Sequence record: MZ443771.1
Length of the DNA: 64,000 nucleotides
Reading direction: 5' to 3' (one strand)
The notes under the pieces were generated by a model, which saw only the letters and a list, made by a program, of their open reading frames with translations, made no database searches and was not told the origin of the DNA. Shown one piece after another: positions 1 to 64,000 of this stretch. Numbering within the stretch: the stretch's first letter is position 1; every line of letters starts with the position of its first letter. The translations under genes were made by a program, and so were the position numbers.

Positions 1-186
1 GTTAGCCAGAAGACTAATCGGGTACACTGAACCTGAACTCGGTGCGATATCCTTTTCTGTGGTGGCATCAGCAAACGTACCGCCAACAACACGGAACGAT
101 AGCGTGTCAGTATGACTAGCGATAGTGATATCGTTTTGCCACGACTGAGCACCAGTAGCTGATACAACAGGAATCATTTCAGCCAT
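1..186 (-). CDS. Partial hypothetical (probable virion) protein running off the left edge
   Basis: ATG at 186 with GAGGTG RBS; frame MAEMIPVVSATGAQSWQNDITIASH... stays open to position 1; not in the ORF track. Confidence 0.7.
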   Translation of the reverse strand, partial: MAEMIPVVSATGAQSWQNDITIASHTDTLSFRVVGGTFADATTEKDIAPSSGSVYPISLLAN

Positions 187-210
187 TGTTCACCTCACGA
201 TGCGGAAACT

Positions 211-234
211 AAAAAGGGCGCCCGAAGGCACCCT
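211..234 (-). terminator. Intrinsic terminator
   Basis: Minus strand AGGGTGCC-TTCG-GGCGCCCT followed by TTTT, just after the stop of 242..1420. Confidence 0.8.
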
Positions 235-241
235 GTGAGGA

Positions 242-1420
242 TTAGGCTCCGGCGCCTTCTGGGGCTTTATAGCCTTTCAGGAAGAAGATACGCATACCAG
301 TGTTGTTCGGACTGTTAGCAGTCAGAGCTTTATAGGTACGCTTCTTCGGCGTGCTGCCGTCATCTTCCATTTCGTTGTACACCTGCACGTCAATTTCGGT
401 GCCGTTAGAAATAACGTCAGCAGACGCATAACCAACGATATCCATTTCGTACGGGTAGCTGTAACGCTGAGTGTTAAAGCCCGCAGGCAGACGGAAATCG
501 AAGTGGTTATCTTCGGAGAACGGAACCATCTGATACGGGTTGATAACAGCAGAGCTATCAGCACTGTGTACGTGTGCTGGTGCTGGGATAGTTGGCGCGT
601 TCACGTCAGATTCACGCACGGTGAAGCGCATGATCTGGAATGAACCAGGGCTGTACGTTACTGGGCGCACTTCGATATCGTTGTTGATTGAACCGCCACC
701 GTTCACGCTGAACATACAGAACAGCGGAGCTTTGCCGTCAACGACAACAGTACCATCGGAGTTGATAGCACGTTGAACAACGAGCCACGCAGCACGGCAA
801 CCATCAGAGTCACGACCTTCAACACCGATATGCAGAGCGAAGCCGTGGTCAGTGAAGGACAGGTGATACGTGAACGGAGTAGCTTCCGGGTCAGCCCAAA
901 TCAGACTGTCTGGGTTAGTCTGACCTGCGGTAGCGGTAGTGGCGTTCGTTGGGTAAGCCATAGTACCACCGTAATAAACGGAGGTGTTTGGGCCCACGAC
1001 ACCACGATGATAGAAGCACACATCGTTATCGCCAGCAGCACCTTGGTTGCCAGTGAAACGCGCACCAATCTGACCAGCGTACTCAGGTACACCAGAAGCG
1101 TTGATAGCAGCAGAACCGGTCTTAGCAACAGTGCCTGTGTCAGAAATCTGCTCAGGTGCAGCACAGAACAGGTTAGTACGCTTCTCTGTACCCTTCATCG
1201 CTAAACGCCAGCGTTGTTTACCAACACCAGTACCAGCCAGTGGGTCGATAGTAGCGGTAGCTTCTACGACGAACGACGCAAGGTCAGTCGTTGGCAGAGA
1301 GGACGCGATAGTTCCGTTGTAGCTCACCAGCTGGAAGCCGTTAGCGATCATGTCCTCAAGGATTGAACGCCACATCTTCAAGTTGCTGGTGAAACCAGAT
1401 TTAACAATCAGTTTGTTCAT
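242..1420 (-). CDS. Virion structural / fibre-associated protein, paralog of 1440..2426
   Basis: 392 aa; shares collinear blocks with the neighbour (TDHGFALHI/TDHGIALHI, WLVVQR/WFVVQR, NTQRY, GYASAD/GYTSAD, GMR); lies in the fibre cluster. Confidence 0.6.
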   Translation of the reverse strand: MNKLIVKSGFTSNLKMWRSILEDMIANGFQLVSYNGTIASSLPTTDLASFVVEATATIDPLAGTGVGKQRWRLAMKGTEKRTNLFCAAPEQISDTGTVAKTGSAAINASGVPEYAGQIGARFTGNQGAAGDNDVCFYHRGVVGPNTSVYYGGTMAYPTNATTATAGQTNPDSLIWADPEATPFTYHLSFTDHGFALHIGVEGRDSDGCRAAWLVVQRAINSDGTVVVDGKAPLFCMFSVNGGGSINNDIEVRPVTYSPGSFQIMRFTVRESDVNAPTIPAPAHVHSADSSAVINPYQMVPFSEDNHFDFRLPAGFNTQRYSYPYEMDIVGYASADVISNGTEIDVQVYNEMEDDGSTPKKRTYKALTANSPNNTGMRIFFLKGYKAPEGAGA

Positions 1421-1439
1421 GAGTTGTTGTCCCCTTTAA

Positions 1440-2426
1440 TTAAGCCGCGTCGCCAGTGCCGATAGGAAGCATCAGACGCATACCACGGTTGTCTTTACCG
1501 TTAGCGTTCATGCCCAGGTATTTGGTTTTGTTCGTCGCTTTCAGAGGGTTCAACTGAACTTCTGAGCCAGCAGAGAGAACATCAGCAGAGGTGTAACCCA
1601 GCATGTCCAGTGTAGCGAAGTACACATAGCGCTGAGTGTTGATCATCTGCGGGAACAGAACGATAGCACGGTTGCCCTCTGCGATCATAACCTGCTGGAG
1701 CGGGTTAATGATAGGTGCAGTGTCCGGAGTAGGCTGCACAGCAGACTTAGGCTCGGTAGCAGCGAAGATACCCTCTTCGATTACAGTGTAGCGCAGAGCA
1801 GCTTCTGGCTTGAGCGTATCAGGGTCGCCAGCAAGGCCGCCACCGCAAGAGAAGATAGCAAACAGCGGGCTATGATCGCCTGGGGTAGTATCGCCAGCTT
1901 GTACGCCACGCTGAACAACGAACCAGCTAAACGCTGTACCTTTGTTGTCGAAACCTTCTGCGTTGATATGCAGAGCGATGCCGTGGTCGGTTGTGATGAA
2001 GTCATACGTCAGCGGGTAAGCAGACATATCAGCAGCAGCGTCCATCTTCCAGTCATTGACCAGATCGATGAAGAAGCCAGTCAGCAGACCGCCTTTAGAC
2101 ATACGGCCAACTTCTTCCGTTGCAGAGCGTTTCGCTGCGGAGTAGTCAGTGCTGTTTACCTGATTGTCAGGCAGCACGTTAACCGTCAAAGTTTTGTCTG
2201 AGTTGCTGGCAGACAGAATGATGCCCCACTTCTGGTTCTGATACAGAGGGTCAACAGAAGCAGAGGCCAGCAGATAGAAGGACTTAGCAGTCGGTCCTAC
2301 GGTAGTTCCCGCTGCGCCATCGACGGCAACAAGCGAGAAGCCCGCAGTAATCATTCTGCTAACGAGGTCGCGGGTCAGTGCTTCAAGACCAACGAGCTTG
2401 GTAGCGTTTACACGTTGAATAGCCAT
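1440..2426 (-). CDS. Virion structural / fibre-associated protein, paralog of 242..1420
   Basis: 328 aa; collinear similarity to the neighbour; structural context. Confidence 0.6.
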   Translation of the reverse strand: MAIQRVNATKLVGLEALTRDLVSRMITAGFSLVAVDGAAGTTVGPTAKSFYLLASASVDPLYQNQKWGIILSASNSDKTLTVNVLPDNQVNSTDYSAAKRSATEEVGRMSKGGLLTGFFIDLVNDWKMDAAADMSAYPLTYDFITTDHGIALHINAEGFDNKGTAFSWFVVQRGVQAGDTTPGDHSPLFAIFSCGGGLAGDPDTLKPEAALRYTVIEEGIFAATEPKSAVQPTPDTAPIINPLQQVMIAEGNRAIVLFPQMINTQRYVYFATLDMLGYTSADVLSAGSEVQLNPLKATNKTKYLGMNANGKDNRGMRLMLPIGTGDAA

Positions 2427-2433
2427 ATGGTTA

Positions 2434-3219
2434 TCACTCCATTACCAGATAGGTTACAGTGAGTTTCGGTTTCGACGGTGATGTACCGATATTCTTCATA
2501 CGCCACGAAATAGTAGGCGTGTTGTCTCTGTTAGACAAGAAGCTGTATCGGCGCAGCTTACGGATGATTGGATTGCCTTCGCTATCCTCATCAGTGAACA
2601 CACCATCATCTTCGAGAAAATTAGCAGTGGAACGGAATATATACGGGTTTCTGTCATCGCGCAGTGAACTTTGATACGCGGTCAATTCCACGTCAAAGGC
2701 ATTGAGCGTAACTGAAAGCAGCATAACCGTTTTATTCATTGCCAGATCGAAGTCGAGTTGCTGGCCAGGGGTGATGTAGTTCTGGGCTTCGTACTCAACT
2801 GTCTTACGAACACCAGCCTGTTCATTACCACTCATATCAACCCAGAACATTGTACCGTTAGGACCAGACATGAGGGTCATACCCGCATACTCAGGTTCAG
2901 GCACTTGCTTACTTGGGTCGAGGCCTACAATCGTCAGACCTGTCTCATCCACAGCAGTAACGAAAGGCGACTCGAATTTATATTCCGAGCCACCGAGTTT
3001 CGCTTCTTTCCACGTTACGTTGTCTTTACTGAGCTGGTAGATCTTGTCAGTCTCAGTAACGTAACACAACATCCCAGGCTTTTTGTTGCCTACAGACATT
3101 GCATCACGATCAGCCATAGTAGCAAGACAACGCATACCCCCTCGAAGATACTTGTCTTCAAGGAGGTATGGAAGTGCTGCGGATGCTGGCAACAGGAACG
3201 AAGTCATGTTAACCGGCAT
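2434..3219 (-). CDS. Putative fibre/virion structural protein
   Basis: 261 aa; the segment LRGGMRCLATMADRDAM...PGMLCYVTETDKIYQL resembles a motif in phage fibre proteins; operon context. Confidence 0.5.
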   Translation of the reverse strand: MPVNMTSFLLPASAALPYLLEDKYLRGGMRCLATMADRDAMSVGNKKPGMLCYVTETDKIYQLSKDNVTWKEAKLGGSEYKFESPFVTAVDETGLTIVGLDPSKQVPEPEYAGMTLMSGPNGTMFWVDMSGNEQAGVRKTVEYEAQNYITPGQQLDFDLAMNKTVMLLSVTLNAFDVELTAYQSSLRDDRNPYIFRSTANFLEDDGVFTDEDSEGNPIIRKLRRYSFLSNRDNTPTISWRMKNIGTSPSKPKLTVTYLVME

Positions 3220-3229
3220 CTCTTTCTCC

Positions 3230-6200
3230 TTACGCGATACCTGAACCAGGGTTGCTAGAACCGTAGGTCAGTTTAAACGTATAAGCCAGACTATCAAACG
3301 GGAAGTCGTTACGATAGATAACGTAATCGACACCGTTGATCTGAACTTCGGCAGGACCAGCAAAGTTGAAGTCATCGAACTCCAACGCACCATCCCATGA
3401 ACCAGCAAAGCCCTGCACTGACTCAACGAAGTAACCATAGCCCAGAGACTTAGGCCACGCAACGTAGAAGAACACGTTGTTCGTTGACGTACTGGTATTG
3501 CCCGGACAGTTCAGGAGCTGTTGACCGCTCGTGGTCAATGCAGTTTGCAGACCCTGCACGAACGCTGCATCATAACCGCTAACAGACTTGATCTTAGTGT
3601 GAGAGCCGAAGCGAGCACCCAAGTCAGAGGACTGTTGTGGTTTGAGCGTAACGTCTTTCGTCGCAGTGACAGTCTTACCATTCTTAACGAAGGTAACAGT
3701 GATAGTCACCACAGCGTCAGCAGTAACAGCGTCAGACTTCAACGAGCCACCAGTAACGCTCAGGCCGGTTGCTGTACCAGACTTCACAGCCACTGCCCAC
3801 GTTGTACCGCTGTCAGCAGTCACGTCAGGCGTAGTGCCGTCGGACAGTGTAGCAGTCGCAGTGTATGCAGTTGTAACGCCACCGATAACAGAAGCTGGAC
3901 CAGTGATAGTCACAGAATCAGGCGTCGGAGGAGCTGGCGTGTTTGTCACAGTCAGCGTTGCAGTCTGAGACTGACCGCCAAACGATGCAGTACCAGTGAT
4001 GATTGCGGTCTGCGTAGTGCTCACAGTGTTACCCACAATCGTGTTGTTGCCTGGGTACGTAAACGCTGTAGTCGAACCAGAGCTACGTGTGATAACAGGC
4101 GTCAGGTCTGTCGTCGTGTTGTCAGAGAACGTCAGGCGAAGAATGTACGTACCAGTCTCACCTTTGTTCACAGCAGTCGGACCAATCAGCTCACGTTTAG
4201 TGATGGTTGCAGCCTGATTGATAATCTGGATGACTTTCTCTGGTGCATACGTCTGACCATCAACAACCACAGCAGCCGCGCGAAGCGTAGCAGTCTGGTT
4301 CTGCGTGATGGAGTTCGGTGCGGAAGTCAGCTTCACGCGAGTTGAAGTTGAACCCACAGACAACGTAACGTAAGCAGCGCCCTGAGGCAGTGACCACGTA
4401 GGCAGAGAAGCGTATTCGTTCACAGCACCCGAAAGGCGAGTAACGCGGACGAAGTAGTCGCCAGACACAGTACCCTCAGTGATGGATGAGTCGCCGATAA
4501 TCTCGACAGTGCTCACATCATCAGTAGGACCAACAACGGTGAACTGCACGTTACCTGTCTTAGAGACAGAGTTAACAGTAGCAGCAACGTTAAGCTGGAA
4601 CGTCAGAGTACCGAAGAAACCGCTGAGTGCTTTCTTAGTGCGAATGCGCCAGCCGGTCGTGCCGCCAGCAACGATCTCAAAGTATTCTTGAGCCGCAGTC
4701 GACAGCGTATAGGACAGTTCACTGCTTGTACCCTCACGAGTAGTAGAGTCAGAGAACGTCAGGATGCTATGCAGGTCACGCGTCACACCGACAGCAGTGC
4801 CGAAGTCGTACACAGGCGATGGCGCTTGTGGTTGAACAGACAGCAGACTTATAACGATGATGTTCTTAACCAGCACGGACTTCTGAGCGCTACGCCCGTC
4901 GTAAGTCGCACGAATCAGAACGGTTGTGTCCTGAGTCACTTCACCAGCAGACAAGATACCGGTTTGTGCGATGCTTGCGATTGCGCTACCCTGAATCACA
5001 GACCACGTAGGCGCAGACACTTGACGCTCTGAACTATCAGAAAGAATTTCCCACGCAGTGAATTGTGCAGTGGTGTTTTCGTTCATCGAGTCTTGACCAC
5101 GAACTTCCAGCGATACCACAGTCGGCGGGTTGCCAACAATAGACACAGCCTGAGTTGTAGTCTTCGTGATACCGTTCTCGGTATACGATGCGTAGATCGT
5201 CACGCTGGTGGTAGCGATAGGCACTGCACCAACAATCAGCTCTGAGTTGCTGAACGTCGCGTACTGAGAAGCCTGCTGCAAACGGAAGTCGTTCGGACTA
5301 ATCGTTGCAGTGTGACCGTCAGAGTAAGTAGCCAGCACGGTGTAAGGCGTGGTGGTATTCTCTTGTACGGACGTCGGGCCGATGATCTTAATGCTCGACA
5401 GGTCAACGACAGGTACAACGTTTACGATAGTGATATCGAGCGTTGCAGTCTTCGTGATACCGTTCTCCGTGTACGTTGCAGACAGCTTCACAGGAATGTC
5501 AGAAGACACTTTACCTGCGTTAACAGTCTTGTTCACGATGGTTACGATATCAACACGGTCAGAGGTGAACGTAGCAGGGTCAACCAGCTTCGTTGTACCG
5601 TCAGAGTAAGTAGCAAGGAAGGTGTAGTTAGCACTTTCTTCACTGCGAATTGTGTTCGCACCCTGAATGGCCAGAGAGGACAGAGTAACAGCAACGTTCT
5701 CTTTGAGAATCGTCACGTTCTTGCTGCCGGTAACTGTCTGGTCTGCCGTGATGTACGTTGCAGTCAGAACGATCTGACGGTCCTGCGTTGTCTCTTTACG
5801 CGCAGTCACCACGTTACCACTCACAGTGGTGTACGTTGTAGGCACAGCAACGAAAGAGTTCGGCGTGATCATTTCAGTGTCGCCGTTAGACCAAGTGATC
5901 TTGAACGTGTACGACTCGCTGGTCTGAGATGCGATGGTAGCAGAACCCAGCACTTCAAGCAGCGTGATCAACTGAGCCTTAACAGTGACGTTCTTCGTCG
6001 CAGTAAAGGTCAGGCCGTTGTAGACGTAGGTGGCAGTCAGTTTAACCACAGTGTCTGTAGCAACTTTCTTACCAGTACCTTGCAGACCCACGAGGTCAAG
6101 TGCGTTTGCGTTATCAACCACGAAGTTCGTAGGCATGATAGTCGCAACGTTACCAGACTTGTAACGCGCTGTCACAGTGTAGGTTTCTTTCTGCTTGAAG

Positions 6201-7240
6201 AACAGCGAACCAGTACCAACGATAGCGATAGACACCAGCTCGTCGTCAGGAATGAATGCGTTCTTAATCAGCAGGTCGTAGGTGGCAGTCACCCAGTTAC
6301 CGTACACAGGGTCACGCTTACGTGCAGTCACACGCAGCACAACGTCAGCAGCGAGGTCAGGCGCAGACACAGTACCGTCTTGCGTGATAGTCACACCGAT
6401 AACGTTCTCTTCGATGGACCATTCAACACCACTCGGGTCGTGCTCAATGCTGTTTGACCATTCAGCGTCGATGTTCAGTTTGACGCTACTGTTGTCCGAC
6501 ATGTAGCTGGCATTGCCCGGAAGGCTGATGCGCAGATTCATCAGGTGAGGAGATTCCCACTCGACGTTATCAGCAGAAGGCTTAACCCACTTGCCGATAT
6601 ACTTGTTCGGATTAGCAGGGTCCTGATCGACGATTGCCAGAACATACCCAGGCTGAGGTTCGTTTGAGCTTGCGACTTCAACGAATGCCAGAGTGTTCAG
6701 ACGAATCATGGTACGCGCATAATCAGGGTGATCGTGATTAGTCGGATAACGTGCATCGCTCATACGTGGGTCAGAGCTTGACACAGCGATAGGTAGATCA
6801 GGGTTAGCAGGCTCTGTCTTCGTAACGATGCTACCCAGACGGCTGGTGGTCGCGTGTGCGATTTCCAGATCACCTACATCAATACCCAGGTCAGCAGCGT
6901 TCTCTACAACGCGACGGAAGAACTGCTTCTGGCTAAACAACTGCGCGTAGTCAGTCACGGTTACCCATGAGCCACGGTGGTTGCCGTCAGACACAGCAGA
7001 GGTACGACGCAGCACATACTGGTACTGAGGGCTACCAGTGTTAGCGTCAATCCAAATCAGGTTGTACGGCTTTTCAGAAAACGATGGCTCAGTCATCGAC
7101 ACAACAACCTGATGCACTTCCGTTTGATCGTTCGCGTTAGGACGGAACAAGAAAGTGATAGGGTTGCGTGGCGTCAGACCGCGAGTACGAGCCAGACCGA
7201 TATACTGTTTAGCAAAGCCGTCGATCGTGGTTACGCTCAT
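3230..7240 (-). CDS. Long Ig-like (Big-type) repeat fibre/adhesion protein
   Basis: 1336 aa, Thr/Val/Ser-rich; about 10 repeats of roughly 95 aa of the form L.SI.I.G...Y...A.YSDG. Confidence 0.8.
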   Translation of the reverse strand: MSVTTIDGFAKQYIGLARTRGLTPRNPITFLFRPNANDQTEVHQVVVSMTEPSFSEKPYNLIWIDANTGSPQYQYVLRRTSAVSDGNHRGSWVTVTDYAQLFSQKQFFRRVVENAADLGIDVGDLEIAHATTSRLGSIVTKTEPANPDLPIAVSSSDPRMSDARYPTNHDHPDYARTMIRLNTLAFVEVASSNEPQPGYVLAIVDQDPANPNKYIGKWVKPSADNVEWESPHLMNLRISLPGNASYMSDNSSVKLNIDAEWSNSIEHDPSGVEWSIEENVIGVTITQDGTVSAPDLAADVVLRVTARKRDPVYGNWVTATYDLLIKNAFIPDDELVSIAIVGTGSLFFKQKETYTVTARYKSGNVATIMPTNFVVDNANALDLVGLQGTGKKVATDTVVKLTATYVYNGLTFTATKNVTVKAQLITLLEVLGSATIASQTSESYTFKITWSNGDTEMITPNSFVAVPTTYTTVSGNVVTARKETTQDRQIVLTATYITADQTVTGSKNVTILKENVAVTLSSLAIQGANTIRSEESANYTFLATYSDGTTKLVDPATFTSDRVDIVTIVNKTVNAGKVSSDIPVKLSATYTENGITKTATLDITIVNVVPVVDLSSIKIIGPTSVQENTTTPYTVLATYSDGHTATISPNDFRLQQASQYATFSNSELIVGAVPIATTSVTIYASYTENGITKTTTQAVSIVGNPPTVVSLEVRGQDSMNENTTAQFTAWEILSDSSERQVSAPTWSVIQGSAIASIAQTGILSAGEVTQDTTVLIRATYDGRSAQKSVLVKNIIVISLLSVQPQAPSPVYDFGTAVGVTRDLHSILTFSDSTTREGTSSELSYTLSTAAQEYFEIVAGGTTGWRIRTKKALSGFFGTLTFQLNVAATVNSVSKTGNVQFTVVGPTDDVSTVEIIGDSSITEGTVSGDYFVRVTRLSGAVNEYASLPTWSLPQGAAYVTLSVGSTSTRVKLTSAPNSITQNQTATLRAAAVVVDGQTYAPEKVIQIINQAATITKRELIGPTAVNKGETGTYILRLTFSDNTTTDLTPVITRSSGSTTAFTYPGNNTIVGNTVSTTQTAIITGTASFGGQSQTATLTVTNTPAPPTPDSVTITGPASVIGGVTTAYTATATLSDGTTPDVTADSGTTWAVAVKSGTATGLSVTGGSLKSDAVTADAVVTITVTFVKNGKTVTATKDVTLKPQQSSDLGARFGSHTKIKSVSGYDAAFVQGLQTALTTSGQQLLNCPGNTSTSTNNVFFYVAWPKSLGYGYFVESVQGFAGSWDGALEFDDFNFAGPAEVQINGVDYVIYRNDFPFDSLAYTFKLTYGSSNPGSGIA

Positions 7241-7944
7241 TCATTATTCTCCAGAATGTCGGTCGCAATCAGATGGCCGTAAGACGCTTTCACTGACGTA
7301 TCGGCAATGAAGGTAGAACCATTGTCGCCTACATCTGCGTCCATGTTCACTTTGTCCTGCACAGTCTTCACTTCCACCAGAGGTTTCTCTGGGTGCATTT
7401 CATCGTGAGGCAGCGGGGTACGCTTGTCAGTGTTACGTGGGTCAGATACAGACACGAACGTAGGACGACCGACAGTAGCGGGTTCAGTAGTCAGGCGAGC
7501 GATACCATACGTGTCCATAGACGCATTAGGAATCTCGTCACCGCCACTGATATCCGATGGATCGTAATACTGAGGCGCCCAGAGTGAGTTGAAGTTCTTC
7601 ACTTCTTCCCATGTATTCTGGAATCCACCAGCAGGTGTTTTAGACTTACGTGCAAGGAAACGTCGATAGTAAACGCTGTTCACTTCCATGCAAAGCCACA
7701 CAACGTTCATCGGTAACACGACACCTTCTGGTTCAGCAGAGGCAACGATGAACGTACAACTGATGTTGAGTGTAGGGTTAATCTGACGGGTGATTTGGTC
7801 TTTCGACGTATCATCCATAAAACCCGTAACAGCCAACAGAGCAGCAGCGATATCATTCAGTGTAGTCATAACCGCTCCGTTAATCAGCAGGTTGGCCGAG
7901 TTCAGATTCACGCACCTTACGCCATTGAAGCGTATTGTCTTCAA
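7237..7944 (-). CDS. Fibre-associated protein sharing the N-terminal module of the Ig-repeat protein
   Basis: 235 aa; VVWL, SDPRNTDKRTPLPH and HPEKP match 3230..7240 and 7880..8518; true start may be downstream of the ORF-track start. Confidence 0.55.
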   Translation of the reverse strand: MKTIRFNGVRCVNLNSANLLINGAVMTTLNDIAAALLAVTGFMDDTSKDQITRQINPTLNISCTFIVASAEPEGVVLPMNVVWLCMEVNSVYYRRFLARKSKTPAGGFQNTWEEVKNFNSLWAPQYYDPSDISGGDEIPNASMDTYGIARLTTEPATVGRPTFVSVSDPRNTDKRTPLPHDEMHPEKPLVEVKTVQDKVNMDADVGDNGSTFIADTSVKASYGHLIATDILENNE

Positions 7945-8518
7945 GTACCATTACCTGATTCACAGCAGGAACCAGCTGGTCTTTGATTGGTACGTGTTCT
8001 TCACCGTAGCTACCGTTGATAGAAATCATAGTAGCAGGCTTCTCAGCGTGGGTGTGGTCTTTTGGATCACGGTTGTTTGTCAGCGTTTCATCGCCTTCCA
8101 TCACAGCGCGAGATTCAGCTTCTGGATATGACAGATAGCCTACACCACGAGTGATTGCAGTTGCCAATGGAGGCAGCGCACGGTTGATGATCTGCAAATC
8201 GTTCGGGTCATACGTCTGTTCTTCCATAGCATCGTCATAGAAGTACAGCGCAGTCCAAACATCTTTGTACGGGTCAGCCAGGTCTTTCGTTGTGCGCTTG
8301 AACGCAGTGCGGAAAGTAGGCGACTCAGGGTTGTAATCAATCCAGATCGCATTGACCGGAAGGACTACATAACGCGGAGCTGCATACGAGCAGTAGAACA
8401 ACAGACCCAACTGCGAACCATCTTTGGGTAGACGGAACGTGATTGGGTTTTTGTTCTGCTGGTGGATATTCGTAATCAACTCAACGTTACTGATGAACTG
8501 TTCAAGTTTCAGTTCCAT
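7880..8518 (-). CDS. Fibre-associated protein sharing the N-terminal module of the Ig-repeat protein
   Basis: 212 aa; NPITF, AIWID and RDPKDHTHAEKP match the N-terminus of 3230..7240. Confidence 0.55.
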   Translation of the reverse strand: MELKLEQFISNVELITNIHQQNKNPITFRLPKDGSQLGLLFYCSYAAPRYVVLPVNAIWIDYNPESPTFRTAFKRTTKDLADPYKDVWTALYFYDDAMEEQTYDPNDLQIINRALPPLATAITRGVGYLSYPEAESRAVMEGDETLTNNRDPKDHTHAEKPATMISINGSYGEEHVPIKDQLVPAVNQVMVLEDNTLQWRKVRESELGQPAD

Positions 8519-8548
8519 TGTGTTCTCCGTTTACCAGAAGCGGTGATT

Positions 8549-8556
8549 AAAATTAT
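8549..8556 (-). promoter_or_regulatory. Putative late promoter motif (ATAATTTT)
   Basis: Recurrent (C/A)TAATTT(T/C) motif 31 nt upstream of 8518; overlaps a stop codon, so weaker evidence. Confidence 0.35.
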
Positions 8557-9248
8557 ACAGGGTCGCCTGACTTAGGACTGGTAGAGCCGTATTTAATACG
8601 GAATACATAGTCGAGACTATCGAACGGGAAGTCATTGCGATAGACAACATAATCAAAGCCACCGAGACTTACCTCCGCAGCGCCTTCAAAGTTGAAGTCG
8701 TTAAACTCCATAGCGCCGTCCCATGAGCCAGAGAACCCTTGAGCTGTCTCTTGGAAATATCCATAGAGTAAACGCTTAGGCCAGGCCACATAGAAGAAGC
8801 GATTGTTATCAGACGTTGATTCGTTTGGAGGACAAGTGATAAGCTGAGGACTCGACTCACCGAGAACGGTTGTCAGAGAACGGAAGAAGGTATCGTTGTA
8901 GTCCTGTAGCGATAGCACTTTATCGTGTACGCCAAATCGAGGACCGTATTCACCGCTGAATGGCACAGACACACGCACCTTGTTCGACGTGGCATTCAAT
9001 GTCGTGCTGACGTTGTACGCCTTAGCAACGAGATCGTGTTCACCTGTATCGAAAGGCAGAGTGAAGTCGAAGTATGCGCTGGTGCCAGTAGTCGGCATGT
9101 CAAGCGTCTTGAGTACCACACCCGCAGCGTTCTCAATCTGGAGTGTGCCACGCAAAGGCGGGTTATCCATAGCGACCAAGAAGCGCAGTTGTTTGCTACG
9201 CAGCGAGAAGCAGTATTCCAAGTTACCTTGAATAGACAAAGTAAGCAT
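8553..9248 (-). CDS. Fibre-tip-like protein sharing the C-terminal domain of the Ig-repeat protein
   Basis: 231 aa; FFYVAWPK, GSWDGA.EF.DFNF.G and YRNDFPFDSL are near-identical to the C-terminus of 3230..7240. Confidence 0.65.
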   Translation of the reverse strand: MLTLSIQGNLEYCFSLRSKQLRFLVAMDNPPLRGTLQIENAAGVVLKTLDMPTTGTSAYFDFTLPFDTGEHDLVAKAYNVSTTLNATSNKVRVSVPFSGEYGPRFGVHDKVLSLQDYNDTFFRSLTTVLGESSPQLITCPPNESTSDNNRFFYVAWPKRLLYGYFQETAQGFSGSWDGAMEFNDFNFEGAAEVSLGGFDYVVYRNDFPFDSLDYVFRIKYGSTSPKSGDPV

Positions 9249-9264
9249 AGAACCTCACAATACG

Positions 9265-9290
9265 AAAAGAGGAGGACCGAAGCCCTCCTC
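9265..9290 (-). terminator. Intrinsic terminator after the tail sheath gene
   Basis: GAGGAGGGC-TTCG-GTCCTCCTC followed by TTTT on the minus strand. Confidence 0.8.
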
Positions 9291-9295
9291 ATTGA

Positions 9296-10972
9296 TTACT
9301 GACTCAGCGTTGTGGAGGTGCTGCCTGTCGGGTTGATGTTGAAGCGATAGATCAGACGCTTGGTTGTACGCGTCGGGTCCAGCACGATATCCAGAATCAG
9401 ATCGCCGTTAGCGATAGTCTGGTTCGTGTTGTTTGTATCGTCACACACTACGACATAGCCCTGAGAGCCAGAGCTACCACTGCGCAGACCGCGAGCCAGT
9501 TTGATTTCTTCGAGGAACTTCTCAACGATTCCTTTGAGGAAACCGCGAAGAATATCATCGTTCGGATCAAACAGGCCGACTTTGCACGTTCTCTGGCAGA
9601 CTTCGAGGACGTAGCCTACCATACGCTGGATCTGAATCTGCTGGAATGCAGAGTTCATATTGTACTGAGTGCTCGCTTCCCACACAGCGTAACCGCCACC
9701 CATGATAGCAGGCAGTTTACGAATGTAGTTCACTTGCTCACGCGTCATCGCATCACGGTCATCCTGATCGTACTTCTGAGCGATCTCTAAGATGTTCAGT
9801 GGGCTTGACGCAGTAATACCAGCAGGTGCAAACCAGCTACCACGGTTGTTGTCCGTGTACGCAAACACAGCACAGATCTGACCTACACACGCAGTCCACA
9901 GGTAGCGACCGGTATCTTCATCGAAGATTTTAATGTCAGGCGTATACAGTGCCATGTTGCTATCGTTGACGTTCAGAGTCTGACGACGGTAGCGAATCGC
10001 TTTCGACACAGACTGCTCGGCAGATGGAACGCCGCAGATAACGAAGCAGTTGATGTGCGGTGCAGCAGCAGCTTTCATACCACGATGCACGATGTAATCC
10101 TGAGTAGGACTAATCAGCAACGTTACACGCACTTCTTCCGGGTCACCGAAGTATTCCTGATACGCAGCAGCGATCTGGTCGGAACCAACAACGTCACCAT
10201 CAGAGCCACCTTGGAAGAAGATGAAGTCAGACGTGAAGAAGTCAATATCCGTAGTGAAGTACGGGTTGCGAATGAAACGGAAGTTGGAGCTTTCGTTTTC
10301 CATCGCGTGATCGATACGATACTGACGCTCGAACTCATCGGCGTAATCGAACAGGCTGCACTGGTAAGAGTTTACCGGGTTGCTGCCAGCTTGATAGTTC
10401 TCGTATTCGTCGATATAGAACAGTTTCGTGTTATATGACTTACGGTCATCGAATGGGTCAAGGCCGCGTGGCGTAGCAGGACGAATCTGCAATGCCATTT
10501 GGTTGTTCCAGTCGCCTGGGTTTTCCAGAATAACGTAACCGAGGATGTTGTCGTTCAACGGGTCAGTAGGCAGGAAGCCCAGCTGATCAGGAGAATCAAC
10601 ACCAACAACGTCGCCGTTATCATCGGTGTAAGGGGTAATGCGCACTACTGGTTGTACAGCAGACGCGTCATCGACAGTAACCACACCGACCGCGTATTTT
10701 GCGTTCTTAGTGATACGGACGTATTTGAGCTGATTGGTCTGTTCTGACACAGGCAGCGCAAGGTACAAGCCGAGGCCATACTTGGGATCTTTTGCTCCGA
10801 AGATGTTTTTCAAATCATCTTTATTACGCACATCAACACGCTGGTTAACAGGACCGCGACGCGCCTGACCAACAATGCCTACTACTGCCGTAGATAAAGA
10901 CGTTGCACCAACGGAGAGATCCCGTTTGCCAGTATAAACACCAGCAGAGGAATGCGTTGAGTTAACGGGCAT
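9296..10972 (-). CDS. Contractile tail sheath protein
   Basis: 558 aa from MPVNSTHS (AAGGAG RBS 7 nt upstream; ORF-track start at 11062 is too early); sheath motifs GVY, GQARRGPVNQ, WFAPAG, F.PND and I.PT..T. Confidence 0.9.
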   Translation of the reverse strand: MPVNSTHSSAGVYTGKRDLSVGATSLSTAVVGIVGQARRGPVNQRVDVRNKDDLKNIFGAKDPKYGLGLYLALPVSEQTNQLKYVRITKNAKYAVGVVTVDDASAVQPVVRITPYTDDNGDVVGVDSPDQLGFLPTDPLNDNILGYVILENPGDWNNQMALQIRPATPRGLDPFDDRKSYNTKLFYIDEYENYQAGSNPVNSYQCSLFDYADEFERQYRIDHAMENESSNFRFIRNPYFTTDIDFFTSDFIFFQGGSDGDVVGSDQIAAAYQEYFGDPEEVRVTLLISPTQDYIVHRGMKAAAAPHINCFVICGVPSAEQSVSKAIRYRRQTLNVNDSNMALYTPDIKIFDEDTGRYLWTACVGQICAVFAYTDNNRGSWFAPAGITASSPLNILEIAQKYDQDDRDAMTREQVNYIRKLPAIMGGGYAVWEASTQYNMNSAFQQIQIQRMVGYVLEVCQRTCKVGLFDPNDDILRGFLKGIVEKFLEEIKLARGLRSGSSGSQGYVVVCDDTNNTNQTIANGDLILDIVLDPTRTTKRLIYRFNINPTGSTSTTLSQ

Positions 10973-10997
10973 GATTTGTCTCCTTATATGACTGTGT

Positions 10998-11005
10998 GAA
11001 ATTAT
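10998..11005 (-). promoter_or_regulatory. Putative late promoter motif (ATAATTTC)
   Basis: Lies between a terminator and the sheath start, about 27 nt upstream of the ATG. Confidence 0.55.
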
Positions 11006-11026
11006 CGTATAAGCGACAAGAAATGC

Positions 11027-11053
11027 AAAAGGGGCAGCCGAAGCCACCCCTTT
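11027..11053 (-). terminator. Intrinsic terminator (GGGTGGC-TTCG-GCTGCCC family)
   Basis: Stem with UUCG loop plus T-run; the same core recurs at 23119, 37699, 39685 and 52334. Confidence 0.85.
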
Positions 11054-11055
11054 GT

Positions 11056-12111
11056 TTAGCAATCACAACCCACTGAATCAAAATCAAGTTTCAGGCCAGG
11101 ATAGAGTTCATTGAACTCCGACAGCGCAACGTTGAAACCAGCAGCGTTAACGTGACCGTCACCACCTTGTGCGCGAGCAATGGCGCGAGCACTACCTGCA
11201 TCACCATCTGAGTAACCACGAGAGCGACAGCTAACGTAAACACGATCTGGGTCACGATGACCTTTACGCACTAACAGCACTGTCTGGAAGTGATGGTAGT
11301 TTTCGTAGACGTATGTGCCTGTTTCAGACGCGATACCCTTGTCGCACGGAACAACAGCGTGTTTCACCGGAACCAGATGATTGGGTTCAGAGAAGTAGCT
11401 GTTATCTGCGATCATCTGGCGAATCTTTTCGTCACGGATTTCAATGTTCTTGAATCCCTGCTCGATGATTTCTTCAACATTACCAGTCAGGATGATCTTG
11501 TGTGCAGCGCGAACGGTAGGAGGCATTTCAGTGTAGATATGACCACACTTCTCAACCTCTTTGAATACCGTGTCAACGTAACCTTCGTAGAATGCGAACG
11601 CACGTTTGTTTGTGCGAATCCACAGGTCACGGTCAGACACCAGCTGGGCGATGCGAATGATGTTGTCAGTGCAAGCGTACTGGTGTTGCTGGAAGTCAGA
11701 CACATGCGCCATGTACGCAAGCAACGCACCACTGCCACCAGCGGCAAACGTTAACTGACTCGGGCTGACGTCAAGGGCAGCACACTCTTTCGCGTACAGA
11801 GCAGCATCGCGGCAGTCATGGTGGTCAAGCACCTTGAAGTTACCGTGATAGCGACTGGTGAACAGTGCCATTTGACGCTCGGATAAAGAGAAGTCAACTA
11901 CAACAACGCGTTTATACAGCGCATCTTTACCGCCTTCGAGTCCGGGGATGTCTTCGATTCGGACATAATCAGCGGTAACTATATCCCCTTGGTCTTGTGC
12001 ATAGACGGCAGGGAGGAAGTGGATCGTATCGTTGGGATACGCAAGTGCTGTAATGGCAGCGGCGAAACTACCATCAGCACATCCTTGATGATAAACAACA
12101 AGTGTAGTCAT
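11056..12111 (-). CDS. DHH/DHHA1 phosphoesterase (NrnB-like)
   Basis: VYHQGCADG, VVVDFS, LDHH and C-terminal GGDGHVNAAGF motifs. Confidence 0.85.
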   Translation of the reverse strand: MTTLVVYHQGCADGSFAAAITALAYPNDTIHFLPAVYAQDQGDIVTADYVRIEDIPGLEGGKDALYKRVVVVDFSLSERQMALFTSRYHGNFKVLDHHDCRDAALYAKECAALDVSPSQLTFAAGGSGALLAYMAHVSDFQQHQYACTDNIIRIAQLVSDRDLWIRTNKRAFAFYEGYVDTVFKEVEKCGHIYTEMPPTVRAAHKIILTGNVEEIIEQGFKNIEIRDEKIRQMIADNSYFSEPNHLVPVKHAVVPCDKGIASETGTYVYENYHHFQTVLLVRKGHRDPDRVYVSCRSRGYSDGDAGSARAIARAQGGDGHVNAAGFNVALSEFNELYPGLKLDFDSVGCDC

Positions 12112-12113
12112 GA

Positions 12114-12983
12114 CTAAACCCAGTGGTTATTAGAATTGTTTCCAGATTGGGCACCACGCGCATGAGCGATCATTTGGCGTAGCCCCTCCAACGTCTGCTC
12201 CAGAGTCACTCGGTAGTTCTCGTCGGCAACGGTCTCACCGTAATGGAAAGCCATAGTGAATAGCTGCCACTCGTTTGATTGGCGCAAGGCTTGCATCTTA
12301 CGGTAGAGGTTTTCACGGCGCTCACGAGCACGTAACAGGCGCTGAATTAAATTAAGAGGTTCGTGAGATTTTGCACACAATTCGATATGAATTAGGTCAA
12401 GACCTTCGTAGTCCAGACGAGCAACAGCCTGCTTTGCATTCAGGAACAACTCACGGCGGCGAAGCTGTTCATCGTCGGACAGATTGCGGCATTTATCAGG
12501 ATGCGTCATACGCGCGATTGCTTTGTAGATCGCCTTGCATTTACGAATAAGTTCAGCGCGGGACCAGCGTTCGTGCTCTGCCTGTGTATCGGCATCAGCT
12601 TCGTTATCACGCGTTTCGTGGTCAGTGTCTTCCTGCTCGAAGTTATCGTCCAGCAGCTTCTGCAAATCTTCCGCATTGGCCTTATCTTCAAGGTCATCGG
12701 ACTCTGCCATGTTGATGAGCAGCGCTTGCAGTTCTGCGTTAGCTCGCTCAATCTCCATGATTAGAGGTTTGTTGTTTTTGTTCAGCTTGTCAACGATTTT
12801 GGTAACACGCTCGCAGTCAGCACTGTAGCGCAGTTCAAGCGCCGCTACTTCTTCCAGGATTTCTTCGAGTGTCTCACCGCCCTCAGATTCAAGGGCTTCA
12901 AACTCGGCTTCTTCGTCAAATGCGACATCCGAGATGATCAGTGCGGTTTGTTGAGGGATAACCATCAACTGAGTATTTGTCAT
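12114..12983 (-). CDS. J-domain (DnaJ-type co-chaperone) protein with an acidic coiled-coil N-terminus
   Basis: KAIYKAIARMTHPDK contains the J-domain HPD motif in its expected helical context. Confidence 0.75.
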   Translation of the reverse strand: MTNTQLMVIPQQTALIISDVAFDEEAEFEALESEGGETLEEILEEVAALELRYSADCERVTKIVDKLNKNNKPLIMEIERANAELQALLINMAESDDLEDKANAEDLQKLLDDNFEQEDTDHETRDNEADADTQAEHERWSRAELIRKCKAIYKAIARMTHPDKCRNLSDDEQLRRRELFLNAKQAVARLDYEGLDLIHIELCAKSHEPLNLIQRLLRARERRENLYRKMQALRQSNEWQLFTMAFHYGETVADENYRVTLEQTLEGLRQMIAHARGAQSGNNSNNHWV

Positions 12984-13174
12984 GGGCGAGTCAGCTCCGA
13001 AAGTGGTTTAGCTACCAGCTCTGCAATGCGCTGCGGGCACTGTGGGTTGCGCTTCAAGTTCTTGTGCAACCAATGCAAGTTGTTACCTGACGCAGACACC
13101 TCAGCACGGAAGCTAGGCAGTTTAAGTGCGTCACGATGTTCGGCCAACAGTGCATTCAGTTCATTCAGTAACAT
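12980..13174 (-). CDS. Hypothetical protein
   Basis: 64 aa, overlaps the neighbouring start/stop. Confidence 0.6.
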   Translation of the reverse strand: MLLNELNALLAEHRDALKLPSFRAEVSASGNNLHWLHKNLKRNPQCPQRIAELVAKPLSELTRP

Positions 13175-13183
13175 TGTTTTTCC

Positions 13184-13804
13184 TTAAAGAGAAGAAGTCA
13201 TGAGTTCGAGAACGTTTGAAACTACATGCGCAGGACCGATTGAAATTCCAGTGTGCGCCTGTAGATGAATACGTTTGGTGAAAAGCTCTAACGGGTCAGG
13301 ACCGCCACCAGTAACTACGATGCGCGGTATCTTGGGAAACATCTCAAGAATATCACGCAGTCGTTCAATCTTATAGCTTGTGCTGTCCATCGTTACGTTG
13401 GTCAACACTAACAATGACGGTCGCTTGCTTTTGAGTTGTTCGTAGTCGAAGCGATCACCATACAGCGTTACCCAGCGAGGCTTGAGTGCAGTTGCCTCGC
13501 TATCCTCTACAGCAGCATTGAAGATATTCAGCGCTGCCATTTTCGCACGGTAGTCATTCGGAAAACTACTAATCACCGTAATGCGTGGGTCCATTGCGAA
13601 TGGGTTTGTAATCATCTTGGCTAAGTGTTGAAGTTGTTTTGTCTTCGAGAACACTTTGCCTTTAAAGTAAGGAGACAGCGGCTTATAGTCCTGCGCTGCC
13701 TCTACTACGTCGAAGGTTTCACGTTTGCCAAACAGCAGCTGGGGGTCTACACCAAGCGTCTGCATTTGCTTTGCCGCAGCAGGTTCAAAATCGAATGTTA
13801 ACAC
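13184..13804 (-). CDS. DnaC/IstB-like helicase-loader fold with degenerate ATPase motifs
   Basis: SLLVLTNV...KIERLRDILE...PRIVVTG mirrors the DLLILDDL...RLYEIIN...PTIITSN pattern; no intact Walker A. Confidence 0.45.
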   Translation of the reverse strand: MLTFDFEPAAAKQMQTLGVDPQLLFGKRETFDVVEAAQDYKPLSPYFKGKVFSKTKQLQHLAKMITNPFAMDPRITVISSFPNDYRAKMAALNIFNAAVEDSEATALKPRWVTLYGDRFDYEQLKSKRPSLLVLTNVTMDSTSYKIERLRDILEMFPKIPRIVVTGGGPDPLELFTKRIHLQAHTGISIGPAHVVSNVLELMTSSL

Positions 13805-13821
13805 AATACCCTCCGTTATTC

Positions 13822-14160
13822 TTATTGGGTATTTACAGAATCCAGAACTTCTTGTACTACCTTAAATTTGACTTCCATGCGCTTAAAATCAGGCAAAGAG
13901 CGATGCCCATATCCTGGGTACAGTTCAGCGAATTTCGAATCGACAGATTGTGGGACGATCTCGGCCTGAATAGACTCAAACAAGACTACGTTCGGTAAAT
14001 GGAGAACACCAGCAACGACAAAATCCTCAATCACAGGTTTAGCCTTAGAGTCGCGTTCGTAGCGCTTGCACATATTGTTCATGTGCGCTTCGATAGCATC
14101 GACAACTCTGCGAGCCAAAACATCTGGCAGATTAAGATCATAGACAGTCGAATATTGCAT
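13822..14160 (-). CDS. Hypothetical protein
   Basis: 112 aa with GGAG RBS, in the gene-dense minus-strand run. Confidence 0.65.
   Translation of the reverse strand: MQYSTVYDLNLPDVLARRVVDAIEAHMNNMCKRYERDSKAKPVIEDFVVAGVLHLPNVVLFESIQAEIVPQSVDSKFAELYPGYGHRSLPDFKRMEVKFKVVQEVLDSVNTQ
13830..13838 (-). promoter_or_regulatory. Putative replication-class promoter motif (CTGTAAATA)
   Basis: Recurrent motif, 26 nt upstream of 13804. Confidence 0.55.
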
Positions 14161-14176
14161 GGTGTTCTCCTAGTTA

Positions 14177-14545
14177 TTACATCAGTGGCATTTGCGGATC
14201 GACATACGTGTATTCAAACACGATGTTCCAACCAGATGCAGTTTGTTTGTTTTCGTGGAAGCGGAATCCATAGAACATCAGAATACCGCGATGACCAGCA
14301 AGCGTAGGCTCGTACTCAGTGTAAGCTGTTTCGAGTTTCATCTTGGCTGCGATGCTTTCTGACCAGGCATCGAAATCGAACGGACCCTCAGGAACTTCCC
14401 AAGAGACTGTATGCTTAGGCCAGTGAGAGGCTTGCATGTCAGTGTCTTTAGAAATCCAGTCAAGGTGATTCAGGTCCATGTGATACGCGACAGCGCGAGG
14501 GATGCCGTGCTCGGTCATGTAACGCTGCAATTGATCAAGACGCAT
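14177..14545 (-). CDS. Hypothetical protein
   Basis: 122 aa, tightly packed. Confidence 0.65.
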   Translation of the reverse strand: MRLDQLQRYMTEHGIPRAVAYHMDLNHLDWISKDTDMQASHWPKHTVSWEVPEGPFDFDAWSESIAAKMKLETAYTEYEPTLAGHRGILMFYGFRFHENKQTASGWNIVFEYTYVDPQMPLM

Positions 14546-14882
14546 TGCATGTTTCCTTAATGTTGCGTGGGAATGCAGTCACATTGATGAGCGTTGTGTC
14601 TGCTTGGTGTTCGTGCGGCATACTTTCATGCGACACAATCCAAACATTTGTCACTTCAAGTTTGTTGCGCAGTGCAAGCAACAGGTGAGAAGCAATCGAA
14701 ATAGGATGGACATAGTTGGACACAGTGATAGAGACAGCAACTGCCTCAGCCTCATGTGTCTTTTCTTTTCCATCCCATAGTTCAACGCTCATGGACTGAC
14801 GGGCGGCCTCACTCTTTAGCGTGTCCATATCGAGAGTGTGGTGTAAACGCTCTTTCATTTTAAACTCCGTATAGTCTGACAA
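14535..14882 (-). CDS. Hypothetical protein
   Basis: 115 aa; TTG start uncertain. Confidence 0.55.
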   Translation of the reverse strand: MSDYTEFKMKERLHHTLDMDTLKSEAARQSMSVELWDGKEKTHEAEAVAVSITVSNYVHPISIASHLLLALRNKLEVTNVWIVSHESMPHEHQADTTLINVTAFPRNIKETCNAS

Positions 14883-14898
14883 AGAGACAGTCTATAAA

Positions 14899-15390
14899 TT
14901 AGAGAGCGAGACCCTTCAGGAGCAGACGGGCAGCAGCCGTGAACTGTTTCTTTTTCAGATCAGGCAACTTGTTGTAACGGTCGATGATGTCAGCAAGACC
15001 GATATCGTTTTCATCATCGATCACGTTTTCTTCATCGTCCACATAGCGACCTTCTTGACCAGCAACACCAGTATCACCCTTCTGCCAGTTAGCTTTAGTA
15101 ACAGTCAACAGGAAGCTGCCACGGCATTCTTCTTTATGGCCGCCGATAGTGACAGGCAAACGAACCATAGTGTGAGTGAGGTCTGCAATGCGCTGCACAG
15201 CAACGCCATCAGGATAGGAGGCAAACACATTAGACAGATCGATATCTGCCATATTGCCCGGCGCAGGTGACTTAAGGACGAAATTCACACGGAATGTTTC
15301 GCCGCCATTAACATCATACTGTCCGTCCATGAGGACTTTCTCATTAGCACGGAGCGTATTGACAACAACTGTCTGAACAGGATCAAACAT
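14899..15390 (-). CDS. Hypothetical protein
   Basis: 163 aa, tightly packed. Confidence 0.65.
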   Translation of the reverse strand: MFDPVQTVVVNTLRANEKVLMDGQYDVNGGETFRVNFVLKSPAPGNMADIDLSNVFASYPDGVAVQRIADLTHTMVRLPVTIGGHKEECRGSFLLTVTKANWQKGDTGVAGQEGRYVDDEENVIDDENDIGLADIIDRYNKLPDLKKKQFTAAARLLLKGLAL

Positions 15391-15392
15391 GA

Positions 15393-15875
15393 TTACTTCC
15401 TCAGGTAGTCCGCCAGCATAGCAATGTGATTGCTAATCATTTTCTTCTGGTCAGGGGTGAGTTGACTGTACGGCGGCAGGTCAGGATAGACGCCCTGCAT
15501 AGCCAGATAGGTTGTCTGTATGTCTGCCTCTGGGCGCTTGCCGACACAGAACACACAGTCTTTGAATATATACGAAGGCGGGCAACCGAATGGCGCTTCG
15601 ATAACTTCAACCCTATCGCAAGACACGAGCATCAAGCAGTTACCGAAAGTTTTGATCACGTCTTTCAGCCCAACAACTTTCAGCTTCTCGTAAGTAGCAT
15701 CAATCAAGCTGGTGGCTGCACCCTCGATAGAAACGTTAACTGTCACGTCAAGTGTTGCTGTAGCAGCACCAAGAACAGATTGGTTAACGAGGACGATGCC
15801 CTCCTCCGTGAGGGCACGACGCAGTATAGCTTCGAAGCCACTCTGCGGTTTAGGTTTTACTTCATGAAGATTCAT
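15393..15875 (-). CDS. Hypothetical protein
   Basis: 160 aa, start overlaps the upstream stop. Confidence 0.65.
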   Translation of the reverse strand: MNLHEVKPKPQSGFEAILRRALTEEGIVLVNQSVLGAATATLDVTVNVSIEGAATSLIDATYEKLKVVGLKDVIKTFGNCLMLVSCDRVEVIEAPFGCPPSYIFKDCVFCVGKRPEADIQTTYLAMQGVYPDLPPYSQLTPDQKKMISNHIAMLADYLRK

Positions 15876-17476
15876 CAGAATCGCCTCATGCCTAAGTTAG
15901 AAGGCTGGCCTTTGACTTTCGCTTCCGGTTCGAAGTAGTCAGGCAGCTCACTATCAAGCGCCTCACTTCTCGACACAACTCCCATCCAGTCACGCAGTTT
16001 CTTCGGTGTACGCTTCGCTTTCGCATACCCGAACTTCCAGCACATCTTGAGAACGGAACGAGCACACTGCATCGAGCGATCCATCTTCGGATCAATGAAC
16101 ATACGAATAACAGGTGTGCGCTTGTTTTCCATCGGCGTCAGAATACGACACGATTCCTGTTTCCAGTTCGGTTCGTTATTCATCGGCATGATGTAGTACA
16201 GCGTGTCCCACTTAGGAACGTTCAGGCCGCGCTGCATCAGCTTGCGCATACCCACAACGCAGCGTATCTTACCTGCTCGCGCTGCATCAATGATAGGCTT
16301 ACGCTTCTTCGCTTCTTTCGCACCGCCAAGGAACACAGCAGCAACTTCATCCATGTAATGCTCATTGATACGCTGCACAAGACGTCTGGCCTGATCAGTG
16401 AACATGATTGGGATTGCGATACTTCGACCAGCATCGAGGTCTTTGATAATCCATTCAAAGATCTTATCGTTACGGTCTGGATGGTTCGCAAGGAACTTAC
16501 AGAATCGCACCCAACCACTTTTGTTGTTATAGTTCGCTTTCGACTGCACTCGGTTCGAAGTCTTATGCAACGTTACTTTCGGCACAAGCTCCTCAACGAA
16601 CGCTTCGGCAATCACAGGCCCGAAGATAGATTCAATCAGGTAGTGACGACCGTCTTTACGCTTCGGTGTTGCAGTCAGACCAAAACGATACTTCATTTTG
16701 AGCGATGCCAGTACGCGGCTATAACAGCTTGCGTTACCAGCATGACACTCATCGACGAACAGCGTACCGTAGTTCTCGTTCAGCAACTTGAGTCGCTTCT
16801 TCGAGTTCTTACTGTCAGAGATCAGAGACTGATAGGTCACGAGGATAATCTGGAAGTTTTTATAATCGTCCAGAGTCTTCGGGAACCCGTACAGCTTCTT
16901 ACCGTGCTTCTCTTCCAGCTCAGGCAAGTTCGTCATCGCTTCGATAGTCTCTAAGAAACCATCAAGGAAGTCTTTCTGGTCTGCCATAATGACAGTGCGG
17001 AAACCAGAGTGACATGCACCAGCAGTACCGATAACAGTCTTACCAGAACGAGGCGGTGCTTTGAATACACCACACAGTTCGCCGAACATCTTCTCGAACG
17101 GTTCTTCCTGATACTCACGCAGCTTACCAGTGAACTTCACTTTATAATCATACGGCACACGGCTCGTACCGTTGACGAACTTCACTTCTTTCAGGCTTAG
17201 CCCTGCTGTCTTTTCGAAGCGGTGCATCTCACCATACGGGATTGACACATAACGCTTACCCTTAATCTCAGAGTATTTGGCCAGCACGGTTATATCAAGC
17301 AGACCGCCCTTAGAACATTGACGACATTCTTCGGACGGTCGTATAGAACGATACTCACAGTTCTTGCACACGGCATTTTCGAACTCATAGTGAGTCATCT
17401 TCTTGATGATGTTGTCAGCGTCTACAACCTTAACTGGAATGTGCAGACGGCTATCGACCAATACTTTGGCAGTCAC
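15875..17476 (-). CDS. Superfamily 2 DNA helicase (UvsW-like)
   Basis: APPRSGKT (motif I), DECH (II), GLTATP (III), RGLNVP (V); N-terminal CxxC...CxxC. Confidence 0.9.
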   Translation of the reverse strand: MTAKVLVDSRLHIPVKVVDADNIIKKMTHYEFENAVCKNCEYRSIRPSEECRQCSKGGLLDITVLAKYSEIKGKRYVSIPYGEMHRFEKTAGLSLKEVKFVNGTSRVPYDYKVKFTGKLREYQEEPFEKMFGELCGVFKAPPRSGKTVIGTAGACHSGFRTVIMADQKDFLDGFLETIEAMTNLPELEEKHGKKLYGFPKTLDDYKNFQIILVTYQSLISDSKNSKKRLKLLNENYGTLFVDECHAGNASCYSRVLASLKMKYRFGLTATPKRKDGRHYLIESIFGPVIAEAFVEELVPKVTLHKTSNRVQSKANYNNKSGWVRFCKFLANHPDRNDKIFEWIIKDLDAGRSIAIPIMFTDQARRLVQRINEHYMDEVAAVFLGGAKEAKKRKPIIDAARAGKIRCVVGMRKLMQRGLNVPKWDTLYYIMPMNNEPNWKQESCRILTPMENKRTPVIRMFIDPKMDRSMQCARSVLKMCWKFGYAKAKRTPKKLRDWMGVVSRSEALDSELPDYFEPEAKVKGQPSNLGMRRF

Positions 17477-17478
17477 AT

Positions 17479-18024
17479 CTATTTCCTTGAGTTCGGGAGA
17501 CCGTATTCACGCTGATTGATAAGGCTCATCGTATCAACGAGTGCGCGGTAAGCAAACCCACACTTGTCAATGTCCTTGATATACAGGTCAAGCTCTTCCT
17601 TGAGCATCCCCAGCTGATCAGCGTAACGATAATACTCGGCCATAATGTTTCTGACACAGCGCTCACGTTCTTTCGCAGCGCCGACGGCTTTCAGATCTTT
17701 CGCATACGTGACCGAGGCGTAGTCCTGAAATCTCTCCAGCATATCATTTAACAGTTTTGAGGCTGTATGGATGTGCGTCAGGATCTCAGTCATACGGCTT
17801 CGGTACGATTGATCTTGAATTATCGACTCTGCAACCTTGTTCAGAGAGTTAGGGTCAGAGACATTGAGCGTTCTGACCTTACGCATCTTGAACAGCTTAC
17901 GCGCTTCATCCTGCAACTCTGCCAAAGGCTGCTGGAAGATATCGTTGGTCTTATAGATATCGCGTAGCTTTTTGTAGCGCTTGTCGTTCTTGACCTTTAA
18001 TCGGATTCGCTTTAGGTCGTCCAT
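17479..18024 (-). CDS. Helical/coiled-coil hypothetical protein (possible UvsY-like mediator)
   Basis: 181 aa, all-helical, next to a UvsW-like helicase as uvsY is in T4; no diagnostic motif. Confidence 0.3.
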   Translation of the reverse strand: MDDLKRIRLKVKNDKRYKKLRDIYKTNDIFQQPLAELQDEARKLFKMRKVRTLNVSDPNSLNKVAESIIQDQSYRSRMTEILTHIHTASKLLNDMLERFQDYASVTYAKDLKAVGAAKERERCVRNIMAEYYRYADQLGMLKEELDLYIKDIDKCGFAYRALVDTMSLINQREYGLPNSRK

Positions 18025-18458
18025 TAATCACCTTTATCAGTTACAAGCAGAGGGCTATCTGGCGTCTTGTTTGGCATTGCAAAGAAACTGCCGTGGTTGT
18101 CTTGATAGATCAACAGACCGCCAGAAGGACCTTCAATAGGGCAGGTGAAGTTGAATAACTTTTCGAGTGGCGGCATATAGCCTACAGACACATCGTTAAA
18201 CGTACACCACTTCGCGGAGATTTCAAGCAACGAACCAACGACTGTATCGGCAAGACGCAGATACGATTGCTTGAAGTGATAGCCGTGTTCGATTGGTGCG
18301 ACGCTATCAATCTCAAGCGAGTCACCATACACAGCTTTATAAATCAGACAGAAACGACGACGCCCACGCGGGGCATTAGGTATTTCATACAGTACATCAT
18401 GTATGAGTGATGAAACGTCCCCAACGAGGACGTTTTTCTTTACTACCAGATCAATCAT
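18024..18458 (-). CDS. Hypothetical protein
   Basis: 144 aa, translationally coupled to neighbours. Confidence 0.65.
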   Translation of the reverse strand: MIDLVVKKNVLVGDVSSLIHDVLYEIPNAPRGRRRFCLIYKAVYGDSLEIDSVAPIEHGYHFKQSYLRLADTVVGSLLEISAKWCTFNDVSVGYMPPLEKLFNFTCPIEGPSGGLLIYQDNHGSFFAMPNKTPDSPLLVTDKGD

Positions 18459-19633
18459 GCTGGCAGGTAACCGAAGTACAACAGCGTGTAGCCTTCGAAC
18501 TTGTAGTTCAGACTAAACGCGTTCAGGCTATTGATGCTGCTACCGTGGAAGCCCATGTTGTGACGTTCTTCACGACCGATGTTACGCAGCAACTCACGGA
18601 AGATACGCATGTCGAGAGAAGTAGTGAACTCTTTCTCAATCGGCTTCGCAAGTTTCAAGCTGTCCTGAACAGAACCGCTATCGTTGCCAAACTTGAGTCG
18701 GAACTCCTGCTTCTTGATATGCAGCTTCGCGTTCGTGTTACCCTTCTTCTCGATCAGTGTCGAGATGTTAGCGAACGGTGCAGACAGGTCGCCCTTAACA
18801 ACACAACCCAACAGCGGCTTACCGAGTTGCGCAATCATGTTGTCCATGTAGCGATAGTCTTCATCGCTTGCCTGAATAGGCGGCAGCGTCAGAACGAACG
18901 ATTCAGCTTCGGCAGCGAATGAACTGCTATCAACGTGGAACGTTACCTTCTCTTCACCGCAGAAGCGATACACGAGGTCGAACATCTCGCCGGTCATACT
19001 GAAACGGAACGGCTGCACTTTCTTTTTCAAGTCAGCACGATAACGAGAAGACGTCCAGTGGCCAGGGCTAACGAGGCTCAGGCTTGAACCATCGCAGATA
19101 ACACGACACATCACGGTCTGACCTGTGATTGTATCTTTCAGACGCGTCATCTTAACGCCCTGAGTCATCGCGTCGATTACTTCGCGTGTCATCTCATGAC
19201 CGCCGCTCAAGTGGTGACGCAGACCCTGCTCAACCATTGGGATTTGCTCGGCAGATACAGGACGCAGTTTAACTTCGGACTTGTACTTGCCTTTCTGCTC
19301 GCTGATATGCAGCATCTTACCGTCGAACTCAACGTTCAGCTCTTTACGCTTGCTGATCAGGCCGCCGAGTTGAATTGGGTCGATGTTCATGATCGTATCT
19401 TCATCGGCAACTGCACCGGGAACGAGATACGCAACGAACGTATCAGGTGTACGACCGAGAATGAACACGTCACCCTTATAGGTGACTAACAGGTGGATGT
19501 GCGTCAGCTTGTCGTCCGACTCGGAGAAACGAGTTACGCTATCCACGCGTTTGAGAATGTCCGACAGGAAAGTACCGTTCAACGTGATGTTGCATTTCTT
19601 AGCGGGGTTCTTCGGTAATCGACAAGTCTTCAT
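18455..19633 (-). CDS. dnaN: DNA sliding clamp, bacterial beta-subunit type
   Basis: 392 aa; repeated helix-strand pattern tracks the three domains of the beta clamp (ITLNGTFLSDILKRV..., MTREVIDAMTQGV...); next to polA, with a DnaX homolog in the window. Confidence 0.65.
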   Translation of the reverse strand: MKTCRLPKNPAKKCNITLNGTFLSDILKRVDSVTRFSESDDKLTHIHLLVTYKGDVFILGRTPDTFVAYLVPGAVADEDTIMNIDPIQLGGLISKRKELNVEFDGKMLHISEQKGKYKSEVKLRPVSAEQIPMVEQGLRHHLSGGHEMTREVIDAMTQGVKMTRLKDTITGQTVMCRVICDGSSLSLVSPGHWTSSRYRADLKKKVQPFRFSMTGEMFDLVYRFCGEEKVTFHVDSSSFAAEAESFVLTLPPIQASDEDYRYMDNMIAQLGKPLLGCVVKGDLSAPFANISTLIEKKGNTNAKLHIKKQEFRLKFGNDSGSVQDSLKLAKPIEKEFTTSLDMRIFRELLRNIGREERHNMGFHGSSINSLNAFSLNYKFEGYTLLYFGYLPA

Positions 19634-19892
19634 CTCTATCCTCTAAAACAAATTGTAGTGTGCCCTGTATATTTACAGCATTCAGGCGCTTACCTGTCTG
19701 TGCAATCAGGCCATTCAACACGCCGATAAGATCAGCGCTGTAGCAGTTCTCAGCAATCTTGTGGACGTACATATCGTCAGGCACATCGCCTGGGTTAAGC
19801 TGCCAAGCAGTACGCAAGGCAGCTCCCATGAAGGCCGGACGCTCCACCAGATGCTTGTTCAAAAACGAACATACATCTTCGGCAGTTATCAT
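19599..19892 (-). CDS. Hypothetical protein
   Basis: 97 aa, coupled to the polymerase stop. Confidence 0.6.
   Translation of the reverse strand: MITAEDVCSFLNKHLVERPAFMGAALRTAWQLNPGDVPDDMYVHKIAENCYSADLIGVLNGLIAQTGKRLNAVNIQGTLQFVLEDRDEDLSITEEPR
19670..19678 (-). promoter_or_regulatory. Putative replication-class promoter motif (CTGTAAATA)
   Basis: 37 nt upstream of the clamp gene. Confidence 0.5.
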
Positions 19893-22800
19893 TTCTTCGT
19901 AATCCCCTTGAGCGCCAGTTTGAGCATCGACTTGCTGATTTTGATTTTCTTCTGAGGCGCAGCGCCACCAGCAGCGGCAGCCGCTTTCTTCGCTTTCTCC
20001 TCAGCTTCATACTTCTCGAACGTTTTAGTGTTCTCAGGAAGTTCAGCAAGCCACTCTTTGATGTTCTTCTTGTCTTTGTTGGTGAGAGGATTGACTTTGT
20101 CCATAGAACGAATTTTGATATCGTTCGCCCAAAGCTGTTTCTTCATCCACTCAGACATAAGATGGTACTGGTCTTCCATGATAGAGTCCAGCGTCTTATC
20201 GACGTCGAGGTCTGTCTCACCGAGTTCATCACGTTTAATCTCAAGGCCATCTTTGATGATCTTCTTGAGCTGCACGTAAGAGAAGTTCCAGCTCTGCACA
20301 TCTTTCTCGGACGCACCGATTTCAAAGTCGATTTCAGGCACGGACGTGAACTCAAACCCTGCATGACGTTTCTGTACGACTTCGACCACTGCGCTGGTCA
20401 TCGCACGTTCGATCATATCGAGCGCAAGGAAGATCCATTTGTAATCGCAGTCAACGGTCAAGGAGTCGTGTACCGATACGTTCATATCGAAGTCTGGGTA
20501 CTCGCCATTTGCTTTGAAGTATTCGTACTTCATGCGGTCAAGAATACGAATCGCACTCATCATCAGGTCAGAACCAAAGCCCTGAACTGGACTGTTTACC
20601 GCGCGACGATCACACGCAGCATGAACCATGTTGGCTTCTTTGTGTGACTCAGGCAGCATCAAGCCCCAGAGATGACGACGACGACCAACAGGCGATTCAA
20701 CAAAGAAGTTCTCATGTGCAAACTTCTTAATCTTGTCGAACCACTTCAAACCAACAGGGAATCGCGTAAGGAACTTGCCTTTGATTTCTGCAATCTCAGA
20801 CACTTCACGACCTGTAGACTTCGCAAGACCTTTATCACCCTGCTGATAAATCAAGCCGAAGATAACTGTCTTAACCGCGTTACGTACGGACTTGGTTACG
20901 TCCATTACGTTTGGAATGCCGAAGAAGTATGCGGCATTGATTTTGTGAACGTCACCCTCTGCTTCGACGCGGTGTTCGATCCACGGGTCAGGCACTGTAC
21001 GATAGCGATGACGCAACGCACGACCCTGTTCGAATACGTCAGCAACGCCCTGGTCACCAGAGATGATTGACCAACCACGAACTTCATGCGCTGAGTAGTC
21101 GACCTTGATAAGCAGGCGATTCTTACGCGCAATCAGAATACGTTTGATCAGTTTACCCATCTCACTACGTGACGGTACCTGTTGCAAGTTCGGGTCAGAC
21201 GCAGAAGTACGACCCGTTACAACGCCGAGATAGCCGTACGTTGGTCGAATGGATCTGTCGTGTTTGAAGTCTTCTGACTCGCCCCAGAGTTTAAGCAGGC
21301 TGTTAACGTAGGCGTTCTTGAGCTTGTACGCTTTTCCGAGCTTCGAGTAGAGAGCAACAAGCGGTATATCTGCATACGCCGCCTGGAAGTCTTTGTCGAG
21401 CTTGCCCGTCTTCTTACCGTTCTCACGTAACTGCTCCCCTTCTTTCAGAGGCTTGAGTTTCATCACATCGAAGAACAGGATTTGTTTATGCTCCGACTTC
21501 GACATATCGAACTTGGTGACCTCGACTTTGCCCATAAGACCCATCTTAGGAACATTGTCGTCTTTGCAGATCATCTTGTTCGCAGCCTTAACTTCAGGGC
21601 TGTTCATGAACTCACGCTCTACGTTTCGAATCTCCTCGTTGATTGGGGAGTTCGGAAGGTTGAGCTTAAACAGGTAGTCGATATCAGCGCCAGCACCTGT
21701 TGTCTCAAGTATCGAGAACGCATGAATCTGGTCTGAGATTTGTTCACTGACCATAGACTCATACTTACCGTACTTGATATCGTTCGCTCGAAGCATCTGC
21801 TTCTCTGCAATGCGGAACGGCACGATAACGTCGAGGCCAGCATACTCTTGCACGTTTTCATCAAGGTCAACGTCTGCAATCGTCGCTCGCATCTCTTTAC
21901 CGAACGATACTTCGTGATACACGGTACAACCGAACTGCATCGTCAGGTTCGCCAAGTTGTAGTAACCGTTACCGGTGACGTTCAACAACGACTTGGCGTT
22001 TTCATCAAAGGCAAACTCACCCGCCTGAATATCCCAAACGTTTGCTGCGTAACTACGAATGCCGAAGTTAGAGCGCATTACGTTCAGGTCGAACTTCGCG
22101 TTGGTATAGATTTGATACTTGTTCGTGTTCTCCTCAAAGAAGTCACGGAACAGTTCTTTCACCTTACGCAGTTCTTTCGGACTGAATGGGCTGTCTCTGT
22201 GATAGACAGGTATGACATACGCTTTCTTACCGTTGTCCGATAACTGCACCGTCAGAATCTTGTTCTTGATACGGTTCAGGTTCTCGGTTTCGGTATCGAC
22301 TGCAACCTTCTTGGAACGCTTCATACGCTTCAAGATTTTCTCAAGCTGCTTGACCTTCGTTACATACACGAGGTCCCAGTTACGCTTCTTACCGCACGTA
22401 ACTTCGTCGATCTTATAGCGCATTCCCTTGTTCAGCCACGGCAACATCCAACGTGCCATGTAACCCAGAGTGTACGATGAACCTGCAATGTGCATCGGGT
22501 TCAACACTGTGTGGTAGCTGACGTTCGGTAGATGAATGAAGCTGTGCTTCTTCCCATCGAACTTTAACTTCGTTGGGATTTCAACACCGTACCAGTGCTC
22601 GTAGTGCTCTTTCGAGAACTGGATCTTCTCGTTGTTCAACGCTTTGAACGGCGCTTTACCAAACGTCAGGACGTAATCAGGTTTATAGTCTACGATGATT
22701 TCTCGCAGACGATTGGCGAACGCGGCATCAGCATCTTCCTTGAACTGCTCACCCTTGTCATACGTCTTGAACATGTTATACGAGATAACAAGGAAGCTCC

Positions 22801-23062
22801 AGTCATCGAGAGTAGTCTTTGTCGGGAAGACGTCCTCAAGATACTGCATCTGGTTCAAGAACAACTCACCTTCTGTCGAGGTAAAGATTCTACCACTACG
22901 CAGGTCTTCTGTCGGCATATGATCAAGGACGAGTAGCGCTTTACCGCCTTTAGCGCTTTTGCTTACGCTTTTTAATAATCGAACACCGTCATAGGTCTGC
23001 ATGTCTGCAAACTGCTCTGGCGGGTCGAAGTCGAGTGAAATAAACTTGGGTTTGTTCACCAT
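19889..23062 (-). CDS. polA: Family A DNA polymerase with 3'-5' exonuclease and N-terminal UDG-like domain
   Basis: Exo motifs DTETE, NAKFD and YAGLD; pol motifs TGRTSASDPNLQQVP, DYSAHEVR, RNAVKTVIFGLIY and VHDS; N-terminal GRIFTSTEGELF and PDYVLTFGK resemble family-4 UDG. Confidence 0.95.
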   Translation of the reverse strand: MVNKPKFISLDFDPPEQFADMQTYDGVRLLKSVSKSAKGGKALLVLDHMPTEDLRSGRIFTSTEGELFLNQMQYLEDVFPTKTTLDDWSFLVISYNMFKTYDKGEQFKEDADAAFANRLREIIVDYKPDYVLTFGKAPFKALNNEKIQFSKEHYEHWYGVEIPTKLKFDGKKHSFIHLPNVSYHTVLNPMHIAGSSYTLGYMARWMLPWLNKGMRYKIDEVTCGKKRNWDLVYVTKVKQLEKILKRMKRSKKVAVDTETENLNRIKNKILTVQLSDNGKKAYVIPVYHRDSPFSPKELRKVKELFRDFFEENTNKYQIYTNAKFDLNVMRSNFGIRSYAANVWDIQAGEFAFDENAKSLLNVTGNGYYNLANLTMQFGCTVYHEVSFGKEMRATIADVDLDENVQEYAGLDVIVPFRIAEKQMLRANDIKYGKYESMVSEQISDQIHAFSILETTGAGADIDYLFKLNLPNSPINEEIRNVEREFMNSPEVKAANKMICKDDNVPKMGLMGKVEVTKFDMSKSEHKQILFFDVMKLKPLKEGEQLRENGKKTGKLDKDFQAAYADIPLVALYSKLGKAYKLKNAYVNSLLKLWGESEDFKHDRSIRPTYGYLGVVTGRTSASDPNLQQVPSRSEMGKLIKRILIARKNRLLIKVDYSAHEVRGWSIISGDQGVADVFEQGRALRHRYRTVPDPWIEHRVEAEGDVHKINAAYFFGIPNVMDVTKSVRNAVKTVIFGLIYQQGDKGLAKSTGREVSEIAEIKGKFLTRFPVGLKWFDKIKKFAHENFFVESPVGRRRHLWGLMLPESHKEANMVHAACDRRAVNSPVQGFGSDLMMSAIRILDRMKYEYFKANGEYPDFDMNVSVHDSLTVDCDYKWIFLALDMIERAMTSAVVEVVQKRHAGFEFTSVPEIDFEIGASEKDVQSWNFSYVQLKKIIKDGLEIKRDELGETDLDVDKTLDSIMEDQYHLMSEWMKKQLWANDIKIRSMDKVNPLTNKDKKNIKEWLAELPENTKTFEKYEAEEKAKKAAAAAGGAAPQKKIKISKSMLKLALKGITKK

Positions 23063-23097
23063 CTAGTCCTATCAGTGCGTCACATATTGATGGCTGT

Positions 23098-23106
23098 TAT
23101 TTACAG
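23098..23106 (-). promoter_or_regulatory. Putative replication-class promoter motif (CTGTAAATA)
   Basis: Between a terminator and the polA start, 36 nt upstream. Confidence 0.6.
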
Positions 23107-23118
23107 ATTCCGAAAAGC

Positions 23119-23145
23119 AAAAAGGGCAGCCGAAGCCACCCTTTT
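23119..23145 (-). terminator. Intrinsic terminator (GGGTGGC-TTCG-GCTGCCC)
   Basis: Stem-loop plus T-run after 23155..24177. Confidence 0.85.
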
Positions 23146-23154
23146 GGATTAAAT

Positions 23155-24177
23155 TTACAGAGCTTTAACGGCGTCGTAGAACGCTGCGTAAGCGTCGCTG
23201 TAGAGCGTAAAGTTGCCCAGCTGTTTGAATGCAGATTTAGGCAGATCGCTTGGAGCACCAGCAGTCGGATTGTACTTCGCAACAGTGAATGCGCCACGGC
23301 CACGAGCTTGCTTAATCTCACCAATCATGCCACCGGACGGACCAAGAACAATACCAATCTTCTTGGTTTCGCTCATGACGAAGATACAATCTTCTTCCCC
23401 GCCCATATTGGCAACAGAAGCAGTTACGCTCTTATTAGGCGCAGGCAGCTTCATCAGCTTGAATAGAGCCTTGACGTTTTCACCTTCTCCGCCACGCATG
23501 AGAGCATTGTAGAGATTGTCATAGGACTCAGAGCGAGCCTGATTACGCGCAACAGTCTTAGCGCCAGGAGTGCCGCCAGTCTGTTTCTGATTCGGGCTCT
23601 GCGTCCACGTCAGACCTTCATCCAGACAGTTCTGACCAGTCATCGCTTCCTGAATGATTACGCGCTTGTTTTTGCCTGTCTCAACATTCTTCTCAGCTTC
23701 GGTCTTGGTTTTGTACGGACCTTTGATGATAATGTCGTTGGCGTGACGAGTGTGATCGACAACGTACCACTTGTTGCGTTCGATCTTACCGTTCGCATCT
23801 ACCGTTTTAGCACTTACCGGACGTGACGTTTTAGCAGGAGCGTCTTGTCGAATAGCTACAGGCTTGATCTTGATTGCACGAAGACCGTTGATTGTAGCCA
23901 CCAGCGTTTTGGCTTTGTACAGGTTCTTCATCGCAGTGACAAGATTCTTGCCCGCAGCTTTCTTGGCCAGTGCGGTAGTAGCATCGGCATCGTTCAGCAG
24001 GTCGAGAACAGCAGCTAGCTTTGCAGTGTCCAGCTCTTTGATCTTAACCAGCTCATCGATCTTCTTAACGATAAGTTTTGCGTTCTTACCGAAGAGAATC
24101 TCGGCATTAGCCAGTTGCTTTTTGTTAGCAGCGGAGATTGATACCACCGTGCCTGAATCAAGGGTAATGTCGAACAT
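23155..24177 (-). CDS. Basic Lys/Ala-rich hypothetical protein (possible internal head protein)
   Basis: 340 aa; N-terminal VVSISAA resembles the S-x-S tag. Confidence 0.5.
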   Translation of the reverse strand: MFDITLDSGTVVSISAANKKQLANAEILFGKNAKLIVKKIDELVKIKELDTAKLAAVLDLLNDADATTALAKKAAGKNLVTAMKNLYKAKTLVATINGLRAIKIKPVAIRQDAPAKTSRPVSAKTVDANGKIERNKWYVVDHTRHANDIIIKGPYKTKTEAEKNVETGKNKRVIIQEAMTGQNCLDEGLTWTQSPNQKQTGGTPGAKTVARNQARSESYDNLYNALMRGGEGENVKALFKLMKLPAPNKSVTASVANMGGEEDCIFVMSETKKIGIVLGPSGGMIGEIKQARGRGAFTVAKYNPTAGAPSDLPKSAFKQLGNFTLYSDAYAAFYDAVKAL

Positions 24178-24186
24178 TGTCGTTCC

Positions 24187-24732
24187 TTATCGTTTCTTGG
24201 TCCAGTTGTTCTGCGGCTTAGGCTGCTCGACAGTCTCAGGCGAAGTGTTCTCCTCAGAGATTTCTTCTTCCTCGTCTTCGTCTTCAACCTCATCGGCCGC
24301 AGGCTCAGGAGCCTGATTGGTATTGAGTACGGACGCTGCGATAGGTGCTTGTGCTACAGTGTTTACAGTAGCGACAGGTTCAGCAGCAGCCGCTTCACGC
24401 GCTTTGGCGACTTCACCAACAGCGTGTTCGTGCACCTTATCAGTAGTAAGCAGAGCGCCTTTCTCTTTTAAAATAGCATCTGCTTTCTCTTGATCCCACT
24501 GGTCCCACAGGATATCAAGACCCTTGAATGCGTAGTTCATGCCTTTCGGCAGCTTGCCACGGCCATTGAAAGGCAGACCGTTTGAAGGAGTAGCTGGCTC
24601 GAACTCGTCCATCATCTCCCACTTACGTTTTGCTTCAATGCACTTCGGTCCCCACACACCATCACACTGACCGTCGTACAGACCAAGCAGAGTCATGATG
24701 ACTTGGAGCTTCTGATAGAATTTGTTCAGCAT
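24187..24732 (-). CDS. Peptidoglycan-binding-domain protein with an acidic low-complexity tail
   Basis: LQVIMTLLGLYDGQCDGVWGPKCIEA is a PG_binding_1-type signature. Confidence 0.65.
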   Translation of the reverse strand: MLNKFYQKLQVIMTLLGLYDGQCDGVWGPKCIEAKRKWEMMDEFEPATPSNGLPFNGRGKLPKGMNYAFKGLDILWDQWDQEKADAILKEKGALLTTDKVHEHAVGEVAKAREAAAAEPVATVNTVAQAPIAASVLNTNQAPEPAADEVEDEDEEEEISEENTSPETVEQPKPQNNWTKKR

Positions 24733-24748
24733 AGCGAGTCCTCTTACG

Positions 24749-24769
24749 AAAGGAGGGGCCGAAGCCCCT
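24749..24769 (-). terminator. Intrinsic terminator-like hairpin
   Basis: AAGGGC-TTCG-GCCCCT followed by CCTTT after the SNF2 stop. Confidence 0.6.
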
Positions 24770-24775
24770 TACCTT

Positions 24776-27700
24776 TTAGACTGATTTGTTTTTCGACATG
24801 GTGAGTTTCAGCTTGTCGAGCGCAGTGGTCACACGTTTGATGTTCGTGATTGTGTAGCCAGCTTTCACGATCTTGTTGATGCGTGATTTCGCAGTAGCGA
24901 CATTCTTCACGAACCCAATCCACATACCTGGCGCCTGGTCGAACGTACCGAACTTACGAGTGTTCGGAATCTTCGTGCCAACAAAGCGTTTCATTTTCGG
25001 GTTGGTCTTGAGGTCAAACATGATACGCAGTCGATCTTCCATAACCATTGGGTATGCCTTGATGTGGTTCTTATCAGAGGCAGACTTATGCTTAACGAGG
25101 AAGAACTTCGGCAACTGCTCTTGACCCTTCGTGGCCAGCTTAACGTTGAAGCCCATGCGCGGCGTTGACTCGTCGAAGAAGTCCAGAACAAACTCCAGAC
25201 GCTTCTCGGACATACGGTCGAACGACAGCTTTTTCTTGACCTCGATGAAGTCAAGCAGTGCTTCGAAGTCAGCGTAGTAGGCGCAGTCGTAATAGACGTA
25301 ATCGCCGAACTCCACGAAGTCGAACTCTTTGAGCGCCTTAGCATCAGGGTCAGTTGCATCAGCGTACAGAGCAACGAATCCGTTGTACACTGTAGGCGTC
25401 AGCTCCAGAGCCATGTCACTACCAGTCGCTTCTGCCACGGCTTTCGCTCCAGGCTTCATGCGAGTAGTTGTGTTTGCCAGAGGAGGCAGGTCAGCGGCCT
25501 TACGACGGCGAACTTTCTTGGCAGCTTCTTCAACACCTTCGTTGATTGGCTTACCTTCTTCCTTGTTCTGCTTACGCTGGGCAACACGCGCAGCTTTACG
25601 CGCTTGCGCTTCGACCTTCTTCTCAGTCTCTTTGGTATCTGCTGTCTGCGTTTCGTCGAGAACGGTGTCTTCAACTTCAACACGGTTCGCTTCGGCATTA
25701 GCACGTTTGCGGTCTTTCTCATTCGCCCACGGCTTACGCTGTTCGAAGAAACGTTTCAGGTCAGCTTTATCCACCTTCGTTGCGATGTGAACTTTCGTCG
25801 CAGGAATAGAGACAGTCTCACCAGTTCCGGCCAGACGTACACGCACAGTGCTGATTGGACTATCTGCACGGAGCTTACCGTCAACCATACGAGCAGTGAC
25901 AGACACGATCAGACCGTTACCGTATTCAGTAACTACTGGCGCACGATTCAGAGAGTCTTTCAGATTCTCACCGCTTGCGAAGTTGCGGTTACGTGCCCAA
26001 TCCAGAATACGCTCCAGACCCCAGCCATGACGATCAGGAATCTTCTGGTTCGCTACGAACGGAGTCTGCTCCATCACGCGGAAGTCATTCAGAGCAGGCG
26101 TAGACGGCAGCGCTTGCATTGCTGCAACCGTTGTGCGACGCATCTCTTGGAACTCCTGCGATTCGATTTCGTTCAGATCACGTTTCGCCAAGAAGTACGG
26201 CTCGAAGTCTTTCATCGTGTTGTTATCAAGCAGGAGCGATGGGCTCATCTTGATCGGGTCCAGCTTATACTGGTCGAGTGCTTCGTAACGCTTGTTGCCC
26301 TTCTCATCGAAGCGCGTCTTCTCAAGCGTCTTCCACATCAGACGAGCGACCTTACCAACTTCCAAGGTCTTGTTCGTCATTACCCAGTCGATGAAGACAA
26401 CTTCACGAGCCATGTCGCCTGGCTTACCGTTCTCGTCCAGCTTCGCAGCAGCAACGTCAGGACGGAAGATACGCGCAGTAGACTGATCGTATGTGCCCGG
26501 TGACCACGGAGTATCGCAGCGGATGATACGGCTACCCATCTGCATGTTGTGGCCTTCGGAGATCGCTTGTTCGTTCGCAATCAGAATCTGAACGTTCGGG
26601 TCAGTTTTGAATGCGTCGAGGTTAGCGTCTTTGTTCTGGCCGAGCTTACCGACTTCACCATGATACACTACAGCGACTTTCTTATAGTTCGCTGGCAGCG
26701 CATTGTAGATCGCGTTTGCAGCACGGACGTAGCGCGTGAACACAATCAGTTTGCCCTGCACTTCCGGTTTCCAGTAGTCTGGATCATCCGGCGGCGGAGT
26801 CATTGAAGGCGGCAGGTCTTGACGCTGGAACTCTTCGGACTGCTTACGTGCCAGATACTTCTGTCCGTTGTAGACAGCGATATCCAATTCACGAGGCTGC
26901 ACACCCGGTTTCCATTCGAAGATCTGTTGCTCTTTAACCATAATGTCACGTTCAGGTTGCACTTCGAAGTGCTTCTTGATACGGTCGATAATGGTCAGCA
27001 CTTTGGCCGAAACGAAGTTGTTAACGCCAGCAGCTTCAAACGTCAGACGAGCAACGTCATCACCCATTGGGTCAGTCAGCATCATCTCCATACGCTGGAA
27101 GTACATGTTCAGGTCTGCGTTGCCCGCAAGCAGTGCGCCTAAATCATCGCCTTCTTCGATATCATCTTCGTCTATATCGGTCGCGTTCTCGTTGTCACCG
27201 CCACCAGTTTCATCGTCCTCGTCATCAGATGACTTAGACTTCTTGGCGTTTCGTGCGGCTTCGTCGAGTTTCTCCAGCACTTCTGCGTACATTGCGTTGT
27301 ACACTTCTTGGTGCAGAGCAGAGTTCGGAACTGACGGGTCATCGATCTCAACCTGAATGAAGGTATCAATCGGGTTCGGCAGCATGAACGCCCAGTGCTT
27401 ACGCTTGAACGAGATGAACGCTGTATGGTTTGCCATACGTGAGTGCGCACGACGAATCATTTCGATATCGTCTTTCGCGCCGTCATACGCAACATCCAGT
27501 GAGTCACCGAACATCGCAGGCGTCATCAGTGCAGCCTGACCAACGATATCACGCACACGGTCAGTTACCAGCGTACCAGTAGCGATACGAGCATAGCGAA
27601 CAGACGGAGCAGTGAAGACCGCTTTGGTGTTGAAGTGAACCTGAGAGCCAGCCTGACCGCCAGAGAAGTTCTTCACTTTGTGAGACTCATCGAGCAGCAC

Positions 27701-30622
27701 GTAGCTGAAACGGAAGCGGTTAACGAACTCTACAGCACCACGCACACGAACACGCACACCGCCGATATCAACGTTGAACGTACCAGTTTGCAGGAAGCTC
27801 AGACCGACGATATAGATCGTGTTACGAGGAGCCTGAGAGATCACATCATACATGCGCTCCTCGCCCCAGGTGTTCACAGTGTCAGCAGTGATTGGCACTG
27901 CGTTCCAACCGTCAACGATCTTATGCAGGTCGTCACACCAGTTTGCTACGAGGTTTGACGGACAGATGATCAGAGGACGAATAGTCTCTTCACCCAAGTC
28001 GTCAAGCTCTTTGATGAGAGCAGCGATATCGGACAGACCGATAATCGTCTTACCACCACCAGGCGCGATAAAGATTGTGGCAAAGCGTGGACGACGACGG
28101 AGCGTCTTGTGCGCTTCAACCTGATGCGGCAGTAACGCTGCACCGTCTTTCAGGCCAGGGATACGGATATCGTCAATCGTGATACCGCTATCTGGTTTCA
28201 GTCGCTCAATCTCATTCTCGGCCGATTCGAAAATCTCAAGAGACTTAGGAATCACATCGCTGTACATCGTAGCGAACGGCAGGATGATTTGTTGCAGACG
28301 TCCAGACCCAGGCGCTTGGTCGCTGTCAATCAGAGAGCTAAACAGCTTCTTACGATCAGCAGTCACCAGAGAGTTTGCCATTTCACGATAGAGCGCACCA
28401 CCGAAGTAGTTGTTCAGTCGTGCCATGTCAGACAGCTTGGACTTCTCACCCATCACGAAGTAGTGCGTGTGGTTAGGCAGAGACTCGGTCGCAGCAGTGA
28501 TGCTACCCATCTCATTCAGAGAAGTCATGATCAGGTTCGAACCACGCAGACCAGCAGCGTCATTCAGCACACGAAGCATGATGCGCAGCATAGTCAGAGC
28601 AGGGCGCTCGTTCGACATATCAGGCACAGAGAAGTCGTTGCCGATCAGGTTCTCATACAGACCATTGTCCATAGAGCTTTCAGACAGGGAAGCATTCTCT
28701 GCATCCATGCCGACAGCTTTACGTGCGTTCTCTACCAGAGTTTTCAGATCAGGAACTTGTTTGCTCTTGAGCATAAACTCGTAGGTCTGACACGTCTGGG
28801 CGATGATGTTAACCAGCTCAGGCAGATTAGAGCCTTCTGGGGAGTTGAACTTGATTGTGGATTCGCTCACACTCTCAACCAACTTGCCACTGCCGGACTC
28901 TACCTTAGCAGCTTCGACCATCGTATCGAACGAGGTACGATACAGCGCCATACCGCCAGATGCCTGATTGTGATAGATGTTGCCAATCACGTTCGACACA
29001 GAACGGAAGTTAGGTGCTTCACCCGGCTCTGCGAAGTCGTAACCCAGAGCATCTGCTACGTCCAGCGAAGTCGGTGCTTTCATACCAACAGTACGCGTTT
29101 CGTTAACAGACAGGCCACCGCCGTTTGACGTGTTAACCACCAGCGCAAAGTCAGGGTCGATGCCGATACACACGTCACTGAAACGCGTCAGTGATTTAGC
29201 TTTCGCCTGCACTTCGCGGTCGTAATCGAGATTGCCGTTCTGGATAGCGAACATGTTGGTACGCAGCGTATCGTGCTCGGTAGACAGCGGGATGCCTTTT
29301 TCGAACAGGTCTTCAAGCACACCGTTCAGGCTAGTCTCGTATGTCTTAACCATGTCAACGTCGATATCTTCACGACGAGGCAGCACAGCCATAGTGCCGT
29401 TCGGCATGATGGTCATACCGTGCTCATCGGCCACAACATCGTTCACCACGTAGTTGAATTTCTCACGCAGCTTTTTCAGCTCAGGCAGAGAAGTGGCAGA
29501 CGTGACGTAGCGCGGGATACGAGCAGCACGAGTGATACCGGTACGAGTAGAGTTAGCAACACGGAAGTAATAGCTCGCCCAACCCTGGAACCAACGATAC
29601 AGACACATGGTCTGAGTCGCAGCGCCCTGAGAGATGTACTCAACCATTTCTTTCTCGAAGTTAACGATCAGACCACCTTCGACGCGGACGTCAGTGGCAA
29701 GCGCTACTTCATTGAAATCAACAGGAGTGTCGTGGCTGATCTTCATCGCTTGAATCTTGCGGTCGATCATCGCTTTGCCCGGAATCGAGCGAATGCCGAT
29801 GGTCATGAAGTCGCCCAGACCGTCTACTACCTGCTTGTCGAGATTGCGGAACAGGTCGATATCCAGATTGTGCATCGACGGGTGGATAGAGCGCAGTGCT
29901 GCGTTGTACACAGTCCAGTCTTTATCGAGTGGGATGCGAACCATCTTGGTATCGAACACGTTGCTGTTATTGCGCTCAACGCCGAAGATATCTTTGTACA
30001 TGGTCTTCGCCATGCGAATCGCGGCTTGTGCAATATCAGCGCTGTACGTTTGCAGGTTAGCGCGTTCGAACGTACCATCGTTGTCAACACGAGGACGGTC
30101 GCTACCCTGATTGTTCAGGATGTTGAAGTTACCGTTTGAAGCCAGCGGGCTAGTCGGGCACGGAGTACCAGACATGATGATATCTTTACCGCCAGGGAAA
30201 CGTGTGGAGTTTTCGACGATAGCGCCAGAAGATGCAGACAGATGCTCAGCCAGCGAGGACTTAATCTCACGCGTTAGCTTGCTATCGTTCAACATCACAT
30301 TGATCTTCAACGTCGCGGCTTCGATGTTGTTCTTGATACGCTTGGTGAAGTCGTCAGGAGAGACTTCCAGCATGTCTTCGAACTCAGCACCGTTAGTCAC
30401 GATGTAGTTGATCAGGTCGAATGCGGCATAGATTCGAGCGACGGTAGATGCGGTGAACACTGCAAGGGTTTCGTAGTTGCGACGAGACTTCCCTGTAGCG
30501 TACATCTTCGACATTTTACCATCGAACTCGGGGGGCAACGGACGGATAGCAAGCGCCTGACTAAAGCTGTCGGCAATTTGCTGCGTCGCGGTGGCTGACG
30601 TACTGATCACTTGATTCATCAT
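24776..30622 (-). CDS. Giant SNF2-family helicase/ATPase
   Basis: 1948 aa; LLPHQVEA (Q motif), APGGGKT, DESHKVKN, ATGT, EGHNMQ and WSPGTYDQSTARIFR. Confidence 0.85.
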   Translation of the reverse strand: MMNQVISTSATATQQIADSFSQALAIRPLPPEFDGKMSKMYATGKSRRNYETLAVFTASTVARIYAAFDLINYIVTNGAEFEDMLEVSPDDFTKRIKNNIEAATLKINVMLNDSKLTREIKSSLAEHLSASSGAIVENSTRFPGGKDIIMSGTPCPTSPLASNGNFNILNNQGSDRPRVDNDGTFERANLQTYSADIAQAAIRMAKTMYKDIFGVERNNSNVFDTKMVRIPLDKDWTVYNAALRSIHPSMHNLDIDLFRNLDKQVVDGLGDFMTIGIRSIPGKAMIDRKIQAMKISHDTPVDFNEVALATDVRVEGGLIVNFEKEMVEYISQGAATQTMCLYRWFQGWASYYFRVANSTRTGITRAARIPRYVTSATSLPELKKLREKFNYVVNDVVADEHGMTIMPNGTMAVLPRREDIDVDMVKTYETSLNGVLEDLFEKGIPLSTEHDTLRTNMFAIQNGNLDYDREVQAKAKSLTRFSDVCIGIDPDFALVVNTSNGGGLSVNETRTVGMKAPTSLDVADALGYDFAEPGEAPNFRSVSNVIGNIYHNQASGGMALYRTSFDTMVEAAKVESGSGKLVESVSESTIKFNSPEGSNLPELVNIIAQTCQTYEFMLKSKQVPDLKTLVENARKAVGMDAENASLSESSMDNGLYENLIGNDFSVPDMSNERPALTMLRIMLRVLNDAAGLRGSNLIMTSLNEMGSITAATESLPNHTHYFVMGEKSKLSDMARLNNYFGGALYREMANSLVTADRKKLFSSLIDSDQAPGSGRLQQIILPFATMYSDVIPKSLEIFESAENEIERLKPDSGITIDDIRIPGLKDGAALLPHQVEAHKTLRRRPRFATIFIAPGGGKTIIGLSDIAALIKELDDLGEETIRPLIICPSNLVANWCDDLHKIVDGWNAVPITADTVNTWGEERMYDVISQAPRNTIYIVGLSFLQTGTFNVDIGGVRVRVRGAVEFVNRFRFSYVLLDESHKVKNFSGGQAGSQVHFNTKAVFTAPSVRYARIATGTLVTDRVRDIVGQAALMTPAMFGDSLDVAYDGAKDDIEMIRRAHSRMANHTAFISFKRKHWAFMLPNPIDTFIQVEIDDPSVPNSALHQEVYNAMYAEVLEKLDEAARNAKKSKSSDDEDDETGGGDNENATDIDEDDIEEGDDLGALLAGNADLNMYFQRMEMMLTDPMGDDVARLTFEAAGVNNFVSAKVLTIIDRIKKHFEVQPERDIMVKEQQIFEWKPGVQPRELDIAVYNGQKYLARKQSEEFQRQDLPPSMTPPPDDPDYWKPEVQGKLIVFTRYVRAANAIYNALPANYKKVAVVYHGEVGKLGQNKDANLDAFKTDPNVQILIANEQAISEGHNMQMGSRIIRCDTPWSPGTYDQSTARIFRPDVAAAKLDENGKPGDMAREVVFIDWVMTNKTLEVGKVARLMWKTLEKTRFDEKGNKRYEALDQYKLDPIKMSPSLLLDNNTMKDFEPYFLAKRDLNEIESQEFQEMRRTTVAAMQALPSTPALNDFRVMEQTPFVANQKIPDRHGWGLERILDWARNRNFASGENLKDSLNRAPVVTEYGNGLIVSVTARMVDGKLRADSPISTVRVRLAGTGETVSIPATKVHIATKVDKADLKRFFEQRKPWANEKDRKRANAEANRVEVEDTVLDETQTADTKETEKKVEAQARKAARVAQRKQNKEEGKPINEGVEEAAKKVRRRKAADLPPLANTTTRMKPGAKAVAEATGSDMALELTPTVYNGFVALYADATDPDAKALKEFDFVEFGDYVYYDCAYYADFEALLDFIEVKKKLSFDRMSEKRLEFVLDFFDESTPRMGFNVKLATKGQEQLPKFFLVKHKSASDKNHIKAYPMVMEDRLRIMFDLKTNPKMKRFVGTKIPNTRKFGTFDQAPGMWIGFVKNVATAKSRINKIVKAGYTITNIKRVTTALDKLKLTMSKNKSV

Positions 30623-31113
30623 TCACCCGATTTAATGTAGTTGTCAATCACGGACTGCCACACCGTTGGAACTGGTAGGCGACGGTCCGCAGCGATATCT
30701 GAAAGCACGACAGCCAGCGCATAAGCGCGAAGCGGAGCGAGACCCTCAAACTTATCACGCGTAAACACAGACATGAGTTGGTCATTAGTCAGTGTCTGGT
30801 ATTGCGCACGATACTCTGAAAGGTACTGGCCATACTTGCCGTCGTCAACTGGCGTAGTGTCCGGAATGCTCTGGACATACAGCAGCGCTTTCCCAAGTGC
30901 ATCCATAATCAGAAGCAAATCTGCTTGATCATACGGAGTGATATCAGGCACGTTGGAGCGACCCATCAATTCGAGAACTGATTGAGGCAACTGGATAGGC
31001 TCTCGTTCAGCCGAGAGGGACTTCATTACACCACCAGCAGCTCCTGCGTATGACTTATCGCTACACGCAAGTTCCGACAGTAGAGTATGAAGACGCGTGT
31101 TTACGTCATTCAC
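30619..31113 (-). CDS. Hypothetical protein
   Basis: 164 aa, overlaps the SNF2 start. Confidence 0.6.
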   Translation of the reverse strand: MNDVNTRLHTLLSELACSDKSYAGAAGGVMKSLSAEREPIQLPQSVLELMGRSNVPDITPYDQADLLLIMDALGKALLYVQSIPDTTPVDDGKYGQYLSEYRAQYQTLTNDQLMSVFTRDKFEGLAPLRAYALAVVLSDIAADRRLPVPTVWQSVIDNYIKSGE

Positions 31114-31123
31114 GGTTCTTCTC

Positions 31124-31906
31124 CTAAATAAAAATGCTCTTGACCAGAGTGTTCAGTTTCTTTTCCACCGCATGACGTTTATACGTGGTCAGGAAACAAC
31201 ACAGCCTGCGTGATTGAATGTGCAGTGCAATCGCATTGCCCCGAACGCGCATACAGTCAACACCAAGATCAATACTCCACGGATGCCACGCACGAGGCGC
31301 AAGCATACCCTGCTGAATTGTCGGATAAGTGTCCGGCACAACAGGTAGAGGAGACTTTTCCAATTTCTTGGTCAAATTATCAGTTTTGAACAACGCTTTA
31401 GGCTGTTTGTTCGAAAACCAGTAAGGAACCTGCTTATGCAGTATCTCGCCAACTTTCGGTATACCACCGCGAGTTGTTTGAGGCACATACACGAGGTAGA
31501 TATCGATCGTGGTATTGAGACAGTTAGCGACACGGTTGTAGTCGCTGTTTGTGCGCGACTGCACATCAGCCAGACGGAACTTATTGCTGAACTCAATACG
31601 TTGCAGCCACTGCTTGAGGTCATTTTGTTGAATCTTCAACAATGCTTTCGCCTGATCGATAGAGTGCAACGTAACAGGCGGAATATGACGCAGCAGGAAC
31701 TTAGTGCTTGTGCGAGACAGCGACGAGATGAACCCTTCGATTACTCGCTCCATGCCTAGAGGCTGAGGCAGTGAGTGAAACAGATCAACCGCAGTCTGCG
31801 TCGAAATGAATGCACCCCATGCTTCGATATACTCTGGGTCAACGCAATCAGGGAAGTTGCGAAGGTCCAGCCCTACATCTGAGCCATAACGTTTCAAACG
31901 ACTCAC
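31124..31906 (-). CDS. Hypothetical protein
   Basis: 260 aa, tightly packed. Confidence 0.65.
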   Translation of the reverse strand: MSRLKRYGSDVGLDLRNFPDCVDPEYIEAWGAFISTQTAVDLFHSLPQPLGMERVIEGFISSLSRTSTKFLLRHIPPVTLHSIDQAKALLKIQQNDLKQWLQRIEFSNKFRLADVQSRTNSDYNRVANCLNTTIDIYLVYVPQTTRGGIPKVGEILHKQVPYWFSNKQPKALFKTDNLTKKLEKSPLPVVPDTYPTIQQGMLAPRAWHPWSIDLGVDCMRVRGNAIALHIQSRRLCCFLTTYKRHAVEKKLNTLVKSIFI

Positions 31907-32268
31907 CGTTTACCTCCATGAAGCAATCGAGAGCCACGACGGTTGTTACTGCCTATCTGGTTGTTGTCGCATGAATAACACAACAGTTCAAGATTGTGCT
32001 TCATGTTCGAACCGCCTTTGGCGTGTCCAACTTTGTGGTTGAGAATAAGCTGGGCAGTAGGTACGCCACAGCGTTCGCAGAATTGACCACGCTCGTCGAT
32101 GATACTCATCTTGAGTCGAGTCCAGTCTGCTCTGTCCATACGAACGTGAGTACCTGCGCGAGCACGTTCAAAGCCTGTAACACCAGCAAGACGTTGTGAC
32201 GTGGACATGCTTCTGCCACGACCACCCATAGTTCTCGCTGCAATACCACCCTTAGGTCTGTATGCCAT
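31903..32268 (-). CDS. HNH endonuclease
   Basis: CERCG...NHKVGHAKGGSN..HNLELLCYSCDN. Confidence 0.85.
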   Translation of the reverse strand: MAYRPKGGIAARTMGGRGRSMSTSQRLAGVTGFERARAGTHVRMDRADWTRLKMSIIDERGQFCERCGVPTAQLILNHKVGHAKGGSNMKHNLELLCYSCDNNQIGSNNRRGSRLLHGGKR

Positions 32269-32290
32269 GTCAATCTCCTAAATACAATGT

Positions 32291-32299
32291 TATTTACAG
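32291..32299 (-). promoter_or_regulatory. Putative replication-class promoter motif (CTGTAAATA)
   Basis: 23 nt upstream of the HNH start. Confidence 0.55.
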
Positions 32300-32301
32300 A
32301 C

Positions 32302-33123
32302 TTAGGCGCTCGCACTGAATATCTGAACCGTCTTTGACAGACTGGCTTGATAGGATTGCTCTATGTCTTTCGCCGCGTTACGAACGATCTGGGTCACCTG
32401 ATTCTGAGCACCAGCAATCATCTCAATAGGCAGATTCTTCTTGTTCCATGCGTTGAGCTTGTGGAACACGTCTACGAGGATTGTACCGGCAGACTCTGCG
32501 AATGGTGCAAGCACTTCGACGTTGAGTATCTCACCCAGCTGGCCAACGTCACGCAGCGCACGAAGGTCAGCAATGATCTCACGCATCTGGTTATACAGTT
32601 GCATGAGCGCGTAAATATCACGGCTCTGTTTGCCCGCTTTGTATTGCTTCTCGCAGATACGTGCCATATCCTGACACTGAGTAAACATGGTCATGTACTC
32701 TTGAATCTGCGCATTCTCTTGTTTGATAACGTCAGGGATTTCGTCCATCGCTTCGATGAACTGACCTTCGAGAACGGCAACATCGGTGCTCAAACTCTTT
32801 TTGTCTTTCTTCTTTTTCTTCTTGAGAGTATCAACCGCATTCTCTTTTTTCTTTTTCTTCTTCACCTTTTCAGGCTTAGGTTCGTTAAGAGACTGCATTG
32901 CCTTTTGTGACGCTGCGATATCCGAATAGAACGACTCGGGATCAATGTGTTTCGGCAGCTCGTCGTTAACAGAGTCAGACTTCTTTTTCTTTTTGACCTT
33001 AACGCCTTTGCTAACTGTTTTAGCTTTCTTGACGGTGGTCTTAGCTTTAACTTTTGCTTTGCTCTTTTTCTTTGCAGGAGCTTGTGCAAAAGAGCCAATG
33101 TCATCCAAGCTTATGGCCGCCAT
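32302..33123 (-). CDS. Hypothetical protein with poly-Lys N-terminus and helical C-terminus
   Basis: 273 aa; long Lys runs suggest nucleic-acid binding. Confidence 0.6.
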   Translation of the reverse strand: MAAISLDDIGSFAQAPAKKKSKAKVKAKTTVKKAKTVSKGVKVKKKKKSDSVNDELPKHIDPESFYSDIAASQKAMQSLNEPKPEKVKKKKKKENAVDTLKKKKKKDKKSLSTDVAVLEGQFIEAMDEIPDVIKQENAQIQEYMTMFTQCQDMARICEKQYKAGKQSRDIYALMQLYNQMREIIADLRALRDVGQLGEILNVEVLAPFAESAGTILVDVFHKLNAWNKKNLPIEMIAGAQNQVTQIVRNAAKDIEQSYQASLSKTVQIFSASA

Positions 33124-33145
33124 ATGAAAATCCTCAGTAGAAACG

Positions 33146-33174
33146 AAAAAAGGGAACCCCGCGAGGCTCCCTTT
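33146..33174 (-). terminator. Intrinsic terminator
   Basis: AGGGAGCC-TCGCG-GGGTTCCCT followed by TTTTT. Confidence 0.7.
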
Positions 33175-33183
33175 AGGGTTTGT

Positions 33184-33990
33184 TTAGAAGCTATGACCTT
33201 TGATGATCGTTGCCAGCTTGTCGTAGTATTCAGGGCTGTAGCGGAATACTTGTTTGTAGTAGTCCAGCAGCTTAGGAACGTCTACTCCAGCGGCAGCAGA
33301 TACTGAATCAACCTGAGGGAAGTGCTTGTCGTCCAGCTCATCGCCAGACAGCACAGCTACCATGCTCATGGAGCTGATTTGCTCTTCCTGACCCTGCTCG
33401 TCAACAACGAGGAAGGTGTTGTCGTCAGTCACGGCAGCAGCAACGAAACCAACTTTCAGTTCACCGCTGTTTGACACGAAGCTAATCATGTCGCCACCAG
33501 CAGCGCCCGCCAGTACGGCATTGTGACGTGCGATAGTCGCAGCCAGTTCAGGCATAGAAGTCTGAATGTTTGTAGCAGACGCGCCGGACACGGAACGAAT
33601 CATGTTGATCAGTTCAGAGTTATCGTTCGCATCGCTTTCGCGTACCAGAACATCTTCACCGCTTTCGCTGCGGCGAATAGCCCACATGCGCTCTGACTTG
33701 TCCATGTACATGTTCTTGGACAGCGCCTGGAACTCGTCACCCATCTGCGACACAGGAACGATATCCTGCATACGGTGCATGACAGTACGGATGAAGCTGG
33801 TGGTTTTACCCGCGTCCAGAACAGTAGCAGCGCCAGCAACAGGAACGTATTCACGATTGCAGGAAGCGCTCACAACAGCACCGAAGTTGTCGGCAATGTT
33901 CTCGCCGTGAGCGTGTGTAACTTGCACGATGGCCACGCTCTGGTTGTCGTTGAGCTGGTCAATCTGTTTGATGAAAGCCTTCATTGTCAT
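33184..33990 (-). CDS. Putative virion/head protein
   Basis: 268 aa, preceded by CTAATTTC, in the morphogenesis block. Confidence 0.45.
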   Translation of the reverse strand: MTMKAFIKQIDQLNDNQSVAIVQVTHAHGENIADNFGAVVSASCNREYVPVAGAATVLDAGKTTSFIRTVMHRMQDIVPVSQMGDEFQALSKNMYMDKSERMWAIRRSESGEDVLVRESDANDNSELINMIRSVSGASATNIQTSMPELAATIARHNAVLAGAAGGDMISFVSNSGELKVGFVAAAVTDDNTFLVVDEQGQEEQISSMSMVAVLSGDELDDKHFPQVDSVSAAAGVDVPKLLDYYKQVFRYSPEYYDKLATIIKGHSF

Positions 33991-34012
33991 CTCCTGAATG
34001 TTTCGACAATAT

Positions 34013-34020
34013 GAAATTAG
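34013..34020 (-). promoter_or_regulatory. Putative late promoter motif (CTAATTTC)
   Basis: 23 nt upstream of 33990. Confidence 0.55.
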
Positions 34021-34031
34021 TAAACTTAGGG

Positions 34032-35195
34032 TTAGCCAGTCACGCGATAACGCGCATTGACCCAGATACTACGGTTACCAACAGTAGCCCATTTGGTTGT
34101 TGGGCTATTTGTGATGCCGAGCTTGCCAAGTGCGCGAGCACCGTCAATCGCACCAGCACCCTGAGAACCATCACCGTCGTTGATTCCGGCTTTAGACAGT
34201 TTGTTCTTCAAGTTCGTAACAGGACCTTGAATCTGTGTTTCGAGTCGACCTAAAGCAGACTCAATAGCAGGCGTACGGTCCATGTTTAAGTTGACGACTT
34301 GACCTGTGAAGTCAAACGCCATTTGCCCTTCTGCTTGAAGTTGTGCAGACAGCGCATAATAGCAGCTACAGGTAATCCAGCCGTCTAAGATTGTGCCCTG
34401 CATGTTCGTACCGTTAAAGCCGGTGACACGCGGACCAATCATATTGAACAGCGCAAGGCCACGATACAGATAACCAACAAGGTCAGCCTGAGTGTATTCA
34501 AGCTCAGGGATAACGTTGTATGCTCTCGCTTTGTTGATGTGGTCTTCAACCATCGACGCTGCAATGAGAACTTGCGGCGTGATTGCCCACAACTTAAACG
34601 TGAACATCTTGGTTGTCTTACGTGTCGCCGAAGTGTAATGCACGATCAAGCTAATCGGCTCAAGGCGACGAGTAGCAACCCATACAGGAACTTGGAACAC
34701 GCAGGTCTTTGCGCGGTTCACAATCATCTTCACACCAGCATCGCCGGAGTCGATATCAGATGCAACGATTTGGTTGTTGAGTGCGAGTTGGAATTTCAGC
34801 TTATCGCCACGCGTGTCGAAGTGAAACGGCAACGTTATCTCAAACGTTTCGTTATCCCCAAACAGCGTAACGATATCAGTCACACGGTTTTCAGTCAGTG
34901 GCTCAACGATGAGTTCCTGACGCGACTGCATGACACCTTCTTCCGACTCGTACCGCCATGTGACTACAAGACGTTTATCGTCCACCAGCCCCATGTTAGG
35001 AACAGCAACGTCAGCAGTCCACGAGCCGGGAATCTCACCCGGCGTAGCGACCACTTGAGCCAGCACTGATTTATCATCAGGGTCAATGAGGCTTACGACA
35101 GGCCCCATATCATCTGACTGCGGATAGACTGGCTGGTCGAGGTCATTAAAGAATGTTTCCTCAATGACCAACACATTACCTTCTGTTGTGCGCAT
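34032..35195 (-). CDS. Putative neck / head-tail adaptor protein with an N-terminal beta-sandwich
   Basis: Likely start MRTTEG at 35195, coupled to the upstream TGA; helical C-terminus (ELEYTQADLVGYLYRGLALFN) is reminiscent of head-completion proteins. Confidence 0.45.
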   Translation of the reverse strand: MRTTEGNVLVIEETFFNDLDQPVYPQSDDMGPVVSLIDPDDKSVLAQVVATPGEIPGSWTADVAVPNMGLVDDKRLVVTWRYESEEGVMQSRQELIVEPLTENRVTDIVTLFGDNETFEITLPFHFDTRGDKLKFQLALNNQIVASDIDSGDAGVKMIVNRAKTCVFQVPVWVATRRLEPISLIVHYTSATRKTTKMFTFKLWAITPQVLIAASMVEDHINKARAYNVIPELEYTQADLVGYLYRGLALFNMIGPRVTGFNGTNMQGTILDGWITCSCYYALSAQLQAEGQMAFDFTGQVVNLNMDRTPAIESALGRLETQIQGPVTNLKNKLSKAGINDGDGSQGAGAIDGARALGKLGITNSPTTKWATVGNRSIWVNARYRVTG

Positions 35196-35196
35196 A

Positions 35197-36303
35197 TCAG
35201 TCCGCCTTAGTGAGTCCCAGATACTCAATCAGATTGCGTAGCTGGTCGTTATACCCACCTTCGATTAGCGCTCGTGCCATTGCAACGTGGTTCGAGTTCG
35301 CAGTGCGCACTACCTTAGCCTGATACTCAGGAACGTTCTGCATGTTCTGGCTCAGGTTGTAGAAGTAACTGCGCACGAAGTTGGTTCGCTCCACGTTACT
35401 CGCTTCCATATCGCTTGTGTCCTGTGTAGGAGTCAGCAGCAGATAGAGAGCAGCAAGCAGTTCAGGACTTTGGTCAACGACAGGCGAGGCAAGCGAAGCA
35501 GCAATCTTCGTCATACCTTTCGCAATGAAGTCAACCACAGTCTTCTCAATGTACGCTGTCCCCGCCTTGCCGACGTTCGGCAGATACAGATTAGGCAGGA
35601 TATAAATACAGAAGTACAGAGGGAAATCTTTACGCATCACATCGGGGATGAGCATCTCGGAGTAATCTTTCCAGATGTTCAGGTTGAAGTGCCACTCATC
35701 GTAAGGCACAGTGCGCATCAGGTTAGATACCGTCAGGTCGCGCACCAGATTCGCCTGCGATGCAAGATCGCGAGCGCTCTGAGAAGGGCCGAGAGTAGAA
35801 CTCGACACCAGTTGAACGTAGTTGCGAGTGACAGCACCCACAGTGTTATACACAACGTTCAACATCTCTACCCCGTTACCGTTAAGTCCGAAGATAACAG
35901 AACGAGGCAGGCCGATTGTGATGTACTCGTTATTATTGTCAACGCCCCACAAGCGCCAGTAACGCCCGCGACCAAGCTGAGTCATAGGCTGCGGGAGAAT
36001 ACGATTAGCGCGAGGTTTCAGGCAGAACGTGAAGCAGATACCGCTATCAATCATGATCACTGAATCATCAGGACGATTCGAGTAACCCATCGACATATCG
36101 TTATCCGTCGAGTACACGTTCACCAGAGTGAAGTTCAGAGACTTGGTGAAAGGCATCTGAGCTTCAATCAAATAGGCGAGGACTTGACGAACGATAGTAT
36201 CAAGCACATACGGACTAGCAGAACGCATTTGTTGCGGACGGTATTGCCCGCTGAATGTGTTCTCTTTGAATGTGCGATCTACCTTGAAGTGCGTCAACGC
36301 CAT
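35197..36303 (-). CDS. Putative virion structural protein
   Basis: 368 aa, coupled within the morphogenesis operon. Confidence 0.5.
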   Translation of the reverse strand: MALTHFKVDRTFKENTFSGQYRPQQMRSASPYVLDTIVRQVLAYLIEAQMPFTKSLNFTLVNVYSTDNDMSMGYSNRPDDSVIMIDSGICFTFCLKPRANRILPQPMTQLGRGRYWRLWGVDNNNEYITIGLPRSVIFGLNGNGVEMLNVVYNTVGAVTRNYVQLVSSSTLGPSQSARDLASQANLVRDLTVSNLMRTVPYDEWHFNLNIWKDYSEMLIPDVMRKDFPLYFCIYILPNLYLPNVGKAGTAYIEKTVVDFIAKGMTKIAASLASPVVDQSPELLAALYLLLTPTQDTSDMEASNVERTNFVRSYFYNLSQNMQNVPEYQAKVVRTANSNHVAMARALIEGGYNDQLRNLIEYLGLTKAD

Positions 36304-37592
36304 TACTTAACCGATTGCTTGAGCAGTCGTTTCTGCGCAGGGCTGAGACCCATGACTTCGGCAATGTCGTCGATTTTCTTCAACGTCAGTACGCCTTTCG
36401 CAGTGCCGCCGCTACCAGTCAGGGAGACCTTAACGAACTCACGTCCGCTACGACCATTGACCATCTGGTGAACGATGCTGTTCTTACCGCCGCGGCCAGC
36501 ACGAAGCGCAGTCGATGCCATGCCCAGGATTTCGGTAACAGCTTCTTTCTTCTCGGTAGGGCTGAGGCCCGGAGCAAGACGAACATACAGGCTGTCATTC
36601 TGGACACGCACGTTGTCGAAGATTTCTTTCTTACGACCGCGAATGGTGTGCTGTGCATTACCCAGCTGAGTGGTGTCACGCAGGTTCTGAGTAGAGCGGT
36701 TGATTGGCTTACGCTCACTGTAGTTCAGGAAGCCGTCGAGAGCCATCAGGTGGTTGATGGTACGCTTCATCTCAGGAGCAGTTTTAATCTGACGACCCAT
36801 AGGGAAGCTGCCCGGAACTTTCTCGTCAACGAGTGACGTCAGGAAGTTCTCACTGATACCGCTTGCCACTGCGATAGTGGTAGACAGCACCAGAGCATAG
36901 TTCGGGTAGTGCAGACCATCAGAGTTTACGAAGTTGTCGATAAACACATAGGTCTGGAAGCAGATAGGGTCGGTGCCTGACGCGATGAATGTACGAGTAC
37001 GAATCTTCGAATAGTCTTCTTTATTCAGAATCTTCGACAGGTAGTTAGCGATAGTCGCAGCCAGCTTGGTATGTTCTTTCGGAGCGCCGTTCTTAACGTC
37101 GATGCTCATCAGTTTAACCAATTTGGTCTGCTGGTCTTTCGCTTGCGTGATGACGTTCAGCAGGGACTTTGCAGCAGTGCTCTGATCTTTAAATGCGCTG
37201 AAAGTCTTGCTGCTAAGAATCTGATAGGCGACAGACAGTTCACCAATTGCTTGTGACAGTTGGCTAACCTGCTGGTTATACTGCGCCTTGTTCTTAACGT
37301 CAGTGATATCAATCTTCGACAGGTCGATTACCTGATTCAGGTCGATAGCTTTTGCCTGTTTGCCTTTGATTGAACCTTCAATATCAGACAGTTCAATCGC
37401 TTTGGCACTCATCGACAGGAGTTTTTTCGGGATGACGACAGACGTGGCTTGTGCGATAACTTTATCGAGTACGTTGCGGAACTCTTTCGCTGTACGCGCA
37501 CCGCGTAGGGCAGTCATGTTCCCAGAGCTATAGTCAACAGATGCGCTGATACTGCTAACTTCATTGTTTTTGGCAGTCTTAGCCATGATCAT
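36303..37592 (-). CDS. Putative virion/head protein
   Basis: 429 aa; behind CTAATTTT; N-terminal EVSSISAS. Confidence 0.5.
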   Translation of the reverse strand: MIMAKTAKNNEVSSISASVDYSSGNMTALRGARTAKEFRNVLDKVIAQATSVVIPKKLLSMSAKAIELSDIEGSIKGKQAKAIDLNQVIDLSKIDITDVKNKAQYNQQVSQLSQAIGELSVAYQILSSKTFSAFKDQSTAAKSLLNVITQAKDQQTKLVKLMSIDVKNGAPKEHTKLAATIANYLSKILNKEDYSKIRTRTFIASGTDPICFQTYVFIDNFVNSDGLHYPNYALVLSTTIAVASGISENFLTSLVDEKVPGSFPMGRQIKTAPEMKRTINHLMALDGFLNYSERKPINRSTQNLRDTTQLGNAQHTIRGRKKEIFDNVRVQNDSLYVRLAPGLSPTEKKEAVTEILGMASTALRAGRGGKNSIVHQMVNGRSGREFVKVSLTGSGGTAKGVLTLKKIDDIAEVMGLSPAQKRLLKQSVK

Positions 37593-37623
37593 CCTCTACT
37601 GGGTCTAGTAATCATATCGAATA

Positions 37624-37631
37624 AAAATTAG
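37624..37631 (-). promoter_or_regulatory. Putative late promoter motif (CTAATTTT)
   Basis: 32 nt upstream of 37592. Confidence 0.6.
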
Positions 37632-37698
37632 CGACTAAGGGCTGATTTGTCCGATATAGTGTTCGCATAGACTTTACAAATTTCAGGCGCATGAATGC

Positions 37699-37728
37699 AA
37701 AAAGGGGCAGCCGAAGCCACCCCTTTTT
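37699..37728 (-). terminator. Intrinsic terminator (GGGTGGC-TTCG-GCTGCCC)
   Basis: Stem-loop plus T-run after the histone-like gene. Confidence 0.85.
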
Positions 37729-37760
37729 GTTTCGTAGTAGTGTCGAATCGACCAGGCCGA

Positions 37761-38411
37761 TTAAACTTCTACTTTACCTTTTTTCTTGGTCTTCGCAGCT
37801 TTACGCGCGCCGGCTTTCTGAGCAGCAGTGCCTTTATGAGTTACGGCTTTTTGCGTAGTCTCTTTGCCTTTTTTCAGGCGTGGCATTGGTTTCAGTTTTG
37901 GCTTCTTCAGGGTAACAGCTTTAGGCTGTACTTTTGGAGTTACCAGTTTGCCGTTCTTGATCGCAGGCTTACGAGCTTTACGCGCGGCCAGACGAGCTTT
38001 CTGTTTCGCGATCAGGTTGCTGTAACCAGCTTTCTGTTTCGCGGCCAGGTTGGAACGAGCGATTGCCTGACGTTTCAGCAGCAGCTTGCGGATCTGAGCC
38101 TGGGATTTCTGAGTGGTTTTCAGACCGGCCTGGTATTTAGCCAGACGCTCTTTCAGGCGCTGTTCGATGCTTTTGCCTTTCGCTTTCTTAGCCTGCTTAC
38201 GCAGGTGAGTAGCACGTTCGTTGTCGAACTTTTTCTCAGAAGCGGTACGCGCTGGCTTTTTAGCTTTAGCGGCCTTAGGTGCTTTGGTCGCTTTAGGCGC
38301 CTTAGCAGCTTTCGGTGCTTTTGCTTTTTTAGCTTTAGGCGCTTTCGCAGCCGCAGGCTTTTTGGTCATCTTTGGATCTTTGGTGCTTTTCAGTTTGCGT
38401 TTTACGGCCAT
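37761..38411 (-). CDS. Histone H1-like Lys/Ala/Pro-rich basic protein
   Basis: 216 aa; tandem KAPKA(A/T/K) repeats around a central coiled coil. Confidence 0.7.
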   Translation of the reverse strand: MAVKRKLKSTKDPKMTKKPAAAKAPKAKKAKAPKAAKAPKATKAPKAAKAKKPARTASEKKFDNERATHLRKQAKKAKGKSIEQRLKERLAKYQAGLKTTQKSQAQIRKLLLKRQAIARSNLAAKQKAGYSNLIAKQKARLAARKARKPAIKNGKLVTPKVQPKAVTLKKPKLKPMPRLKKGKETTQKAVTHKGTAAQKAGARKAAKTKKKGKVEV

Positions 38412-38479
38412 GATTATATCCTCAAGTTACAATTGAACTTTCGTCCTGTAGGACATTAAGTTTTTGAAATCAGCATGTA

Positions 38480-38487
38480 AAAATTAG
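38480..38487 (-). promoter_or_regulatory. Putative late promoter motif (CTAATTTT)
   Basis: Intergenic, 69 nt upstream of the histone-like gene. Confidence 0.5.
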
Positions 38488-38530
38488 TATAATCCCTGAG
38501 ACTTTTATCAGGAAATTTCCTAAATCTTTT

Positions 38531-39610
38531 TTACATAGCAGTATACCCTATTTCAGATAACACCGCGTCAAGTTCCTTGCGAGCGCGAACCCGCAAGGAC
38601 TTTTTAATTCCCGAAGCCTTTAGGTAATCCTTAAGGCCATCGCGTGGGTCAATATCCGCGAGCGTTAACTCACTAACATCAACTGTATCTATATTATCGA
38701 GATCGACGCGTTTATTCGTGGAATTTAATTGGGAAATATTAGGGACACGAGTACGAATATCTGCTGGGATTGACACGGTATCTTTGACGATAACACGGTA
38801 TCGAATCGCAGGGTTTACCACAAGGCGAGACCAGTCTTTCTGATTTTCAATTGCAACGGTTTCTAATCTAAACCCAGGCTTGCTGTCAACGAACTTCCGT
38901 TGAACCACCAGCTCACCTTTCTTGTAGAAGGCGCGAATGTGGATGAACCCTTTAGGCAGCGCCTCACCAAACGTTTTCTGGTACGGTGAACCACAATATT
39001 CAAAGCGCTTCTTCTCAAGTACCTGAGCAAGGTGGATGTGTCCGCTAATCGTATAGTCACGCGGGTCTACCTTGATATCCTGCTTCGCTTTAAGTGGACG
39101 ACCGTTATCGCCAAGCGCACCAATAGCTTCAACGTGACAGAAGTTCAGACACGGCTTCTTGTGCTTGATACTCTCACGCGCAGGGTGTGGCAGGAAGTTT
39201 ACGATAACGCCATCAATCTCTACCTGCTCAGGTCTGAGGTAGATGTGTAGCGATTTGAGGAAGTCCCACTCACAGAACGTCTTAATCAAGTCCATGCTGG
39301 TGGACGTCATATCCGCCCAGTCGTGGTTGCCGCCACAATACCAAGTGTCGATAACACCTTCGTACTTGAGGAAGAATTGCATCAGCTTACGCTTCGTGTC
39401 ATCTTCCATGCGGAACTTATCAGTAATGTCGCCCGGAACAAAGATGTGACGAATACCGTGCTCTAACGCGTACTGATAGATACGGTTGAGTGTTTCGAGT
39501 TGGCGGTCAATGTGATCAGTAGGGAAGTGATTCGACAACCCTTCGAGATGCCAGTCGGACGTTACCAGTGCTTCCAGCATCTCTGCTACTTTCTTCTTCT
39601 TTTTCATCAC
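38531..39610 (-). CDS. sbcD: SbcD/Mre11/gp47-type metallophosphoesterase nuclease
   Basis: SDWHL, GDITD, GGNHD, SGHIH and YCGSP; alternative start at 39580. Confidence 0.9.
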   Translation of the reverse strand: MMKKKKKVAEMLEALVTSDWHLEGLSNHFPTDHIDRQLETLNRIYQYALEHGIRHIFVPGDITDKFRMEDDTKRKLMQFFLKYEGVIDTWYCGGNHDWADMTSTSMDLIKTFCEWDFLKSLHIYLRPEQVEIDGVIVNFLPHPARESIKHKKPCLNFCHVEAIGALGDNGRPLKAKQDIKVDPRDYTISGHIHLAQVLEKKRFEYCGSPYQKTFGEALPKGFIHIRAFYKKGELVVQRKFVDSKPGFRLETVAIENQKDWSRLVVNPAIRYRVIVKDTVSIPADIRTRVPNISQLNSTNKRVDLDNIDTVDVSELTLADIDPRDGLKDYLKASGIKKSLRVRARKELDAVLSEIGYTAM

Positions 39611-39636
39611 TACAATCCACAGGTTTCTTTGTAGGC

Positions 39637-39645
39637 TATTTACAG
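39637..39645 (-). promoter_or_regulatory. Putative replication-class promoter motif (CTGTAAATA)
   Basis: 27 nt upstream of sbcD. Confidence 0.6.
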
Positions 39646-39684
39646 ATCATAGGTGACTGTAAGGTAGGTTTGTGATCAGAAATG

Positions 39685-39711
39685 AAAAGAGGCAGCCGAA
39701 GCCACCTCTTT
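39685..39711 (-). terminator. Intrinsic terminator
   Basis: AGAGGTGGC-TTCG-GCTGCCTCT followed by TTT. Confidence 0.85.
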
Positions 39712-39714
39712 GAT

Positions 39715-41595
39715 TTACTTCATTGCCGCAAGACGTTTACGGCGCGCTTTGGCTTCTTCGCGCATGTAGACGACTTCCTCCTTTGCCTCAGCCAGAGCTA
39801 TCTCAAGCGCACGATTACAGATGGCTTCAATGACCTGCTCAGGAGTCTCAGTAGTTTCGATCAGAAGATTCCCACTACGCGACAGTACCTCAGCATCAGG
39901 ATAGAGTTCCTCTCGCGCCTGCCCCATACACAGTTCGTCATCAATGCGATAGATAAGCATGGAGAGTTCAGTCTTCTTGAACTTGTTCTCCTTGCGCTCA
40001 AACAGAGGACGTAACTTAGAATGGAAATCTCGGCGAGCATCAATCGCTACATACTTCCAGCCTGCAAATACTTTCTTCGCACACTCGTAGTAACGATCGT
40101 CCACACTGTTCTTGTTGCGCTCAAGACTCACAAGAGTTGCAGCAGGACAGAACGGTGACATGTTAGCGAGTGAGCCGATAGCAGGCGCAAGCACGTACTC
40201 AGCGCGGTAACTATCGCCAAGTTCGTATTCTTCATCGACATACTTGGTCTGCACATCACCTGTATTGATACGCGATGCGTTGTACCAGAATGCACTCTCA
40301 GGGTTGTTGGTGTATTTGACGAACGACCATATCTGAGACAGAGCAGCAGGGTACGACCAATTGTGAAGACTGTCTTCTCGGTTGCTGTAGAAGTCTACGT
40401 CACCCAGATTCGCATCAAGGAAGTTCTGACGTCTATCCCGCGGCAACTTGTCGATGAAGATAGCCATAGCTCTAGGTCTATTGGACATCTTCTCCCACAG
40501 CATGAGCGTAGTTGGATCGTCAACACCAAGCGTACCGAAGACGATATCAATGAAGTCACCGAACTCTCGATAGTGTTTGTACACCAACAGCTCGGTAGCG
40601 CTGCGCACATAGAACTTAGGCTGTCCCCACTTCTCACGCGCAAGCGCGACTGCAACGCTCGGATAGCGTTCGATATAACTCAGGGCAACGTCTTCCGCTT
40701 CTTTGTTCTTCGTAGCAGTCAGGCGTTTGATAAACGCGTTAACATCACCATGCAGCATCGGGCTTTCGAGGTCATAGTCGAACTCTTCCCAGCGACGATC
40801 TGGATAGAGCTTGCTACTCAGTTCATACATGCCCTTGCGTTCGGTAGTTGCGATAAACGGATTGATGTGTTCGTCAAGCCACTCTTGCAGCACATGGACG
40901 AAAGGCATCTTAGAGTCAGGATAGGCGAACTCTACCAGATACAGAGCATTCACTTTCTCAGACCCGACAAACTTATCAGCAGCTTTCACCTTTGCGCGTT
41001 CGAAGTAAGGCTTGGCGAGACAGCGACCGATAGGCTTGTTGATGTTCTTGTCAGCAGGGTCAATCAGGTACGCAATCAGAGTGCCACCAGCGATATCCTG
41101 TTTGACATACTTCTTGTTCGAACCTGTCTTCACGTTCATGCAACTTACCCATCCACGGTCAGTGGACATGCCCGCAATATCATACGGGTGCATCGAGATG
41201 CAGATGAGTTGGCGGTTGCGCGTAGCATTCACAATAGACTTGCGATTCGGATCAGAGTCGAACATCTTTTTCAGTTCGGCATTCTTCGAAAGCACACGGC
41301 CGATTTTAACAATACGACCATGAGTGTCTTTCGCAGTACCTGTCAGGTAATCGACAAGCACCATATCTTTTTCCATCAAGGCATCTACGATCTGAATTGG
41401 AGGCTTGACGTTCTGCGCAACGTTTTTGATCACGTTGTCGCTCTTTGCGTCGATGTAGATACGCATGGCCTTGTGGCCTTTCTTGCCGCTAATCTTTTCG
41501 AAAAGACTAAGCAACGTGGGATTTGGTTTCCATCCTTTTCTATATTTGCGATAGATAGAAGGAGGTAACGCAGAGAGACTTACTTGAATTTCCAT
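39715..41595 (-). CDS. MEIQVSLS-tagged hypothetical protein (candidate internal virion protein)
   Basis: 626 aa; contains CISMHPYDIAGMSTDRGWVSCMN; has its own CTAATTTT motif and terminator. Confidence 0.6.
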   Translation of the reverse strand: MEIQVSLSALPPSIYRKYRKGWKPNPTLLSLFEKISGKKGHKAMRIYIDAKSDNVIKNVAQNVKPPIQIVDALMEKDMVLVDYLTGTAKDTHGRIVKIGRVLSKNAELKKMFDSDPNRKSIVNATRNRQLICISMHPYDIAGMSTDRGWVSCMNVKTGSNKKYVKQDIAGGTLIAYLIDPADKNINKPIGRCLAKPYFERAKVKAADKFVGSEKVNALYLVEFAYPDSKMPFVHVLQEWLDEHINPFIATTERKGMYELSSKLYPDRRWEEFDYDLESPMLHGDVNAFIKRLTATKNKEAEDVALSYIERYPSVAVALAREKWGQPKFYVRSATELLVYKHYREFGDFIDIVFGTLGVDDPTTLMLWEKMSNRPRAMAIFIDKLPRDRRQNFLDANLGDVDFYSNREDSLHNWSYPAALSQIWSFVKYTNNPESAFWYNASRINTGDVQTKYVDEEYELGDSYRAEYVLAPAIGSLANMSPFCPAATLVSLERNKNSVDDRYYECAKKVFAGWKYVAIDARRDFHSKLRPLFERKENKFKKTELSMLIYRIDDELCMGQAREELYPDAEVLSRSGNLLIETTETPEQVIEAICNRALEIALAEAKEEVVYMREEAKARRKRLAAMK

Positions 41596-41624
41596 TAGCG
41601 TTTCTCAGTGTTCGAATGATGCAA

Positions 41625-41632
41625 AAAATTAG
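41625..41632 (-). promoter_or_regulatory. Putative late promoter motif (CTAATTTT)
   Basis: 30 nt upstream of 41595. Confidence 0.6.
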
Positions 41633-41654
41633 CGTAGAAATGACAAACGCCCCG

Positions 41655-42164
41655 TTAGGAGCGTCTATTGAATTTGAGCCAGTCATTCCACCAGTAGGCA
41701 ACAGGCTTGTTTTGTTTGAGTGCATAGTCGATGCAGTTCTGCGTACCTGAAGGAGCGCCACAACAAAGAGAGATCAATCTGTCAGTCTCATCGACCATGT
41801 AATGATTTCGTTTGTTCAACGCGAACCCTGCTTGACCATCCATGTGCTCCCAGTCTTCTTTCGAAGTGACTATGCGCACCTCATGACTTTTGTTGAGCAG
41901 ACCGTCAAGTTCAAACACGCTACTGATTGTCCATCTGGAATTGAACCCAGGATAAGGCAGACATGAAACAACTTTGTGGCCTAGGTCGATTGCAGCAGTC
42001 GCTACTGCCATATCGAAACCTAGAGCACACCCCACATAGATGATAGCATCGTCCTCTATCGCAAGGACTTTTCTACGAGCGAACGTATAGAGGCGGCGTT
42101 TCGCCTCAGGGCTAAAGCCTCCAAGATACTGAGGACGATGGCCAGTGAAGGATATCTTTTCCAT
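41655..42164 (-). CDS. YspA/SLOG-family (DUF1273) nucleotide-binding protein
   Basis: ISFTGHRP, GCALGFD, KRNHYMVD and SGTQNCIDYA. Confidence 0.85.
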   Translation of the reverse strand: MEKISFTGHRPQYLGGFSPEAKRRLYTFARRKVLAIEDDAIIYVGCALGFDMAVATAAIDLGHKVVSCLPYPGFNSRWTISSVFELDGLLNKSHEVRIVTSKEDWEHMDGQAGFALNKRNHYMVDETDRLISLCCGAPSGTQNCIDYALKQNKPVAYWWNDWLKFNRRS

Positions 42165-42170
42165 GTAGGG

Positions 42171-42179
42171 TATTTACAG
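42171..42179 (-). promoter_or_regulatory. Putative replication-class promoter motif (CTGTAAATA)
   Basis: Only 6 nt separate it from the ATG of the SLOG gene. Confidence 0.5.
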
Positions 42180-42204
42180 AAGCACTTCCCTGTGCGTGGT
42201 CTGC

Positions 42205-42570
42205 TTAGACGACTACTTCAAGCTGGTGGTCACCAGAGTTCCACACCATCTCACGGATATTGCGTGGCATGATGATACAACCGCTTGAGGCAGTGCCTGG
42301 GGCTTTGATGCTATCGCCGTGCATCTGGAACGCAGAGCGGCCGAACATCACATTGTCAGCAGCAGGTGTCAAGTCCATTGCGTATGGTCCTGTCTTAGCG
42401 CTGGTGCGTGGTGCGTTCAACGTATAGTGACCAACAGGCAGCGGGCCCATGCCAACAATTGCTTGTGACTCATGCTTGTTCTTGTGCTGGCCTTTACCTG
42501 CGTAGCCGGTAGCGACAACTTTACCTGCTGCGTTATACAGGCGACCTGTAGTTTGTTCATATTTCCACAT
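42205..42570 (-). CDS. DUF2778 / Tlde1-type L,D-transpeptidase-fold protein
   Basis: 121 aa from MWKYEQ (GGAG RBS); GYAG, GPLPVGHY and FQMHGD...ASSGCI carry the catalytic His/Cys. Confidence 0.8.
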   Translation of the reverse strand: MWKYEQTTGRLYNAAGKVVATGYAGKGQHKNKHESQAIVGMGPLPVGHYTLNAPRTSAKTGPYAMDLTPAADNVMFGRSAFQMHGDSIKAPGTASSGCIIMPRNIREMVWNSGDHQLEVVV

Positions 42571-42594
42571 AGGTACTCCAATATGTGTATAATG

Positions 42595-42626
42595 GAAAAA
42601 GGGCCTACACCTTTCGATGCAAGCCC
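42595..42626 (-). terminator. Intrinsic terminator
   Basis: GGGCTTGCA-loop-TGTAGGCCC followed by TTTTT. Confidence 0.65.
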
Positions 42627-42771
42627 CAGTATTAGACGATGATCGTCTTAACAACGTTACGGTTCTTCTTTGGGTCGAACCACACTTCTTCAATAATCTT
42701 GCCCATGCCAAAGTTTATCATCTGCACAGTGCGTCGGCTGACGAGTTGCAGACGTTTAGAATGGAACATGA

Positions 42772-43281
42772 TTACTCCTTAATCATTTTGACACGCGTGT
42801 GGTCGAAGATGCCAAACGTTGGTACGTCATGGTGTTCGCCCTCATTACCTTTGATCGAGTCATATCCCGCGAGACGCAGAATCTTACTGATCTCAGTGTA
42901 TTCATCCCACCACATATACACGCGCTTGTGCATACCTTCTGGGATTACTTTTGCCAACGTGTCTAATCGTTTGACAAGGGTCATCGCCTCATCTTTGCCC
43001 ACCAGCTTTAACTGAAAGGCTTCCATGATGAGTTGCTTCACTCGTCTATGAATCTCAGCGAACTTTACTTCCGTCCACAGAGAACGGAATTTCAGGCTGG
43101 CGTACCTGCCTGGGTCCGCATGAAATCGGTAGAGTCTCCCACCCTCTGCATACTTCTCAGCATACGCACGATCTGGAGTTACCCAAGTCATGTGTTGCTT
43201 CTTAGCATGATCGTCAGACCAATCTTCGGCCAGACCTCGATAGTAGATGATGGGAGAACTCAGACTGACAAAGATCTGCAA
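42772..43281 (-). CDS. MQIFVSLS-tagged ADP-ribosyltransferase-like protein
   Basis: YYRG, WVTPDRAYAEKYA, G.LY, LAGYDSI and FGIFD follow the pattern of phage ART-fold domains; TTG start. Confidence 0.55.
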   Translation of the reverse strand: MQIFVSLSSPIIYYRGLAEDWSDDHAKKQHMTWVTPDRAYAEKYAEGGRLYRFHADPGRYASLKFRSLWTEVKFAEIHRRVKQLIMEAFQLKLVGKDEAMTLVKRLDTLAKVIPEGMHKRVYMWWDEYTEISKILRLAGYDSIKGNEGEHHDVPTFGIFDHTRVKMIKE

Positions 43282-44361
43282 CTACTTGCCGCCTTTCATC
43301 CATGAGTTCTGGGCGGCCATACGATCGACCTTCTTGAACTTCTGGAGACGTTTGATAGATGCTTCCAAACCTTTACGCGCAGACTGCAAGCTGGAGCCAG
43401 GTACTGAACCGCCACCATTGCCTCCGAAGTTAGCGAAGCTATCCCACTTGCCTGTTTTAGGGTTCTTGCTCATACGATAGCTTGCAGTACCGAGTTTGTA
43501 CTCGATGCTGTTACCCTTGACGCGGAATTTGCCTTTGTCAACACCGCCTTTCTCAATAAGGCTCTTAACGATGTTGGAGATATCTTTCGAAGCTGGGGCA
43601 TGATCGTGAGCGTCAATAGACACTTTAGTGCCCGGCACACGACTGGTGGTATAGCTGTCCAGAGGAACCTTGCCTGCCATAGGCCTTTCTTTATCTGAAT
43701 TGCCTTTCAGCATATCATCCAGACTTTTGGAGCCAGCTTTCTTTGTAGGCGTCTTCGTAGCTTTGGTATCTGCTGCGCGCTTCTTGGTCGTAGTGGCAGC
43801 CTTGCCTGTCTTTTTATCGCCTTTAGCACCAATCTCACTGAACTTGTCTTCGCGCATAAACTTAGGCTTGAACATACCGCGCTTACCAGTGACACCAAAC
43901 TCAGTCAGCTTGATCGCACGAACAGCCTTCAATGCTTTGGCAAGACCCGGGCCTGACAGTACAAGGTCAGATGCAGACAGCGGCAGATTCAAACCGCCCA
44001 GGTGATGTTTCTTAGCGTGGGCGTTTGCTTCTTTGATAAGAGCTTTCGCCTGCTTAATGTCAGCAGAAGATTTTGCTTTTTCTGTTTTGTAGGTTTCACG
44101 CAGAGCAGTCTTACGTGGGCCTTTAGGTGTTTGGCCAGCTTTGGTGAAAGCAGTAGCTGCTTTAATGCGAGCAGACATACCGCTAATAGCGGCAGTCTTG
44201 GCTTTCTTCAAAAGGCCAACAACAGCCTGCAGTTCAGGCTTTGACCCGGTCGCTACAACCAAAGTAGAAGCACCGCCGACTTTGGCCATTTTGTATGCAG
44301 GTTTCTTTGCCGCAGACTCAGACAGTAGATTGTCTGCGATATTGATTTTAATTAGTGCCAT
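43282..44361 (-). CDS. Basic Lys/Ala-rich hypothetical protein (candidate internal head/DNA-binding protein)
   Basis: Start MALIKINI at 44361 with GAGG RBS; N-terminal LLSESAA. Confidence 0.55.
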   Translation of the reverse strand: MALIKINIADNLLSESAAKKPAYKMAKVGGASTLVVATGSKPELQAVVGLLKKAKTAAISGMSARIKAATAFTKAGQTPKGPRKTALRETYKTEKAKSSADIKQAKALIKEANAHAKKHHLGGLNLPLSASDLVLSGPGLAKALKAVRAIKLTEFGVTGKRGMFKPKFMREDKFSEIGAKGDKKTGKAATTTKKRAADTKATKTPTKKAGSKSLDDMLKGNSDKERPMAGKVPLDSYTTSRVPGTKVSIDAHDHAPASKDISNIVKSLIEKGGVDKGKFRVKGNSIEYKLGTASYRMSKNPKTGKWDSFANFGGNGGGSVPGSSLQSARKGLEASIKRLQKFKKVDRMAAQNSWMKGGK

Positions 44362-44372
44362 TTTTGAGTTCC

Positions 44373-44978
44373 TCAAATCAAGGCGTGACCCGGTAGGTCG
44401 AAGTTTTTACCTGCGGCATAATCACCAAGTGCCTGATACAGCGAGTTACGCAGCATCTGACCAATGATATCCGAGTTGTGTGCTGACGCGTCTTTGAAAG
44501 CAACCTCGATCGCATCAGTGCGTGGGTTGACTACGGCGTAACGCAGAGGACAAATCGTCTGCACTTTGCACCAAGTGTCCACACGATCTTGTAGTTCAGG
44601 CGTCATCTGAATTTTGAAGTCAGACAACTGAAACACAAGGCTCTGAATAGGTGGAGGTGCGGATAAGGAGATGAACTTACCGTTAGCGTTCAGTCTCTCC
44701 ATGGCCATAGCCGCGTCGTAGATCGACTGATAGCCTTCACTGACAGTAGTGAGGCCACTCAGTTTAAAGCTATGCGTTGTCAATCCTTTGCGAATCAACT
44801 TGGCGATTTTGAGTTCGTAATCACCAGAATCATCCCGCATGAAAGTGACGAACGCGTAGAAGGCGAAGCCATCATCTTCACGTAAAAGTCTGTGATCTAA
44901 TACGCGAAAGCCCACGACACTTTGCAGTGCCTGGGCTGTGATTTGCATCGCCTTAGAAAGGGAAACGTAAATTTCCAT
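44373..44978 (-). CDS. MEIYVSLS-tagged hypothetical protein
   Basis: 201 aa, coupled to the upstream stop. Confidence 0.65.
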   Translation of the reverse strand: MEIYVSLSKAMQITAQALQSVVGFRVLDHRLLREDDGFAFYAFVTFMRDDSGDYELKIAKLIRKGLTTHSFKLSGLTTVSEGYQSIYDAAMAMERLNANGKFISLSAPPPIQSLVFQLSDFKIQMTPELQDRVDTWCKVQTICPLRYAVVNPRTDAIEVAFKDASAHNSDIIGQMLRNSLYQALGDYAAGKNFDLPGHALI

Positions 44979-45313
44979 TAACGCAGACGGGCGAGAGCCT
45001 TTTTAGCTTCTGCCAGAGAAGGCTGAATATCACCTTCATCGTCGAACTCACCTTCGTAGCGCAGGTCGATACCGGTGACGTTGAAGCCTTCGTCTTCGTC
45101 TTTGGTGATGATGCCGAAGCGAGCAGTGTCACCGTTAACGCTGATAAAGCGCATGTCGAGAATGTCGTTTGGACCGCTCAAGTCAGACGGCATACCGTCG
45201 TCGATGATTGCGAACAGTGCTTTCTTGTCCAGACCCTTAAAGAAAGCAGCCAGTGCAGGCGCAGCAGATTGGGATTTAACAGCATCGTTCAGTTTCAGTT
45301 TGATCAAAGACAT
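44978..45313 (-). CDS. Hypothetical protein
   Basis: 111 aa; N-terminus MSLIKLKL...KSQSAA resembles that of 43282..44361. Confidence 0.6.
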   Translation of the reverse strand: MSLIKLKLNDAVKSQSAAPALAAFFKGLDKKALFAIIDDGMPSDLSGPNDILDMRFISVNGDTARFGIITKDEDEGFNVTGIDLRYEGEFDDEGDIQPSLAEAKKALARLR

Positions 45314-45315
45314 GG

Positions 45316-45888
45316 TCAGTTTACTCCAACTTGTTTAGTGATTGTGATAACACGCTGGTACCAACCATAAATGTTATCTTCCTGAGTTTCGTCTGCCTTA
45401 GCGATGTTCTTCAACTTCGCAATACGACAGCCATTATAGGCATAAGCCAGAACTTTAATATCACGCACTTTGCAGTACGCAGCAAGAGCAGCGAGCGTCT
45501 TCGGACCGACGTTTGCAGCAGGTGCAAAGTCAGGGTAGAGCCTACCGCGACCGTTGAGAATATTCAACTGGTCTTGCAGTTCAGCGATTGCTGCTGGTGG
45601 CCCTGAGTTAACGGCGTAGTCAAACACCCACAGTGCCAGCTCCTGAGAAAACTTGGCGATCTCATCGCACTTGCAGAAGTCCCAGAAGTTCTTGCTGTAG
45701 ATAGCGTAAGCGATCTCATACGGCAAGTTTTGCATATCGCCAGTGTAACCGTAAGCGCGAGCATTCTTTTGAGTAACGCCCCAACGAGTCGGACCACCAC
45801 GGTCTGCTGATCGATTCGTATAGGTAGAGCCGCCCTCACGGTCAATCACTTCGGCAATAGCGTTCTTACGAAACGTTAATGCGTCCAT
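45316..45888 (-). CDS. Glycoside hydrolase family 108 endolysin with C-terminal PG-binding region
   Basis: REGG..Y.N...DRGGPTRWGVT signature; DYAVNSG; G.VGPKTLAAL. Confidence 0.9.
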   Translation of the reverse strand: MDALTFRKNAIAEVIDREGGSTYTNRSADRGGPTRWGVTQKNARAYGYTGDMQNLPYEIAYAIYSKNFWDFCKCDEIAKFSQELALWVFDYAVNSGPPAAIAELQDQLNILNGRGRLYPDFAPAANVGPKTLAALAAYCKVRDIKVLAYAYNGCRIAKLKNIAKADETQEDNIYGWYQRVITITKQVGVN

Positions 45889-45913
45889 AATAGATTCCTC
45901 TTTTAGACGAACT

Positions 45914-45921
45914 AAAATTAG
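45914..45921 (-). promoter_or_regulatory. Putative late promoter motif (CTAATTTT)
   Basis: 26 nt upstream of the endolysin. Confidence 0.6.
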
Positions 45922-45923
45922 CG

Positions 45924-46799
45924 TTAAACGGTTAACTTTTTATACTTAAAGCTGATCTTAGGTTGAGTGCCCGGATCAGCAGAGACAGGAACAAAATCAT
46001 CACTAGACAGACTGATAAATGCCTTTAGTGCAGCGTGATAGCAAAATGCCTTGTCGAGAATAACTGATTCGTCTGCGAGATCTGCCTGACGTTGATACAT
46101 GCGAGCATCAGTAGTCGATGCAGCGGAGAGCGCAGGCGTACCGTAACCGCTGTTAGCCACAACACCAGCACTGACAGCAGCTTGCAGCAGTTTAAACTCG
46201 GTAGATATTGAGGCACTTGTAGGTATCGCTATGGTTTTATCACAGGCCGAAACGTTCGTGGTAATCGAAGCAGTGTATGTAAACTGATTACCCTGATCGT
46301 GAACATAACGAAAACCTATATTGACTGTACCAGACTGACCGTAAGGACAGTTAGTACCTGCAAGCTGCACAGGAGGAAGGACAACTGTTGGGTCAGTCAA
46401 GTCTGCCATGCTCTTAACGCCGTACGTCAGGAACAGGGTTGTGTTGATACCGACACCCATACCATAACTTTGTTCTTCGGCGAATGTAGTTAGGCCAGAG
46501 ATAGTCCCAGCACCTGAGTATGACACGATATCAGTCGTTGCTTCAATGAGAGCAGATCTAAGTCGTGTGTACTTTAGAGGGCAGAAGTAATAGCGCCCAG
46601 CTTTGCGTCCACGAACAGTATTACAAAAGCCATTAAATCCTAAAACGCTACGAGCACGTTTCGCCAAGAGATTGGCATCTGTAAGGTTGGTTGCAGATAC
46701 GGTTGGTTCTTCTCGACTGTCAAACAAGAATACATTTGGGTGGGCATCAGTCGGTCCTGATAGTCCAGAAAAAGATGATATGTACTGCATGGTTTCCAC
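45924..46799 (-). CDS. Putative virion protein
   Basis: 291 aa, Ser/Thr/Ala-rich, behind ATAATTTT at 46838-46845. Confidence 0.45.
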   Translation of the reverse strand: METMQYISSFSGLSGPTDAHPNVFLFDSREEPTVSATNLTDANLLAKRARSVLGFNGFCNTVRGRKAGRYYFCPLKYTRLRSALIEATTDIVSYSGAGTISGLTTFAEEQSYGMGVGINTTLFLTYGVKSMADLTDPTVVLPPVQLAGTNCPYGQSGTVNIGFRYVHDQGNQFTYTASITTNVSACDKTIAIPTSASISTEFKLLQAAVSAGVVANSGYGTPALSAASTTDARMYQRQADLADESVILDKAFCYHAALKAFISLSSDDFVPVSADPGTQPKISFKYKKLTV

Positions 46800-46858
46800 C
46801 TCAGAGTATTGAGTAAAGGTGCTACGTACTTGACATAAAAATTATCTGTAGAAACGAC

Positions 46859-46878
46859 AAAAGGGGCCGAAGCCCCTT
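46859..46878 (-). terminator. Intrinsic terminator
   Basis: AAGGGGC-TTCG-GCCCCTT followed by TT. Confidence 0.8.
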
Positions 46879-47224
46879 AGAATGTCCAACGTGTCAACCA
46901 AACGATCACTACAGGCCAGATGCCTATATGAGCCAAATAAGCAAAGCGCATCAGCTTACCTTTGATGTACTTACCGATAACGATCTCATTCAATGCTCCG
47001 TACACGCCAGCAAAAGCAGAGAACAACAGAACGAGAAATGCAATCTGGTCTGTACTCATTTCAAAGATGCGATAGCCTGCTACGACGAATACCACACAGG
47101 AGAAACCGAGAGTCCCGTAGATAGACGATGAGGAAGCGTTCGGCTTGAACACGATATCATACAGGCCAAAGCTCAACAGAATCGACAGCAGCATTAACGC
47201 TTGGTAATCGGCTGACATGCGCAC
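46877..47224 (-). CDS. Small integral membrane protein
   Basis: 115 aa with about four hydrophobic segments. Confidence 0.65.
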   Translation of the reverse strand: MRMSADYQALMLLSILLSFGLYDIVFKPNASSSSIYGTLGFSCVVFVVAGYRIFEMSTDQIAFLVLLFSAFAGVYGALNEIVIGKYIKGKLMRFAYLAHIGIWPVVIVWLTRWTF

Positions 47225-47511
47225 TCCACATCTTCTACACTGATAGGTTTCTTGCGGCGCATATCAAGTGCGAGTTGTGCCTTACGTCCGATACGTGCCA
47301 TAGACTCAAGGTCTTCGTCAGAGTAACCGCTCATGCTTTCTGTGACGATAGCCATCTTTGTCATCTGGCTAGGAGTCAGATCGTACTGGTCGATGCCGTC
47401 AACAAGACCAACACCGAACCCTGCAATCTTGTTCCAGACGTCAGGCACGTTGTCATCGACTTTAACCATCAACGTTCCGTGACGCGCTACATCGTGAATA
47501 TTACGAGTCAT
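47194..47511 (-). CDS. Hypothetical protein
   Basis: Likely start MTRNIH at 47511 with AGGAG RBS. Confidence 0.6.
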   Translation of the reverse strand: MTRNIHDVARHGTLMVKVDDNVPDVWNKIAGFGVGLVDGIDQYDLTPSQMTKMAIVTESMSGYSDEDLESMARIGRKAQLALDMRRKKPISVEDVECACQPITKR

Positions 47512-47512
47512 A

Positions 47513-48232
47513 CTAAACTCCCTGATTGGCGAGATAAGTATCGGTGATGTTCGAGGTCTTCTCAACGTTACCGCGAATATAACCAATTTCGAATACCTGA
47601 ACGTTGTGTTTGACAACAGCTTCACCCACTGTCTCACACGTACCGTTATTCAGATCGATGAATGCCTGACACAGACGATCTGCTACAGGCTTGGCTAAGA
47701 TCTTCATCAGCGTATGCTTCTGCACTGCGGACAGTTTGATTGGCAGTGCGTCAATCTCACGCTCGATGTTCTTCTTACCGCCATCATAAATCCAACGACA
47801 GATGGTTGCAGTCAAAGGCTTCTGGTGAGTCTTCGACGGCAACGTATAGATGTAGGTCATCAGTCGATAGAACAGGCTGCCGTCAATCGCACGACGTTTG
47901 AGATCGTCCAGATACTTGCCAACAGGTTGCAGCTTGGCTTTCTGTGGAACCATCTCGTCGAGTTTGAGATCAACGTCTAGGCCGTAGCGCTTCAACGTTT
48001 CACTGTGACCAAACACGTAGACAATATGATCAGGCATGTCACGAATCGCAACAGCGTTACGCGAATACTCACGCGAGCCAACAACGAAAATGTACTTACG
48101 ATATTTCTTCGAAGGATCAAGCGTACCACCAGCAGGAACAAACGTCACGCGGTCAGCATGTCCTTTCTTTTTAAGCCAGCCCATGACTTGCTCTGGGCTT
48201 TGGCGTGTTACAGCGATTACAGGCATTGTCAC
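47513..48232 (-). CDS. Hypothetical protein
   Basis: 239 aa in the sbcC operon. Confidence 0.65.
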   Translation of the reverse strand: MTMPVIAVTRQSPEQVMGWLKKKGHADRVTFVPAGGTLDPSKKYRKYIFVVGSREYSRNAVAIRDMPDHIVYVFGHSETLKRYGLDVDLKLDEMVPQKAKLQPVGKYLDDLKRRAIDGSLFYRLMTYIYTLPSKTHQKPLTATICRWIYDGGKKNIEREIDALPIKLSAVQKHTLMKILAKPVADRLCQAFIDLNNGTCETVGEAVVKHNVQVFEIGYIRGNVEKTSNITDTYLANQGV

Positions 48233-48552
48233 TCCACCGTATCGAGAAGTTGTGCTGTGAACTCACGCAGGCGCGCTTCGAGAAACTTACCAGTCTCTGG
48301 ATGACAGATGAGCTGGTCGTTTTTCAGATAGACACGATTCGACGGTCTAAGCACTTTGCGCTTTTTAGGATTCATGCGCAGCGCTTGATGCACCGGTGTT
48401 GCGTAGAAGTCTTCTTCGACTTCATCCATGCAGTTCACATTGAACACCACTTCGTACTTCGCAAACAAATGCAGGTTACGCGTGATAGTGCCCATGTCTA
48501 TTGGTACGCTGTGCTTCTCATGATCGCGATTAAGCTGTCCGAAGATCATCAC
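48229..48552 (-). CDS. Hypothetical protein
   Basis: 107 aa, overlaps the sbcC stop. Confidence 0.6.
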   Translation of the reverse strand: MMIFGQLNRDHEKHSVPIDMGTITRNLHLFAKYEVVFNVNCMDEVEEDFYATPVHQALRMNPKKRKVLRPSNRVYLKNDQLICHPETGKFLEARLREFTAQLLDTVE

Positions 48553-50879
48553 ATCACCTTACGTGTTAATACGGACGTGCCGTTCTTCTTGGTCACTGTC
48601 CATTGATTATCTGAGAAGTGCTCGACACCGTTAGGCGTTATCCAGTAAACGTTCGGGATAATCTGCTTGAGTATCGGCAGGAAGTTATTGACGATGTGCT
48701 CACTTACTGCTGGGCTGCAACTGTTATCAGGTTCGTCCAGAACGATGAAGTTAGTACGACGACCAGCTGGGATGAACGGCATGATCGCAACAGCAAACAA
48801 CAGGCGGAAGCAGTTAGTCTCTGCACCACTCATGATTGCAATGTCTGTGGTCTTCTTAGAAGTCACACGCGTAACAGTCGCACCAACACCCTGCTTGGTA
48901 GTAAACAGTTGGAAGCGCATAGGCTCAGGGAACACAAGGCCGCTGTACTCATTCAGCTTCGCTTCAATCTGCTGCAATCGACCTTCAACTGCTTTCAGCT
49001 TGAGTGCGTTGTTGCTGTATGCTTTGTACAGGACTTCGAATACCTTACGCTTATCAATCATCGGCTGGAGCTTGGCCAACTTGGTACGCAGTTCACGCAG
49101 CGTTTCCTCGTAGTGCTCATGCTCCTGAATACGCATCTGAATGCCCTGAGCTTTGCGATCTTTCTTCTCGATATCCGTGATGAGCTTGTTGAGTTCCTTC
49201 TCAATCTTTTTGTATCGACCATCGAGAACGTAGAACGGGTCTTCAGGTTCGCCTACAGCTTTCAGCGCAGAGGTCAGGTCTTTCAGAATCTCAAGATCCT
49301 TGATACGGTTCTTGATCGTCTTACGAGCTTTCTTCGGCTGCTTAACCGCTTTAGGTTTCTTGAGAGCGTCACGCTTCGCCACCAGCTTCTCATACTTCTT
49401 CGCTGCTTCGAATTGTTCTTCCATCGTATCGAGTTTCTTCCCGATAGACTTCAACTGCTTCTCAAGTTCTTTGCGGTCATGCTTAGGCTTCTTCACCTTG
49501 TTGTCTTTCAACGCGGTGAGTTCTGCATTCAGTTTGTGGTAGTCAATCGCTTCGATACACTCATCAATGATTGCCTGAGCTTTCGTTGCAGCGCGTGACA
49601 TAGCTTTCAAGTCAACGTCTTGTCCGCAGGTAGGGCAAGAGTTACCGTCATGGTCGTGCTCCTCAAACGCACGATACGCCTGAACTATCGCTTTGGATTC
49701 TGCTCGGGCATCTTGTGCCTCTTCCTGAGTTCGTTTAGGAGCTTTGAGCTTAGACAGCTTTTTACTGAGCTTGTCAACTGCTTCTCGCCAGTCGTCGTAT
49801 TCTTCTTGTTGCTCATCAACTTTCTCCAACAGCTCCTGCAGGCTCTCTTCTTCCTTGACCAAAGCGCTGTGCTTCTTACGCAGCTTTTTGTTGTCGAGGT
49901 CGGCAACATCGCCGAGAGCTTTGATTTTCTTTTTGACCGATGCAAGTTCTGCTTCGTATTCTTCGAGGTCAGACACGTACTCATCGTAACGGTCAAACTC
50001 CACCAGCATACCACGAAGGTTATTCAGTTCACCTTTCGGATCGTCAGACTCAATGCCGAGCGTATCGAGCTGGTGCTTGAGCTTTTCGTACTTACGCGCA
50101 GACGAACGAGCAGAGCCGAGATCAATCAACTCTTCACCTAAACGGTTACGGCGTTTCTTCAACTTGTCCGACTGTTCGATGATGGCTGCAAGCGTATTCT
50201 TTTCCTGAGCGTGAATGTCCAGCGCGTTCTGTTTACGCTGCGTCACGTCAAGCATATCAGCCAAGCCTTTAGATTCTGTCTCTGCTTCTTTCGCAAGGTC
50301 CAGTTTCTTTTTCAGCGCGATACGGATGTTATCGAACACATCAAGGCCGAATAGGTTTGTCAGATACTTGAGTCGATCAGCAGGTGACGAACGCTGGAAC
50401 GGATGTTCAATCTGCGACTGAATGTAGCAGTAGCTATAGAACTCCTCACGCGTTAATGGCCAGTGCTTAGTCACCCAAGAACGTGCAACGTCCTGACGAT
50501 CTACTTTCTGGTCTTCACCGTTGTAGTAAACTTTGTACTTGGTCTTCGTCTGCACGATGCGAACGATGCCACCAAGAGGTGAGTGCCACGACAGGTCAAT
50601 CGAGCTATCCTTGCCGAGCATGTTACCCTTGTCTTTCTTTTTCAGAGCAAGCGGGTCTGCTTCATACAGCAATGTTGGGATAGCACCGAACAGGAGGCTT
50701 TTGCCTACACCATTCGTGTTGTCTTTGACGTTTGGACTATCGAGGTTCTTACCACAAATAGTTGCGAAGCCTTCACTGTCCAGTGTGTCGATATCAAGCT
50801 CTTTGTACACGCCAACATCGCGGAGATGAATCTCTTTCAGGCCGATGCCGTGGTTATGTTTCTGCTTCGCTTTGCCCAT
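48549..50879 (-). CDS. sbcC: SbcC/Rad50/gp46-type ABC ATPase
   Basis: Walker A NGVGKS, long coiled coil with CPTCG zinc hook, signature MSGAE, Walker B VLDEP. Confidence 0.92.
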   Translation of the reverse strand: MGKAKQKHNHGIGLKEIHLRDVGVYKELDIDTLDSEGFATICGKNLDSPNVKDNTNGVGKSLLFGAIPTLLYEADPLALKKKDKGNMLGKDSSIDLSWHSPLGGIVRIVQTKTKYKVYYNGEDQKVDRQDVARSWVTKHWPLTREEFYSYCYIQSQIEHPFQRSSPADRLKYLTNLFGLDVFDNIRIALKKKLDLAKEAETESKGLADMLDVTQRKQNALDIHAQEKNTLAAIIEQSDKLKKRRNRLGEELIDLGSARSSARKYEKLKHQLDTLGIESDDPKGELNNLRGMLVEFDRYDEYVSDLEEYEAELASVKKKIKALGDVADLDNKKLRKKHSALVKEEESLQELLEKVDEQQEEYDDWREAVDKLSKKLSKLKAPKRTQEEAQDARAESKAIVQAYRAFEEHDHDGNSCPTCGQDVDLKAMSRAATKAQAIIDECIEAIDYHKLNAELTALKDNKVKKPKHDRKELEKQLKSIGKKLDTMEEQFEAAKKYEKLVAKRDALKKPKAVKQPKKARKTIKNRIKDLEILKDLTSALKAVGEPEDPFYVLDGRYKKIEKELNKLITDIEKKDRKAQGIQMRIQEHEHYEETLRELRTKLAKLQPMIDKRKVFEVLYKAYSNNALKLKAVEGRLQQIEAKLNEYSGLVFPEPMRFQLFTTKQGVGATVTRVTSKKTTDIAIMSGAETNCFRLLFAVAIMPFIPAGRRTNFIVLDEPDNSCSPAVSEHIVNNFLPILKQIIPNVYWITPNGVEHFSDNQWTVTKKNGTSVLTRKVM

Positions 50880-51067
50880 TAGATGTACTCGCAGGTCTGT
50901 TCTTGAATCAGGCCTTTACCGTGAGTCTGTTCGAACACTTCGATCTCATCATCGGTATAAGGCTCACCTGCTTCTGCGATAACGTCATACGAAATTGATT
51001 CGTCACGCGTATCTGACACAACAGGTTTGATGAGTCGCCACAGAGGTAATGCAGTTTTAGTAGTCAT
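50879..51067 (-). CDS. Hypothetical protein
   Basis: 62 aa, coupled. Confidence 0.55.
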   Translation of the reverse strand: MTTKTALPLWRLIKPVVSDTRDESISYDVIAEAGEPYTDDEIEVFEQTHGKGLIQEQTCEYI

Positions 51068-51276
51068 TAGTGAAATACCTTCTGGCGTTCAACCCAAAGA
51101 TCAGCAGCACGATACACCTTACGCAGTTCTTCCAGCTTTGCTTCTGGAACAGGTGTTGGTGAAGAGAAGATGCACTGCGGTGTCTTCTCCTCTTTGCCTG
51201 TTACTGGATTGATATCGGTATCGTGACGCATTACGTTCCAGCACCCGTTAGTGCGGATATTGATAGTCTGTTCCAC
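51067..51276 (-). CDS. Hypothetical protein
   Basis: 69 aa, coupled. Confidence 0.55.
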   Translation of the reverse strand: MEQTINIRTNGCWNVMRHDTDINPVTGKEEKTPQCIFSSPTPVPEAKLEELRKVYRAADLWVERQKVFH

Positions 51277-51312
51277 TGCAATGTACCTATATTTGGTCTA
51301 AATGATATATGC

Positions 51313-51321
51313 TATTTACAG
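51313..51321 (-). promoter_or_regulatory. Putative replication-class promoter motif (CTGTAAATA)
   Basis: Heads the operon containing sbcC. Confidence 0.6.
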
Positions 51322-51355
51322 TTTTAAGGTGTATAGACGAAAAGAAGGGCCACCC

Positions 51356-51874
51356 TTAGGCAGCCCCTTCGTACACTTTGCGTTTGCCACCGTCCATGTA
51401 GTGGTCTGCATAGAACGGACCGCTAACACCTTTGAGGCCTAGTTTATTTTTAAGGGTATTCTTACGCGCGAACACATACTTCAAATGCTCGTTGCGTTTT
51501 CTTCTGCGCTCTGGCGACCAACCCTTCATCTCGTTTTCAATCTTACGCACTGAGGCATCGAGAGAAACGAGGTTCTGATAATCGTTGGTTGCTTTGCTGC
51601 ACGATGAGAATACCTTACGCACACCGTTGTCGAGATAGTGGTCTTCGTAGAAAGGACCGCTAACATCGTCTAAGCCTATTCGACGTCTAAGCTGACGGTG
51701 AAGACGCTTCGGCCACACCAGCTCGTCATCAATCAGGTGGATTACTGCGGGCATTGCTTCGCGCTGATCGTTAAGCAAAGAATTGATCTTCGCGTCGATG
51801 CGACACAACTCTTTGTAGTCGTCATGAGGCGAAGGACATTGCGCTTTGGATAAATCGACAGTGAGTTCCATCAA
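51356..51874 (-). CDS. Hypothetical protein with an internal duplication
   Basis: IGLDDVSGPFYEDHYLDNGVRKVF and LGLKGVSGPFYADHYMDGGKRKVY. Confidence 0.65.
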   Translation of the reverse strand: MMELTVDLSKAQCPSPHDDYKELCRIDAKINSLLNDQREAMPAVIHLIDDELVWPKRLHRQLRRRIGLDDVSGPFYEDHYLDNGVRKVFSSCSKATNDYQNLVSLDASVRKIENEMKGWSPERRRKRNEHLKYVFARKNTLKNKLGLKGVSGPFYADHYMDGGKRKVYEGAA

Positions 51875-52317
51875 TACCTCCGAGGCTTTTTAGGCTTCTT
51901 GATAGCTGACTTAGGTCGCTTGATACGTTGCAGTGCCTTACGCGCTTCGACAATCTGCTTGGCGACAGTAGCACGACGCTCTTTGATTTGCGCAGTGTCC
52001 TGTTCAGTACCTTTCAGTTTATCAAGACGGTTCCACTCTTTGACCAAGCGATCAACTACAGCAGCACGGGAAACGCGTTGCTGATTGACACGCACAATGT
52101 CCTGCTGGGTCTTAACTGAGTTGCGCGTAGCATTGACTTCATCACGCGCTGACGTTACGCCTTTGGTATCGCCCTCAGATTGCTTGTCGTTAAGTTTCTT
52201 ACGAGCAACAGCAGCACGGCGTTGTGCTCCCTTGAGATCGTCTTTCGAGTTCTCTAAGGAAACTTTTGTGTCTTCAAGTGGGCTGGTGCGCACACTCAAA
52301 CTAACTTGAATTTCCAT
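51871..52317 (-). CDS. MEIQVSLS-tagged basic coiled-coil protein
   Basis: 148 aa from the ATG at 52317 (GGAG RBS); ORF-track start is upstream of a terminator. Confidence 0.65.
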   Translation of the reverse strand: MEIQVSLSVRTSPLEDTKVSLENSKDDLKGAQRRAAVARKKLNDKQSEGDTKGVTSARDEVNATRNSVKTQQDIVRVNQQRVSRAAVVDRLVKEWNRLDKLKGTEQDTAQIKERRATVAKQIVEARKALQRIKRPKSAIKKPKKPRRY

Positions 52318-52333
52318 GACGGCTCCAGAAATG

Positions 52334-52360
52334 AAAAAGGGCAGCCGAAGCCACCCTTTT
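52334..52360 (-). terminator. Intrinsic terminator (GGGTGGC-TTCG-GCTGCCC)
   Basis: Stem-loop plus T-run. Confidence 0.8.
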
Positions 52361-52447
52361 GTAGATGGCGCGCTATGCACCCGACTGTTAAGTCTACTAC
52401 GATTATTTTACCTCGCAGTAGTGGGCGAGGAGATTAGGATCACCTCC

Positions 52448-52984
52448 TCATGCTGATTGAAGATCGAGAAGTTCCTCGTCTTCGATATCAGCGGCAGACC
52501 ACGAACGAAGCACGGAAGCATTGCCGCGATTGCCTGTCAACATCATTTTGATTGACGGCTTAGCATCGCGCTCTGCATAGTGATCGATAAGAGCTTTCTC
52601 TGTACCGAACCACAGAATGGAGTGACCACCTTTAGGGCAGATTAAGAACTGCGCCGGACGCTGAGGTACGTTCAACGTCATGTAGAAATCGCCGGCACCT
52701 GTAGGGCCCATCATAGGCATAGGCTTCATGACAGCCATGAAGTCGTTAGCATCTTTCAGACGCTTATCGCCGAGCAACCACAGTGCGCCTTCTTCACCTT
52801 CACGCACGGCAGACAATGTGCCTTTGCGAGTAGTGATAGATCCGAATGTGTCTTGATCGAAGCGGGCCAGACCAAAGATAAGTGATGCAAGTTTCTTCAG
52901 GTCAGGGGTCGTGCATGGGCTGTCAATTTTCGCCATGCCCTCAGACCCAAGTGTAATCTTCGAGAGTGAAACAAAGATTTCCAT
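52448..52984 (-). CDS. MEIFVSLS-tagged hypothetical protein
   Basis: 178 aa, behind CTAATTTT at 53020-53027. Confidence 0.65.
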   Translation of the reverse strand: MEIFVSLSKITLGSEGMAKIDSPCTTPDLKKLASLIFGLARFDQDTFGSITTRKGTLSAVREGEEGALWLLGDKRLKDANDFMAVMKPMPMMGPTGAGDFYMTLNVPQRPAQFLICPKGGHSILWFGTEKALIDHYAERDAKPSIKMMLTGNRGNASVLRSWSAADIEDEELLDLQSA

Positions 52985-53051
52985 TGTTTGTCTTCCAGCG
53001 CTATTGTGAATTGTAGTCTAAAATTAGCGTCCCATCAGACATTTCTGAAAT

Positions 53052-53082
53052 AAAAATGGGCAGCTAAATAGCCACCCATTTT
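53052..53082 (-). terminator. Intrinsic terminator after dnaX
   Basis: ATGGGTGGCTA-TT-TAGCTGCCCAT followed by TTTT. Confidence 0.75.
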
Positions 53083-53090
53083 TCACTTAT

Positions 53091-54365
53091 TTACTTTTTC
53101 TTCTTTTTCTTTTTAGGCTTTTCGTCTTCATCGTCGTTGCCTAAATCAACCACCAGCTTGCCACTATAGATATCAGACATGGTTCTGGTGATGCAGGTTT
53201 CGAGCATGATATCTGCCGGTACGGAAGTTGAGTTGAATGCAACCTCTGCGTCTGCTAATGCTGATTGCAAATACACCAGACTGACCAGATTGACTTTGAT
53301 GTTGTCTTTCTTGGTCATATTCATGAACATCTTGAGGCCAGCAGACTGCCACTTGTTCGTCTCGGCGTAATGCCCCAGCACACCGTGAATAATCCAACGA
53401 GCTTTCGCTACGATGCCGCGCGGGTTGTTTGCTTCACGCAGGAACTGAATCACACCAATCAGGTCCATCGAGAGATAAGCACCAATCGTCTGAACCGCTT
53501 TCGCTTCCATGTCGATTTCTGGATCAGCAGCAGCGAGTTCGGCAACGAGGTTCTTATCGAAGTCTTCGCCACCTTTAACAGACGAGTAGATGTTTTGCAG
53601 CATGGTGATTGCACCACGCATCTGACCACCAGCATACTCTGCAACCTGATGCAGTGCCGCTTCTGCTTTATCACGAGCCTTGTCTTTCTTCGGCAGGATA
53701 TCCAGCTTGCCGCTAATCTCTACCAGACGTTTGTGAATCACGTCAGTAGGAATAGGTCTGATTGGCAATTGGGTCATGCGACTGATCATGGTGTTCTTCA
53801 TCTTCTCAGGGTTCGTCGTTACGAAGATGAAGACAACGTGCGCTGGTGGCTGTTCGGTAATCTTGAGTAGCTTAGATTCAGCAGCACTGGACATGAGGTG
53901 CGATTCATCGAAGATGAAGATGCGGCGTTTGAACATCGGGCTTAACGGTGCACTGTCCACGATCTTCTGTGAGCCGTCAACTTTACCTGCATCGCCACCC
54001 ATGTCAAACTCTTGCACGTCCATGTGTGAACCCAAGTCCATCAGTTCACACGAACGACATTTACCACACGCGTTGAACGTGTCGCAGTTGATGTACTTCG
54101 CCACCAGACGTGCGAACGTTGTTTTACCGCTGCCGAGGTGGCCGGTGATAATCATCGTTGACGGAATCGTCTTCGACTTCTGCCAGCCTTTCATGATCTT
54201 GACGATGTGGTCTTGGCCAACATAGTCTTCGATACGCTTCGGTCGGAACTGGTCTGCGAAGTTAACTGTGGTTAGCTCTACAGACTCGGAAGAACCGCTT
54301 TTCTTCTTCGACGGTTTCCCATCGTCAAAGCTACGCTTCTTCTTTTTCTTTTCTTCTTTAGCCAT
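53091..54365 (-). CDS. dnaX: Clamp loader, DNA polymerase III gamma/tau type
   Basis: FRPKRIEDYVGQDHIV, GHLGSGKTT, C....CGKCRSC zinc module, FDESH and SAAESKLLKITE. Confidence 0.92.
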   Translation of the reverse strand: MAKEEKKKKKRSFDDGKPSKKKSGSSESVELTTVNFADQFRPKRIEDYVGQDHIVKIMKGWQKSKTIPSTMIITGHLGSGKTTFARLVAKYINCDTFNACGKCRSCELMDLGSHMDVQEFDMGGDAGKVDGSQKIVDSAPLSPMFKRRIFIFDESHLMSSAAESKLLKITEQPPAHVVFIFVTTNPEKMKNTMISRMTQLPIRPIPTDVIHKRLVEISGKLDILPKKDKARDKAEAALHQVAEYAGGQMRGAITMLQNIYSSVKGGEDFDKNLVAELAAADPEIDMEAKAVQTIGAYLSMDLIGVIQFLREANNPRGIVAKARWIIHGVLGHYAETNKWQSAGLKMFMNMTKKDNIKVNLVSLVYLQSALADAEVAFNSTSVPADIMLETCITRTMSDIYSGKLVVDLGNDDEDEKPKKKKKKK

Positions 54366-54401
54366 TGTACTTTGCCCTTTAGTCTAATGCGTTACATCAG
54401 G

Positions 54402-54410
54402 TATTTACAG
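54402..54410 (-). promoter_or_regulatory. Putative replication-class promoter motif (CTGTAAATA)
   Basis: 37 nt upstream of dnaX. Confidence 0.6.
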
Positions 54411-54508
54411 TATTTAGACAAAAAGAAAGGACCACATCCAAAATGGAGGGTCCTTATGGTGTTACAATAAGTTTTGGATGGTAACGCATCGGCAGTGGGC
54501 GCTGTCGA

Positions 54509-54706
54509 TTAGGCAAAGCACATTTCCCAGCGCGGTACAACGCGGAAGAAGTGCTTAAAGTTGGACGGTGGATTCTTCTTGATTGACTCAAGTTTCTGTT
54601 CCACTACGTCATAATCTTTTATGCCACTCTCAACGGTGTGAGTGGTGAACGTACCGTCAGCCTGAATCAAATCGGCGACAACACGGTAGCTTGGTCTACG
54701 AAGCAT
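54509..54706 (-). CDS. Hypothetical protein
   Basis: 65 aa with AGGAG RBS and CTGTAAACA at 54746-54754. Confidence 0.6.
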   Translation of the reverse strand: MLRRPSYRVVADLIQADGTFTTHTVESGIKDYDVVEQKLESIKKNPPSNFKHFFRVVPRWEMCFA

Positions 54707-54794
54707 CTATTCTCCTGTGCTAAAATTTCTCGTTCTTCTGAATTATGTTTACAGTTTACCGCGAGTAGTCACATAAGAATAAAGTCAGACAAAT

Positions 54795-55135
54795 CTTAAA
54801 ACTCCAATAGGCTCTCAGTCGAAAACTTATTGGAGTCCACCCTGACAAGATGACGGTCCTGTCAAGGTTTTCTCCCCGTGCTATTCAATGCACCAGCACG
54901 GTAGCGCTCGCGGTCTTACGCCCTTTGTGGCAGCGAACATTTCGGCAGGTAGCGTGGTTCGCAGCCCTAGGCAGCCGCTTTCGGCCATTAGCGATAACGC
55001 GGTGTTACGCTACTTGGCCTAGGGTGACTCTGGGCCGAGTCTGTACAAAAAAGAGTTCGGCCTATCCCCAAATTCGGCAAAAGAAATAAGCCGAACTAAA
55101 CAGTCAGCGCAAACTCCGTATGCACTGTTTTGTAC
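54795..55135 (-). ncRNA. Putative structured non-coding RNA (or structured ssDNA element), about 340 nt
   Basis: Gene-free gap with at least 8 stem-loops; CTAATTTA at 55141-55148 upstream and a terminator-like final hairpin; strand inferred only from the promoter motif. Confidence 0.55.
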
Positions 55136-55175
55136 TGTCATAAATTAGAAACATCCTGTAATATTCAGACAATTC

Positions 55176-55763
55176 TTAGTTCAACATTGGCGTTAGATTT
55201 TCTAAGAAGTGTTTGCGATCAAACGACGAAATTCGGTGAGGATGATCGACGTGCATGTTCCAGCCTTTGTTGAACAGCAGGATATTGCGCGGCAACGATA
55301 CGACCGTACCAACACGGGTGAACGAATCACGCACGGCAGTTACTGGATTGTCATCGACGAGAATCCAAGTACCTTCACCGTAAAGCTCGTTCAGGAAATC
55401 AATCTTGTTCGGATGCTCACGGCTATCGAGGCAGTGAATGTGATCGAACAATGAGAGATGCTTGGACAGAGACTTGCGTGTGTAGCGTTCACCTTTTTCG
55501 TGATAGCCACGATGCGTACAAATGCCAGCACTGAATCCATCACGCACCAGCATCGCTACTGTCTGGATGAAGTAGTCACGCATGTTGGCTTTGAGCATGA
55601 AGCTACCATCAGCCAGCATATCGACAAACGGTTGCTTGCCGTTCTCTGGAGTGATGTACGTGTCGGTGCCTGGGTAGATTCCGAAGTTCATCAGATAACA
55701 CAACATGAAATTATGGGTATCGAATGCTGTGTCATCCATGTCAAAGAAAATGTGTTTGATCAT
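55176..55763 (-). CDS. HAD-superfamily phosphatase, 5'(3')-deoxyribonucleotidase-like
   Basis: IFFDMDDT (motif I), ICTHRG, K, ILVDDN (motif IV). Confidence 0.8.
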   Translation of the reverse strand: MIKHIFFDMDDTAFDTHNFMLCYLMNFGIYPGTDTYITPENGKQPFVDMLADGSFMLKANMRDYFIQTVAMLVRDGFSAGICTHRGYHEKGERYTRKSLSKHLSLFDHIHCLDSREHPNKIDFLNELYGEGTWILVDDNPVTAVRDSFTRVGTVVSLPRNILLFNKGWNMHVDHPHRISSFDRKHFLENLTPMLN

Positions 55764-56095
55764 TAATGCCTCGTGCTATTGCACACAAAAGGAATGTTGT
55801 TGATATGTCCGAGATTCAGATCGCGGTTACAGTATTGCAGGCGCATCTCGTCTGCGTTGGCGACAGCCATAATCTCATCGAAGGGATCGATGCGGAACAC
55901 AGGCCACTCAAGCAGCTCGGTGTTGCTATCATCCGTTTCATCAATGAAGTAGGCACCAAGCATCCACTTAGTGCCTACGCTGTCTTGTACGAGGTGACCG
56001 ATGATGCACTCTCCGTCCTGAACCACAAGATGAAGAGGATGATCTAAGCAAAGTTCTTCCTCGTCAAAATCAAAATGGAAATCATCATCGTTCAT
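55763..56095 (-). CDS. Acidic hypothetical protein
   Basis: 110 aa, coupled. Confidence 0.6.
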   Translation of the reverse strand: MNDDDFHFDFDEEELCLDHPLHLVVQDGECIIGHLVQDSVGTKWMLGAYFIDETDDSNTELLEWPVFRIDPFDEIMAVANADEMRLQYCNRDLNLGHINNIPFVCNSTRH

Positions 56096-56097
56096 AA

Positions 56098-56670
56098 CTA
56101 TGCCCTCAGATCAACCAAAATAGATGCAGCCAAATCTCGGAGCATATCACGACCAAGAGAAGTATACATCGTTTGTGCTACGACTATGCGCTCTAAGAAC
56201 AGGCGAGAACTGATAACGTCCTGACCTGTCTTCTGGCGAACGAACTCGATGATTGAAGATGGCGGTTGAATGAGGAACGTGAGTATCTCGGCATCGTGCA
56301 GTACATTACCCATCTCAGTAACAGGTTGCATCTCTGTTTCCTGATCAAGGATGTACGCGATGACTCGGTCCTCATTACCTATATTGCGGTGTAACTTAAA
56401 GAACTTTCTAACAGCACTCACGGTGTGCATAAAATCGTATTCCGGAGAAGTCGGCATACGAAGAAAGAGGGAAGCGAGCAACAGATTTATTTCTAACTGT
56501 GGGCCTTGCTCAATGTTCAACATGGCGTGAGAGGTAAGCACGACATGCAGCGAGAAGTCACGAGTGTAGAGCGGGTGAGAGGTCGCTGTCTGATCAAAGT
56601 AGTCAAGGGCGCGATACAACCCTTGACGCTTCAACAGGTGCTCTGCTTTGATACGATTGAGGCGGTGCAT
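56098..56670 (-). CDS. Degenerate HD-domain-like protein
   Basis: HPLYTRDFSLHV...LLLASLFLR...LHDAEIL echoes PYH..H...AALFHD...DAD with the metal ligands lost. Confidence 0.35.
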   Translation of the reverse strand: MHRLNRIKAEHLLKRQGLYRALDYFDQTATSHPLYTRDFSLHVVLTSHAMLNIEQGPQLEINLLLASLFLRMPTSPEYDFMHTVSAVRKFFKLHRNIGNEDRVIAYILDQETEMQPVTEMGNVLHDAEILTFLIQPPSSIIEFVRQKTGQDVISSRLFLERIVVAQTMYTSLGRDMLRDLAASILVDLRA

Positions 56671-57644
56671 TACTCTGCGCCACGAATCTCTTTCAGGCTG
56701 TTCTTGATTGCCTTACGCAATGTCTTGCCTGTGTCAATGCCGTCGATGTGACGAGCGAACACATTGGCAAACAGCGTAGTCGGGTTTTTCATGATCGCTT
56801 TATCGAGGTCAGGACGACCCTCAGCAATCTGCATTTCCCCAGGCCACAGTTCAGCAACAGCAGCGCTATCGTTCGCAGCAATCAGCTCCAGCTCTCGGAC
56901 CGAGATACTGTTTTGGCGAGCGATGTTGCGGAAGATAACATCGACGAATGGCAGCAGGTCTTCGGACACAACGTTCTTCACGTCTTTCGCGTCACCAGCT
57001 CGTTGGAAATCTTCAAGCAGACCTTCAAGATGCGTTTGCGTGATCTTCTGGACGTTACGCAGTTTCTTAAACAGCATCATCCATCTGACCTTGCGCTTCG
57101 AACTCAGGAGATGAGTCCAGACGCTTTCACCGAGTGCAATCATCAGTCGGTTATAAACGTCAACGCTAACGCAGTCACGATCAACAAAGACCGTGATCTC
57201 GTCTTGCCATTCGTCTTTCTTAAACTTGCTGCGGAACGCGTGTGTCTTCGAACCTGACTGCTGGACAAAGTTGATACGCGCACAACGACGCAGCGCCTCT
57301 TGCAGATGATACTTCGCAACGATCTTCGGAAGTTTCTTTAGACCGATGCGACAGGCTTTAGCCACTTCTGCTTCACGCCCATAGAGCGAGAGTCGAGGCA
57401 GTCCACCGATAACAGGCATTGATGCGTACGGTCTGACTGTCACACCACACACTGACATTCCCGGCTCAGGGTCTGATCCAAGAATTGCGAGCACGTCACC
57501 AGCTTTGGGGCTGAACTTAATTGTCTCAGGGTCTGACGAACCGAGAGTGTTAGCGAGAATGCCAACAGTGTTTCCGGTTGCCAGAACGAGATGGTTTTTA
57601 TTTCCCTGCCTTACGACAAGGTAATCATTTTCACTGTGTTTCAT
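56670..57644 (-). CDS. Hypothetical protein
   Basis: 324 aa, coupled. Confidence 0.65.
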   Translation of the reverse strand: MKHSENDYLVVRQGNKNHLVLATGNTVGILANTLGSSDPETIKFSPKAGDVLAILGSDPEPGMSVCGVTVRPYASMPVIGGLPRLSLYGREAEVAKACRIGLKKLPKIVAKYHLQEALRRCARINFVQQSGSKTHAFRSKFKKDEWQDEITVFVDRDCVSVDVYNRLMIALGESVWTHLLSSKRKVRWMMLFKKLRNVQKITQTHLEGLLEDFQRAGDAKDVKNVVSEDLLPFVDVIFRNIARQNSISVRELELIAANDSAAVAELWPGEMQIAEGRPDLDKAIMKNPTTLFANVFARHIDGIDTGKTLRKAIKNSLKEIRGAE

Positions 57645-57650
57645 AACGGC

Positions 57651-58169
57651 CTATTCTGCAATTGGTTCAGAGTAATGAACATGAACTTCCGCAGTACGTT
57701 CACGACGAATGCGACCGAAGGTTTGCTCAGTAGTAGCTGGTGCCCAATTCATGGACGCCTCTACTGACACAAGCACCTGCTCATCCCACATGTCACCGTC
57801 TTCGAGATAGTCGGCAATCATGTTCAACGCAACAGGACGGTCGAGACCCAGATGCGCAAGATCAGCGATAACGAGTCTTGGCTTGGTACCGTCTTTCATT
57901 TCGTCGAGTTCGTATTGCAACTCGGACAGGGTACTGACTTGTCGAGCATCTGCGCCCGTCATGCCTTTGTACTCATCTTGTCCGAAATAAGCAATATCAA
58001 AATCAGGAATGTCGGTATGCGACAAAAAGAAATGAGGTGCGTCCACCAGAATAGAAGGTGAGGCGCACATCTGGAGCAAACCCATATACGGATGTTTAGT
58101 CTCATGGGCAGCTACCGAACAAGACGTCCCAGCAAGAGATTGACAAATGCTGTGTGCGAGATTATTCAT
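57651..58169 (-). CDS. Hypothetical protein
   Basis: 172 aa with GAGG RBS. Confidence 0.65.
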   Translation of the reverse strand: MNNLAHSICQSLAGTSCSVAAHETKHPYMGLLQMCASPSILVDAPHFFLSHTDIPDFDIAYFGQDEYKGMTGADARQVSTLSELQYELDEMKDGTKPRLVIADLAHLGLDRPVALNMIADYLEDGDMWDEQVLVSVEASMNWAPATTEQTFGRIRRERTAEVHVHYSEPIAE

Positions 58170-58207
58170 AGTAACCTCAATTCTCAGGAGTAGGTTATCG
58201 CAGCGAG

Positions 58208-58867
58208 CTACGAGGAGAAGTGTATGAACATTTGAACAGGTCGCGCATACGGATTATGGATAGTGCGGAGCAGTTGCTCGAAATGCACATCACGGCCACG
58301 CAGGTAATTGCAGTTATCGAAAATGATCAAACTGTACGGCTGTGTGTTCTTCACAACGTATCGCTTGTCTGTGGCGAGCCGAGGCTTTATCTCAAAGCTC
58401 TCTTTGATCTGCTGGCACATGCGACCATAACCAGAGCTATCGCTGTAGACGAACGCATCGCACTTAGTGGGGCGAACATCAAACAGATCAGGCTCTCTCG
58501 TACCGATATACAGGCATCGGGCTTCTGGATTCTTTTCCATGAAGTCCATGAGCAGCCACTGCGCAAAAACAGTAGCGCCGCTGCGTTGAGGCAGATGGAA
58601 ACCAACAGTGTTGTAATCACGGAGGATTTCGTATGACACTTCTACCTTTGAAGCAGCCTCAGCGATTTGCTCTGCTGTCGGTATGACACGGCGTCGGGCA
58701 TACTCTTCGGCAGAGATTTTACCAAACGCGTAGTCGTCATCAACTTCGGAATTAAGTTTGTAGTTAGCGCTGGCGAGAGCAGAATGCTGGACGGAATCGA
58801 ATGCGCGTTTACGCACGGACTCGACTAACGTGAGCATTGCTTGCTGTTCGGCATTAAGTTCAAACAT
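58208..58867 (-). CDS. Hypothetical protein, possible degenerate P-loop fold
   Basis: LPQRSGAT (Walker-A-like, Lys replaced by Ala) and SLIIFDN (Walker-B-like). Confidence 0.45.
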   Translation of the reverse strand: MFELNAEQQAMLTLVESVRKRAFDSVQHSALASANYKLNSEVDDDYAFGKISAEEYARRRVIPTAEQIAEAASKVEVSYEILRDYNTVGFHLPQRSGATVFAQWLLMDFMEKNPEARCLYIGTREPDLFDVRPTKCDAFVYSDSSGYGRMCQQIKESFEIKPRLATDKRYVVKNTQPYSLIIFDNCNYLRGRDVHFEQLLRTIHNPYARPVQMFIHFSS

Positions 58868-58876
58868 AATGGTTCC

Positions 58877-59089
58877 TTATTTATCAAGGGTTGGTGGAGA
58901 CGGTCTTTTCACCATACTCGTTTTATCGACATAGTGAAAGCCAAAGGCATTCGCCTTGTACTGCTGACGCGCTTTACTATCGCGGTGCTTTTTCAAATTA
59001 GCCTCACGATCCATATCGTCAAAGATACCCGTTCGACGATGGTACTTAAAATCAGGGTGTACTGAGATATGTTTGACGATAGCGGTCAT
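58877..59089 (-). CDS. Hypothetical protein
   Basis: 70 aa with GAGG RBS. Confidence 0.55.
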   Translation of the reverse strand: MTAIVKHISVHPDFKYHRRTGIFDDMDREANLKKHRDSKARQQYKANAFGFHYVDKTSMVKRPSPPTLDK

Positions 59090-59099
59090 AGGTTATTCC

Positions 59100-59627
59100 T
59101 CAATCAGGTTTTTCAAGTTGCCTCTGGATCTCCCACGATATGAACTCACCAAAAGAATTGAAACCATCTTTAGCAAGCTCGGCATCGTAGTCATCCATAT
59201 CCGAGCCATTAGAAAAATACTCATCGAAATGATGATCATAGTTCTGTAACGTCGGGCGTCTCAACGGATGACCTTTAGGCAACACATCGCACAGGTAGCA
59301 GCAAACCAAAAACACGTCATAGGTTTTCAGCTTACGTTTAGCCGCGCACTGCTTTTGCATTTGGTCGTAGATAGCGAGATAGGTCTTCTCGTACTTTTTC
59401 TTTTTGTCGAAAAATCTGGTCAGCAACAGGTTAACGTATTTCGCATCAAGGGAGACATGCAGCAGGTGCTCAACAATACGTTGCCTATCGAACGCAGTCA
59501 GCTTATCCAGATTAGGTTTTTCCCTCATGTACTCTTTATAGCCTGATGTGTCTCGCAACACTGTCTCAAGTTTCGCAGCAATGCGGATGCACCTATCTAC
59601 ATTGGGCTGCTTCAACTTTGGCATCAA
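59100..59627 (-). CDS. Hypothetical protein
   Basis: 175 aa, coupled. Confidence 0.6.
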   Translation of the reverse strand: MMPKLKQPNVDRCIRIAAKLETVLRDTSGYKEYMREKPNLDKLTAFDRQRIVEHLLHVSLDAKYVNLLLTRFFDKKKKYEKTYLAIYDQMQKQCAAKRKLKTYDVFLVCCYLCDVLPKGHPLRRPTLQNYDHHFDEYFSNGSDMDDYDAELAKDGFNSFGEFISWEIQRQLEKPD

Positions 59628-61273
59628 TCATCTCCCATAAAATCGAGGGTATCAGAGAATTTCTTAATGACGAATCTCGCCTTCGCTGATTGAACGTCAC
59701 CCTTAGATTTCAACAGGGCACCGTCGTGTTCGAGCGAGTAGACGATCTCAACATTACCGTTTAGAATCGCTTCAAACAAATGATTCGACTCTATGCCAGA
59801 TATGCAATGACTCATGGTTCTTCGTCGTACCTTGCGCGACGAAATACATTGGTCACGTTCGAGAACATACTTGGCCCCAGTCTCACACGTCAGCATCATC
59901 CCTTCGGATGTGTAGCGAAAACGCTTCGAGTAAATTTCACATAGCTGCTGGAGCGCACTGATAAAGTGGCGGCAGTCTATGTTCCACGACTCAACGAAGT
60001 CATACACCTCACTAAGATTTTTGAAGTGAGGGCGAAGCGCCATAACAGCACTAGACTTCGGACTTTTCGCTAACGTGTCCGCGCTAAACAGCGTACCGTA
60101 GAAACAGATTTTCACCAGCTTCTTCGACAGTCGCATGTTGTTCGGGTTAGCTTTCTGGAGCTTGTCTACAATGTCATTTACAGTATGCACATCGTCAAGG
60201 AAAGGACATTCGATGCCGTTGTCTGCAAACTCTTTACGGATGATGTTGAGCTGGCTGCTCTCCATATCCCAGTTTTCACCGACAACGCTACACGCTTGTT
60301 TAAGAACAGCAGGGAAGGATTGGAAACCACCACCCTGCTCAAACAGACGACCACCAACTCGCGCAATAGTGTATGCTGGGTAGTATCTGATTATCAGAGG
60401 TTCTTCGGACACAATCTGAATTGGCCCTGACAGAATAGCCTGTAGACAGCTCATCACCTGATGATATTGCTTGAGGGCTTTTCTCGTTCCCCTGAAACTC
60501 TTAACAGTCAAATAGTCCAAGATAGGGTCAATAGCAATTTCATTCGGCCCTATCTTTTTCAACACAGCGGTGTATAGCTTACGCGCAGCACGATCTCGAT
60601 TAGAGTTCAGACCGTATCGCGCATTTCCGCCTGACAGATCGTGCTTACGAGGCTTGAATGGTTTGTTAGCACTCGCGCTTATCATCTCAAGGATAGTTTG
60701 CCCGAACCTCTCTTGCACCGCTTTGAGCGGACTATAGAGTCGGGTGAGTTCGAGAATCTCTCGACTCGACTTAGGGCGATTAGGGTACATCGCGTCTAAG
60801 CACTTTCGCTTGATACGAAATTCACGACAACGCCCCGGACTTGTCGGCGTCTTCTTACGATAACGCTTATAGTCCATGACATTTGCGATTAGCCACTCAA
60901 GGGCCCTGCTGAAATGTTTCTCAGTTCGTTCCCACTTAGGCCCTACTGGACCGCGTAGAGTGTTTTCACATCCGAATACCATCGGAAGCTCTTTAACGCC
61001 GAGCTTTCTGCTAAACGGAACCCAGACGGCACCAAACTTCTCAAATTTCTTTCGTTTTGTCGGATATATCGACGATTGAAGCACATGCCAGAAAAATAAG
61101 TTAATCTGCCGTCGATATTCAGCCTCATGCTTTTCCGGTCCATCGTACGGGCATTTCTCAACGACGTTATCGCGTACCCACACAAGAGGTTCTAATTCCT
61201 GGTAGGTAGGGTTGCGCGTCAAGACGGCTTTGCCTTTTTTCATAAAAGAAGACATTCGGATCTCCTGAATCAC
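59624..61273 (-). CDS. Divergent family-A-polymerase-like protein without an exonuclease domain
   Basis: GGRL....GFQ, WDMESSQLNII (motif A-like), KLVKICFYGTLF (motif B-like) and SLEHDGALL (motif C-like), in the correct order. Confidence 0.55.
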   Translation of the reverse strand: MIQEIRMSSFMKKGKAVLTRNPTYQELEPLVWVRDNVVEKCPYDGPEKHEAEYRRQINLFFWHVLQSSIYPTKRKKFEKFGAVWVPFSRKLGVKELPMVFGCENTLRGPVGPKWERTEKHFSRALEWLIANVMDYKRYRKKTPTSPGRCREFRIKRKCLDAMYPNRPKSSREILELTRLYSPLKAVQERFGQTILEMISASANKPFKPRKHDLSGGNARYGLNSNRDRAARKLYTAVLKKIGPNEIAIDPILDYLTVKSFRGTRKALKQYHQVMSCLQAILSGPIQIVSEEPLIIRYYPAYTIARVGGRLFEQGGGFQSFPAVLKQACSVVGENWDMESSQLNIIRKEFADNGIECPFLDDVHTVNDIVDKLQKANPNNMRLSKKLVKICFYGTLFSADTLAKSPKSSAVMALRPHFKNLSEVYDFVESWNIDCRHFISALQQLCEIYSKRFRYTSEGMMLTCETGAKYVLERDQCISSRKVRRRTMSHCISGIESNHLFEAILNGNVEIVYSLEHDGALLKSKGDVQSAKARFVIKKFSDTLDFMGDD

Positions 61274-61297
61274 TTCTTTTCTTCGTTTTCTTCTTGT

Positions 61298-61306
61298 TGT
61301 TTACAG
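61298..61306 (-). promoter_or_regulatory. Putative replication-class promoter motif (CTGTAAACA)
   Basis: 25 nt upstream of 61273. Confidence 0.5.
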
Positions 61307-61649
61307 AAACCTCATGCGCTTGCATGGCGATACAAGGCAGGTAGAAGAACAAGCAACGCTGGGCGATCGAGCGGCGCGCTCAAGGCACGGGATATACACA
61401 TACAGCTAGGGGCTTTAGGCGCACTCCGTTTTTGAGATATCAAAAGGGTGAAACCATCGCTATATGCTGTATAACCCATGTCCTACACGCCCGTACATGC
61501 TCATAGGGACGATCTCAATTTTCAAAAAGATCTCCCCGAAACCATGTAAATTTTTTTAAATTTGGGTGAGATTTCTGTCCATTTTTTAACCAAACCACTA
61601 AAAACAGAGGAAAAACCCGAATAAAATCAAGGACTTTCCCCTTTTTCAG

Positions 61650-62309
61650 TTACTTTTTCTGCGAAACACGCTTCCCGAGCTTAACGCCGATTTGAGTCAT
61701 GATGCGTTTGACAGTCTCCCCGTCGTGCTCCGCCATTGCACTCGCTAAACGTTCGCCCTGTTCACGCGATAGCTCTGGCATAATCATTTTCAGCATCTGT
61801 GAGCGCATCTTAGCTGATTTAGAGCGTCCTTTCGAGACAGACACGCCTTCATTCACCTTGAGCGCATTGCTAATCGCTTTCTGCACACGACGATCACCGA
61901 AGATATCGCCGAATACGTCACCGAACAGGTCTTTGAACGACATACCGCCGCCCATGATATCGTCTTTCGTGAAACGAACTTGCTGTCCGAGAGCGTTTGT
62001 CTTCGTGCAGTGCGTGGATTCAACTTCGTTCGTTGTGCGTCCACCAGCACGGAAGTTCTCGTCAGGACGTGACGCTTTGCCTTCTGCGCCCGGCTTCGTG
62101 TTGCCATTACGCAGATCTGCATCACCTTCAACAGCTTTATCCGGGTCGAACATGTCGTCCGCTTTTGCGCTTTGATTCGCATCAAACGGAATCTTACCTG
62201 TCAGCTTGTTTGGGTCTGGCCAACTGTCCGGGATATCAGACGCAGGTTGTGGTTTGTTCGTCATATCACCGTTAGCTTCGCTGCTCAAGCTGATCTTAAT
62301 ACGTGCCAT
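61650..62309 (-). CDS. Hypothetical protein with tag-like N-terminus (RIKISLS)
   Basis: 219 aa; low-complexity N-terminal half and helical C-terminus; AGGAG RBS. Confidence 0.6.
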   Translation of the reverse strand: MARIKISLSSEANGDMTNKPQPASDIPDSWPDPNKLTGKIPFDANQSAKADDMFDPDKAVEGDADLRNGNTKPGAEGKASRPDENFRAGGRTTNEVESTHCTKTNALGQQVRFTKDDIMGGGMSFKDLFGDVFGDIFGDRRVQKAISNALKVNEGVSVSKGRSKSAKMRSQMLKMIMPELSREQGERLASAMAEHDGETVKRIMTQIGVKLGKRVSQKK

Positions 62310-62320
62310 TGTCTTTTCTC

Positions 62321-63430
62321 CTATCGGATCTTAAAGCCATTGAAAATGTTGTACGCAACTTCTTTGCGCTGTACGGGACGTGTGGTACACACCCATTCCC
62401 ATTGTTCGTTTCGTGCTGTGCGCTTCTTAGGCGCTTCCATAACTTTCAGCACATAGTTTTTGAACGGCAGAACGAGAATGTCTTCTGGTTCTAACGGACC
62501 TGAGCGAGCTGGCAGCACGACCGTGATGTTACCAACAGTCAGCTCCTGATCGTAGTTCAACACGTTCGCTTCTTCGCTGATGTTGCCCTTAACAGGCGGC
62601 ACACCCAAGTCGAAGACGAGCGTACAATGCGTGAATGCCTCAATGCCTTTCACACGCAGCGTAACGTGTTTGCCTCGCCACGGTTCAAGGTTTGCTGCTG
62701 TCAGTTCGACTTCAACGCCGTTCAGCACAAGCATAGGGCGTGGAAACGCAGGTAACATTGATTCGTTCAGACGTACCGAATATGTCGCCTGAGTAAAGTA
62801 TTTTGGGATAAGCTGATCGAAATCCACGTAACTGTCTTTGCGCTGCTGTCTGAAAGTTGCAGGGCTGGTGGATTGATCGAGCGTGTAGCCTGATGCGTTT
62901 TGAATGTGATGGTGAGTCACCACGTTGTAGATATAGCCTGTGCTAATAAACCCAGGCACAACGCCCTGCCGATAGCAGATGCCGCAGTTCGCAACGTTAC
63001 CACCATCCCACTTGACGTCGAACTCTTCGCCTGTGTCGATACCCATCAGGTCGGCAGCGTCCATTGCAGCGTTCATACCGTCGTCGATATCATCGAGGGT
63101 AACTACTTGGCGTCCACCACCAAACATACCTTTCGAGACAGTGCCGATCTTAACGCCGCCGTCCATAGAACTGGATTCGCGTCCGAGTGATTTGAGCGCA
63201 CCGTCTTGGTTATCGAAGATATCGTTTTCAACTTTGTTGCAGCTACAGGTGAGGCCCATCTTCGCCTTTTTAAAGATGACGATATCGGTGGCGTCCACCT
63301 CAAGGGCCTGTTCGACTTTCGACTTCACAACCTCTTGGATTGAGTTCAGGCGTTTCTGCACTCGCTCCGTTTCGTAGGTTTTGTGCCTGTCGTATTTATT
63401 TCGCTGTTTTCCGCGTTCGATCCAGCTCAT
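62321..63430 (-). CDS. Putative neck/virion protein with a CxC...CxxC zinc module
   Basis: GLTCSC...CGICYRQG; behind CTAATTTC at 63452-63459. Confidence 0.45.
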   Translation of the reverse strand: MSWIERGKQRNKYDRHKTYETERVQKRLNSIQEVVKSKVEQALEVDATDIVIFKKAKMGLTCSCNKVENDIFDNQDGALKSLGRESSSMDGGVKIGTVSKGMFGGGRQVVTLDDIDDGMNAAMDAADLMGIDTGEEFDVKWDGGNVANCGICYRQGVVPGFISTGYIYNVVTHHHIQNASGYTLDQSTSPATFRQQRKDSYVDFDQLIPKYFTQATYSVRLNESMLPAFPRPMLVLNGVEVELTAANLEPWRGKHVTLRVKGIEAFTHCTLVFDLGVPPVKGNISEEANVLNYDQELTVGNITVVLPARSGPLEPEDILVLPFKNYVLKVMEAPKKRTARNEQWEWVCTTRPVQRKEVAYNIFNGFKIR

Positions 63431-63528
63431 AATCTTCTCCTCTGTGTGGTTGAAATTAGTGACTAAAAATTTCTACCTTCGACCTAGTAAATACTTATTT
63501 ATACGCATGTCAAGACACGGAGCCTTTT

Positions 63529-64000
63529 ATGCGTATTCTCTCAGGCGACCCGGGCAAGGTTAACTTCGCGTTGTCTGTTCAAGAGTTTAAGGACAAACGC
63601 ATTACCGTGCTGGGTACGCGGATGTTTCAACATCCTATCCAGAACCTGCATTACGATATGCGCCAACCAGTCAAAGAGTTCATGAAAGAGCTTGAAGACA
63701 TTTGGAAGCGCTATGGACCGTTCGATGCAATGTGCTTTGAACGTTTTCAGTCACGCGGATTAGGCGGCAACACCATTGAAGCAATCAGTCTCATGCTAGG
63801 TGTTATCTCGCTGTTCGCGCTGAAAAAGAATTGTCCAATTGATTTGATTACGGCTAGTCAGTGGAAGAACGCGTTTAACCGCTCGATGGATCTCAAGGGG
63901 TACTACGCGCAGCACAATCTGACTTCGAAAAAGAGTCGTAAAGCAATTCACGAATTTGATGCCAGCCTTATCGGCGTCTACACCTTCTACCGTCACTCAG
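63529..64000 (+). CDS. ruvC: RuvC-like Holliday junction resolvase (partial, runs off the right edge)
   Basis: Translated by hand: MRILSGDPGKVNFA...CFERFQ...SQWK...HEFDASLIG; GGAG RBS; AGTAAATA at 63486-63493; missing from the ORF track. Confidence 0.8.
   Translation, partial: MRILSGDPGKVNFALSVQEFKDKRITVLGTRMFQHPIQNLHYDMRQPVKEFMKELEDIWKRYGPFDAMCFERFQSRGLGGNTIEAISLMLGVISLFALKKNCPIDLITASQWKNAFNRSMDLKGYYAQHNLTSKKSRKAIHEFDASLIGVYTFYRHS

Follow-up and report, generated by a model that had tools for sequence, protein, structure and literature searches.

An octapeptide leader on otherwise unrelated proteins of the Erwinia phage pEa_SNUABM_20, probably a cleavable prohead-targeting propeptide

Why should proteins that resemble each other in nothing else begin with the same eight residues? 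This question is raised by a window of 64,000 nucleotides (sequence record MZ443771.1), the source of which is the giant Erwinia phage pEa_SNUABM_20 (Alexandravirus). An initial annotation had reported the octapeptide MEIxVSLS at the start of five minus-strand ORFs (41595, 43281, 44978, 52317 and 52984) and the variant MARIKISLS at 62309. All of these starts are as claimed, and the RefSeq annotation of pEa_SNUABM_3, a 98%-identical phage, has identical starts for the leader genes. The list was nevertheless incomplete, the genes starting at 51871, 91777, 194822 and 199102 having been overlooked. The scan of all N-termini of the genome and of its relatives that had been proposed yields ten leader proteins in this phage and lineage-specific leaders in the relatives; starts of the form M-[EQ]-[IL]-x-V-[SD]-L-S are carried by seven genes in the window and ten genome-wide (Table 1). 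The only Glu in the leader is at residue 2, and its end is S-L-S, with no hydrophobic-x-Glu. No earlier description of this leader was found in the literature.

The tagged proteins range from 109 to 626 aa in length. As the initial annotation had stated, they are otherwise dissimilar: an all-against-all BLASTP comparison reveals nothing past the first 8-10 residues, and no common domain was found among them with Pfam. They might still be members of one family that have diverged until only the N-terminal strand is recognisable, and some tagged genes are indeed paralogous (pairs of the cargo A family in the JA phages and Lu11, and a trio of genes like Lu11 gp212). The spread of lengths and the absence of pairwise similarity argue against this, as does the presence among the tagged proteins of a Nudix hydrolase, a novel 270-aa domain and a different alpha/beta fold, and the leader is disordered in both of the structure models described below. 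Nor does chance suffice, since the pattern [ILM]x[VIL][SD]LS occurs ten times at residue 2-3, where about 0.02 matches are expected, and only twice internally in a proteome of about 83,800 residues. We give practically no credence to common descent or coincidence.

The conserved start could also be a feature of the mRNA, such as an initiation enhancer or downstream box. ATG GAA AT is common to several of the genes, and an AT-rich stretch at codons two and three is favourable for initiation. However, the Ser codons alternate between the AGY and TCN families (AGT, TCC, TCA, TCT, TCG and AGC), and those for Leu (CTC, CTG, CTT, TTG and TTA) and Val (GTA, GTC and GTT) vary as well; our codon check thus bears out the variation reported before. 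The start codons of orthologues differ (ATG, GTG or TTG), other lineages reproduce the physico-chemical pattern although, with Ala in place of Ser, their codons are altogether different, and copies of the motif are found inside scaffold-like proteins, all of which makes an mRNA element very improbable. Sequence comparison shows a portable, lineage-specific leader that is selected at the peptide level.

Table 1. Leader-bearing genes and associated features of pEa_SNUABM_20. Positions are those of the window unless marked "genome"; arrows indicate putative cuts.
Feature	Position	Strand	Remarks
Cargo gene A, 626 aa	39715..41595	(-)	Leader MEIQVSLS, codons 1-8 (41572-41595)
Cargo gene B, 169 aa	42772..43281	(-)	Leader MQIFVSLS, TTG start
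Cargo gene C, 201 aa	44373..44978	(-)	Leader MEIYVSLS
Cargo gene F, 171 aa	51356..51871	(-)	Leader MELTVDLS; internal duplication present
Cargo gene D, 148 aa	51871..52317	(-)	Leader MEIQVSLS; Lys/Arg-rich; phrog_28362
Cargo gene E, 178 aa	52448..52984	(-)	Leader MEIFVSLS; phrog_31786
Gene G, 219 aa	61650..62309	(-)	Nine-residue variant leader MARIKISLS; phrog_31583
Extra member outside window	genome 91777	(-)	MMIKVSLS; Nudix hydrolase
Extra member outside window	genome 194822	(+)	MEIYVSLS
Extra member outside window	genome 199102	(+)	MEMLVSLS
Second, longer leader class, 111 aa	44978..45313	(-)	MSLIKLKLNDAVKSQS↓A
Second leader class, 359 aa	43282..44361	(-)	MALIKINIADNLLSES↓A
Helicase-like protein, 1948 aa	24776..30622	(-)	Start MMNQVISTS↓A, short small-x-small leader
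Protein of unknown function, 340 aa	23155..24177	(-)	N-proximal VVSIS↓A at residues 11-16
Protein of 429 aa, phrog_36434	36303..37592	(-)	N-proximal VSSIS↓A; adjoins head-tail connector gene
GCTAATTT promoter-like motif	41626..41633	(-)	About 30 nt upstream of cargo gene A
GCTAATTT motif	45915-45922		Before endolysin operon, which contains four leader-bearing genes
GCTAATTT motif	53021-53028		Before cargo gene E
GCTAATTT motif	37625-37632		Upstream of gene starting at 37592
GCTAATTT motif	genome 105295		Precedes tail sheath gene
Peptidase	56670-57644		

In cargo A the leader is followed by a conserved N-domain of ~270 aa (S-x-HPYD-x-x-GMST-x-R-x-W-x-x-C), the function of which is unknown. The start codon of cargo B abuts the preceding TAG stop and that of cargo C overlaps the upstream stop codon (TAATG). 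Orthologues of cargo B retain the leader whether they begin with ATG, GTG or TTG. In phage Y3 the leaders of the cargo C and E orthologues are MKIFVSLA and MEIFVSLS, and MKILISLS in the orthologue of cargo D is followed by the same mature sequence. The initial annotation would have been refuted had orthologues lost the motif; in Y3 the leaders persist through substitutions. No structural notes for these genes are present in a 32-kb stretch of the Y3 GenBank record, and in pEa_SNUABM_20 the tagged genes are located amid replication and recombination genes, outside the head module; their products include a Nudix hydrolase and several proteins without known function. These points weigh against loading into the head.

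The five weaker N-proximal S-x-S-A copies previously listed (24177, 30622, 37592, 44361 and 45313) are all present. Two of the genes define a longer leader class, their similarity being confined to the first 18 residues, and Alexandra, SNUABM_2 and Y3 each have 2-3 genes with leaders of the type M-x-LIK[LI]-x-L...S-x-S. The Y3 orthologue of the 1948-aa protein begins MINISTS↓A, and that of the 429-aa protein has VSSIS↓T. The leader units had also been described as headed by a CTAATTT motif that precedes the sheath and endolysin genes. As to placement this is correct, the motif (mostly GCTAATTT) lying about 30-40 nt upstream of the sheath, endolysin, 41595, 52984 and 37592 genes, but the 7-mer is not over-represented genome-wide (21 seen versus about 32 expected). 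We count a promoter-like motif common to the tail sheath and leader genes in favour of loading into the capsid.

Dozens of related phage contigs possess lineage-specific leaders on 3-10 mostly unrelated neighbouring genes. The leader is MKIQLAVA in Lu11 (nine genes, none of the tagged ones marked structural in its annotation), MEMxLALA in HRDY3-like contigs (up to ten genes) and M[EQ]IxxSLS in the JA phages (seven genes); MKVNIALA, MKIQISLS and MKIKVFVSES are found in further lineages. The common denominator is an end of the form hydrophobic-small-x-small, and this recurs in the major capsid protein, just before its conserved core, and repeatedly in an acidic scaffold-like protein, with the identity of the small residue switching between Ser and Ala in step with the leaders. 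In lineages with Ser leaders the capsid protein has HSVS↓S, TSVS↓A, VSES↓H or QSVS↓S just before the (D/E)RRE core, and in those with leaders ending in Ala (A-x-A, in one case SLA) it has VATA↓S, MATA↓S, MAIA↓S, IAVA↓N or IATA↓A. The capsid protein of pEa_SNUABM_20 is HK97-like (365 aa; phrog_2522), and a cut at this site would remove 68 of the 365 residues, which fits the mass loss of roughly 20% reported for the PaBG capsid protein. The scaffold-like proteins of Ala-leader lineages contain 11-13 hydrophobic-A-x-A sites versus about 1.5 expected, a number reached by none of 500 shuffles; typical sites (LVAVA↓S, LIAVA↓T and QLAVA↓A) match the leader ends in form. Enrichment is modest in Alexandravirus, with five mixed Ser/Ala sites versus 1.5 expected (reached by 9 of 500 shuffles). 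The co-variation of Ser and Ala tracks phylogeny and may therefore amount to no more than two or three independent changes.

The candidate head protease is the product of genome gene 00145 (phrog_18299, "head maturation protease"). Pfam, NCBIfam and PDB sequence searches gave no match, gp21 of T4 included, and no sequence relative with known specificity was detected. The analogy with T4 drawn by the initial annotation has comparative support as regards a role like that of the capsid-targeting sequence (CTS), but the protease is not detectably gp21-like by sequence. The association of leader type with protease type depends on a pattern-based search of limited sensitivity, which detected 11 of 17 large contigs with small-x-small leaders versus none of eight with Glu-type leaders.

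Glu-type leaders were encountered among the homologues of cargo A. These carry a leader of 7-17 residues directly before a conserved A-[LV]-x-P-S, the leader ending either in small-x-small or in hydrophobic-x-Glu. The latter type, absent from pEa_SNUABM_20, is found in homologues from T4-type phages, where the junction is exactly the same. T4-type prohead proteases are encoded by both of the phages of this type that were checked (Atu_ph07 and RsoM2USA), and the Glu-type leaders fit cleavage by the gp21 family, which cuts after Glu (PMC9026906). Homologous cargo families do occur in the virions of three other phages: RsoM2USA ORF132, a cargo A homologue, is a published virion protein; Atu_ph07 gp394, another, was identified in virions by 18 peptides (41% coverage); and PaBG gp202, a homologue of the 1948-aa protein that starts MGSLFTLNSLS↓A, is virion band 1.

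A leader with no role in the capsid must be weighed against these data. Some other factor of the phage or the host might read it, such as a different protease, a chaperone or degradation machinery that sets the timing of early or middle effector activity. The surroundings of replication and recombination genes, the two further peptidase-like genes in the genome and the want of direct virion evidence in this lineage are all compatible with such a role, which would leave unexplained the co-changing motif in the capsid protein precursor and scaffold-like protein, the swap to leaders ending in Glu where the head protease is of the T4 type, and the homologous cargo in virions. We consider it quite unlikely. 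Candidates for such a protease are the peptidase listed in Table 1 and a KMPT-N metallopeptidase-like protein.

AlphaFold (AF2) models of two tagged proteins place the leader outside the fold as a predicted disordered segment, with pLDDT below 50 for residues 1-7 of cargo A (overall 82.7) and residues 6-17 of cargo B (overall 83.4). Cargo B has an alpha/beta fold different from the novel domain of cargo A, and residues R14, T34/D36 and E146 are invariant in its family. The fold is tentatively ADP-ribosyltransferase-like (ART-PolyVal / R-S-E class): Foldseek gave only weak RES, ParT and tankyrase matches (E above 0.3), Lu11 gp211 matched PF18760 (ART-PolyVal) at E=1.6e-4 with 22.9 bits, under the 31.2-bit cut-off, and the B-family HMM matched Lu11 gp211 at E=0.057.

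From the portable leader, the motif in the capsid and scaffold-like proteins, the homologues with Glu leaders, the virion homologues and the disordered leader we infer that MEIxVSLS is probably a CTS-like element: a propeptide that targets proteins to the prohead and is cleaved off by the head-maturation protease of the phage. The sorting or cleavage signal postulated initially is thus supported by five independent comparative lines, but the rule is small-x-small, with Ser or Ala according to lineage, and not Ser as such. Cleavage of the leader, the protease responsible, targeting by the leader itself and injection of the cargo are all inferred; no virion proteomics or N-terminal sequencing exists for this or any other Alexandravirus. 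In the proposed scheme the leader would form an amphipathic strand (hydrophobic residues 3, 5 and 7; small residues 6 and 8) that attaches to part of the prohead core (the hyper-acidic scaffold-like protein, or else the head-maturation protease), so that tagged cargo would be enclosed while the shell forms. The gene 00145 protease would then cut past hydrophobic-small-x-small, i.e. after Ser8, and the mature cargo, released inside the head, would exit with the DNA at infection.

It is also conceivable that the leader is a substrate of the head protease and no more, for example holding an enzyme inactive until it is in the head, with recruitment depending on other parts of the protein. The overlap with the capsid-protein and scaffold motifs is limited to the last 4-5 leader residues, and the packaging signal of P1 DarB exceeds nine residues, the Dar proteins having no consensus (PMC9024508). 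Residues 2-5 of the leader (E-I-x-V, K-I-Q-L or E-M-x-L) are, however, also conserved per lineage, beyond what the internal sites share; the cargo proteins have no other common element able to recruit them, and in T4 the first ten residues serve both jobs. Cleavage without targeting is accordingly unlikely in our judgement, though it should be kept in mind. A wider proposal, for and against which we see an even balance, is that in jumbo phages an "address label" and its head protease form pairs that can be exchanged: the same families of cargo would bear a leader ending in Glu where the head is of T4 type, but a strand-like small-x-small leader in the group of Lu11, PaBG and Alexandravirus, the protease of which would have a hitherto unrecognised specificity after hydrophobic-[SA]-x-[SA]. 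Should this hold, the leader by itself would suffice to predict, from a genome or metagenomic contig of any of these phages, every protein that is packaged and probably injected, and its eight residues would be a minimal tag with which foreign proteins could be brought into the capsids.

Among known systems, type I signal peptidase sites likewise have a small residue at both P3 and P1 (the A-x-A rule). A Sec signal peptide, which would consist of a positively charged n-region, a hydrophobic core (h-region) of 10-15 residues and an A-x-A c-region, was rejected, since the leader lacks the h-region and has only eight residues ahead of the small-x-small site; it is also disfavoured by the same motif inside the scaffold-like and capsid proteins. 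In Staphylococcus phage 80alpha a short, common L27-like leader on the capsid and scaffold proteins is cleaved by Prp, and leaders of this type are processed in Firmicutes by a cysteine protease of the host; a common leader on different proteins and a dedicated protease are points of likeness, but the leader sequence is unrelated. The head proteases of the jumbo phages phiKZ, 201phi2-1 and SPN3US also act on many internal and ejection proteins, recognising a short motif of which the propeptides contain several redundant copies. Those propeptides, in contrast, are mostly >100 residues long and do not amount to one short leader in common, and their cleavage is after Glu (S/A/G-x-E); in SPN3US only gp53 and gp54 have an identical N-terminus. 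In P1 DarB an N-terminal signal suffices to send a reporter protein into the capsid, but >9 and <=30 residues are needed, whereas here a strict consensus is found on ten or more proteins. The T4 CTS, which gp21 removes from IPI/II/III and Alt, differs in ending in hydrophobic-x-Glu, whereas in the present, strand-like leader hydrophobic residues alternate with small ones. A cut is predicted after Ser or Ala, versus Glu in T4 (cleavage and targeting being unproven here), and the capsid protein is HK97-like, with a protease that has no sequence match to gp21. In both systems otherwise unrelated proteins start with a short leader, a propeptide of 10-19 residues in T4 and a putative one of 8-18 in this phage group; the cargo set differs between related phages while the leader remains constant, and the leader end matches the cleavage motif, here a predicted one, of the capsid protein and scaffold.

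The MEIxVSLS-type N-terminal octapeptides (leaders) described on five proteins in the initial annotation, and the MARIKISLS start of a sixth, were all recovered, and the same starts appear in the RefSeq annotation of a 98%-identical phage. The window is 100% identical to Erwinia phage pEa_SNUABM_20 (MZ443771.1), an Alexandravirus with a genome of 265,871 bp; adding 124,000 converts window into genome positions. The remaining genome was taken in too and all N-termini were scanned. The family proved bigger than first stated, with further members both in the window and beyond it. The labelled set numbers ten or more proteins with the short leader, plus about six whose longer or shorter leaders end in small-x-small, both small residues being Ser or Ala by lineage. 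The tagged proteins had been held to be unrelated, and all-against-all BLASTP indeed detected no similarity past the first 8-10 residues, while a Pfam search found no domain in common. The six-residue core occurs ten times at protein residue 2-3, against a chance expectation of about 0.02, and only twice internally (~83,800 residues); paralogy or chance can be called excluded. That the leader start is an mRNA element is scarcely credible, being excluded by codon and start-codon variation (Ser alternates between the AGY and TCN families, as originally noted) and by Ser-to-Ala replacement across lineages. One of the two internal full-motif copies, in gene 00113, may be an internal processing site.

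Leader-bearing genes, head-module genes and other features of pEa_SNUABM_20 (a slash marks the predicted cut)
Feature	Position (strand)	Leader or motif	Remarks
A, 626 aa	window 39715-41595 (-)	MEIQVSLS	
B, 169 aa	window 42772-43281 (-)	MQIFVSLS	
C, 201 aa	window 44373-44978 (-)	MEIYVSLS	
D, 148 aa	window 51871-52317 (-)	MEIQVSLS	
E, 178 aa	window 52448-52984 (-)	MEIFVSLS	
F, 171 aa	window 51356-51871 (-)	MELTVDLS	additional leader gene
Sixth start	window 62309	MARIKISLS	
Nudix hydrolase	genome 91777 (-)	MMIKVSLS	additional leader gene
Additional leader gene	genome 194822 (+)	MEIYVSLS	
Additional leader gene	genome 199102 (+)	MEMLVSLS	
Two genes	window 45313, 44361	M-x-LIK[LI]-x-[LI]...S-x-S/A	second, longer leader class
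Helicase-like protein, 1948 aa	window 24776-30622 (-)	MMNQVISTS/A	short small-x-small leader
Two genes	window 24177, 37592		short small-x-small leaders
Gene 00151		MILSVS/A	short small-x-small leader
Gene 00113, 1511 aa	genome 79866-84401 (-)	LNVSLS/T	near middle of protein
Gene 00141		HSVS/S	major capsid protein, phrog_2522
Gene 00142			virion structural protein
Gene 00143, 679 aa	genome 108769-110808 (-) = L004:10769-12808	D/E-rich repeats, ending in FDSESS	hyper-acidic; annotated 'ATPase' via phrog_20988
Gene 00144			KMPT-N metallopeptidase-like protein
Gene 00145	genome 112031-112810 (-)	N-proximal IRSES	head-maturation protease; phrog_18299, JA11 annotation
Two untagged proteins	window 42205-42570 (-), 41655-42164 (-)		in endolysin-led operon, between leader-bearing genes
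Peptidase	window 56670-57644		no informative match

The genes of the head module are on the minus strand and fall outside the window. Judged by its position and motif content, the hyper-acidic product of gene 00143, which contains D/E-rich repeats, resembles a scaffold or core protein, one apparently processed into fragments, and its name 'ATPase' is probably wrong. In the Ala-leader lineages this protein carries 11-13 hydrophobic-A-x-A motifs where about 1.5 are expected, a number reached in 0 of 500 composition-preserving shuffles, and sites such as LVAVA/S, LIAVA/T, QLAVA/A and VVATA/S are identical in form to the leader ends. The Alexandravirus protein has mixed Ser/Ala sites (VFNSLS/T, SLVSLS/R, IVDSLS/R, TVALS/K) with modest enrichment. 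The capsid protein possesses a small-x-small motif immediately before its conserved (D/E)RRE core, which is of the Ser type in this phage, Yoloswag (TSVS/A), JA (VSES/H) and locus L117 (QSVS/S; leaders MKIQISLS), and of the Ala type in Lu11 (VATA/S) and others (MATA/S, MAIA/S, IAVA/N, IATA/A), the leaders of which end in Ala (A-x-A, or SLA in one). The predicted cut before (D/E)RRE would remove 68 of 365 capsid residues (19%), in keeping with the roughly 20% of its mass that the PaBG capsid protein is published to lose on maturation. A first candidate, (E)LALS/S at residues 29-33, was rejected as a poorer fit than the (D/E)RRE-proximal site: it belongs to a block, A-L-[SD]-x-x-TGE, that is conserved and in several lineages has ALD.

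Because the motifs in the scaffold-like and capsid proteins match the leader ends, and the mass loss fits, we infer that the head protease cuts after hydrophobic-[SA]-x-[SA]. The leader would then be an 8-residue propeptide ending in a site for this protease. Head proteases act in the prohead interior, as in T4, HK97 and phiKZ; a conserved site at the extreme N-termini therefore implies, given the inferred cleavage, that the tagged proteins are located inside the prohead. The leader might serve for cleavage only, targeting being supplied elsewhere, a reading that we consider unlikely. The 00145 protease itself has a zinc-ribbon-like insert, C-x-x-C...C-x-H, that is conserved (CSICG...C-x-HT); its IRSES motif, present in this phage, could be an autoprocessing site.

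Alexandravirus belongs to the Lu11/PaBG/Dickeya/Erwinia jumbo-phage group, the 'Lupandier group' (PMC7412058). An import signal of nucleus-forming phages (chimalliviruses) was rejected, as phiKZ-like jumbo phages stand apart from the Lu11/PaBG group in published trees. Protein A opens with a conserved domain of 270 residues, present as well in Lu11, HRDY3, RsoM2USA, Atu_ph07 and huge metagenomic phages. A single-sequence search of viral contigs returned close relatives only; an alignment-based scan of IMG/VR yielded 74 loci, and clustering of the candidate N-termini per locus revealed, in many of them, one lineage-specific leader on 3-10 neighbouring genes whose products are mostly unrelated to each other. 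The leader is M[EQ]IxVSLS in Alexandravirus, M[EQ][ILV]x[VIL]S[LI]S on seven genes of the Dickeya JA phages, MKIQLAVA on nine genes in Lu11 (five consecutive genes start [MV][KR]IQLA[VT]A) and MEMxLALA on up to ten, with MKVNIALA, M[RK]IQIA[LI]A and M[KQR]IQLS[LMI]S in further lineages and MKIQISLS and MKIKVFVSES near head modules. Neighbouring genes of HRDY3 start MEMTLALA, MELQLALA, MNFELAVA, MELMLALA and MEVLISLA. The general form is M-x-hydrophobic-x-hydrophobic-small-hydrophobic-small. Orthologues in phage Y3 keep the leader despite substitutions: MKILISLS/ARTSPLEDTK corresponds to MEIQVSLS/VRTSPLEDTK of the window, and MKIFVSLA to MEIYVSLS. The Y3 cargo set differs, with no A homologue at the corresponding position and one extra long-leader gene. 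At locus L116 (IMG/VR 3300017792_000001) three genes near a head module start MARIRIYLDG, MTAIRIYLDG and MARISMYLDP, resembling MARIKISLS of the window, and may represent a further leader class.

Alignment of the A family reveals that the conserved domain starts A-[LV]-x-[PL]-S and that the preceding 7-17 residues end in either of two ways. One is small-x-small (...VSLS/A, ...LAVA/A, MINISTS/A, MKLLISLS/A); the other is hydrophobic-x-Glu, as in MQYTDLIE/A (Atu_ph07), MKTFKQFLNTLME/A (RsoM2USA), MRIQELVE/A, MKVKELLE/A, MKIYELLE/A and MRIFEIINE/A. At some loci, e.g., L081, Glu-ending leaders occur on several unrelated neighbours too. T4-family prohead proteases cleave after Glu within a short motif, and the T4 capsid-targeting sequence (CTS) is a propeptide of 10-19 residues, the N-terminal ones targeting and the last ones directing processing (PMC9026906). 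T4-type prohead protease and capsid genes are present in both Atu_ph07 and RsoM2USA, and a 00145-type protease was detected together with an A locus on 11 contigs, every one from a small-x-small lineage (a pattern-based search, which missed some relatives). Leaders are thus swapped on one cargo family where the head machinery differs. At loci L038, L085, L026 and L063, A-family genes are often two or three tandem paralogues with a common N-domain and differing C-terminal parts (roughly 340-920 aa), which suggests that a shared domain for delivery or anchoring is joined to effector modules that vary.

Virion data exist for homologues. The A homologue of RsoM2USA, ORF132 (76.6 kDa), is one of the ten abundant bands that LC-MS/MS identified in virions (PMC8504454), and that of Atu_ph07, CDS394, assigned by length and neighbours, is represented in the virion proteome by 18 peptides (41% coverage; PMC6102473 supplement). 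PaBG gp202, which starts MGSLFTLNSLS/A and is a homologue of the 1948-aa helicase-like protein of the window, is virion band 1, the largest, in a proteome of 14 bands only. A literature search for Alexandravirus, Y3, AD1 and Lu11 proteomics gave no usable virion data (no virion-proteomics paper for AD1 or Lu11), and a 32-kb stretch of the Y3 GenBank record carries no structural notes. A leader role outside the capsid seems to us improbable, more so than cleavage alone, for it leaves unexplained the co-variation with capsid and scaffold, the leader exchange and these virion data. If a giant helicase or translocase is indeed packaged, that would be notable in its own right.

AlphaFold2 gave confident models for B (pLDDT 83.4) and for the N-domain of A (pLDDT 82.7), save for residues 6-17 and 1-7, respectively; because low confidence is limited to N-terminal residues, the leader is, in these models, a flexible extension outside the fold. 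Searches of the tagged proteins against Pfam, PHROGs and NCBIfam revealed no common family and named the Nudix hydrolase alone, and PDB sequence-profile and Foldseek searches with A and B gave nothing significant. The weak top Foldseek matches were ADP-ribosyltransferase-fold proteins for B and GNAT-like ones for A, and a tagged Lu11 protein matched ART-PolyVal below threshold; B may, tentatively, be an ADP-ribosyltransferase. No confirmation was obtained for a suspected relation between B and the 'YRG' proteins of locus L056. Protein F carries a duplicated internal segment (GLDDVSGPFYEDHYLDNGVRKVF and GLKGVSGPFYADHYMDGGKRKVY). The motif reported to head the leader units, sheath and endolysin was seen again: GCTAATTT precedes the tail sheath gene, the endolysin operon (four leader-bearing genes inside), genes A and E and the 37592 gene at a distance of 30-40 nt. 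Co-expression with structural genes would fit this arrangement, which gives no evidence of timing. The two untagged proteins of that operon are an L,D-transpeptidase-like Tlde1/DUF2778-domain protein (Pfam E=3.9e-15; start MWKYEQTTG) and a SLOG/YpsA-like one.

Head-carried proteins delivered with the DNA are a phage's first line against host defences, and to our knowledge packaged proteins outside T4 and the phiKZ group have been identified by proteomics only. A sequence-readable label would define the packaged set by inspection, uncultivated relatives included; here it would comprise the Nudix hydrolase, a possible ADP-ribosyltransferase, the 1948-aa helicase-like protein and the widespread 270-aa domain. 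The leader further points to a head-maturation protease that cuts after small-x-small, and would provide an 8-residue tag with which reporter proteins could be packaged, if it is sufficient, as we infer. Our literature search found no account of a MEIxVSLS-type leader or of small-x-small head-protease specificity in this phage group; what it did turn up were the T4 CTS, the DarB signal of phage P1 and, in phiKZ and SPN3US, long propeptides. The leader would work like the T4 CTS but fails the CTS sequence and cleavage-motif criteria, and whereas the T4 and phiKZ head proteases follow a Glu rule, the predicted cut here is after small-x-small.

Follow-up and report, generated by a model that had tools for sequence, protein, structure and literature searches.

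A new family of conserved structured RNA in a lineage of jumbo phages, described from Erwinia phage pEa_SNUABM_20

Large orphan structured RNAs of bacteria and phages, among them GOLLD, ROOL, raiA and similar motifs, are known from comparative genomics as phage-borne, conserved intergenic blocks with covarying stems and invariant loops, whose function is not deducible from sequence. In this study, we show that Erwinia phage pEa_SNUABM_20 carries an intergenic RNA with all of these characteristics which, unlike GOLLD, ROOL and raiA, is smaller (~340 nt), does not lie beside tRNA genes and has no match in Rfam. Parts of this RNA are also reminiscent of other known systems. One module is a pseudoknot with the H-type order of the T4 gene 32 leader operator and of pseudoknot riboswitch aptamers: two covarying stems of 4-7 pairs, short loops 1 and 2, and a longer loop 3 with invariant adenines. 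In contrast to those systems, here it is one module of a much larger fold, and unlike the T4 gene 32 leader it is separated from the next start codon by ~170 nt that include promoter-like signals. Likewise, one of its hairpins (hpB) resembles Rho-independent terminators in having a G+C-rich stem base followed by 5-12 U, and together with the hairpin hpA it would make a ~95-nt RNA with the layout of an Hfq-type sRNA. This stands in contrast to Rho-independent terminators and terminator-ended sRNAs in that the conserved fold runs 250 nt past hpB, and to the usual terminators of this phage, which have UUCG loops, in that the hpB loop is long. A pseudoknot RNA borne by phages of Pectobacteriaceae and Erwiniaceae hosts also recalls ToxI and phage pseudo-ToxI, and a decoy role is conceivable; the 7-nt loop sequence GCUACCU may resemble ToxI as well. 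Unlike type III ToxI, in which tandem direct repeats of ~30-40 nt precede an endoribonuclease toxin gene, the RNA has no tandem repeats, no adjacent endoribonuclease gene and no Rfam match, and because its neighbors encode a HAD/PNK-like protein and a 65-aa protein we rejected a type III antitoxin RNA.

The stretch of DNA analyzed here (the window) comprises 64,000 nucleotides of the 265.9-kb genome of this phage (MZ443771.1, Alexandravirus), where the record position is the window position plus 124000. In the 50 kb of the window that could be mapped to the annotation, every gene is on the minus strand except the last, a plus-strand CDS at the far window end. Between two minus-strand CDS there is a gap of 469 nt (54707-55175), which is the largest of these 50 kb, as the preliminary description of the sequence had supposed; the runner-up is 394 nt. 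In blastn comparisons, the gap is present at the same place in 46 of 46 related phage records with 70-100% identity, and its conservation is similar to that of the coding DNA on either side (in comparison with the SNUABM_25 group, the gap is 62% identical and the two flanking CDS 50% and 60%). The second large gap of the window contrasts with it in being absent even in near-identical phages. A family profile has a single full-length match in the window (E 2.5e-110), and a covariance model of the 3' domain (129 positions) finds one copy, at 135 bits. The gap was originally noticed for its density of hairpins, and this was borne out by its predicted folding, which lies far below that of shuffled sequences for both the minus strand (-166.4 kcal/mol, z -5.8) and the plus strand (-143.9 kcal/mol, z -4.4).

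No known RNA family accounts for this region. Rfam 15 gave 0 matches over the whole window at gathering thresholds and 0 matches over 54500-55400 with E up to 10, and it found nothing in the homologous loci of six other phages. ARAGORN found neither tRNA nor tmRNA in the window, in line with the initial reading of the sequence, and literature searches returned no description of this RNA and no non-coding RNA for this phage lineage. Rfam includes group I and group II intron models. The RNA is not an intron, since the upstream CDS has a conserved stop and the downstream gene varies by lineage, being the clamp loader in JA13; a group I intron was rejected on these grounds. A resemblance to RNase P-like motifs had no Rfam support. 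Mimicry of the 16S decoding site was considered from short matches (CCGUCA, ACACCGC) and dropped, as a blastn comparison of the RNA with E. coli genomes and plasmids gave no match. The elements of the locus, in transcript order and in window coordinates, are as follows.

55141-55148, minus strand: promoter-like motif CTAATTTA, just 5' of the RNA and invariant in 21 aligned phages.
54799-55135, minus strand: the whole structured RNA, ~337 nt between two putative ends.
55128-55135 with 55043-55050, minus strand: possible closing helix P1, GUACAAAA with UUUUGUAC, an RNAalifold prediction.
55105-55127, minus strand: hairpin hpA, 7 pairs, with conserved GGAGUU in the loop.
55047-55096, minus strand: terminator-like hairpin hpB, 14 pairs, followed by UC and 6 U.
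55026-55041, minus strand: weakly supported small hairpin PC, GACUC/GAGUC, present in 25 of 25 sequences and never varying.
54983-55019, minus strand: hairpin PD, with outer GGCC/GGCC, inner AGCG/CGCU and a large loop containing invariant UAACACCGCGU.
54910-54978, minus strand: long-range helix PE0, GCGG (54975-54978) with CCGC (54910-54913), supported by covariation.
54922-54971, minus strand: hairpin PE1/PE2, with invariant GCUACCU in the loop.
54913-54919, minus strand: conserved unpaired strand GUAAGAC, with no variation in UAAGAC among 26 sequences that represent six lineages.
54876-54907, minus strand: H-type pseudoknot, stem 1 pairing 54904-54907 with 54890-54893 and stem 2 pairing 54896-54901 with 54876-54881.
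54871-54875, minus strand: purine strand (GG)GGAGA, directly 3' of the pseudoknot.
54840-54867, minus strand: hairpin PG, 11 pairs, with the invariant hexaloop CCGUCA.
54799-54838, minus strand: terminal hairpin PH, ACUCCAAUA/UAUUGGAGU plus an upper stem, followed by UUUUAAG.
54746-54754, minus strand: second promoter-like motif, CTGTAAACA, located after the RNA and before the 65-aa gene.

That a selected RNA structure exists here is, in our judgment, very probable. Two MAFFT-only alignments were made, neither of them fitted to any structure: one covers the gap in 21 phages, the other a 346-nt core in 25 distinct sequences. A structure of 92 pairs, written from RNAalifold output and inspection, pairs in 93.1% of the alignment cells, against 30-46% when the partners are slid by 1-3 columns; its covariation score is 0.203, against 0.035-0.075, and 31 of the 92 pairs are changed on both sides, against 6-12, these counts being inflated by shared descent because the sequences amount to about seven lineages. 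On the unfitted alignment, 0 of 500 shuffles reached the observed values. A script applied to 15 clade representatives found the strands of the listed helices fully complementary, with 6-11 versions per helix. Realignment with the covariance model set the pseudoknot stems of distant homologs off by two columns, and for this reason we relied on the script per clade and on the unfitted alignment. The stems covary while the loops and junctions remain invariant.

The helices that covary coincide in good part with the stems originally listed from the sequence. The stem ACTCCAATA/TATTGGAGT is PH, CCTGACA/TGTCAAGG is PG, CCGTGCT/AGCACGG is pseudoknot stem 2 and GCGAAC/GTTCGC is PE2, and covariation keeps all four. 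Of the stem TAGCGATAAC/GTTACGCTA, it is the outer 4-5 pairs, which are the outer PD, that covariation retains. On the other hand, CCCTAGGC/GCCTAGGG pairs in the closest relatives only and is not retained in Alexandra, Y3 or the SNUABM_25 group, and GGCCGA/TCGGCC, TTCGGC/GCCGAA and AAACAGT/ACTGTTT turned out to be window-specific alternatives in a region where the covarying pairs form hpA and hpB. The pseudoknot and the long-range helix PE0 were missing from that list.

In the 5' part of the transcript, hpA is 100% paired, with both sides changed at 3 of 7 pairs in the raw alignment, and it occurs in 7 distinct fully paired versions across clades and also in Yersinia phage fHe-Yen9-02. hpB has both-side changes at 6 pairs and 9 distinct paired versions. 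The putative closing helix P1 is absent from Yoloswag, and since its strands are invariant in 25 sequences covariation speaks neither for nor against it. PD helices are 76-84% paired on the raw alignment, where most of the unpaired cells probably reflect misalignment, as we read them. The inner stem AGCG/CGCU becomes AGUG/CACU in Y3 and is lengthened to UCAGCG/CGCUGA in the SNUABM_25 group. PE0, within which lie the PE hairpin and the GUAAGAC strand that is left unpaired, has 6 distinct fully complementary versions across clades, and in the SNUABM_25 group a 2-nt insertion is compensated on the opposite strand (GCGAGG/CCUCGC). Of the hairpin that it encloses, the inner pairs (PE2) are changed on both sides at 5 of 6 positions and form 11 distinct paired versions, whereas the outer part (PE1) is 49% paired and poorly supported.

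The pseudoknot has the strand order S1a-S2a-S1b-S2b, and compensatory change supports both of its stems. In the raw alignment, pairing amounts to 100% for stem 1 and 88% for stem 2, and both-side changes are found at 2 and 4 of their pairs, respectively; the 15 clade representatives have 8 and 7 distinct fully paired versions of stems 1 and 2, respectively, to which fHe-Yen9-02 adds a ninth and an eighth. Loop 3 crosses stem 1, is 7-10 nt long and has an AA that is invariant in 26 sequences. In the adjoining purine strand, GGG.G is invariant in the 26 sequences and the next A is present in at least 90% of them. PG has both-side changes at 5 pairs, with 9 outer and 6 inner paired versions. PH is 97% paired and has 8 distinct paired versions; its base is invariant among close relatives, and compensatory changes are found in JA13, the JA-like contig L076 and fHe-Yen9-02. 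It is not a generic terminator, because the U-run is absent after PH in Yoloswag and SNUABM_5. PH was also considered as an anti-Shine-Dalgarno regulator of genes with UAUUGGAGU ribosome sites and rejected, as the motif is not enriched in the window. A possible pairing between GCUACC and the GGUGG that precedes the last hairpin was discarded because, by eye, it is lost in Y3 and in the Alexandra group.

The fold is that of the minus strand, which is also the coding strand of the flanking genes. It had been stated that G-U wobbles do not clearly pick a strand; on the contrary, G-U cells within the structure outnumber A-C cells by 238 to 47, pairing falls from 93.1% to 84.6% when the opposite strand is read, and each of the 25 sequences folds more stably in the minus sense. 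Since DNA hairpins tolerate G-T pairs, the wobble asymmetry by itself would also fit a same-sense single-stranded DNA, and the preliminary description had proposed, as an alternative to an RNA, a single-stranded DNA site for origin or packaging function. Single-stranded or extruded DNA hairpins serving as a replication origin, priming site or packaging signal would suit the replication-gene neighborhood (the clamp loader, with SbcC further on), but they appear very improbable to us: the pseudoknot and a long-range helix with compensatory indels are typical of RNA, the wobbles are strand-specific, and the element sits between same-sense promoter-like and terminator-like signals within a co-directional gene block. 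Moreover, the region is not AT-rich and contains no iterons or direct repeats, the only recurrence being two spaced copies of GTAAnACCGCG, and the covariance model found no copy of the RNA in PaBG and Lu11, which share the replication genes.

Neither does the region code for protein. Among the relatives, no open reading frame is conserved by position, frame or length, and of 183 indels counted against the window sequence, 153 have a length that is not divisible by three. An ordinary spacer containing one or more unannotated small protein genes and terminators might have been suspected from the small CDS annotated over the region in Yoloswag (gp204), SNUABM_5 (gp214) and fHe-Yen9-02 (_106c), and indeed open reading frames of 30-84 codons can be drawn in every sequence. 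Such a spacer is hardly credible, given that these frames vary in position, frame and length even between close relatives, that the indels break them, and that the substitutions are compensatory across helices and not codon-patterned. The three genome records thus place small hypothetical genes over an RNA, and their annotation can be corrected. With covarying helices, no conserved open reading frame, no known family and a clear strand, the proposal of a novel structured phage RNA is supported, and we consider the new RNA family of this jumbo-phage lineage to be real and well supported.

The family extends beyond the close relatives of the window. Related jumbo phages were listed by tblastn with the clamp loader, and their syntenic loci were then inspected; the helices of the more distant copies covary strongly. 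In Yoloswag and SNUABM_5 (Rivsvirus), the nhmmer family profile matches the 3' half of the RNA directly after the HAD/PNK-like gene, and in Dickeya phage JA13 (Salmondvirus) a shorter version of the RNA was recognized by eye. Three more members came from pattern scans of viral and metagenome collections, namely a SNUABM_5-like contig, a 256-kb JA-like contig (L076) and an Alexandra-like fragment; the remaining pattern matches in these collections were due to chance, the true ones being confined to jumbo-phage-like contigs. True members score 63-142 bits with the covariance model, the 63-69 bits of JA13 and L076 having been obtained with a model whose alignment had included both. In fHe-Yen9-02, whose locus was chosen via the neighboring protein and independently of the RNA pattern, the model match is 35.9 bits (E 1.7e-10). 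A pattern scan of 185,579 bacterial and archaeal species genomes, one per species, returned only low-scoring artifacts. The RNA with its fold is common to at least seven related phage lineages, the hosts of which belong to Erwinia, Dickeya and Yersinia, and as far as searched it appears to be restricted to one lineage of jumbo phages. The maintenance of the fold across these lineages, with conservation like that of the neighboring replication genes, points to strong selection.

The neighboring genes yield no firm clue to the role of the RNA. Its 5' neighbor in the transcript sense is a 195-aa gene which matches a PHROG family labeled polynucleotide kinase and has a relative annotated as a HAD-type phosphatase. 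The RNA always lies directly after this HAD/PNK-like gene, and the gene is also widespread in jumbo phages without the RNA; its product has no clear solved relative. On the 3' side there is a 65-aa gene and then the clamp loader, with SbcC further on. In six of seven lineages the 65-aa gene is either the first or the second gene after the RNA, and structure prediction of its product gave a small beta-beta-alpha-alpha-beta unit (pLDDT 89.6) with no significant solved relative and no RNA-binding fold.

It seems that the RNA is flanked by transcription signals of its own. The motif CTAATTTA on the minus strand at 55141-55148 and the UUUUAAG after the last hairpin had both been pointed out before and are confirmed. 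Sites of the class CTAATTTW number 8 in the window, all on the minus strand, with 2.6 expected (0 of 100 shuffles), and in Yoloswag, SNUABM_5, JA13 and L076 the RNA is likewise closely preceded by similar CTAATT motifs; we infer that CTAATTTA is used as a promoter. The class CTGTAAAYA (CTGTAAATA), to which the motif CTGTAAACA on the other side of the RNA belongs, has 11 exact sites in the window, all on the minus strand, with 0.8 expected, and the Lu11 record labels CTGTAAATA sites as 'putative middle/late promoter'. The suggestion that the RNA is expressed late was not upheld, since the upstream motif is of the CTAATTT class and it is downstream of the RNA that the putative middle/late class is found. 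Both motifs, along with G+C-rich terminators with UUCG loops, are shared by the minus-strand gaps. Phages of this group have been reported to have sigma-factor genes and not their own RNA polymerase (PMC7412058). The promoter motifs that we had guessed at first, TCTGANNTTTA and the long CTGTAAANNTAATTCA, showed no enrichment, and scans for sigma-70 promoters and simple terminators over the gap were uninformative.

Within the RNA, hpB has the layout of an intrinsic terminator, a G+C-rich hairpin with the stem base GUUCGGCC/GGCCGAAC and, directly after it, UC and a T/U-run that is 6-12 long in relatives. Its equivalents in Yoloswag, SNUABM_5 and fHe-Yen9-02 have 5 U. The loop, which is partly conserved, measures 14 nt here and 13-26 nt in the clade of the window, and 6-17 nt in Yoloswag, SNUABM_5 and mg21. 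Intrinsic terminators have short loops of 3-8 nt, and with its loop of 14 nt hpB was not called by the simple terminator scan. It may function in termination. Because the hairpin lies ~95 nt past the putative start and no promoter motif was found between it and the core, expression of the core requires read-through.

These signals bear on whether the RNA acts by itself or as part of an mRNA. The main rival to a stand-alone RNA is a cis-acting mRNA element, either a structured 3' UTR in the operon of the HAD/PNK-like gene or a leader that precedes the genes for the 65-aa protein and the clamp loader, which would control read-through (with hpB as an attenuator), processing, stability or translation, perhaps by sensing a ligand or a protein in the manner of a riboswitch or protein-binding operator. 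The RNA has the same strand as the genes, its place directly after the HAD/PNK-like gene is fixed, the terminator-like hpB precedes the core, the 65-aa gene is nearby in all but one of the seven lineages, and in the SNUABM_5 type two mutually exclusive hairpins can be recognized by eye between the RNA and the next gene; moreover, covarying stems combined with invariant loops are typical of riboswitch aptamers. We consider a cis-acting element possible but rather unlikely, in view of the signals that separate the RNA from what follows it. CTGTAAAYA separates the RNA from the next gene in the window, as does a CTGTAAA motif in fHe-Yen9-02. In L076 the scan called a canonical terminator after the RNA, and in JA13 a hairpin with a U-run at this place looks like a terminator by eye but was not called; in both, a CTGTAAAT motif and then the clamp-loader gene come next. 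The JA-type layout is that of a self-contained transcription unit and for this reason argues against a leader of the downstream gene; the position expected of a riboswitch or cis-leader is found neither here nor in the window. In addition, the downstream gene varies among lineages, no riboswitch family in Rfam matches, and no autoregulated protein was identified. In the Yoloswag and SNUABM_5 types, which have no CTGTAAA motif before the next gene, the RNA could belong to an mRNA.

The compact pseudoknotted fold and the strictly invariant unpaired nucleotides might suggest an RNA that cleaves itself or is catalytic in another way, or else a dedicated processing site that separates the upstream and downstream transcripts, and small ribozymes are common in phage genomes. 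We regard such a role as improbable, as no Rfam ribozyme family matches even at E up to 10, no candidate cleavage site can be derived, and the size and modules fit no known self-cleaving class.

The reading that we prefer is that of a previously undescribed, stand-alone non-coding RNA gene of jumbo phages that would act in trans, to which we assign a probability of about one half. Such an RNA would be transcribed from its own phage promoter, CTAATTTA, with a start near 55135, and would end at the terminal hairpin PH or just past it, and partial termination at hpB may yield a short species of ~95 nt. Our best guess is that it is a protein-binding or decoy RNA. The folded core would then bind protein during infection, as a scaffold or decoy for a phage or host factor, and the invariant loops would form the recognition surface. 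A further step, which we find doubtful, would make it a new functional class, either a stand-alone phage RNA that neutralizes or hijacks a host factor (for example, a decoy for a host defense nuclease or RNA-binding protein) or a new ribozyme or ligand-sensing fold. In such a class, the active surface would be the pseudoknot together with the loops UAACACCGCGU, GCUACCU, GUAAGAC and CCGUCA. Jumbo phages of plant-pathogen hosts serve as biocontrol agents and their genomes are mostly unannotated, and the RNA described here could reveal a new RNA-based step in phage infection. Among these loops, the 11-nt motif UAACACCGCGU of PD is invariant, while the CCGUCA hairpin is found at another place in the Yoloswag-type RNAs and reads CCGACA in the JA-type.

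The gene that follows the conserved structured RNA on the minus strand, encoding 65 aa, is strongly conserved and accompanies the RNA in six of the seven lineages that carry it, and it bears no annotation in the Yoloswag record. JA13 and the JA-like loci are without this gene and likewise without the module formed by the two 5′ hairpins of the RNA, hpA and hpB. The 65-aa protein gave a confident AlphaFold model (pLDDT 89.6) with no significant fold match in the PDB; the sole resemblance that the model suggests, a faint one, is to small phage inhibitor proteins. Upstream of the RNA lies the gene for a HAD-like protein of 195 aa, homologues of which are common across unrelated jumbo phages. Its match in PHROG is a family that bears the label polynucleotide kinase (E 1e-13); neither a Pfam match nor a solved relative was found by sequence. 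Small hypothetical CDS have been annotated over the homologous RNA in three phages, and these annotations are probably spurious.

Genes flanking the RNA and CDS annotated over it
Window 55176-55763, minus: 195-aa protein gene, upstream
Window 54509-54706, minus: 65-aa gene, next after the RNA
Yoloswag (L048) 2608-2781: 65-aa counterpart
fHe-Yen9-02 (L114) 3537-3734: 65-aa counterpart
Yoloswag (L048) 1803-1967: gp204, over the RNA
SNUABM_5 (L049) 1743-1868, opposite strand: gp214, over the RNA
fHe-Yen9-02 (L114) 3265-3471: _106c, over the RNA

Within the RNA, the T-run 3′ of hpB is 6 to 12 T long, depending on the phage, and in pEp_SNUABM_52 (L017) the invariant GTAACACCGC motif in the large loop of the later PD hairpin is duplicated in tandem (10 nt).

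Judged by sequence, two motif classes in the window are promoter-like, CTGTAAAYA (11 sites) and CTAATTTW (8 sites). All sites are on the minus strand; both classes are strictly coding-strand and lie mostly in gaps 5′ of genes, and the first agrees with the label "putative middle/late promoter" in the record of the jumbo phage Lu11.

Example sites, minus strand
23098, 39637, 51313, 54402, 54746, 61298: CTGTAAAYA
37624, 38480, 41625, 53020, 55141: CTAATTTW

The second large gap of the window (61256-61649, 394 nt) has a minus-sense fold z of -3.96. It is full-length in only about seven phage records and is missing from phages with 99-100% identity around the RNA, which makes a variable insert seem likelier than a conserved element. 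Several genes are followed by a near-identical terminator cassette, made up of a G+C-rich hairpin whose loop is UUCG and a T-run.

Gaps with the terminator cassette
Window 23063-23154
Window 37587-37760
Window 39608-39714
Window 52318-52447

Follow-up and report, generated by a model that had tools for sequence, protein, structure and literature searches.

The DNA analyzed here, a stretch of 64,000 nucleotides of sequence record MZ443771.1 (hereafter the window), comes from Erwinia phage pEa_SNUABM_20 (Alexandravirus, 266 kb) and includes a gene whose product is very probably a divergent polymerase (Table 1). A preliminary description had placed this gene in an open reading frame of 549 amino acids at 59624..61273 on the minus strand; that frame exists, but translation probably begins at the ATG at 61255, which is also the GenBank start and gives a protein of 543 amino acids, the GTG at 61273 being an upstream in-frame alternative. 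Residues are numbered here according to the 543-aa protein, and adding 6 gives the numbering of the 549-aa frame. As had also been described, the window contains a complete PolA besides this polymerase-like frame, at 19889-23062 on the minus strand, which we located by way of its 1057-aa homolog in the near-identical record G001 and which, checked on that record, matches PF00476. The annotated genes lying up to 12 kb on either side of the polymerase frame are all unnamed hypothetical genes; none of those adjoining it within this distance encodes a D5-type helicase, a resolvase, an integrase or a transposase, and no nuclease family was found among the neighbors. The locus is syntenic across 16 related phages, and a dN/dS of ~0.04 for the polymerase gene, in comparison with pEa_SNUABM_17 and _22, indicates strong purifying selection.

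Table 1. Features of the window discussed in the text (window positions; fractions are counts among 84 relatives)
Feature	Position	Strand	Remarks
SbcC gene	48549-50879		
Clamp loader gene	53091-54365		
Downstream 174-aa ORF	59100..59624	-	ATG overlaps the polymerase stop (TGATG)
Polymerase gene, very probably TV-Pol-type	59624..61255	-	543 aa; QZE56755.1; annotated "hypothetical protein"
C-terminal K531-x-F, then disordered acidic/aromatic tail KKFSDTLDFMGDD	59627..59665	-	K531 77/84; pLDDT <50 for aa 537-543
Motif C VYSLEHDGAL	59714..59743	-	Second catalytic D511 83/84, G512 83/84, H510 75/84; strands 502-508, 512-517
QG-type helix HCISGIES	59786..59809	-	Family consensus LQGxEA = Pol I PIQGSAAD; G487, E489 84/84; Q486 75/84, Ser here
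Motif B/O-helix KKLVKICFYGTLFSA	60080..60124	-	K382 84/84, Y386 57/84, F/M/Y at 390; compare Pol I R..K...FG..YG
Motif A ENWDMESSQLNII	60239..60277	-	Catalytic D330 84/84, N328 82/84, Q335 75/84; strand 327-331
β-Hairpin with invariant Arg and Q/K motif YTIARVGGRLFEQGGGFQSFPAVLK	60299..60373	-	= Pol I TGRLSS..PNLQNIP; R303 84/84, Q312 82/84, K319 80/84
Short thumb, aa 222-275	60431..60592	-	Two antiparallel helices, 242-255 and 258-275 (DSSP of model)
Basic N-terminal domain, aa 1-200	60656..61255	-	Core (aa ~16-160) similar to an extended winged helix
Shine-Dalgarno AGGAG	61262..61266	-	7 nt upstream of the ATG at 61255
Promoter-like box CTGTAAACA	61298..61306	-	42 nt before the ATG; box class common to PolA and clamp loader
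Conserved non-coding gap upstream	61307..61649	-	Terminator-like hairpin of upstream gene, invariant TTTACA box, CGCCTAAAG block

Direct searches did not name the protein. The 543-aa sequence matched no Pfam family at E ≤ 10 and no family in NCBIfam or PADLOC; its sole match in PHROGs was to an unnamed family, and PDB sequence searches with the protein, a narrow profile and a wide profile returned no polymerase, the only hint being Pol γ at E 0.92. In the protein atlas, the closest clusters are unnamed, and DNA_pol_A, at a score of 0.77, is a mere lead. The family extends over about 391 clusters (50% identity; E ≤ 1e-3) from phages and from cyanobacterial and other mobile elements, and none of the 84 diverse relatives (16-55% identity) sampled for the conservation counts matched PF00476 or any other Pfam polymerase family. 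Profile-profile alignment was more informative, although hhalign of the wide profile against a single PolA sequence was unsuccessful and a small PolA alignment was needed: when the 84-member family profile was compared with six bacterial Pol I polymerase domains together with the PolA of the phage itself, the alignment reached E 0.0018 over 202 columns with all motifs in order. All four motif pairs proposed in the preliminary description were recovered, namely GGRL..GFQ..P with Pol I TGRLSS..PNLQNIP; SQLNII with IELRIL, which puts Q335 at the steric-gate Glu and makes D330, five residues earlier, the motif A Asp; K382..Y386 G..F390 with K..F G..Y; and H510 D511 G512 with H D E. A fifth family-A motif, absent from that description, pairs L-Q/S-G-x-E (483-490) with P-I-Q-G-S-A-A-D.

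The AF2 model (pLDDT 87.4, pTM 0.83) is consistent with this assignment. [quoted passage not shown] In the model, the two thumb helices directly precede the Arg hairpin, and R303, aligned to the Arg of Pol I TGR, sits between strands 295-297 and 304-306. The positions of the two Asp residues, both of which are kept in homologs, would fit a canonical palm: strand 327-331 ends with D330 in the model, and D511 occupies the turn of the hairpin 502-517. The change of the motif A Glu to Gln likewise holds for the family, the position of Pol I Glu710 being occupied by Gln in 75 relatives and by His in 8 of the 84. The Arg position of RxxxK is more variable, with K or R in only 32/84 relatives (Lys378 here) four residues before the invariant K382, and position 379 is Asp in 41/84 and Lys in the phage protein. 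Judged on sequence and model, the motif agreement is far beyond chance, because R303, D330 and K382 are found in every relative and D511 in all but one, and because the predicted fold has the matches given above. Fold, profile-profile alignment and residue conservation thus agree on a second, highly divergent, exonuclease-less polymerase of family-A type, as first proposed. Like the family A DNA polymerases (Pol I, T7 DNAP, Pol ν and Pol θ), it combines a right-hand fold with motifs A, B and C in order, but it differs from them in lacking a PF00476 match and an exonuclease domain, in its short thumb, in an identity of only ~10%, and in the replacement of Glu710 by Gln and of Glu883 by Gly (G512), so that motif C reads HDG rather than HDE. 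The acidic/aromatic tail at its C terminus is a possible docking peptide.

The N-terminal 280 residues, earlier called basic and unrecognized, are indeed basic (pI 10.1; 55 K+R versus 26 D+E), but they are partly recognizable, residues ~200-290 forming thumb and palm. Structural alignments to Pol I begin at residues ~197-213, and the preliminary description, although right about the polymerase core, missed that only the first ~200 residues lie outside the polymerase domain and that the protein falls into a known clade. This N-terminal domain has no exonuclease match, in agreement with the earlier claim that no such domain is present, and carries the conserved motifs FFWH (54-57) and CREFR (143-147), the latter on a β-hairpin "wing"; its likeness to a winged helix is weak. 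It is probably an accessory domain of the TV-PolN type.

The clade in question is that of the transposon-virus polymerases (TV-Pols), whose minimal polymerase domain consists of a two-helix thumb, a hairpin bearing an Arg, an RRM palm with two Asp and helix-turn-helix-type fingers with a conserved Lys, and which lack a nuclease (Iyer, Abhiman & Aravind 2008, PMC2579912). In the same study, TV-Pols are 400-600 aa long with an extra N-terminal domain, their fingers have a conserved Asp and an RxxxK motif, and a TV-Pol element is carried by the Microcystis phage Ma-LMM01. In this phage, the ORF MAP_030, which lies beside two transposases, was found with our wide profile at E 5.6e-40 and with a narrow profile built from phage sequences only at E 2.2e-5, and hhalign aligned it with 86.5% probability (E 4.6e-6); from its transposase neighbors, we infer that MAP_030 is the TV-Pol named by Iyer et al. 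The Erwinia phage protein shares with TV-Pols the two-helix thumb, the invariant Arg hairpin, the RRM palm with two Asp, the absence of a fused or adjacent nuclease, the size range with an additional N-terminal domain and the similarity to MAP_030, and we are confident in regarding it as a polymerase of the TV-Pol type whose active site is intact. Its relatives occur, as TV-Pols do, in cyanobacterial and other mobile elements beside transposase or KilA-C genes; for example, a Nostoc relative adjoins a KilA-C/ANT gene and a Labilithrix relative lies near a type I R-M system, both contexts reported for TV-Pols (PMC2579912). The phage gene, on the other hand, belongs to the stable, syntenic core of a lineage of jumbo phages (Alexandravirus, Y3-like, Dickeya JA/AD1-like and Yersinia fHe-Yen9-02 phages) in which PolA, a DnaB-like helicase and a Toprim protein are present as well; the protein family does not conserve the Arg of RxxxK, and the N-terminal domain looks α/β and winged-helix-like, whereas TV-PolN is predicted to be all-helical. 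The linkage of TV-Pols to mobile-element genes (D5-like helicase, resolvase, integrase or transposase) is absent from the phage locus, this being a matter of context and not of structure. TV-Pols were predicted to be primase-polymerases from contexts with a D5-type helicase, resolvase or transposase (PMC2579912), and the phage gene is without these contexts, an observation that counts against a primase reading.

A further comparison is offered by CcPol-MP of SCCmec, a dNTP-using primase-polymerase (Bebel et al. 2020, PMC7581432; see also Rice 2022, bioRxiv 10.1101/2022.12.02.518924) that was placed among the TV-Pols by Iyer et al. (PMC2579912). Both systems have a truncated family-A-type polymerase with a DNA-binding module (presumed in the phage protein) on its N-terminal side and a small gene directly after it. 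However, CcPol is recognizable in sequence as a Pol I, whereas the phage protein matches no PolA model; CcPol retains a partial 3'-5' exonuclease fold and ribonucleotide-discriminating residues, whereas the phage protein has Gln at the gate; and CcPol requires the OB-fold protein MP for priming, whereas the phage protein carries its own N-terminal domain and is followed by an ORF that evolves very fast. The position of this 174-aa ORF is kept, but its sequence is hypervariable, with 27% identity between phages whose polymerases are 94% identical, and sequence conservation gives no support for a conserved MP-like partner.

A promoter-like signal is shared with replication genes. The sequence CTGTAAAYA occurs in 11 copies, all on the minus (coding) strand, versus 0.79 expected (0/100 shuffles reached 11), and the box that precedes the polymerase gene has counterparts upstream of PolA and the clamp loader, at a distance of 35-36 nt, which bears out the earlier mention of a replication-class promoter. 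The gap upstream, previously called AT-rich, has 43% GC overall (61274-61649) and 35% GC in 61500-61649. RNA-library contigs span it, and it may contain a separate RNA, whose tie to the function of the polymerase would be conjecture. In the gap, a sigma70 scan found no promoter, there was no Rfam match to a known RNA, RNAalifold of four close sequences gave almost no covariation term, and no similarity was seen to the other large gap (54795-55148). The TTTACA box was considered as a repeated promoter and rejected, as it occurs once in the window.

We infer that the polymerase is co-expressed with the replisome genes and that it functions as a primase-polymerase in the replication or repair of phage DNA; the full statement, that it is an active, proofreading-free TV-Pol primase-polymerase serving phage replication, is in our judgment somewhat favored, and a role in priming or in short-patch DNA synthesis during replication is a tentative assignment, at slightly less than even probability. 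The basic, possibly winged-helix-like N-terminal domain would most likely hold DNA; it is followed by the two-helix thumb and by the β-hairpin, which would present the invariant Arg303 to the primer/template. In the RRM palm, Asp330 of motif A and Asp511 of motif C are predicted to bind the two catalytic metals, and in the fingers, which are Pol I-sized, the O-helix residues Lys382, Tyr386 and Phe390 would bind the incoming nucleotide. The enzyme could then start or restart DNA chains, probably with dNTPs, and hand them over to the processive PolA. A primase-like function, one of those raised in the preliminary description, would agree with the published prediction for TV-Pols and with CcPol-MP. 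Against it, a second primase is not obviously needed, since genes for a DnaB-type helicase and a Toprim (DnaG-like) protein are present in the close relative G001 and the window has PolA. Substrate choice, too, is not deducible, because the RxxxK Arg position is so often neither K nor R, Glu883 has become Gly and the gate Glu has become Gln.

There is a modest chance that the protein is instead an error-prone DNA polymerase for gap filling or translesion synthesis that depends strictly on a primer, a Pol ν/Pol θ-like helper for recombination-dependent replication and repair that does no priming. The conserved basic N-terminal domain, however, has no counterpart in the family-A polymerases of repair, TV-Pols are predicted primase-polymerases, and nothing links the gene to damage. 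It is improbable that the protein is a minimal single-subunit RNAP transcribing some phage genes or making RNA primers or R-loops at an origin. T7-like RNAPs (T7, N4, mitochondrial) share with it the superfamily fold, a small residue after the HD of motif C and an accessory N-terminal domain before the thumb, but it lacks their PF00940 match, specificity loop and Tyr at the Y639 position, and a small RNA polymerase function is disfavored. Very improbable is a template-independent nucleotidyltransferase, or a polymerase directed against host defense by decoy or signal synthesis rather than at replication. The adjoining downstream gene is hypervariable, and counter-defense genes often are. CcPol-MP, moreover, has terminal transferase activity (PMC7581432). 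Nevertheless, all the template- and primer-contacting residues of family A are kept (R303, Q312 and the QG helix), PADLOC gave no match and the gene shares its CTGTAAAYA signal with replication genes; template-independent nucleotidyltransfer finds no specific support. Finally, the loss of the Pol I Glu883 and Arg754 equivalents might suggest a catalytically dead fold retained for DNA binding or scaffolding, but this has a negligible probability, because, among 84 relatives with identities as low as 16%, the hairpin Arg, both Asp and the O-helix Lys are invariant or nearly so, which is hard to account for without catalysis.

TV-Pols are a known but barely characterized kind of enzyme, of which the phage protein is very probably an additional member. 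TV-Pols were defined in 2008 from sequence analysis as a minimal core of the Pol I/T7 RNA polymerase superfamily (PMC2579912). They are still without an entry in Pfam, NCBIfam and PADLOC, and are present in PHROGs only as an unnamed family. To our knowledge, CcPol-MP, which is much closer to Pol I, is the sole TV-Pol lineage studied biochemically. The present data indicate that a whole jumbo-phage lineage (Erwinia, Dickeya and Yersinia phages) retains a TV-Pol-type enzyme under strong selection alongside a complete replisome. The signature of the clade consists of a steric-gate Gln, an HDG motif C and a basic N-terminal domain that is conserved, and over 50 entries annotated as "hypothetical protein" in phage records could be renamed. 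Since these phages are amenable to culture and engineering on Erwinia amylovora, one can test directly whether TV-Pols with an N-terminal domain have the predicted primase-polymerase activity, and why a phage should need a second polymerase that does not proofread. It is rather doubtful that the enzyme initiates by itself at specific DNA, either as the smallest known single-subunit RNA polymerase, serving a phage promoter class or origin R-loops, or as a family-A-type DNA primase firing at a site in the conserved gap, in a phage equipped with a DnaG-type primase as well. If this were true, the Pol I/T7 RNAP superfamily would have, in a phage and host that can be cultured, a surviving representative of the "ancestral" primase-polymerase that Iyer et al. 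postulated for it.

The sequence matches Erwinia phage pEa_SNUABM_20 (MZ443771.1, 265,871 bp, genus Alexandravirus) with 100% identity by megablast (record coordinate minus 124,000 gives window coordinate), and nearly all genes in this part lie on the minus strand. The ORF placed by the preliminary description at 59624..61273(-) is real; its GenBank start is the ATG at 61255, with AGGAG 7 nt upstream, yielding a product of 543 aa whose residues are numbered here from that ATG, and purifying selection on the gene is strong (dN 0.04 versus dS ~1.0). AlphaFold2, supplied with 24 homologues of 35-94% identity, returned a confident model (pLDDT 87.4, pTM 0.83), for which the best 50 PDB matches listed by Foldseek are family-A DNA polymerases only, including Taq, Bst, Pol theta, the apicoplast polymerase, and Klenow (E ~5e-5, prob 1.0), so that the right-hand fold on which the earlier reading depended is present in this protein. 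The motif pairings with family A proposed from the sequence alone were likewise reproduced by hhalign when a Pol I alignment (six bacterial polA loci and the phage's own PolA) was compared with an 84-member profile of the phage polymerase family (E 0.0018, 202 columns). By the motif A pairing, Q335 takes the place of the steric-gate Glu, and the motif A Asp corresponds to D330, which lies five residues earlier. In the model, D330 lies at the end of strand 327-331 and D511 at the turn of hairpin 502-517, a predicted placement that is canonical palm geometry. E. coli Pol I has spacings of 53 residues (Asp-to-Lys) and 177 (Asp-to-Asp), and T7 RNAP has an Asp-to-Asp spacing of 275; with 52 and 181 residues, respectively, the phage polymerase is closer to Pol I than to T7 RNAP. 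The C-terminal tail of the polymerase is disordered and acidic and includes a single conserved aromatic residue (relatives end in ..DFMGDD, DFLDEE, or DFVEDDE); it recalls the acidic docking tails at the C termini of SSB and T7 gp2.5/gp4.

Features of the phage polymerase and its genomic surroundings (window numbering, or residues where stated)
Feature	Position	Strand	Remark
PolA	19889-23062		
SbcC-like gene	48549-50879		
Clamp loader	53091-54365		
ORF directly 3' of polymerase	59100-59624	-	TGATG overlap with polymerase stop
Acidic C-terminal tail	59627-59665	-	aa 531-543
Gap upstream of polymerase	61274-61649		
Two genes of unknown function	61650-63430	-	219 aa (phrog_31583) and 369 aa (phrog_21298)
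CTGTAAAYA sites	13830, 19670, 23098, 24360, 32291, 39637, 42171, 51313, 54402, 54746, 61298	-	
Arg-hairpin motif			GGRLFEQGGGFQSFP pairs with Pol I TGRLSSSNPNLQNIP (hhalign)
Motif A			SQLNII pairs with Pol I IELRIL (hhalign)
O-helix motif	residues 378-390		K378..K382ICFY386G..F390S pairs with R..K..NFG..YG (hhalign)
QG-type helix			ISGIES pairs with Pol I PIQGSAAD helix (hhalign)
Motif C	residues 510-512		H510-D511-G512 pairs with H-D-E (hhalign)

Sequence libraries do not name this protein. Pfam gave no match even at E<=10, NCBIfam and PADLOC gave no meaningful match, PDB sequence searches returned no polymerase, PHROGs returned only phrog_30690 ("unknown function"), and every homologue in GenBank, from 52 records of Erwinia, Dickeya, and Yersinia jumbo phages, is annotated as a hypothetical protein. 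The family is nevertheless large: when 1.84 billion representatives were searched exhaustively with a profile, 391 clusters passed E<=1e-3, of which 152 also passed E<=1e-10, mostly of 450-600 aa and in most cases matched over profile positions ~240-495. Across 84 diverse members sharing 16-55% identity with the phage polymerase, R303, D330, K382, G487, and E489 never vary, D511 and G512 are kept in 83, Q312 and N328 in 82, and K319 in 80, whereas position 335 has Gln in 75 members and His in 8; none of these members matches a polymerase or other relevant family in Pfam. The protein atlas shows only unnamed clusters, phage and bacterial mixed. Beyond the polymerase's own family, structure matches in BFVD are Erwinia phage Yoloswag, uncultured phages, and "DNA replication" proteins of virophages and giant viruses (Zamilon, Qinghai Lake virophage, Pyramimonas orientalis virus), followed by PolA proteins. 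TV-Pol domains have been reported in virophage and giant-virus replication proteins of this kind.

TV-Pol, the transposon-virus polymerase family, was defined by Iyer, Abhiman & Aravind as a minimal form related to both family-A DNAPs and T7-like RNAPs: its thumb consists of two helices, a hairpin bears an Arg, the palm has two Asp, and the HTH fingers carry RxxxK; it is never linked to nucleases and occurs standalone, fused to a D5 helicase, or with an N-terminal domain, TV-PolN (PMC2579912). Elements that harbour the TV-PolN type also have a resolvase, integrase, or transposase, and one such element is inserted in Microcystis phage Ma-LMM01 (PMC2579912). Searched against Ma-LMM01, our wide family profile hit exactly one ORF, MAP_030 (E 5.6e-40), which directly adjoins two transposase genes, and a narrow phage-only profile hit MAP_030 again (E 2.2e-5). 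Its genomic context suggests that MAP_030 is the Ma-LMM01 TV-Pol of that study (PMC2579912). The hhalign alignment of MAP_030 with the phage polymerase family (86.5% probability, E 4.6e-6, 307 columns) takes in the N-domain "CR..RI" hairpin, the GR..E.GGG.Q hairpin, NYD/NWD, and HDGAL. With a central family member from Nostoc-type elements as query, tblastn also finds the Erwinia phage proteins directly (1e-7). Among bacteria, the family is represented in Nostoc, Calothrix, SAR324, Rhodothermaceae, and Labilithrix; a KilA-C/AntA (ANT) antirepressor-like gene adjoins the Nostoc member (Nostoc sp. UHCC 0251, 6076-8623) and a type I R-M system lies near that of Labilithrix, both being contexts described for TV-Pol (PMC2579912). 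On the basis of the MAP_030 and Nostoc-type matches and these bacterial contexts, the phage polymerase is classified, by sequence comparison, as a TV-Pol of the N-domain type. The Ma-LMM01 relative (record 22746-26129) stands beside IS-type transposases, and small cyanobacterial plasmids (Calothrix, Synechocystis) carry family members too. Full-text literature searches found no description of TV-Pols in jumbo phages and no biochemistry of N-domain TV-Pols, and a 2024 survey of phage DNA polymerases names TV-Pol only in passing.

The gene order at this locus recurs at 16 related phage loci: 369-aa gene, 219-aa gene, ~400-nt gap, polymerase, and small ORF. In each of the related phages examined, the 219- and 369-aa genes lie ahead of the gap and form a conserved block with the polymerase. 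The slot 3' of this highly conserved gene is, on the other hand, hypervariable: the downstream ORFs of pEa_SNUABM_20 and _17 share only 27% identity (E 0.012) whereas their polymerases are 94% identical, only the first ~25 and last ~15 residues are similar in some lineages, and in Dickeya JA-type phages a 356-385-aa gene replaces the ORF. Within a few kb past the window end, a near-identical genome also has genes for a DnaB-type helicase and a Toprim protein of 355 aa; neither a T7-like RNAP nor beta' nor sigma region 2 was detectable there, a weak blank given that the PF00940 control gave no signal. The window has 11 copies of CTGTAAAYA, all of them on the coding strand (0.79 expected, a 14-fold excess; 0/100 shuffles reach 11), with the extended consensus TCTGTAAATAMC, mostly 25-42 nt upstream of start codons, among them those of PolA (35 nt), the clamp loader (36 nt), and the polymerase (42 nt). 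This box, common to the three genes, supports the "replication-class promoter" previously assigned to the polymerase and suggests that it may be co-expressed with the replisome. The box resembles the T4 late-promoter core, TAAATA, yet precedes replication genes here. Parts of the gap are conserved from one phage lineage to another, namely a hairpin resembling a terminator, a TTTACA that never varies, and a CGCCTAAAG block. Contigs from two wastewater metatranscriptome runs of one study cover only 61144-61663 of 59100-61700 (0-6 mismatches), whereas a DNA run covers all of 59100-61700 evenly. The gap may give rise to an RNA that is abundant or stable, be it an ncRNA or an antisense/leader RNA. 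Rfam had no match to it, and covariation among four sequences was negligible.

In sum, the product of this gene has a conserved polymerase fold in which the two-metal site is complete and a nucleotide-binding O-helix is present; it lacks proofreading, and its gene lies in a replication-gene neighbourhood. On sugar choice the residues point both ways: Gln335, isosteric with the gate Glu, and the DNAP-like Tyr386 and Phe390 would favour dNTPs as substrate; loss of the Glu883 equivalent is an RNAP-like feature. CcPol-MP, the SCCmec primase-polymerase included in TV-Pol by Iyer et al., can elongate primers and, when joined by its small DNA-binding partner, begins new DNA chains using dNTPs (PMC7581432; bioRxiv 10.1101/2022.12.02.518924). 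Because of this precedent and the contextual prediction for TV-Pol, the phage polymerase is probably a primase-polymerase or a short-patch DNA polymerase, whose N-terminal domain could provide in cis what the OB-fold partner MP contributes in trans. That a Toprim primase and PolA are also present speaks for an auxiliary role of the phage polymerase, in restart, origin-specific initiation, or repair, rather than one as the main replicase.
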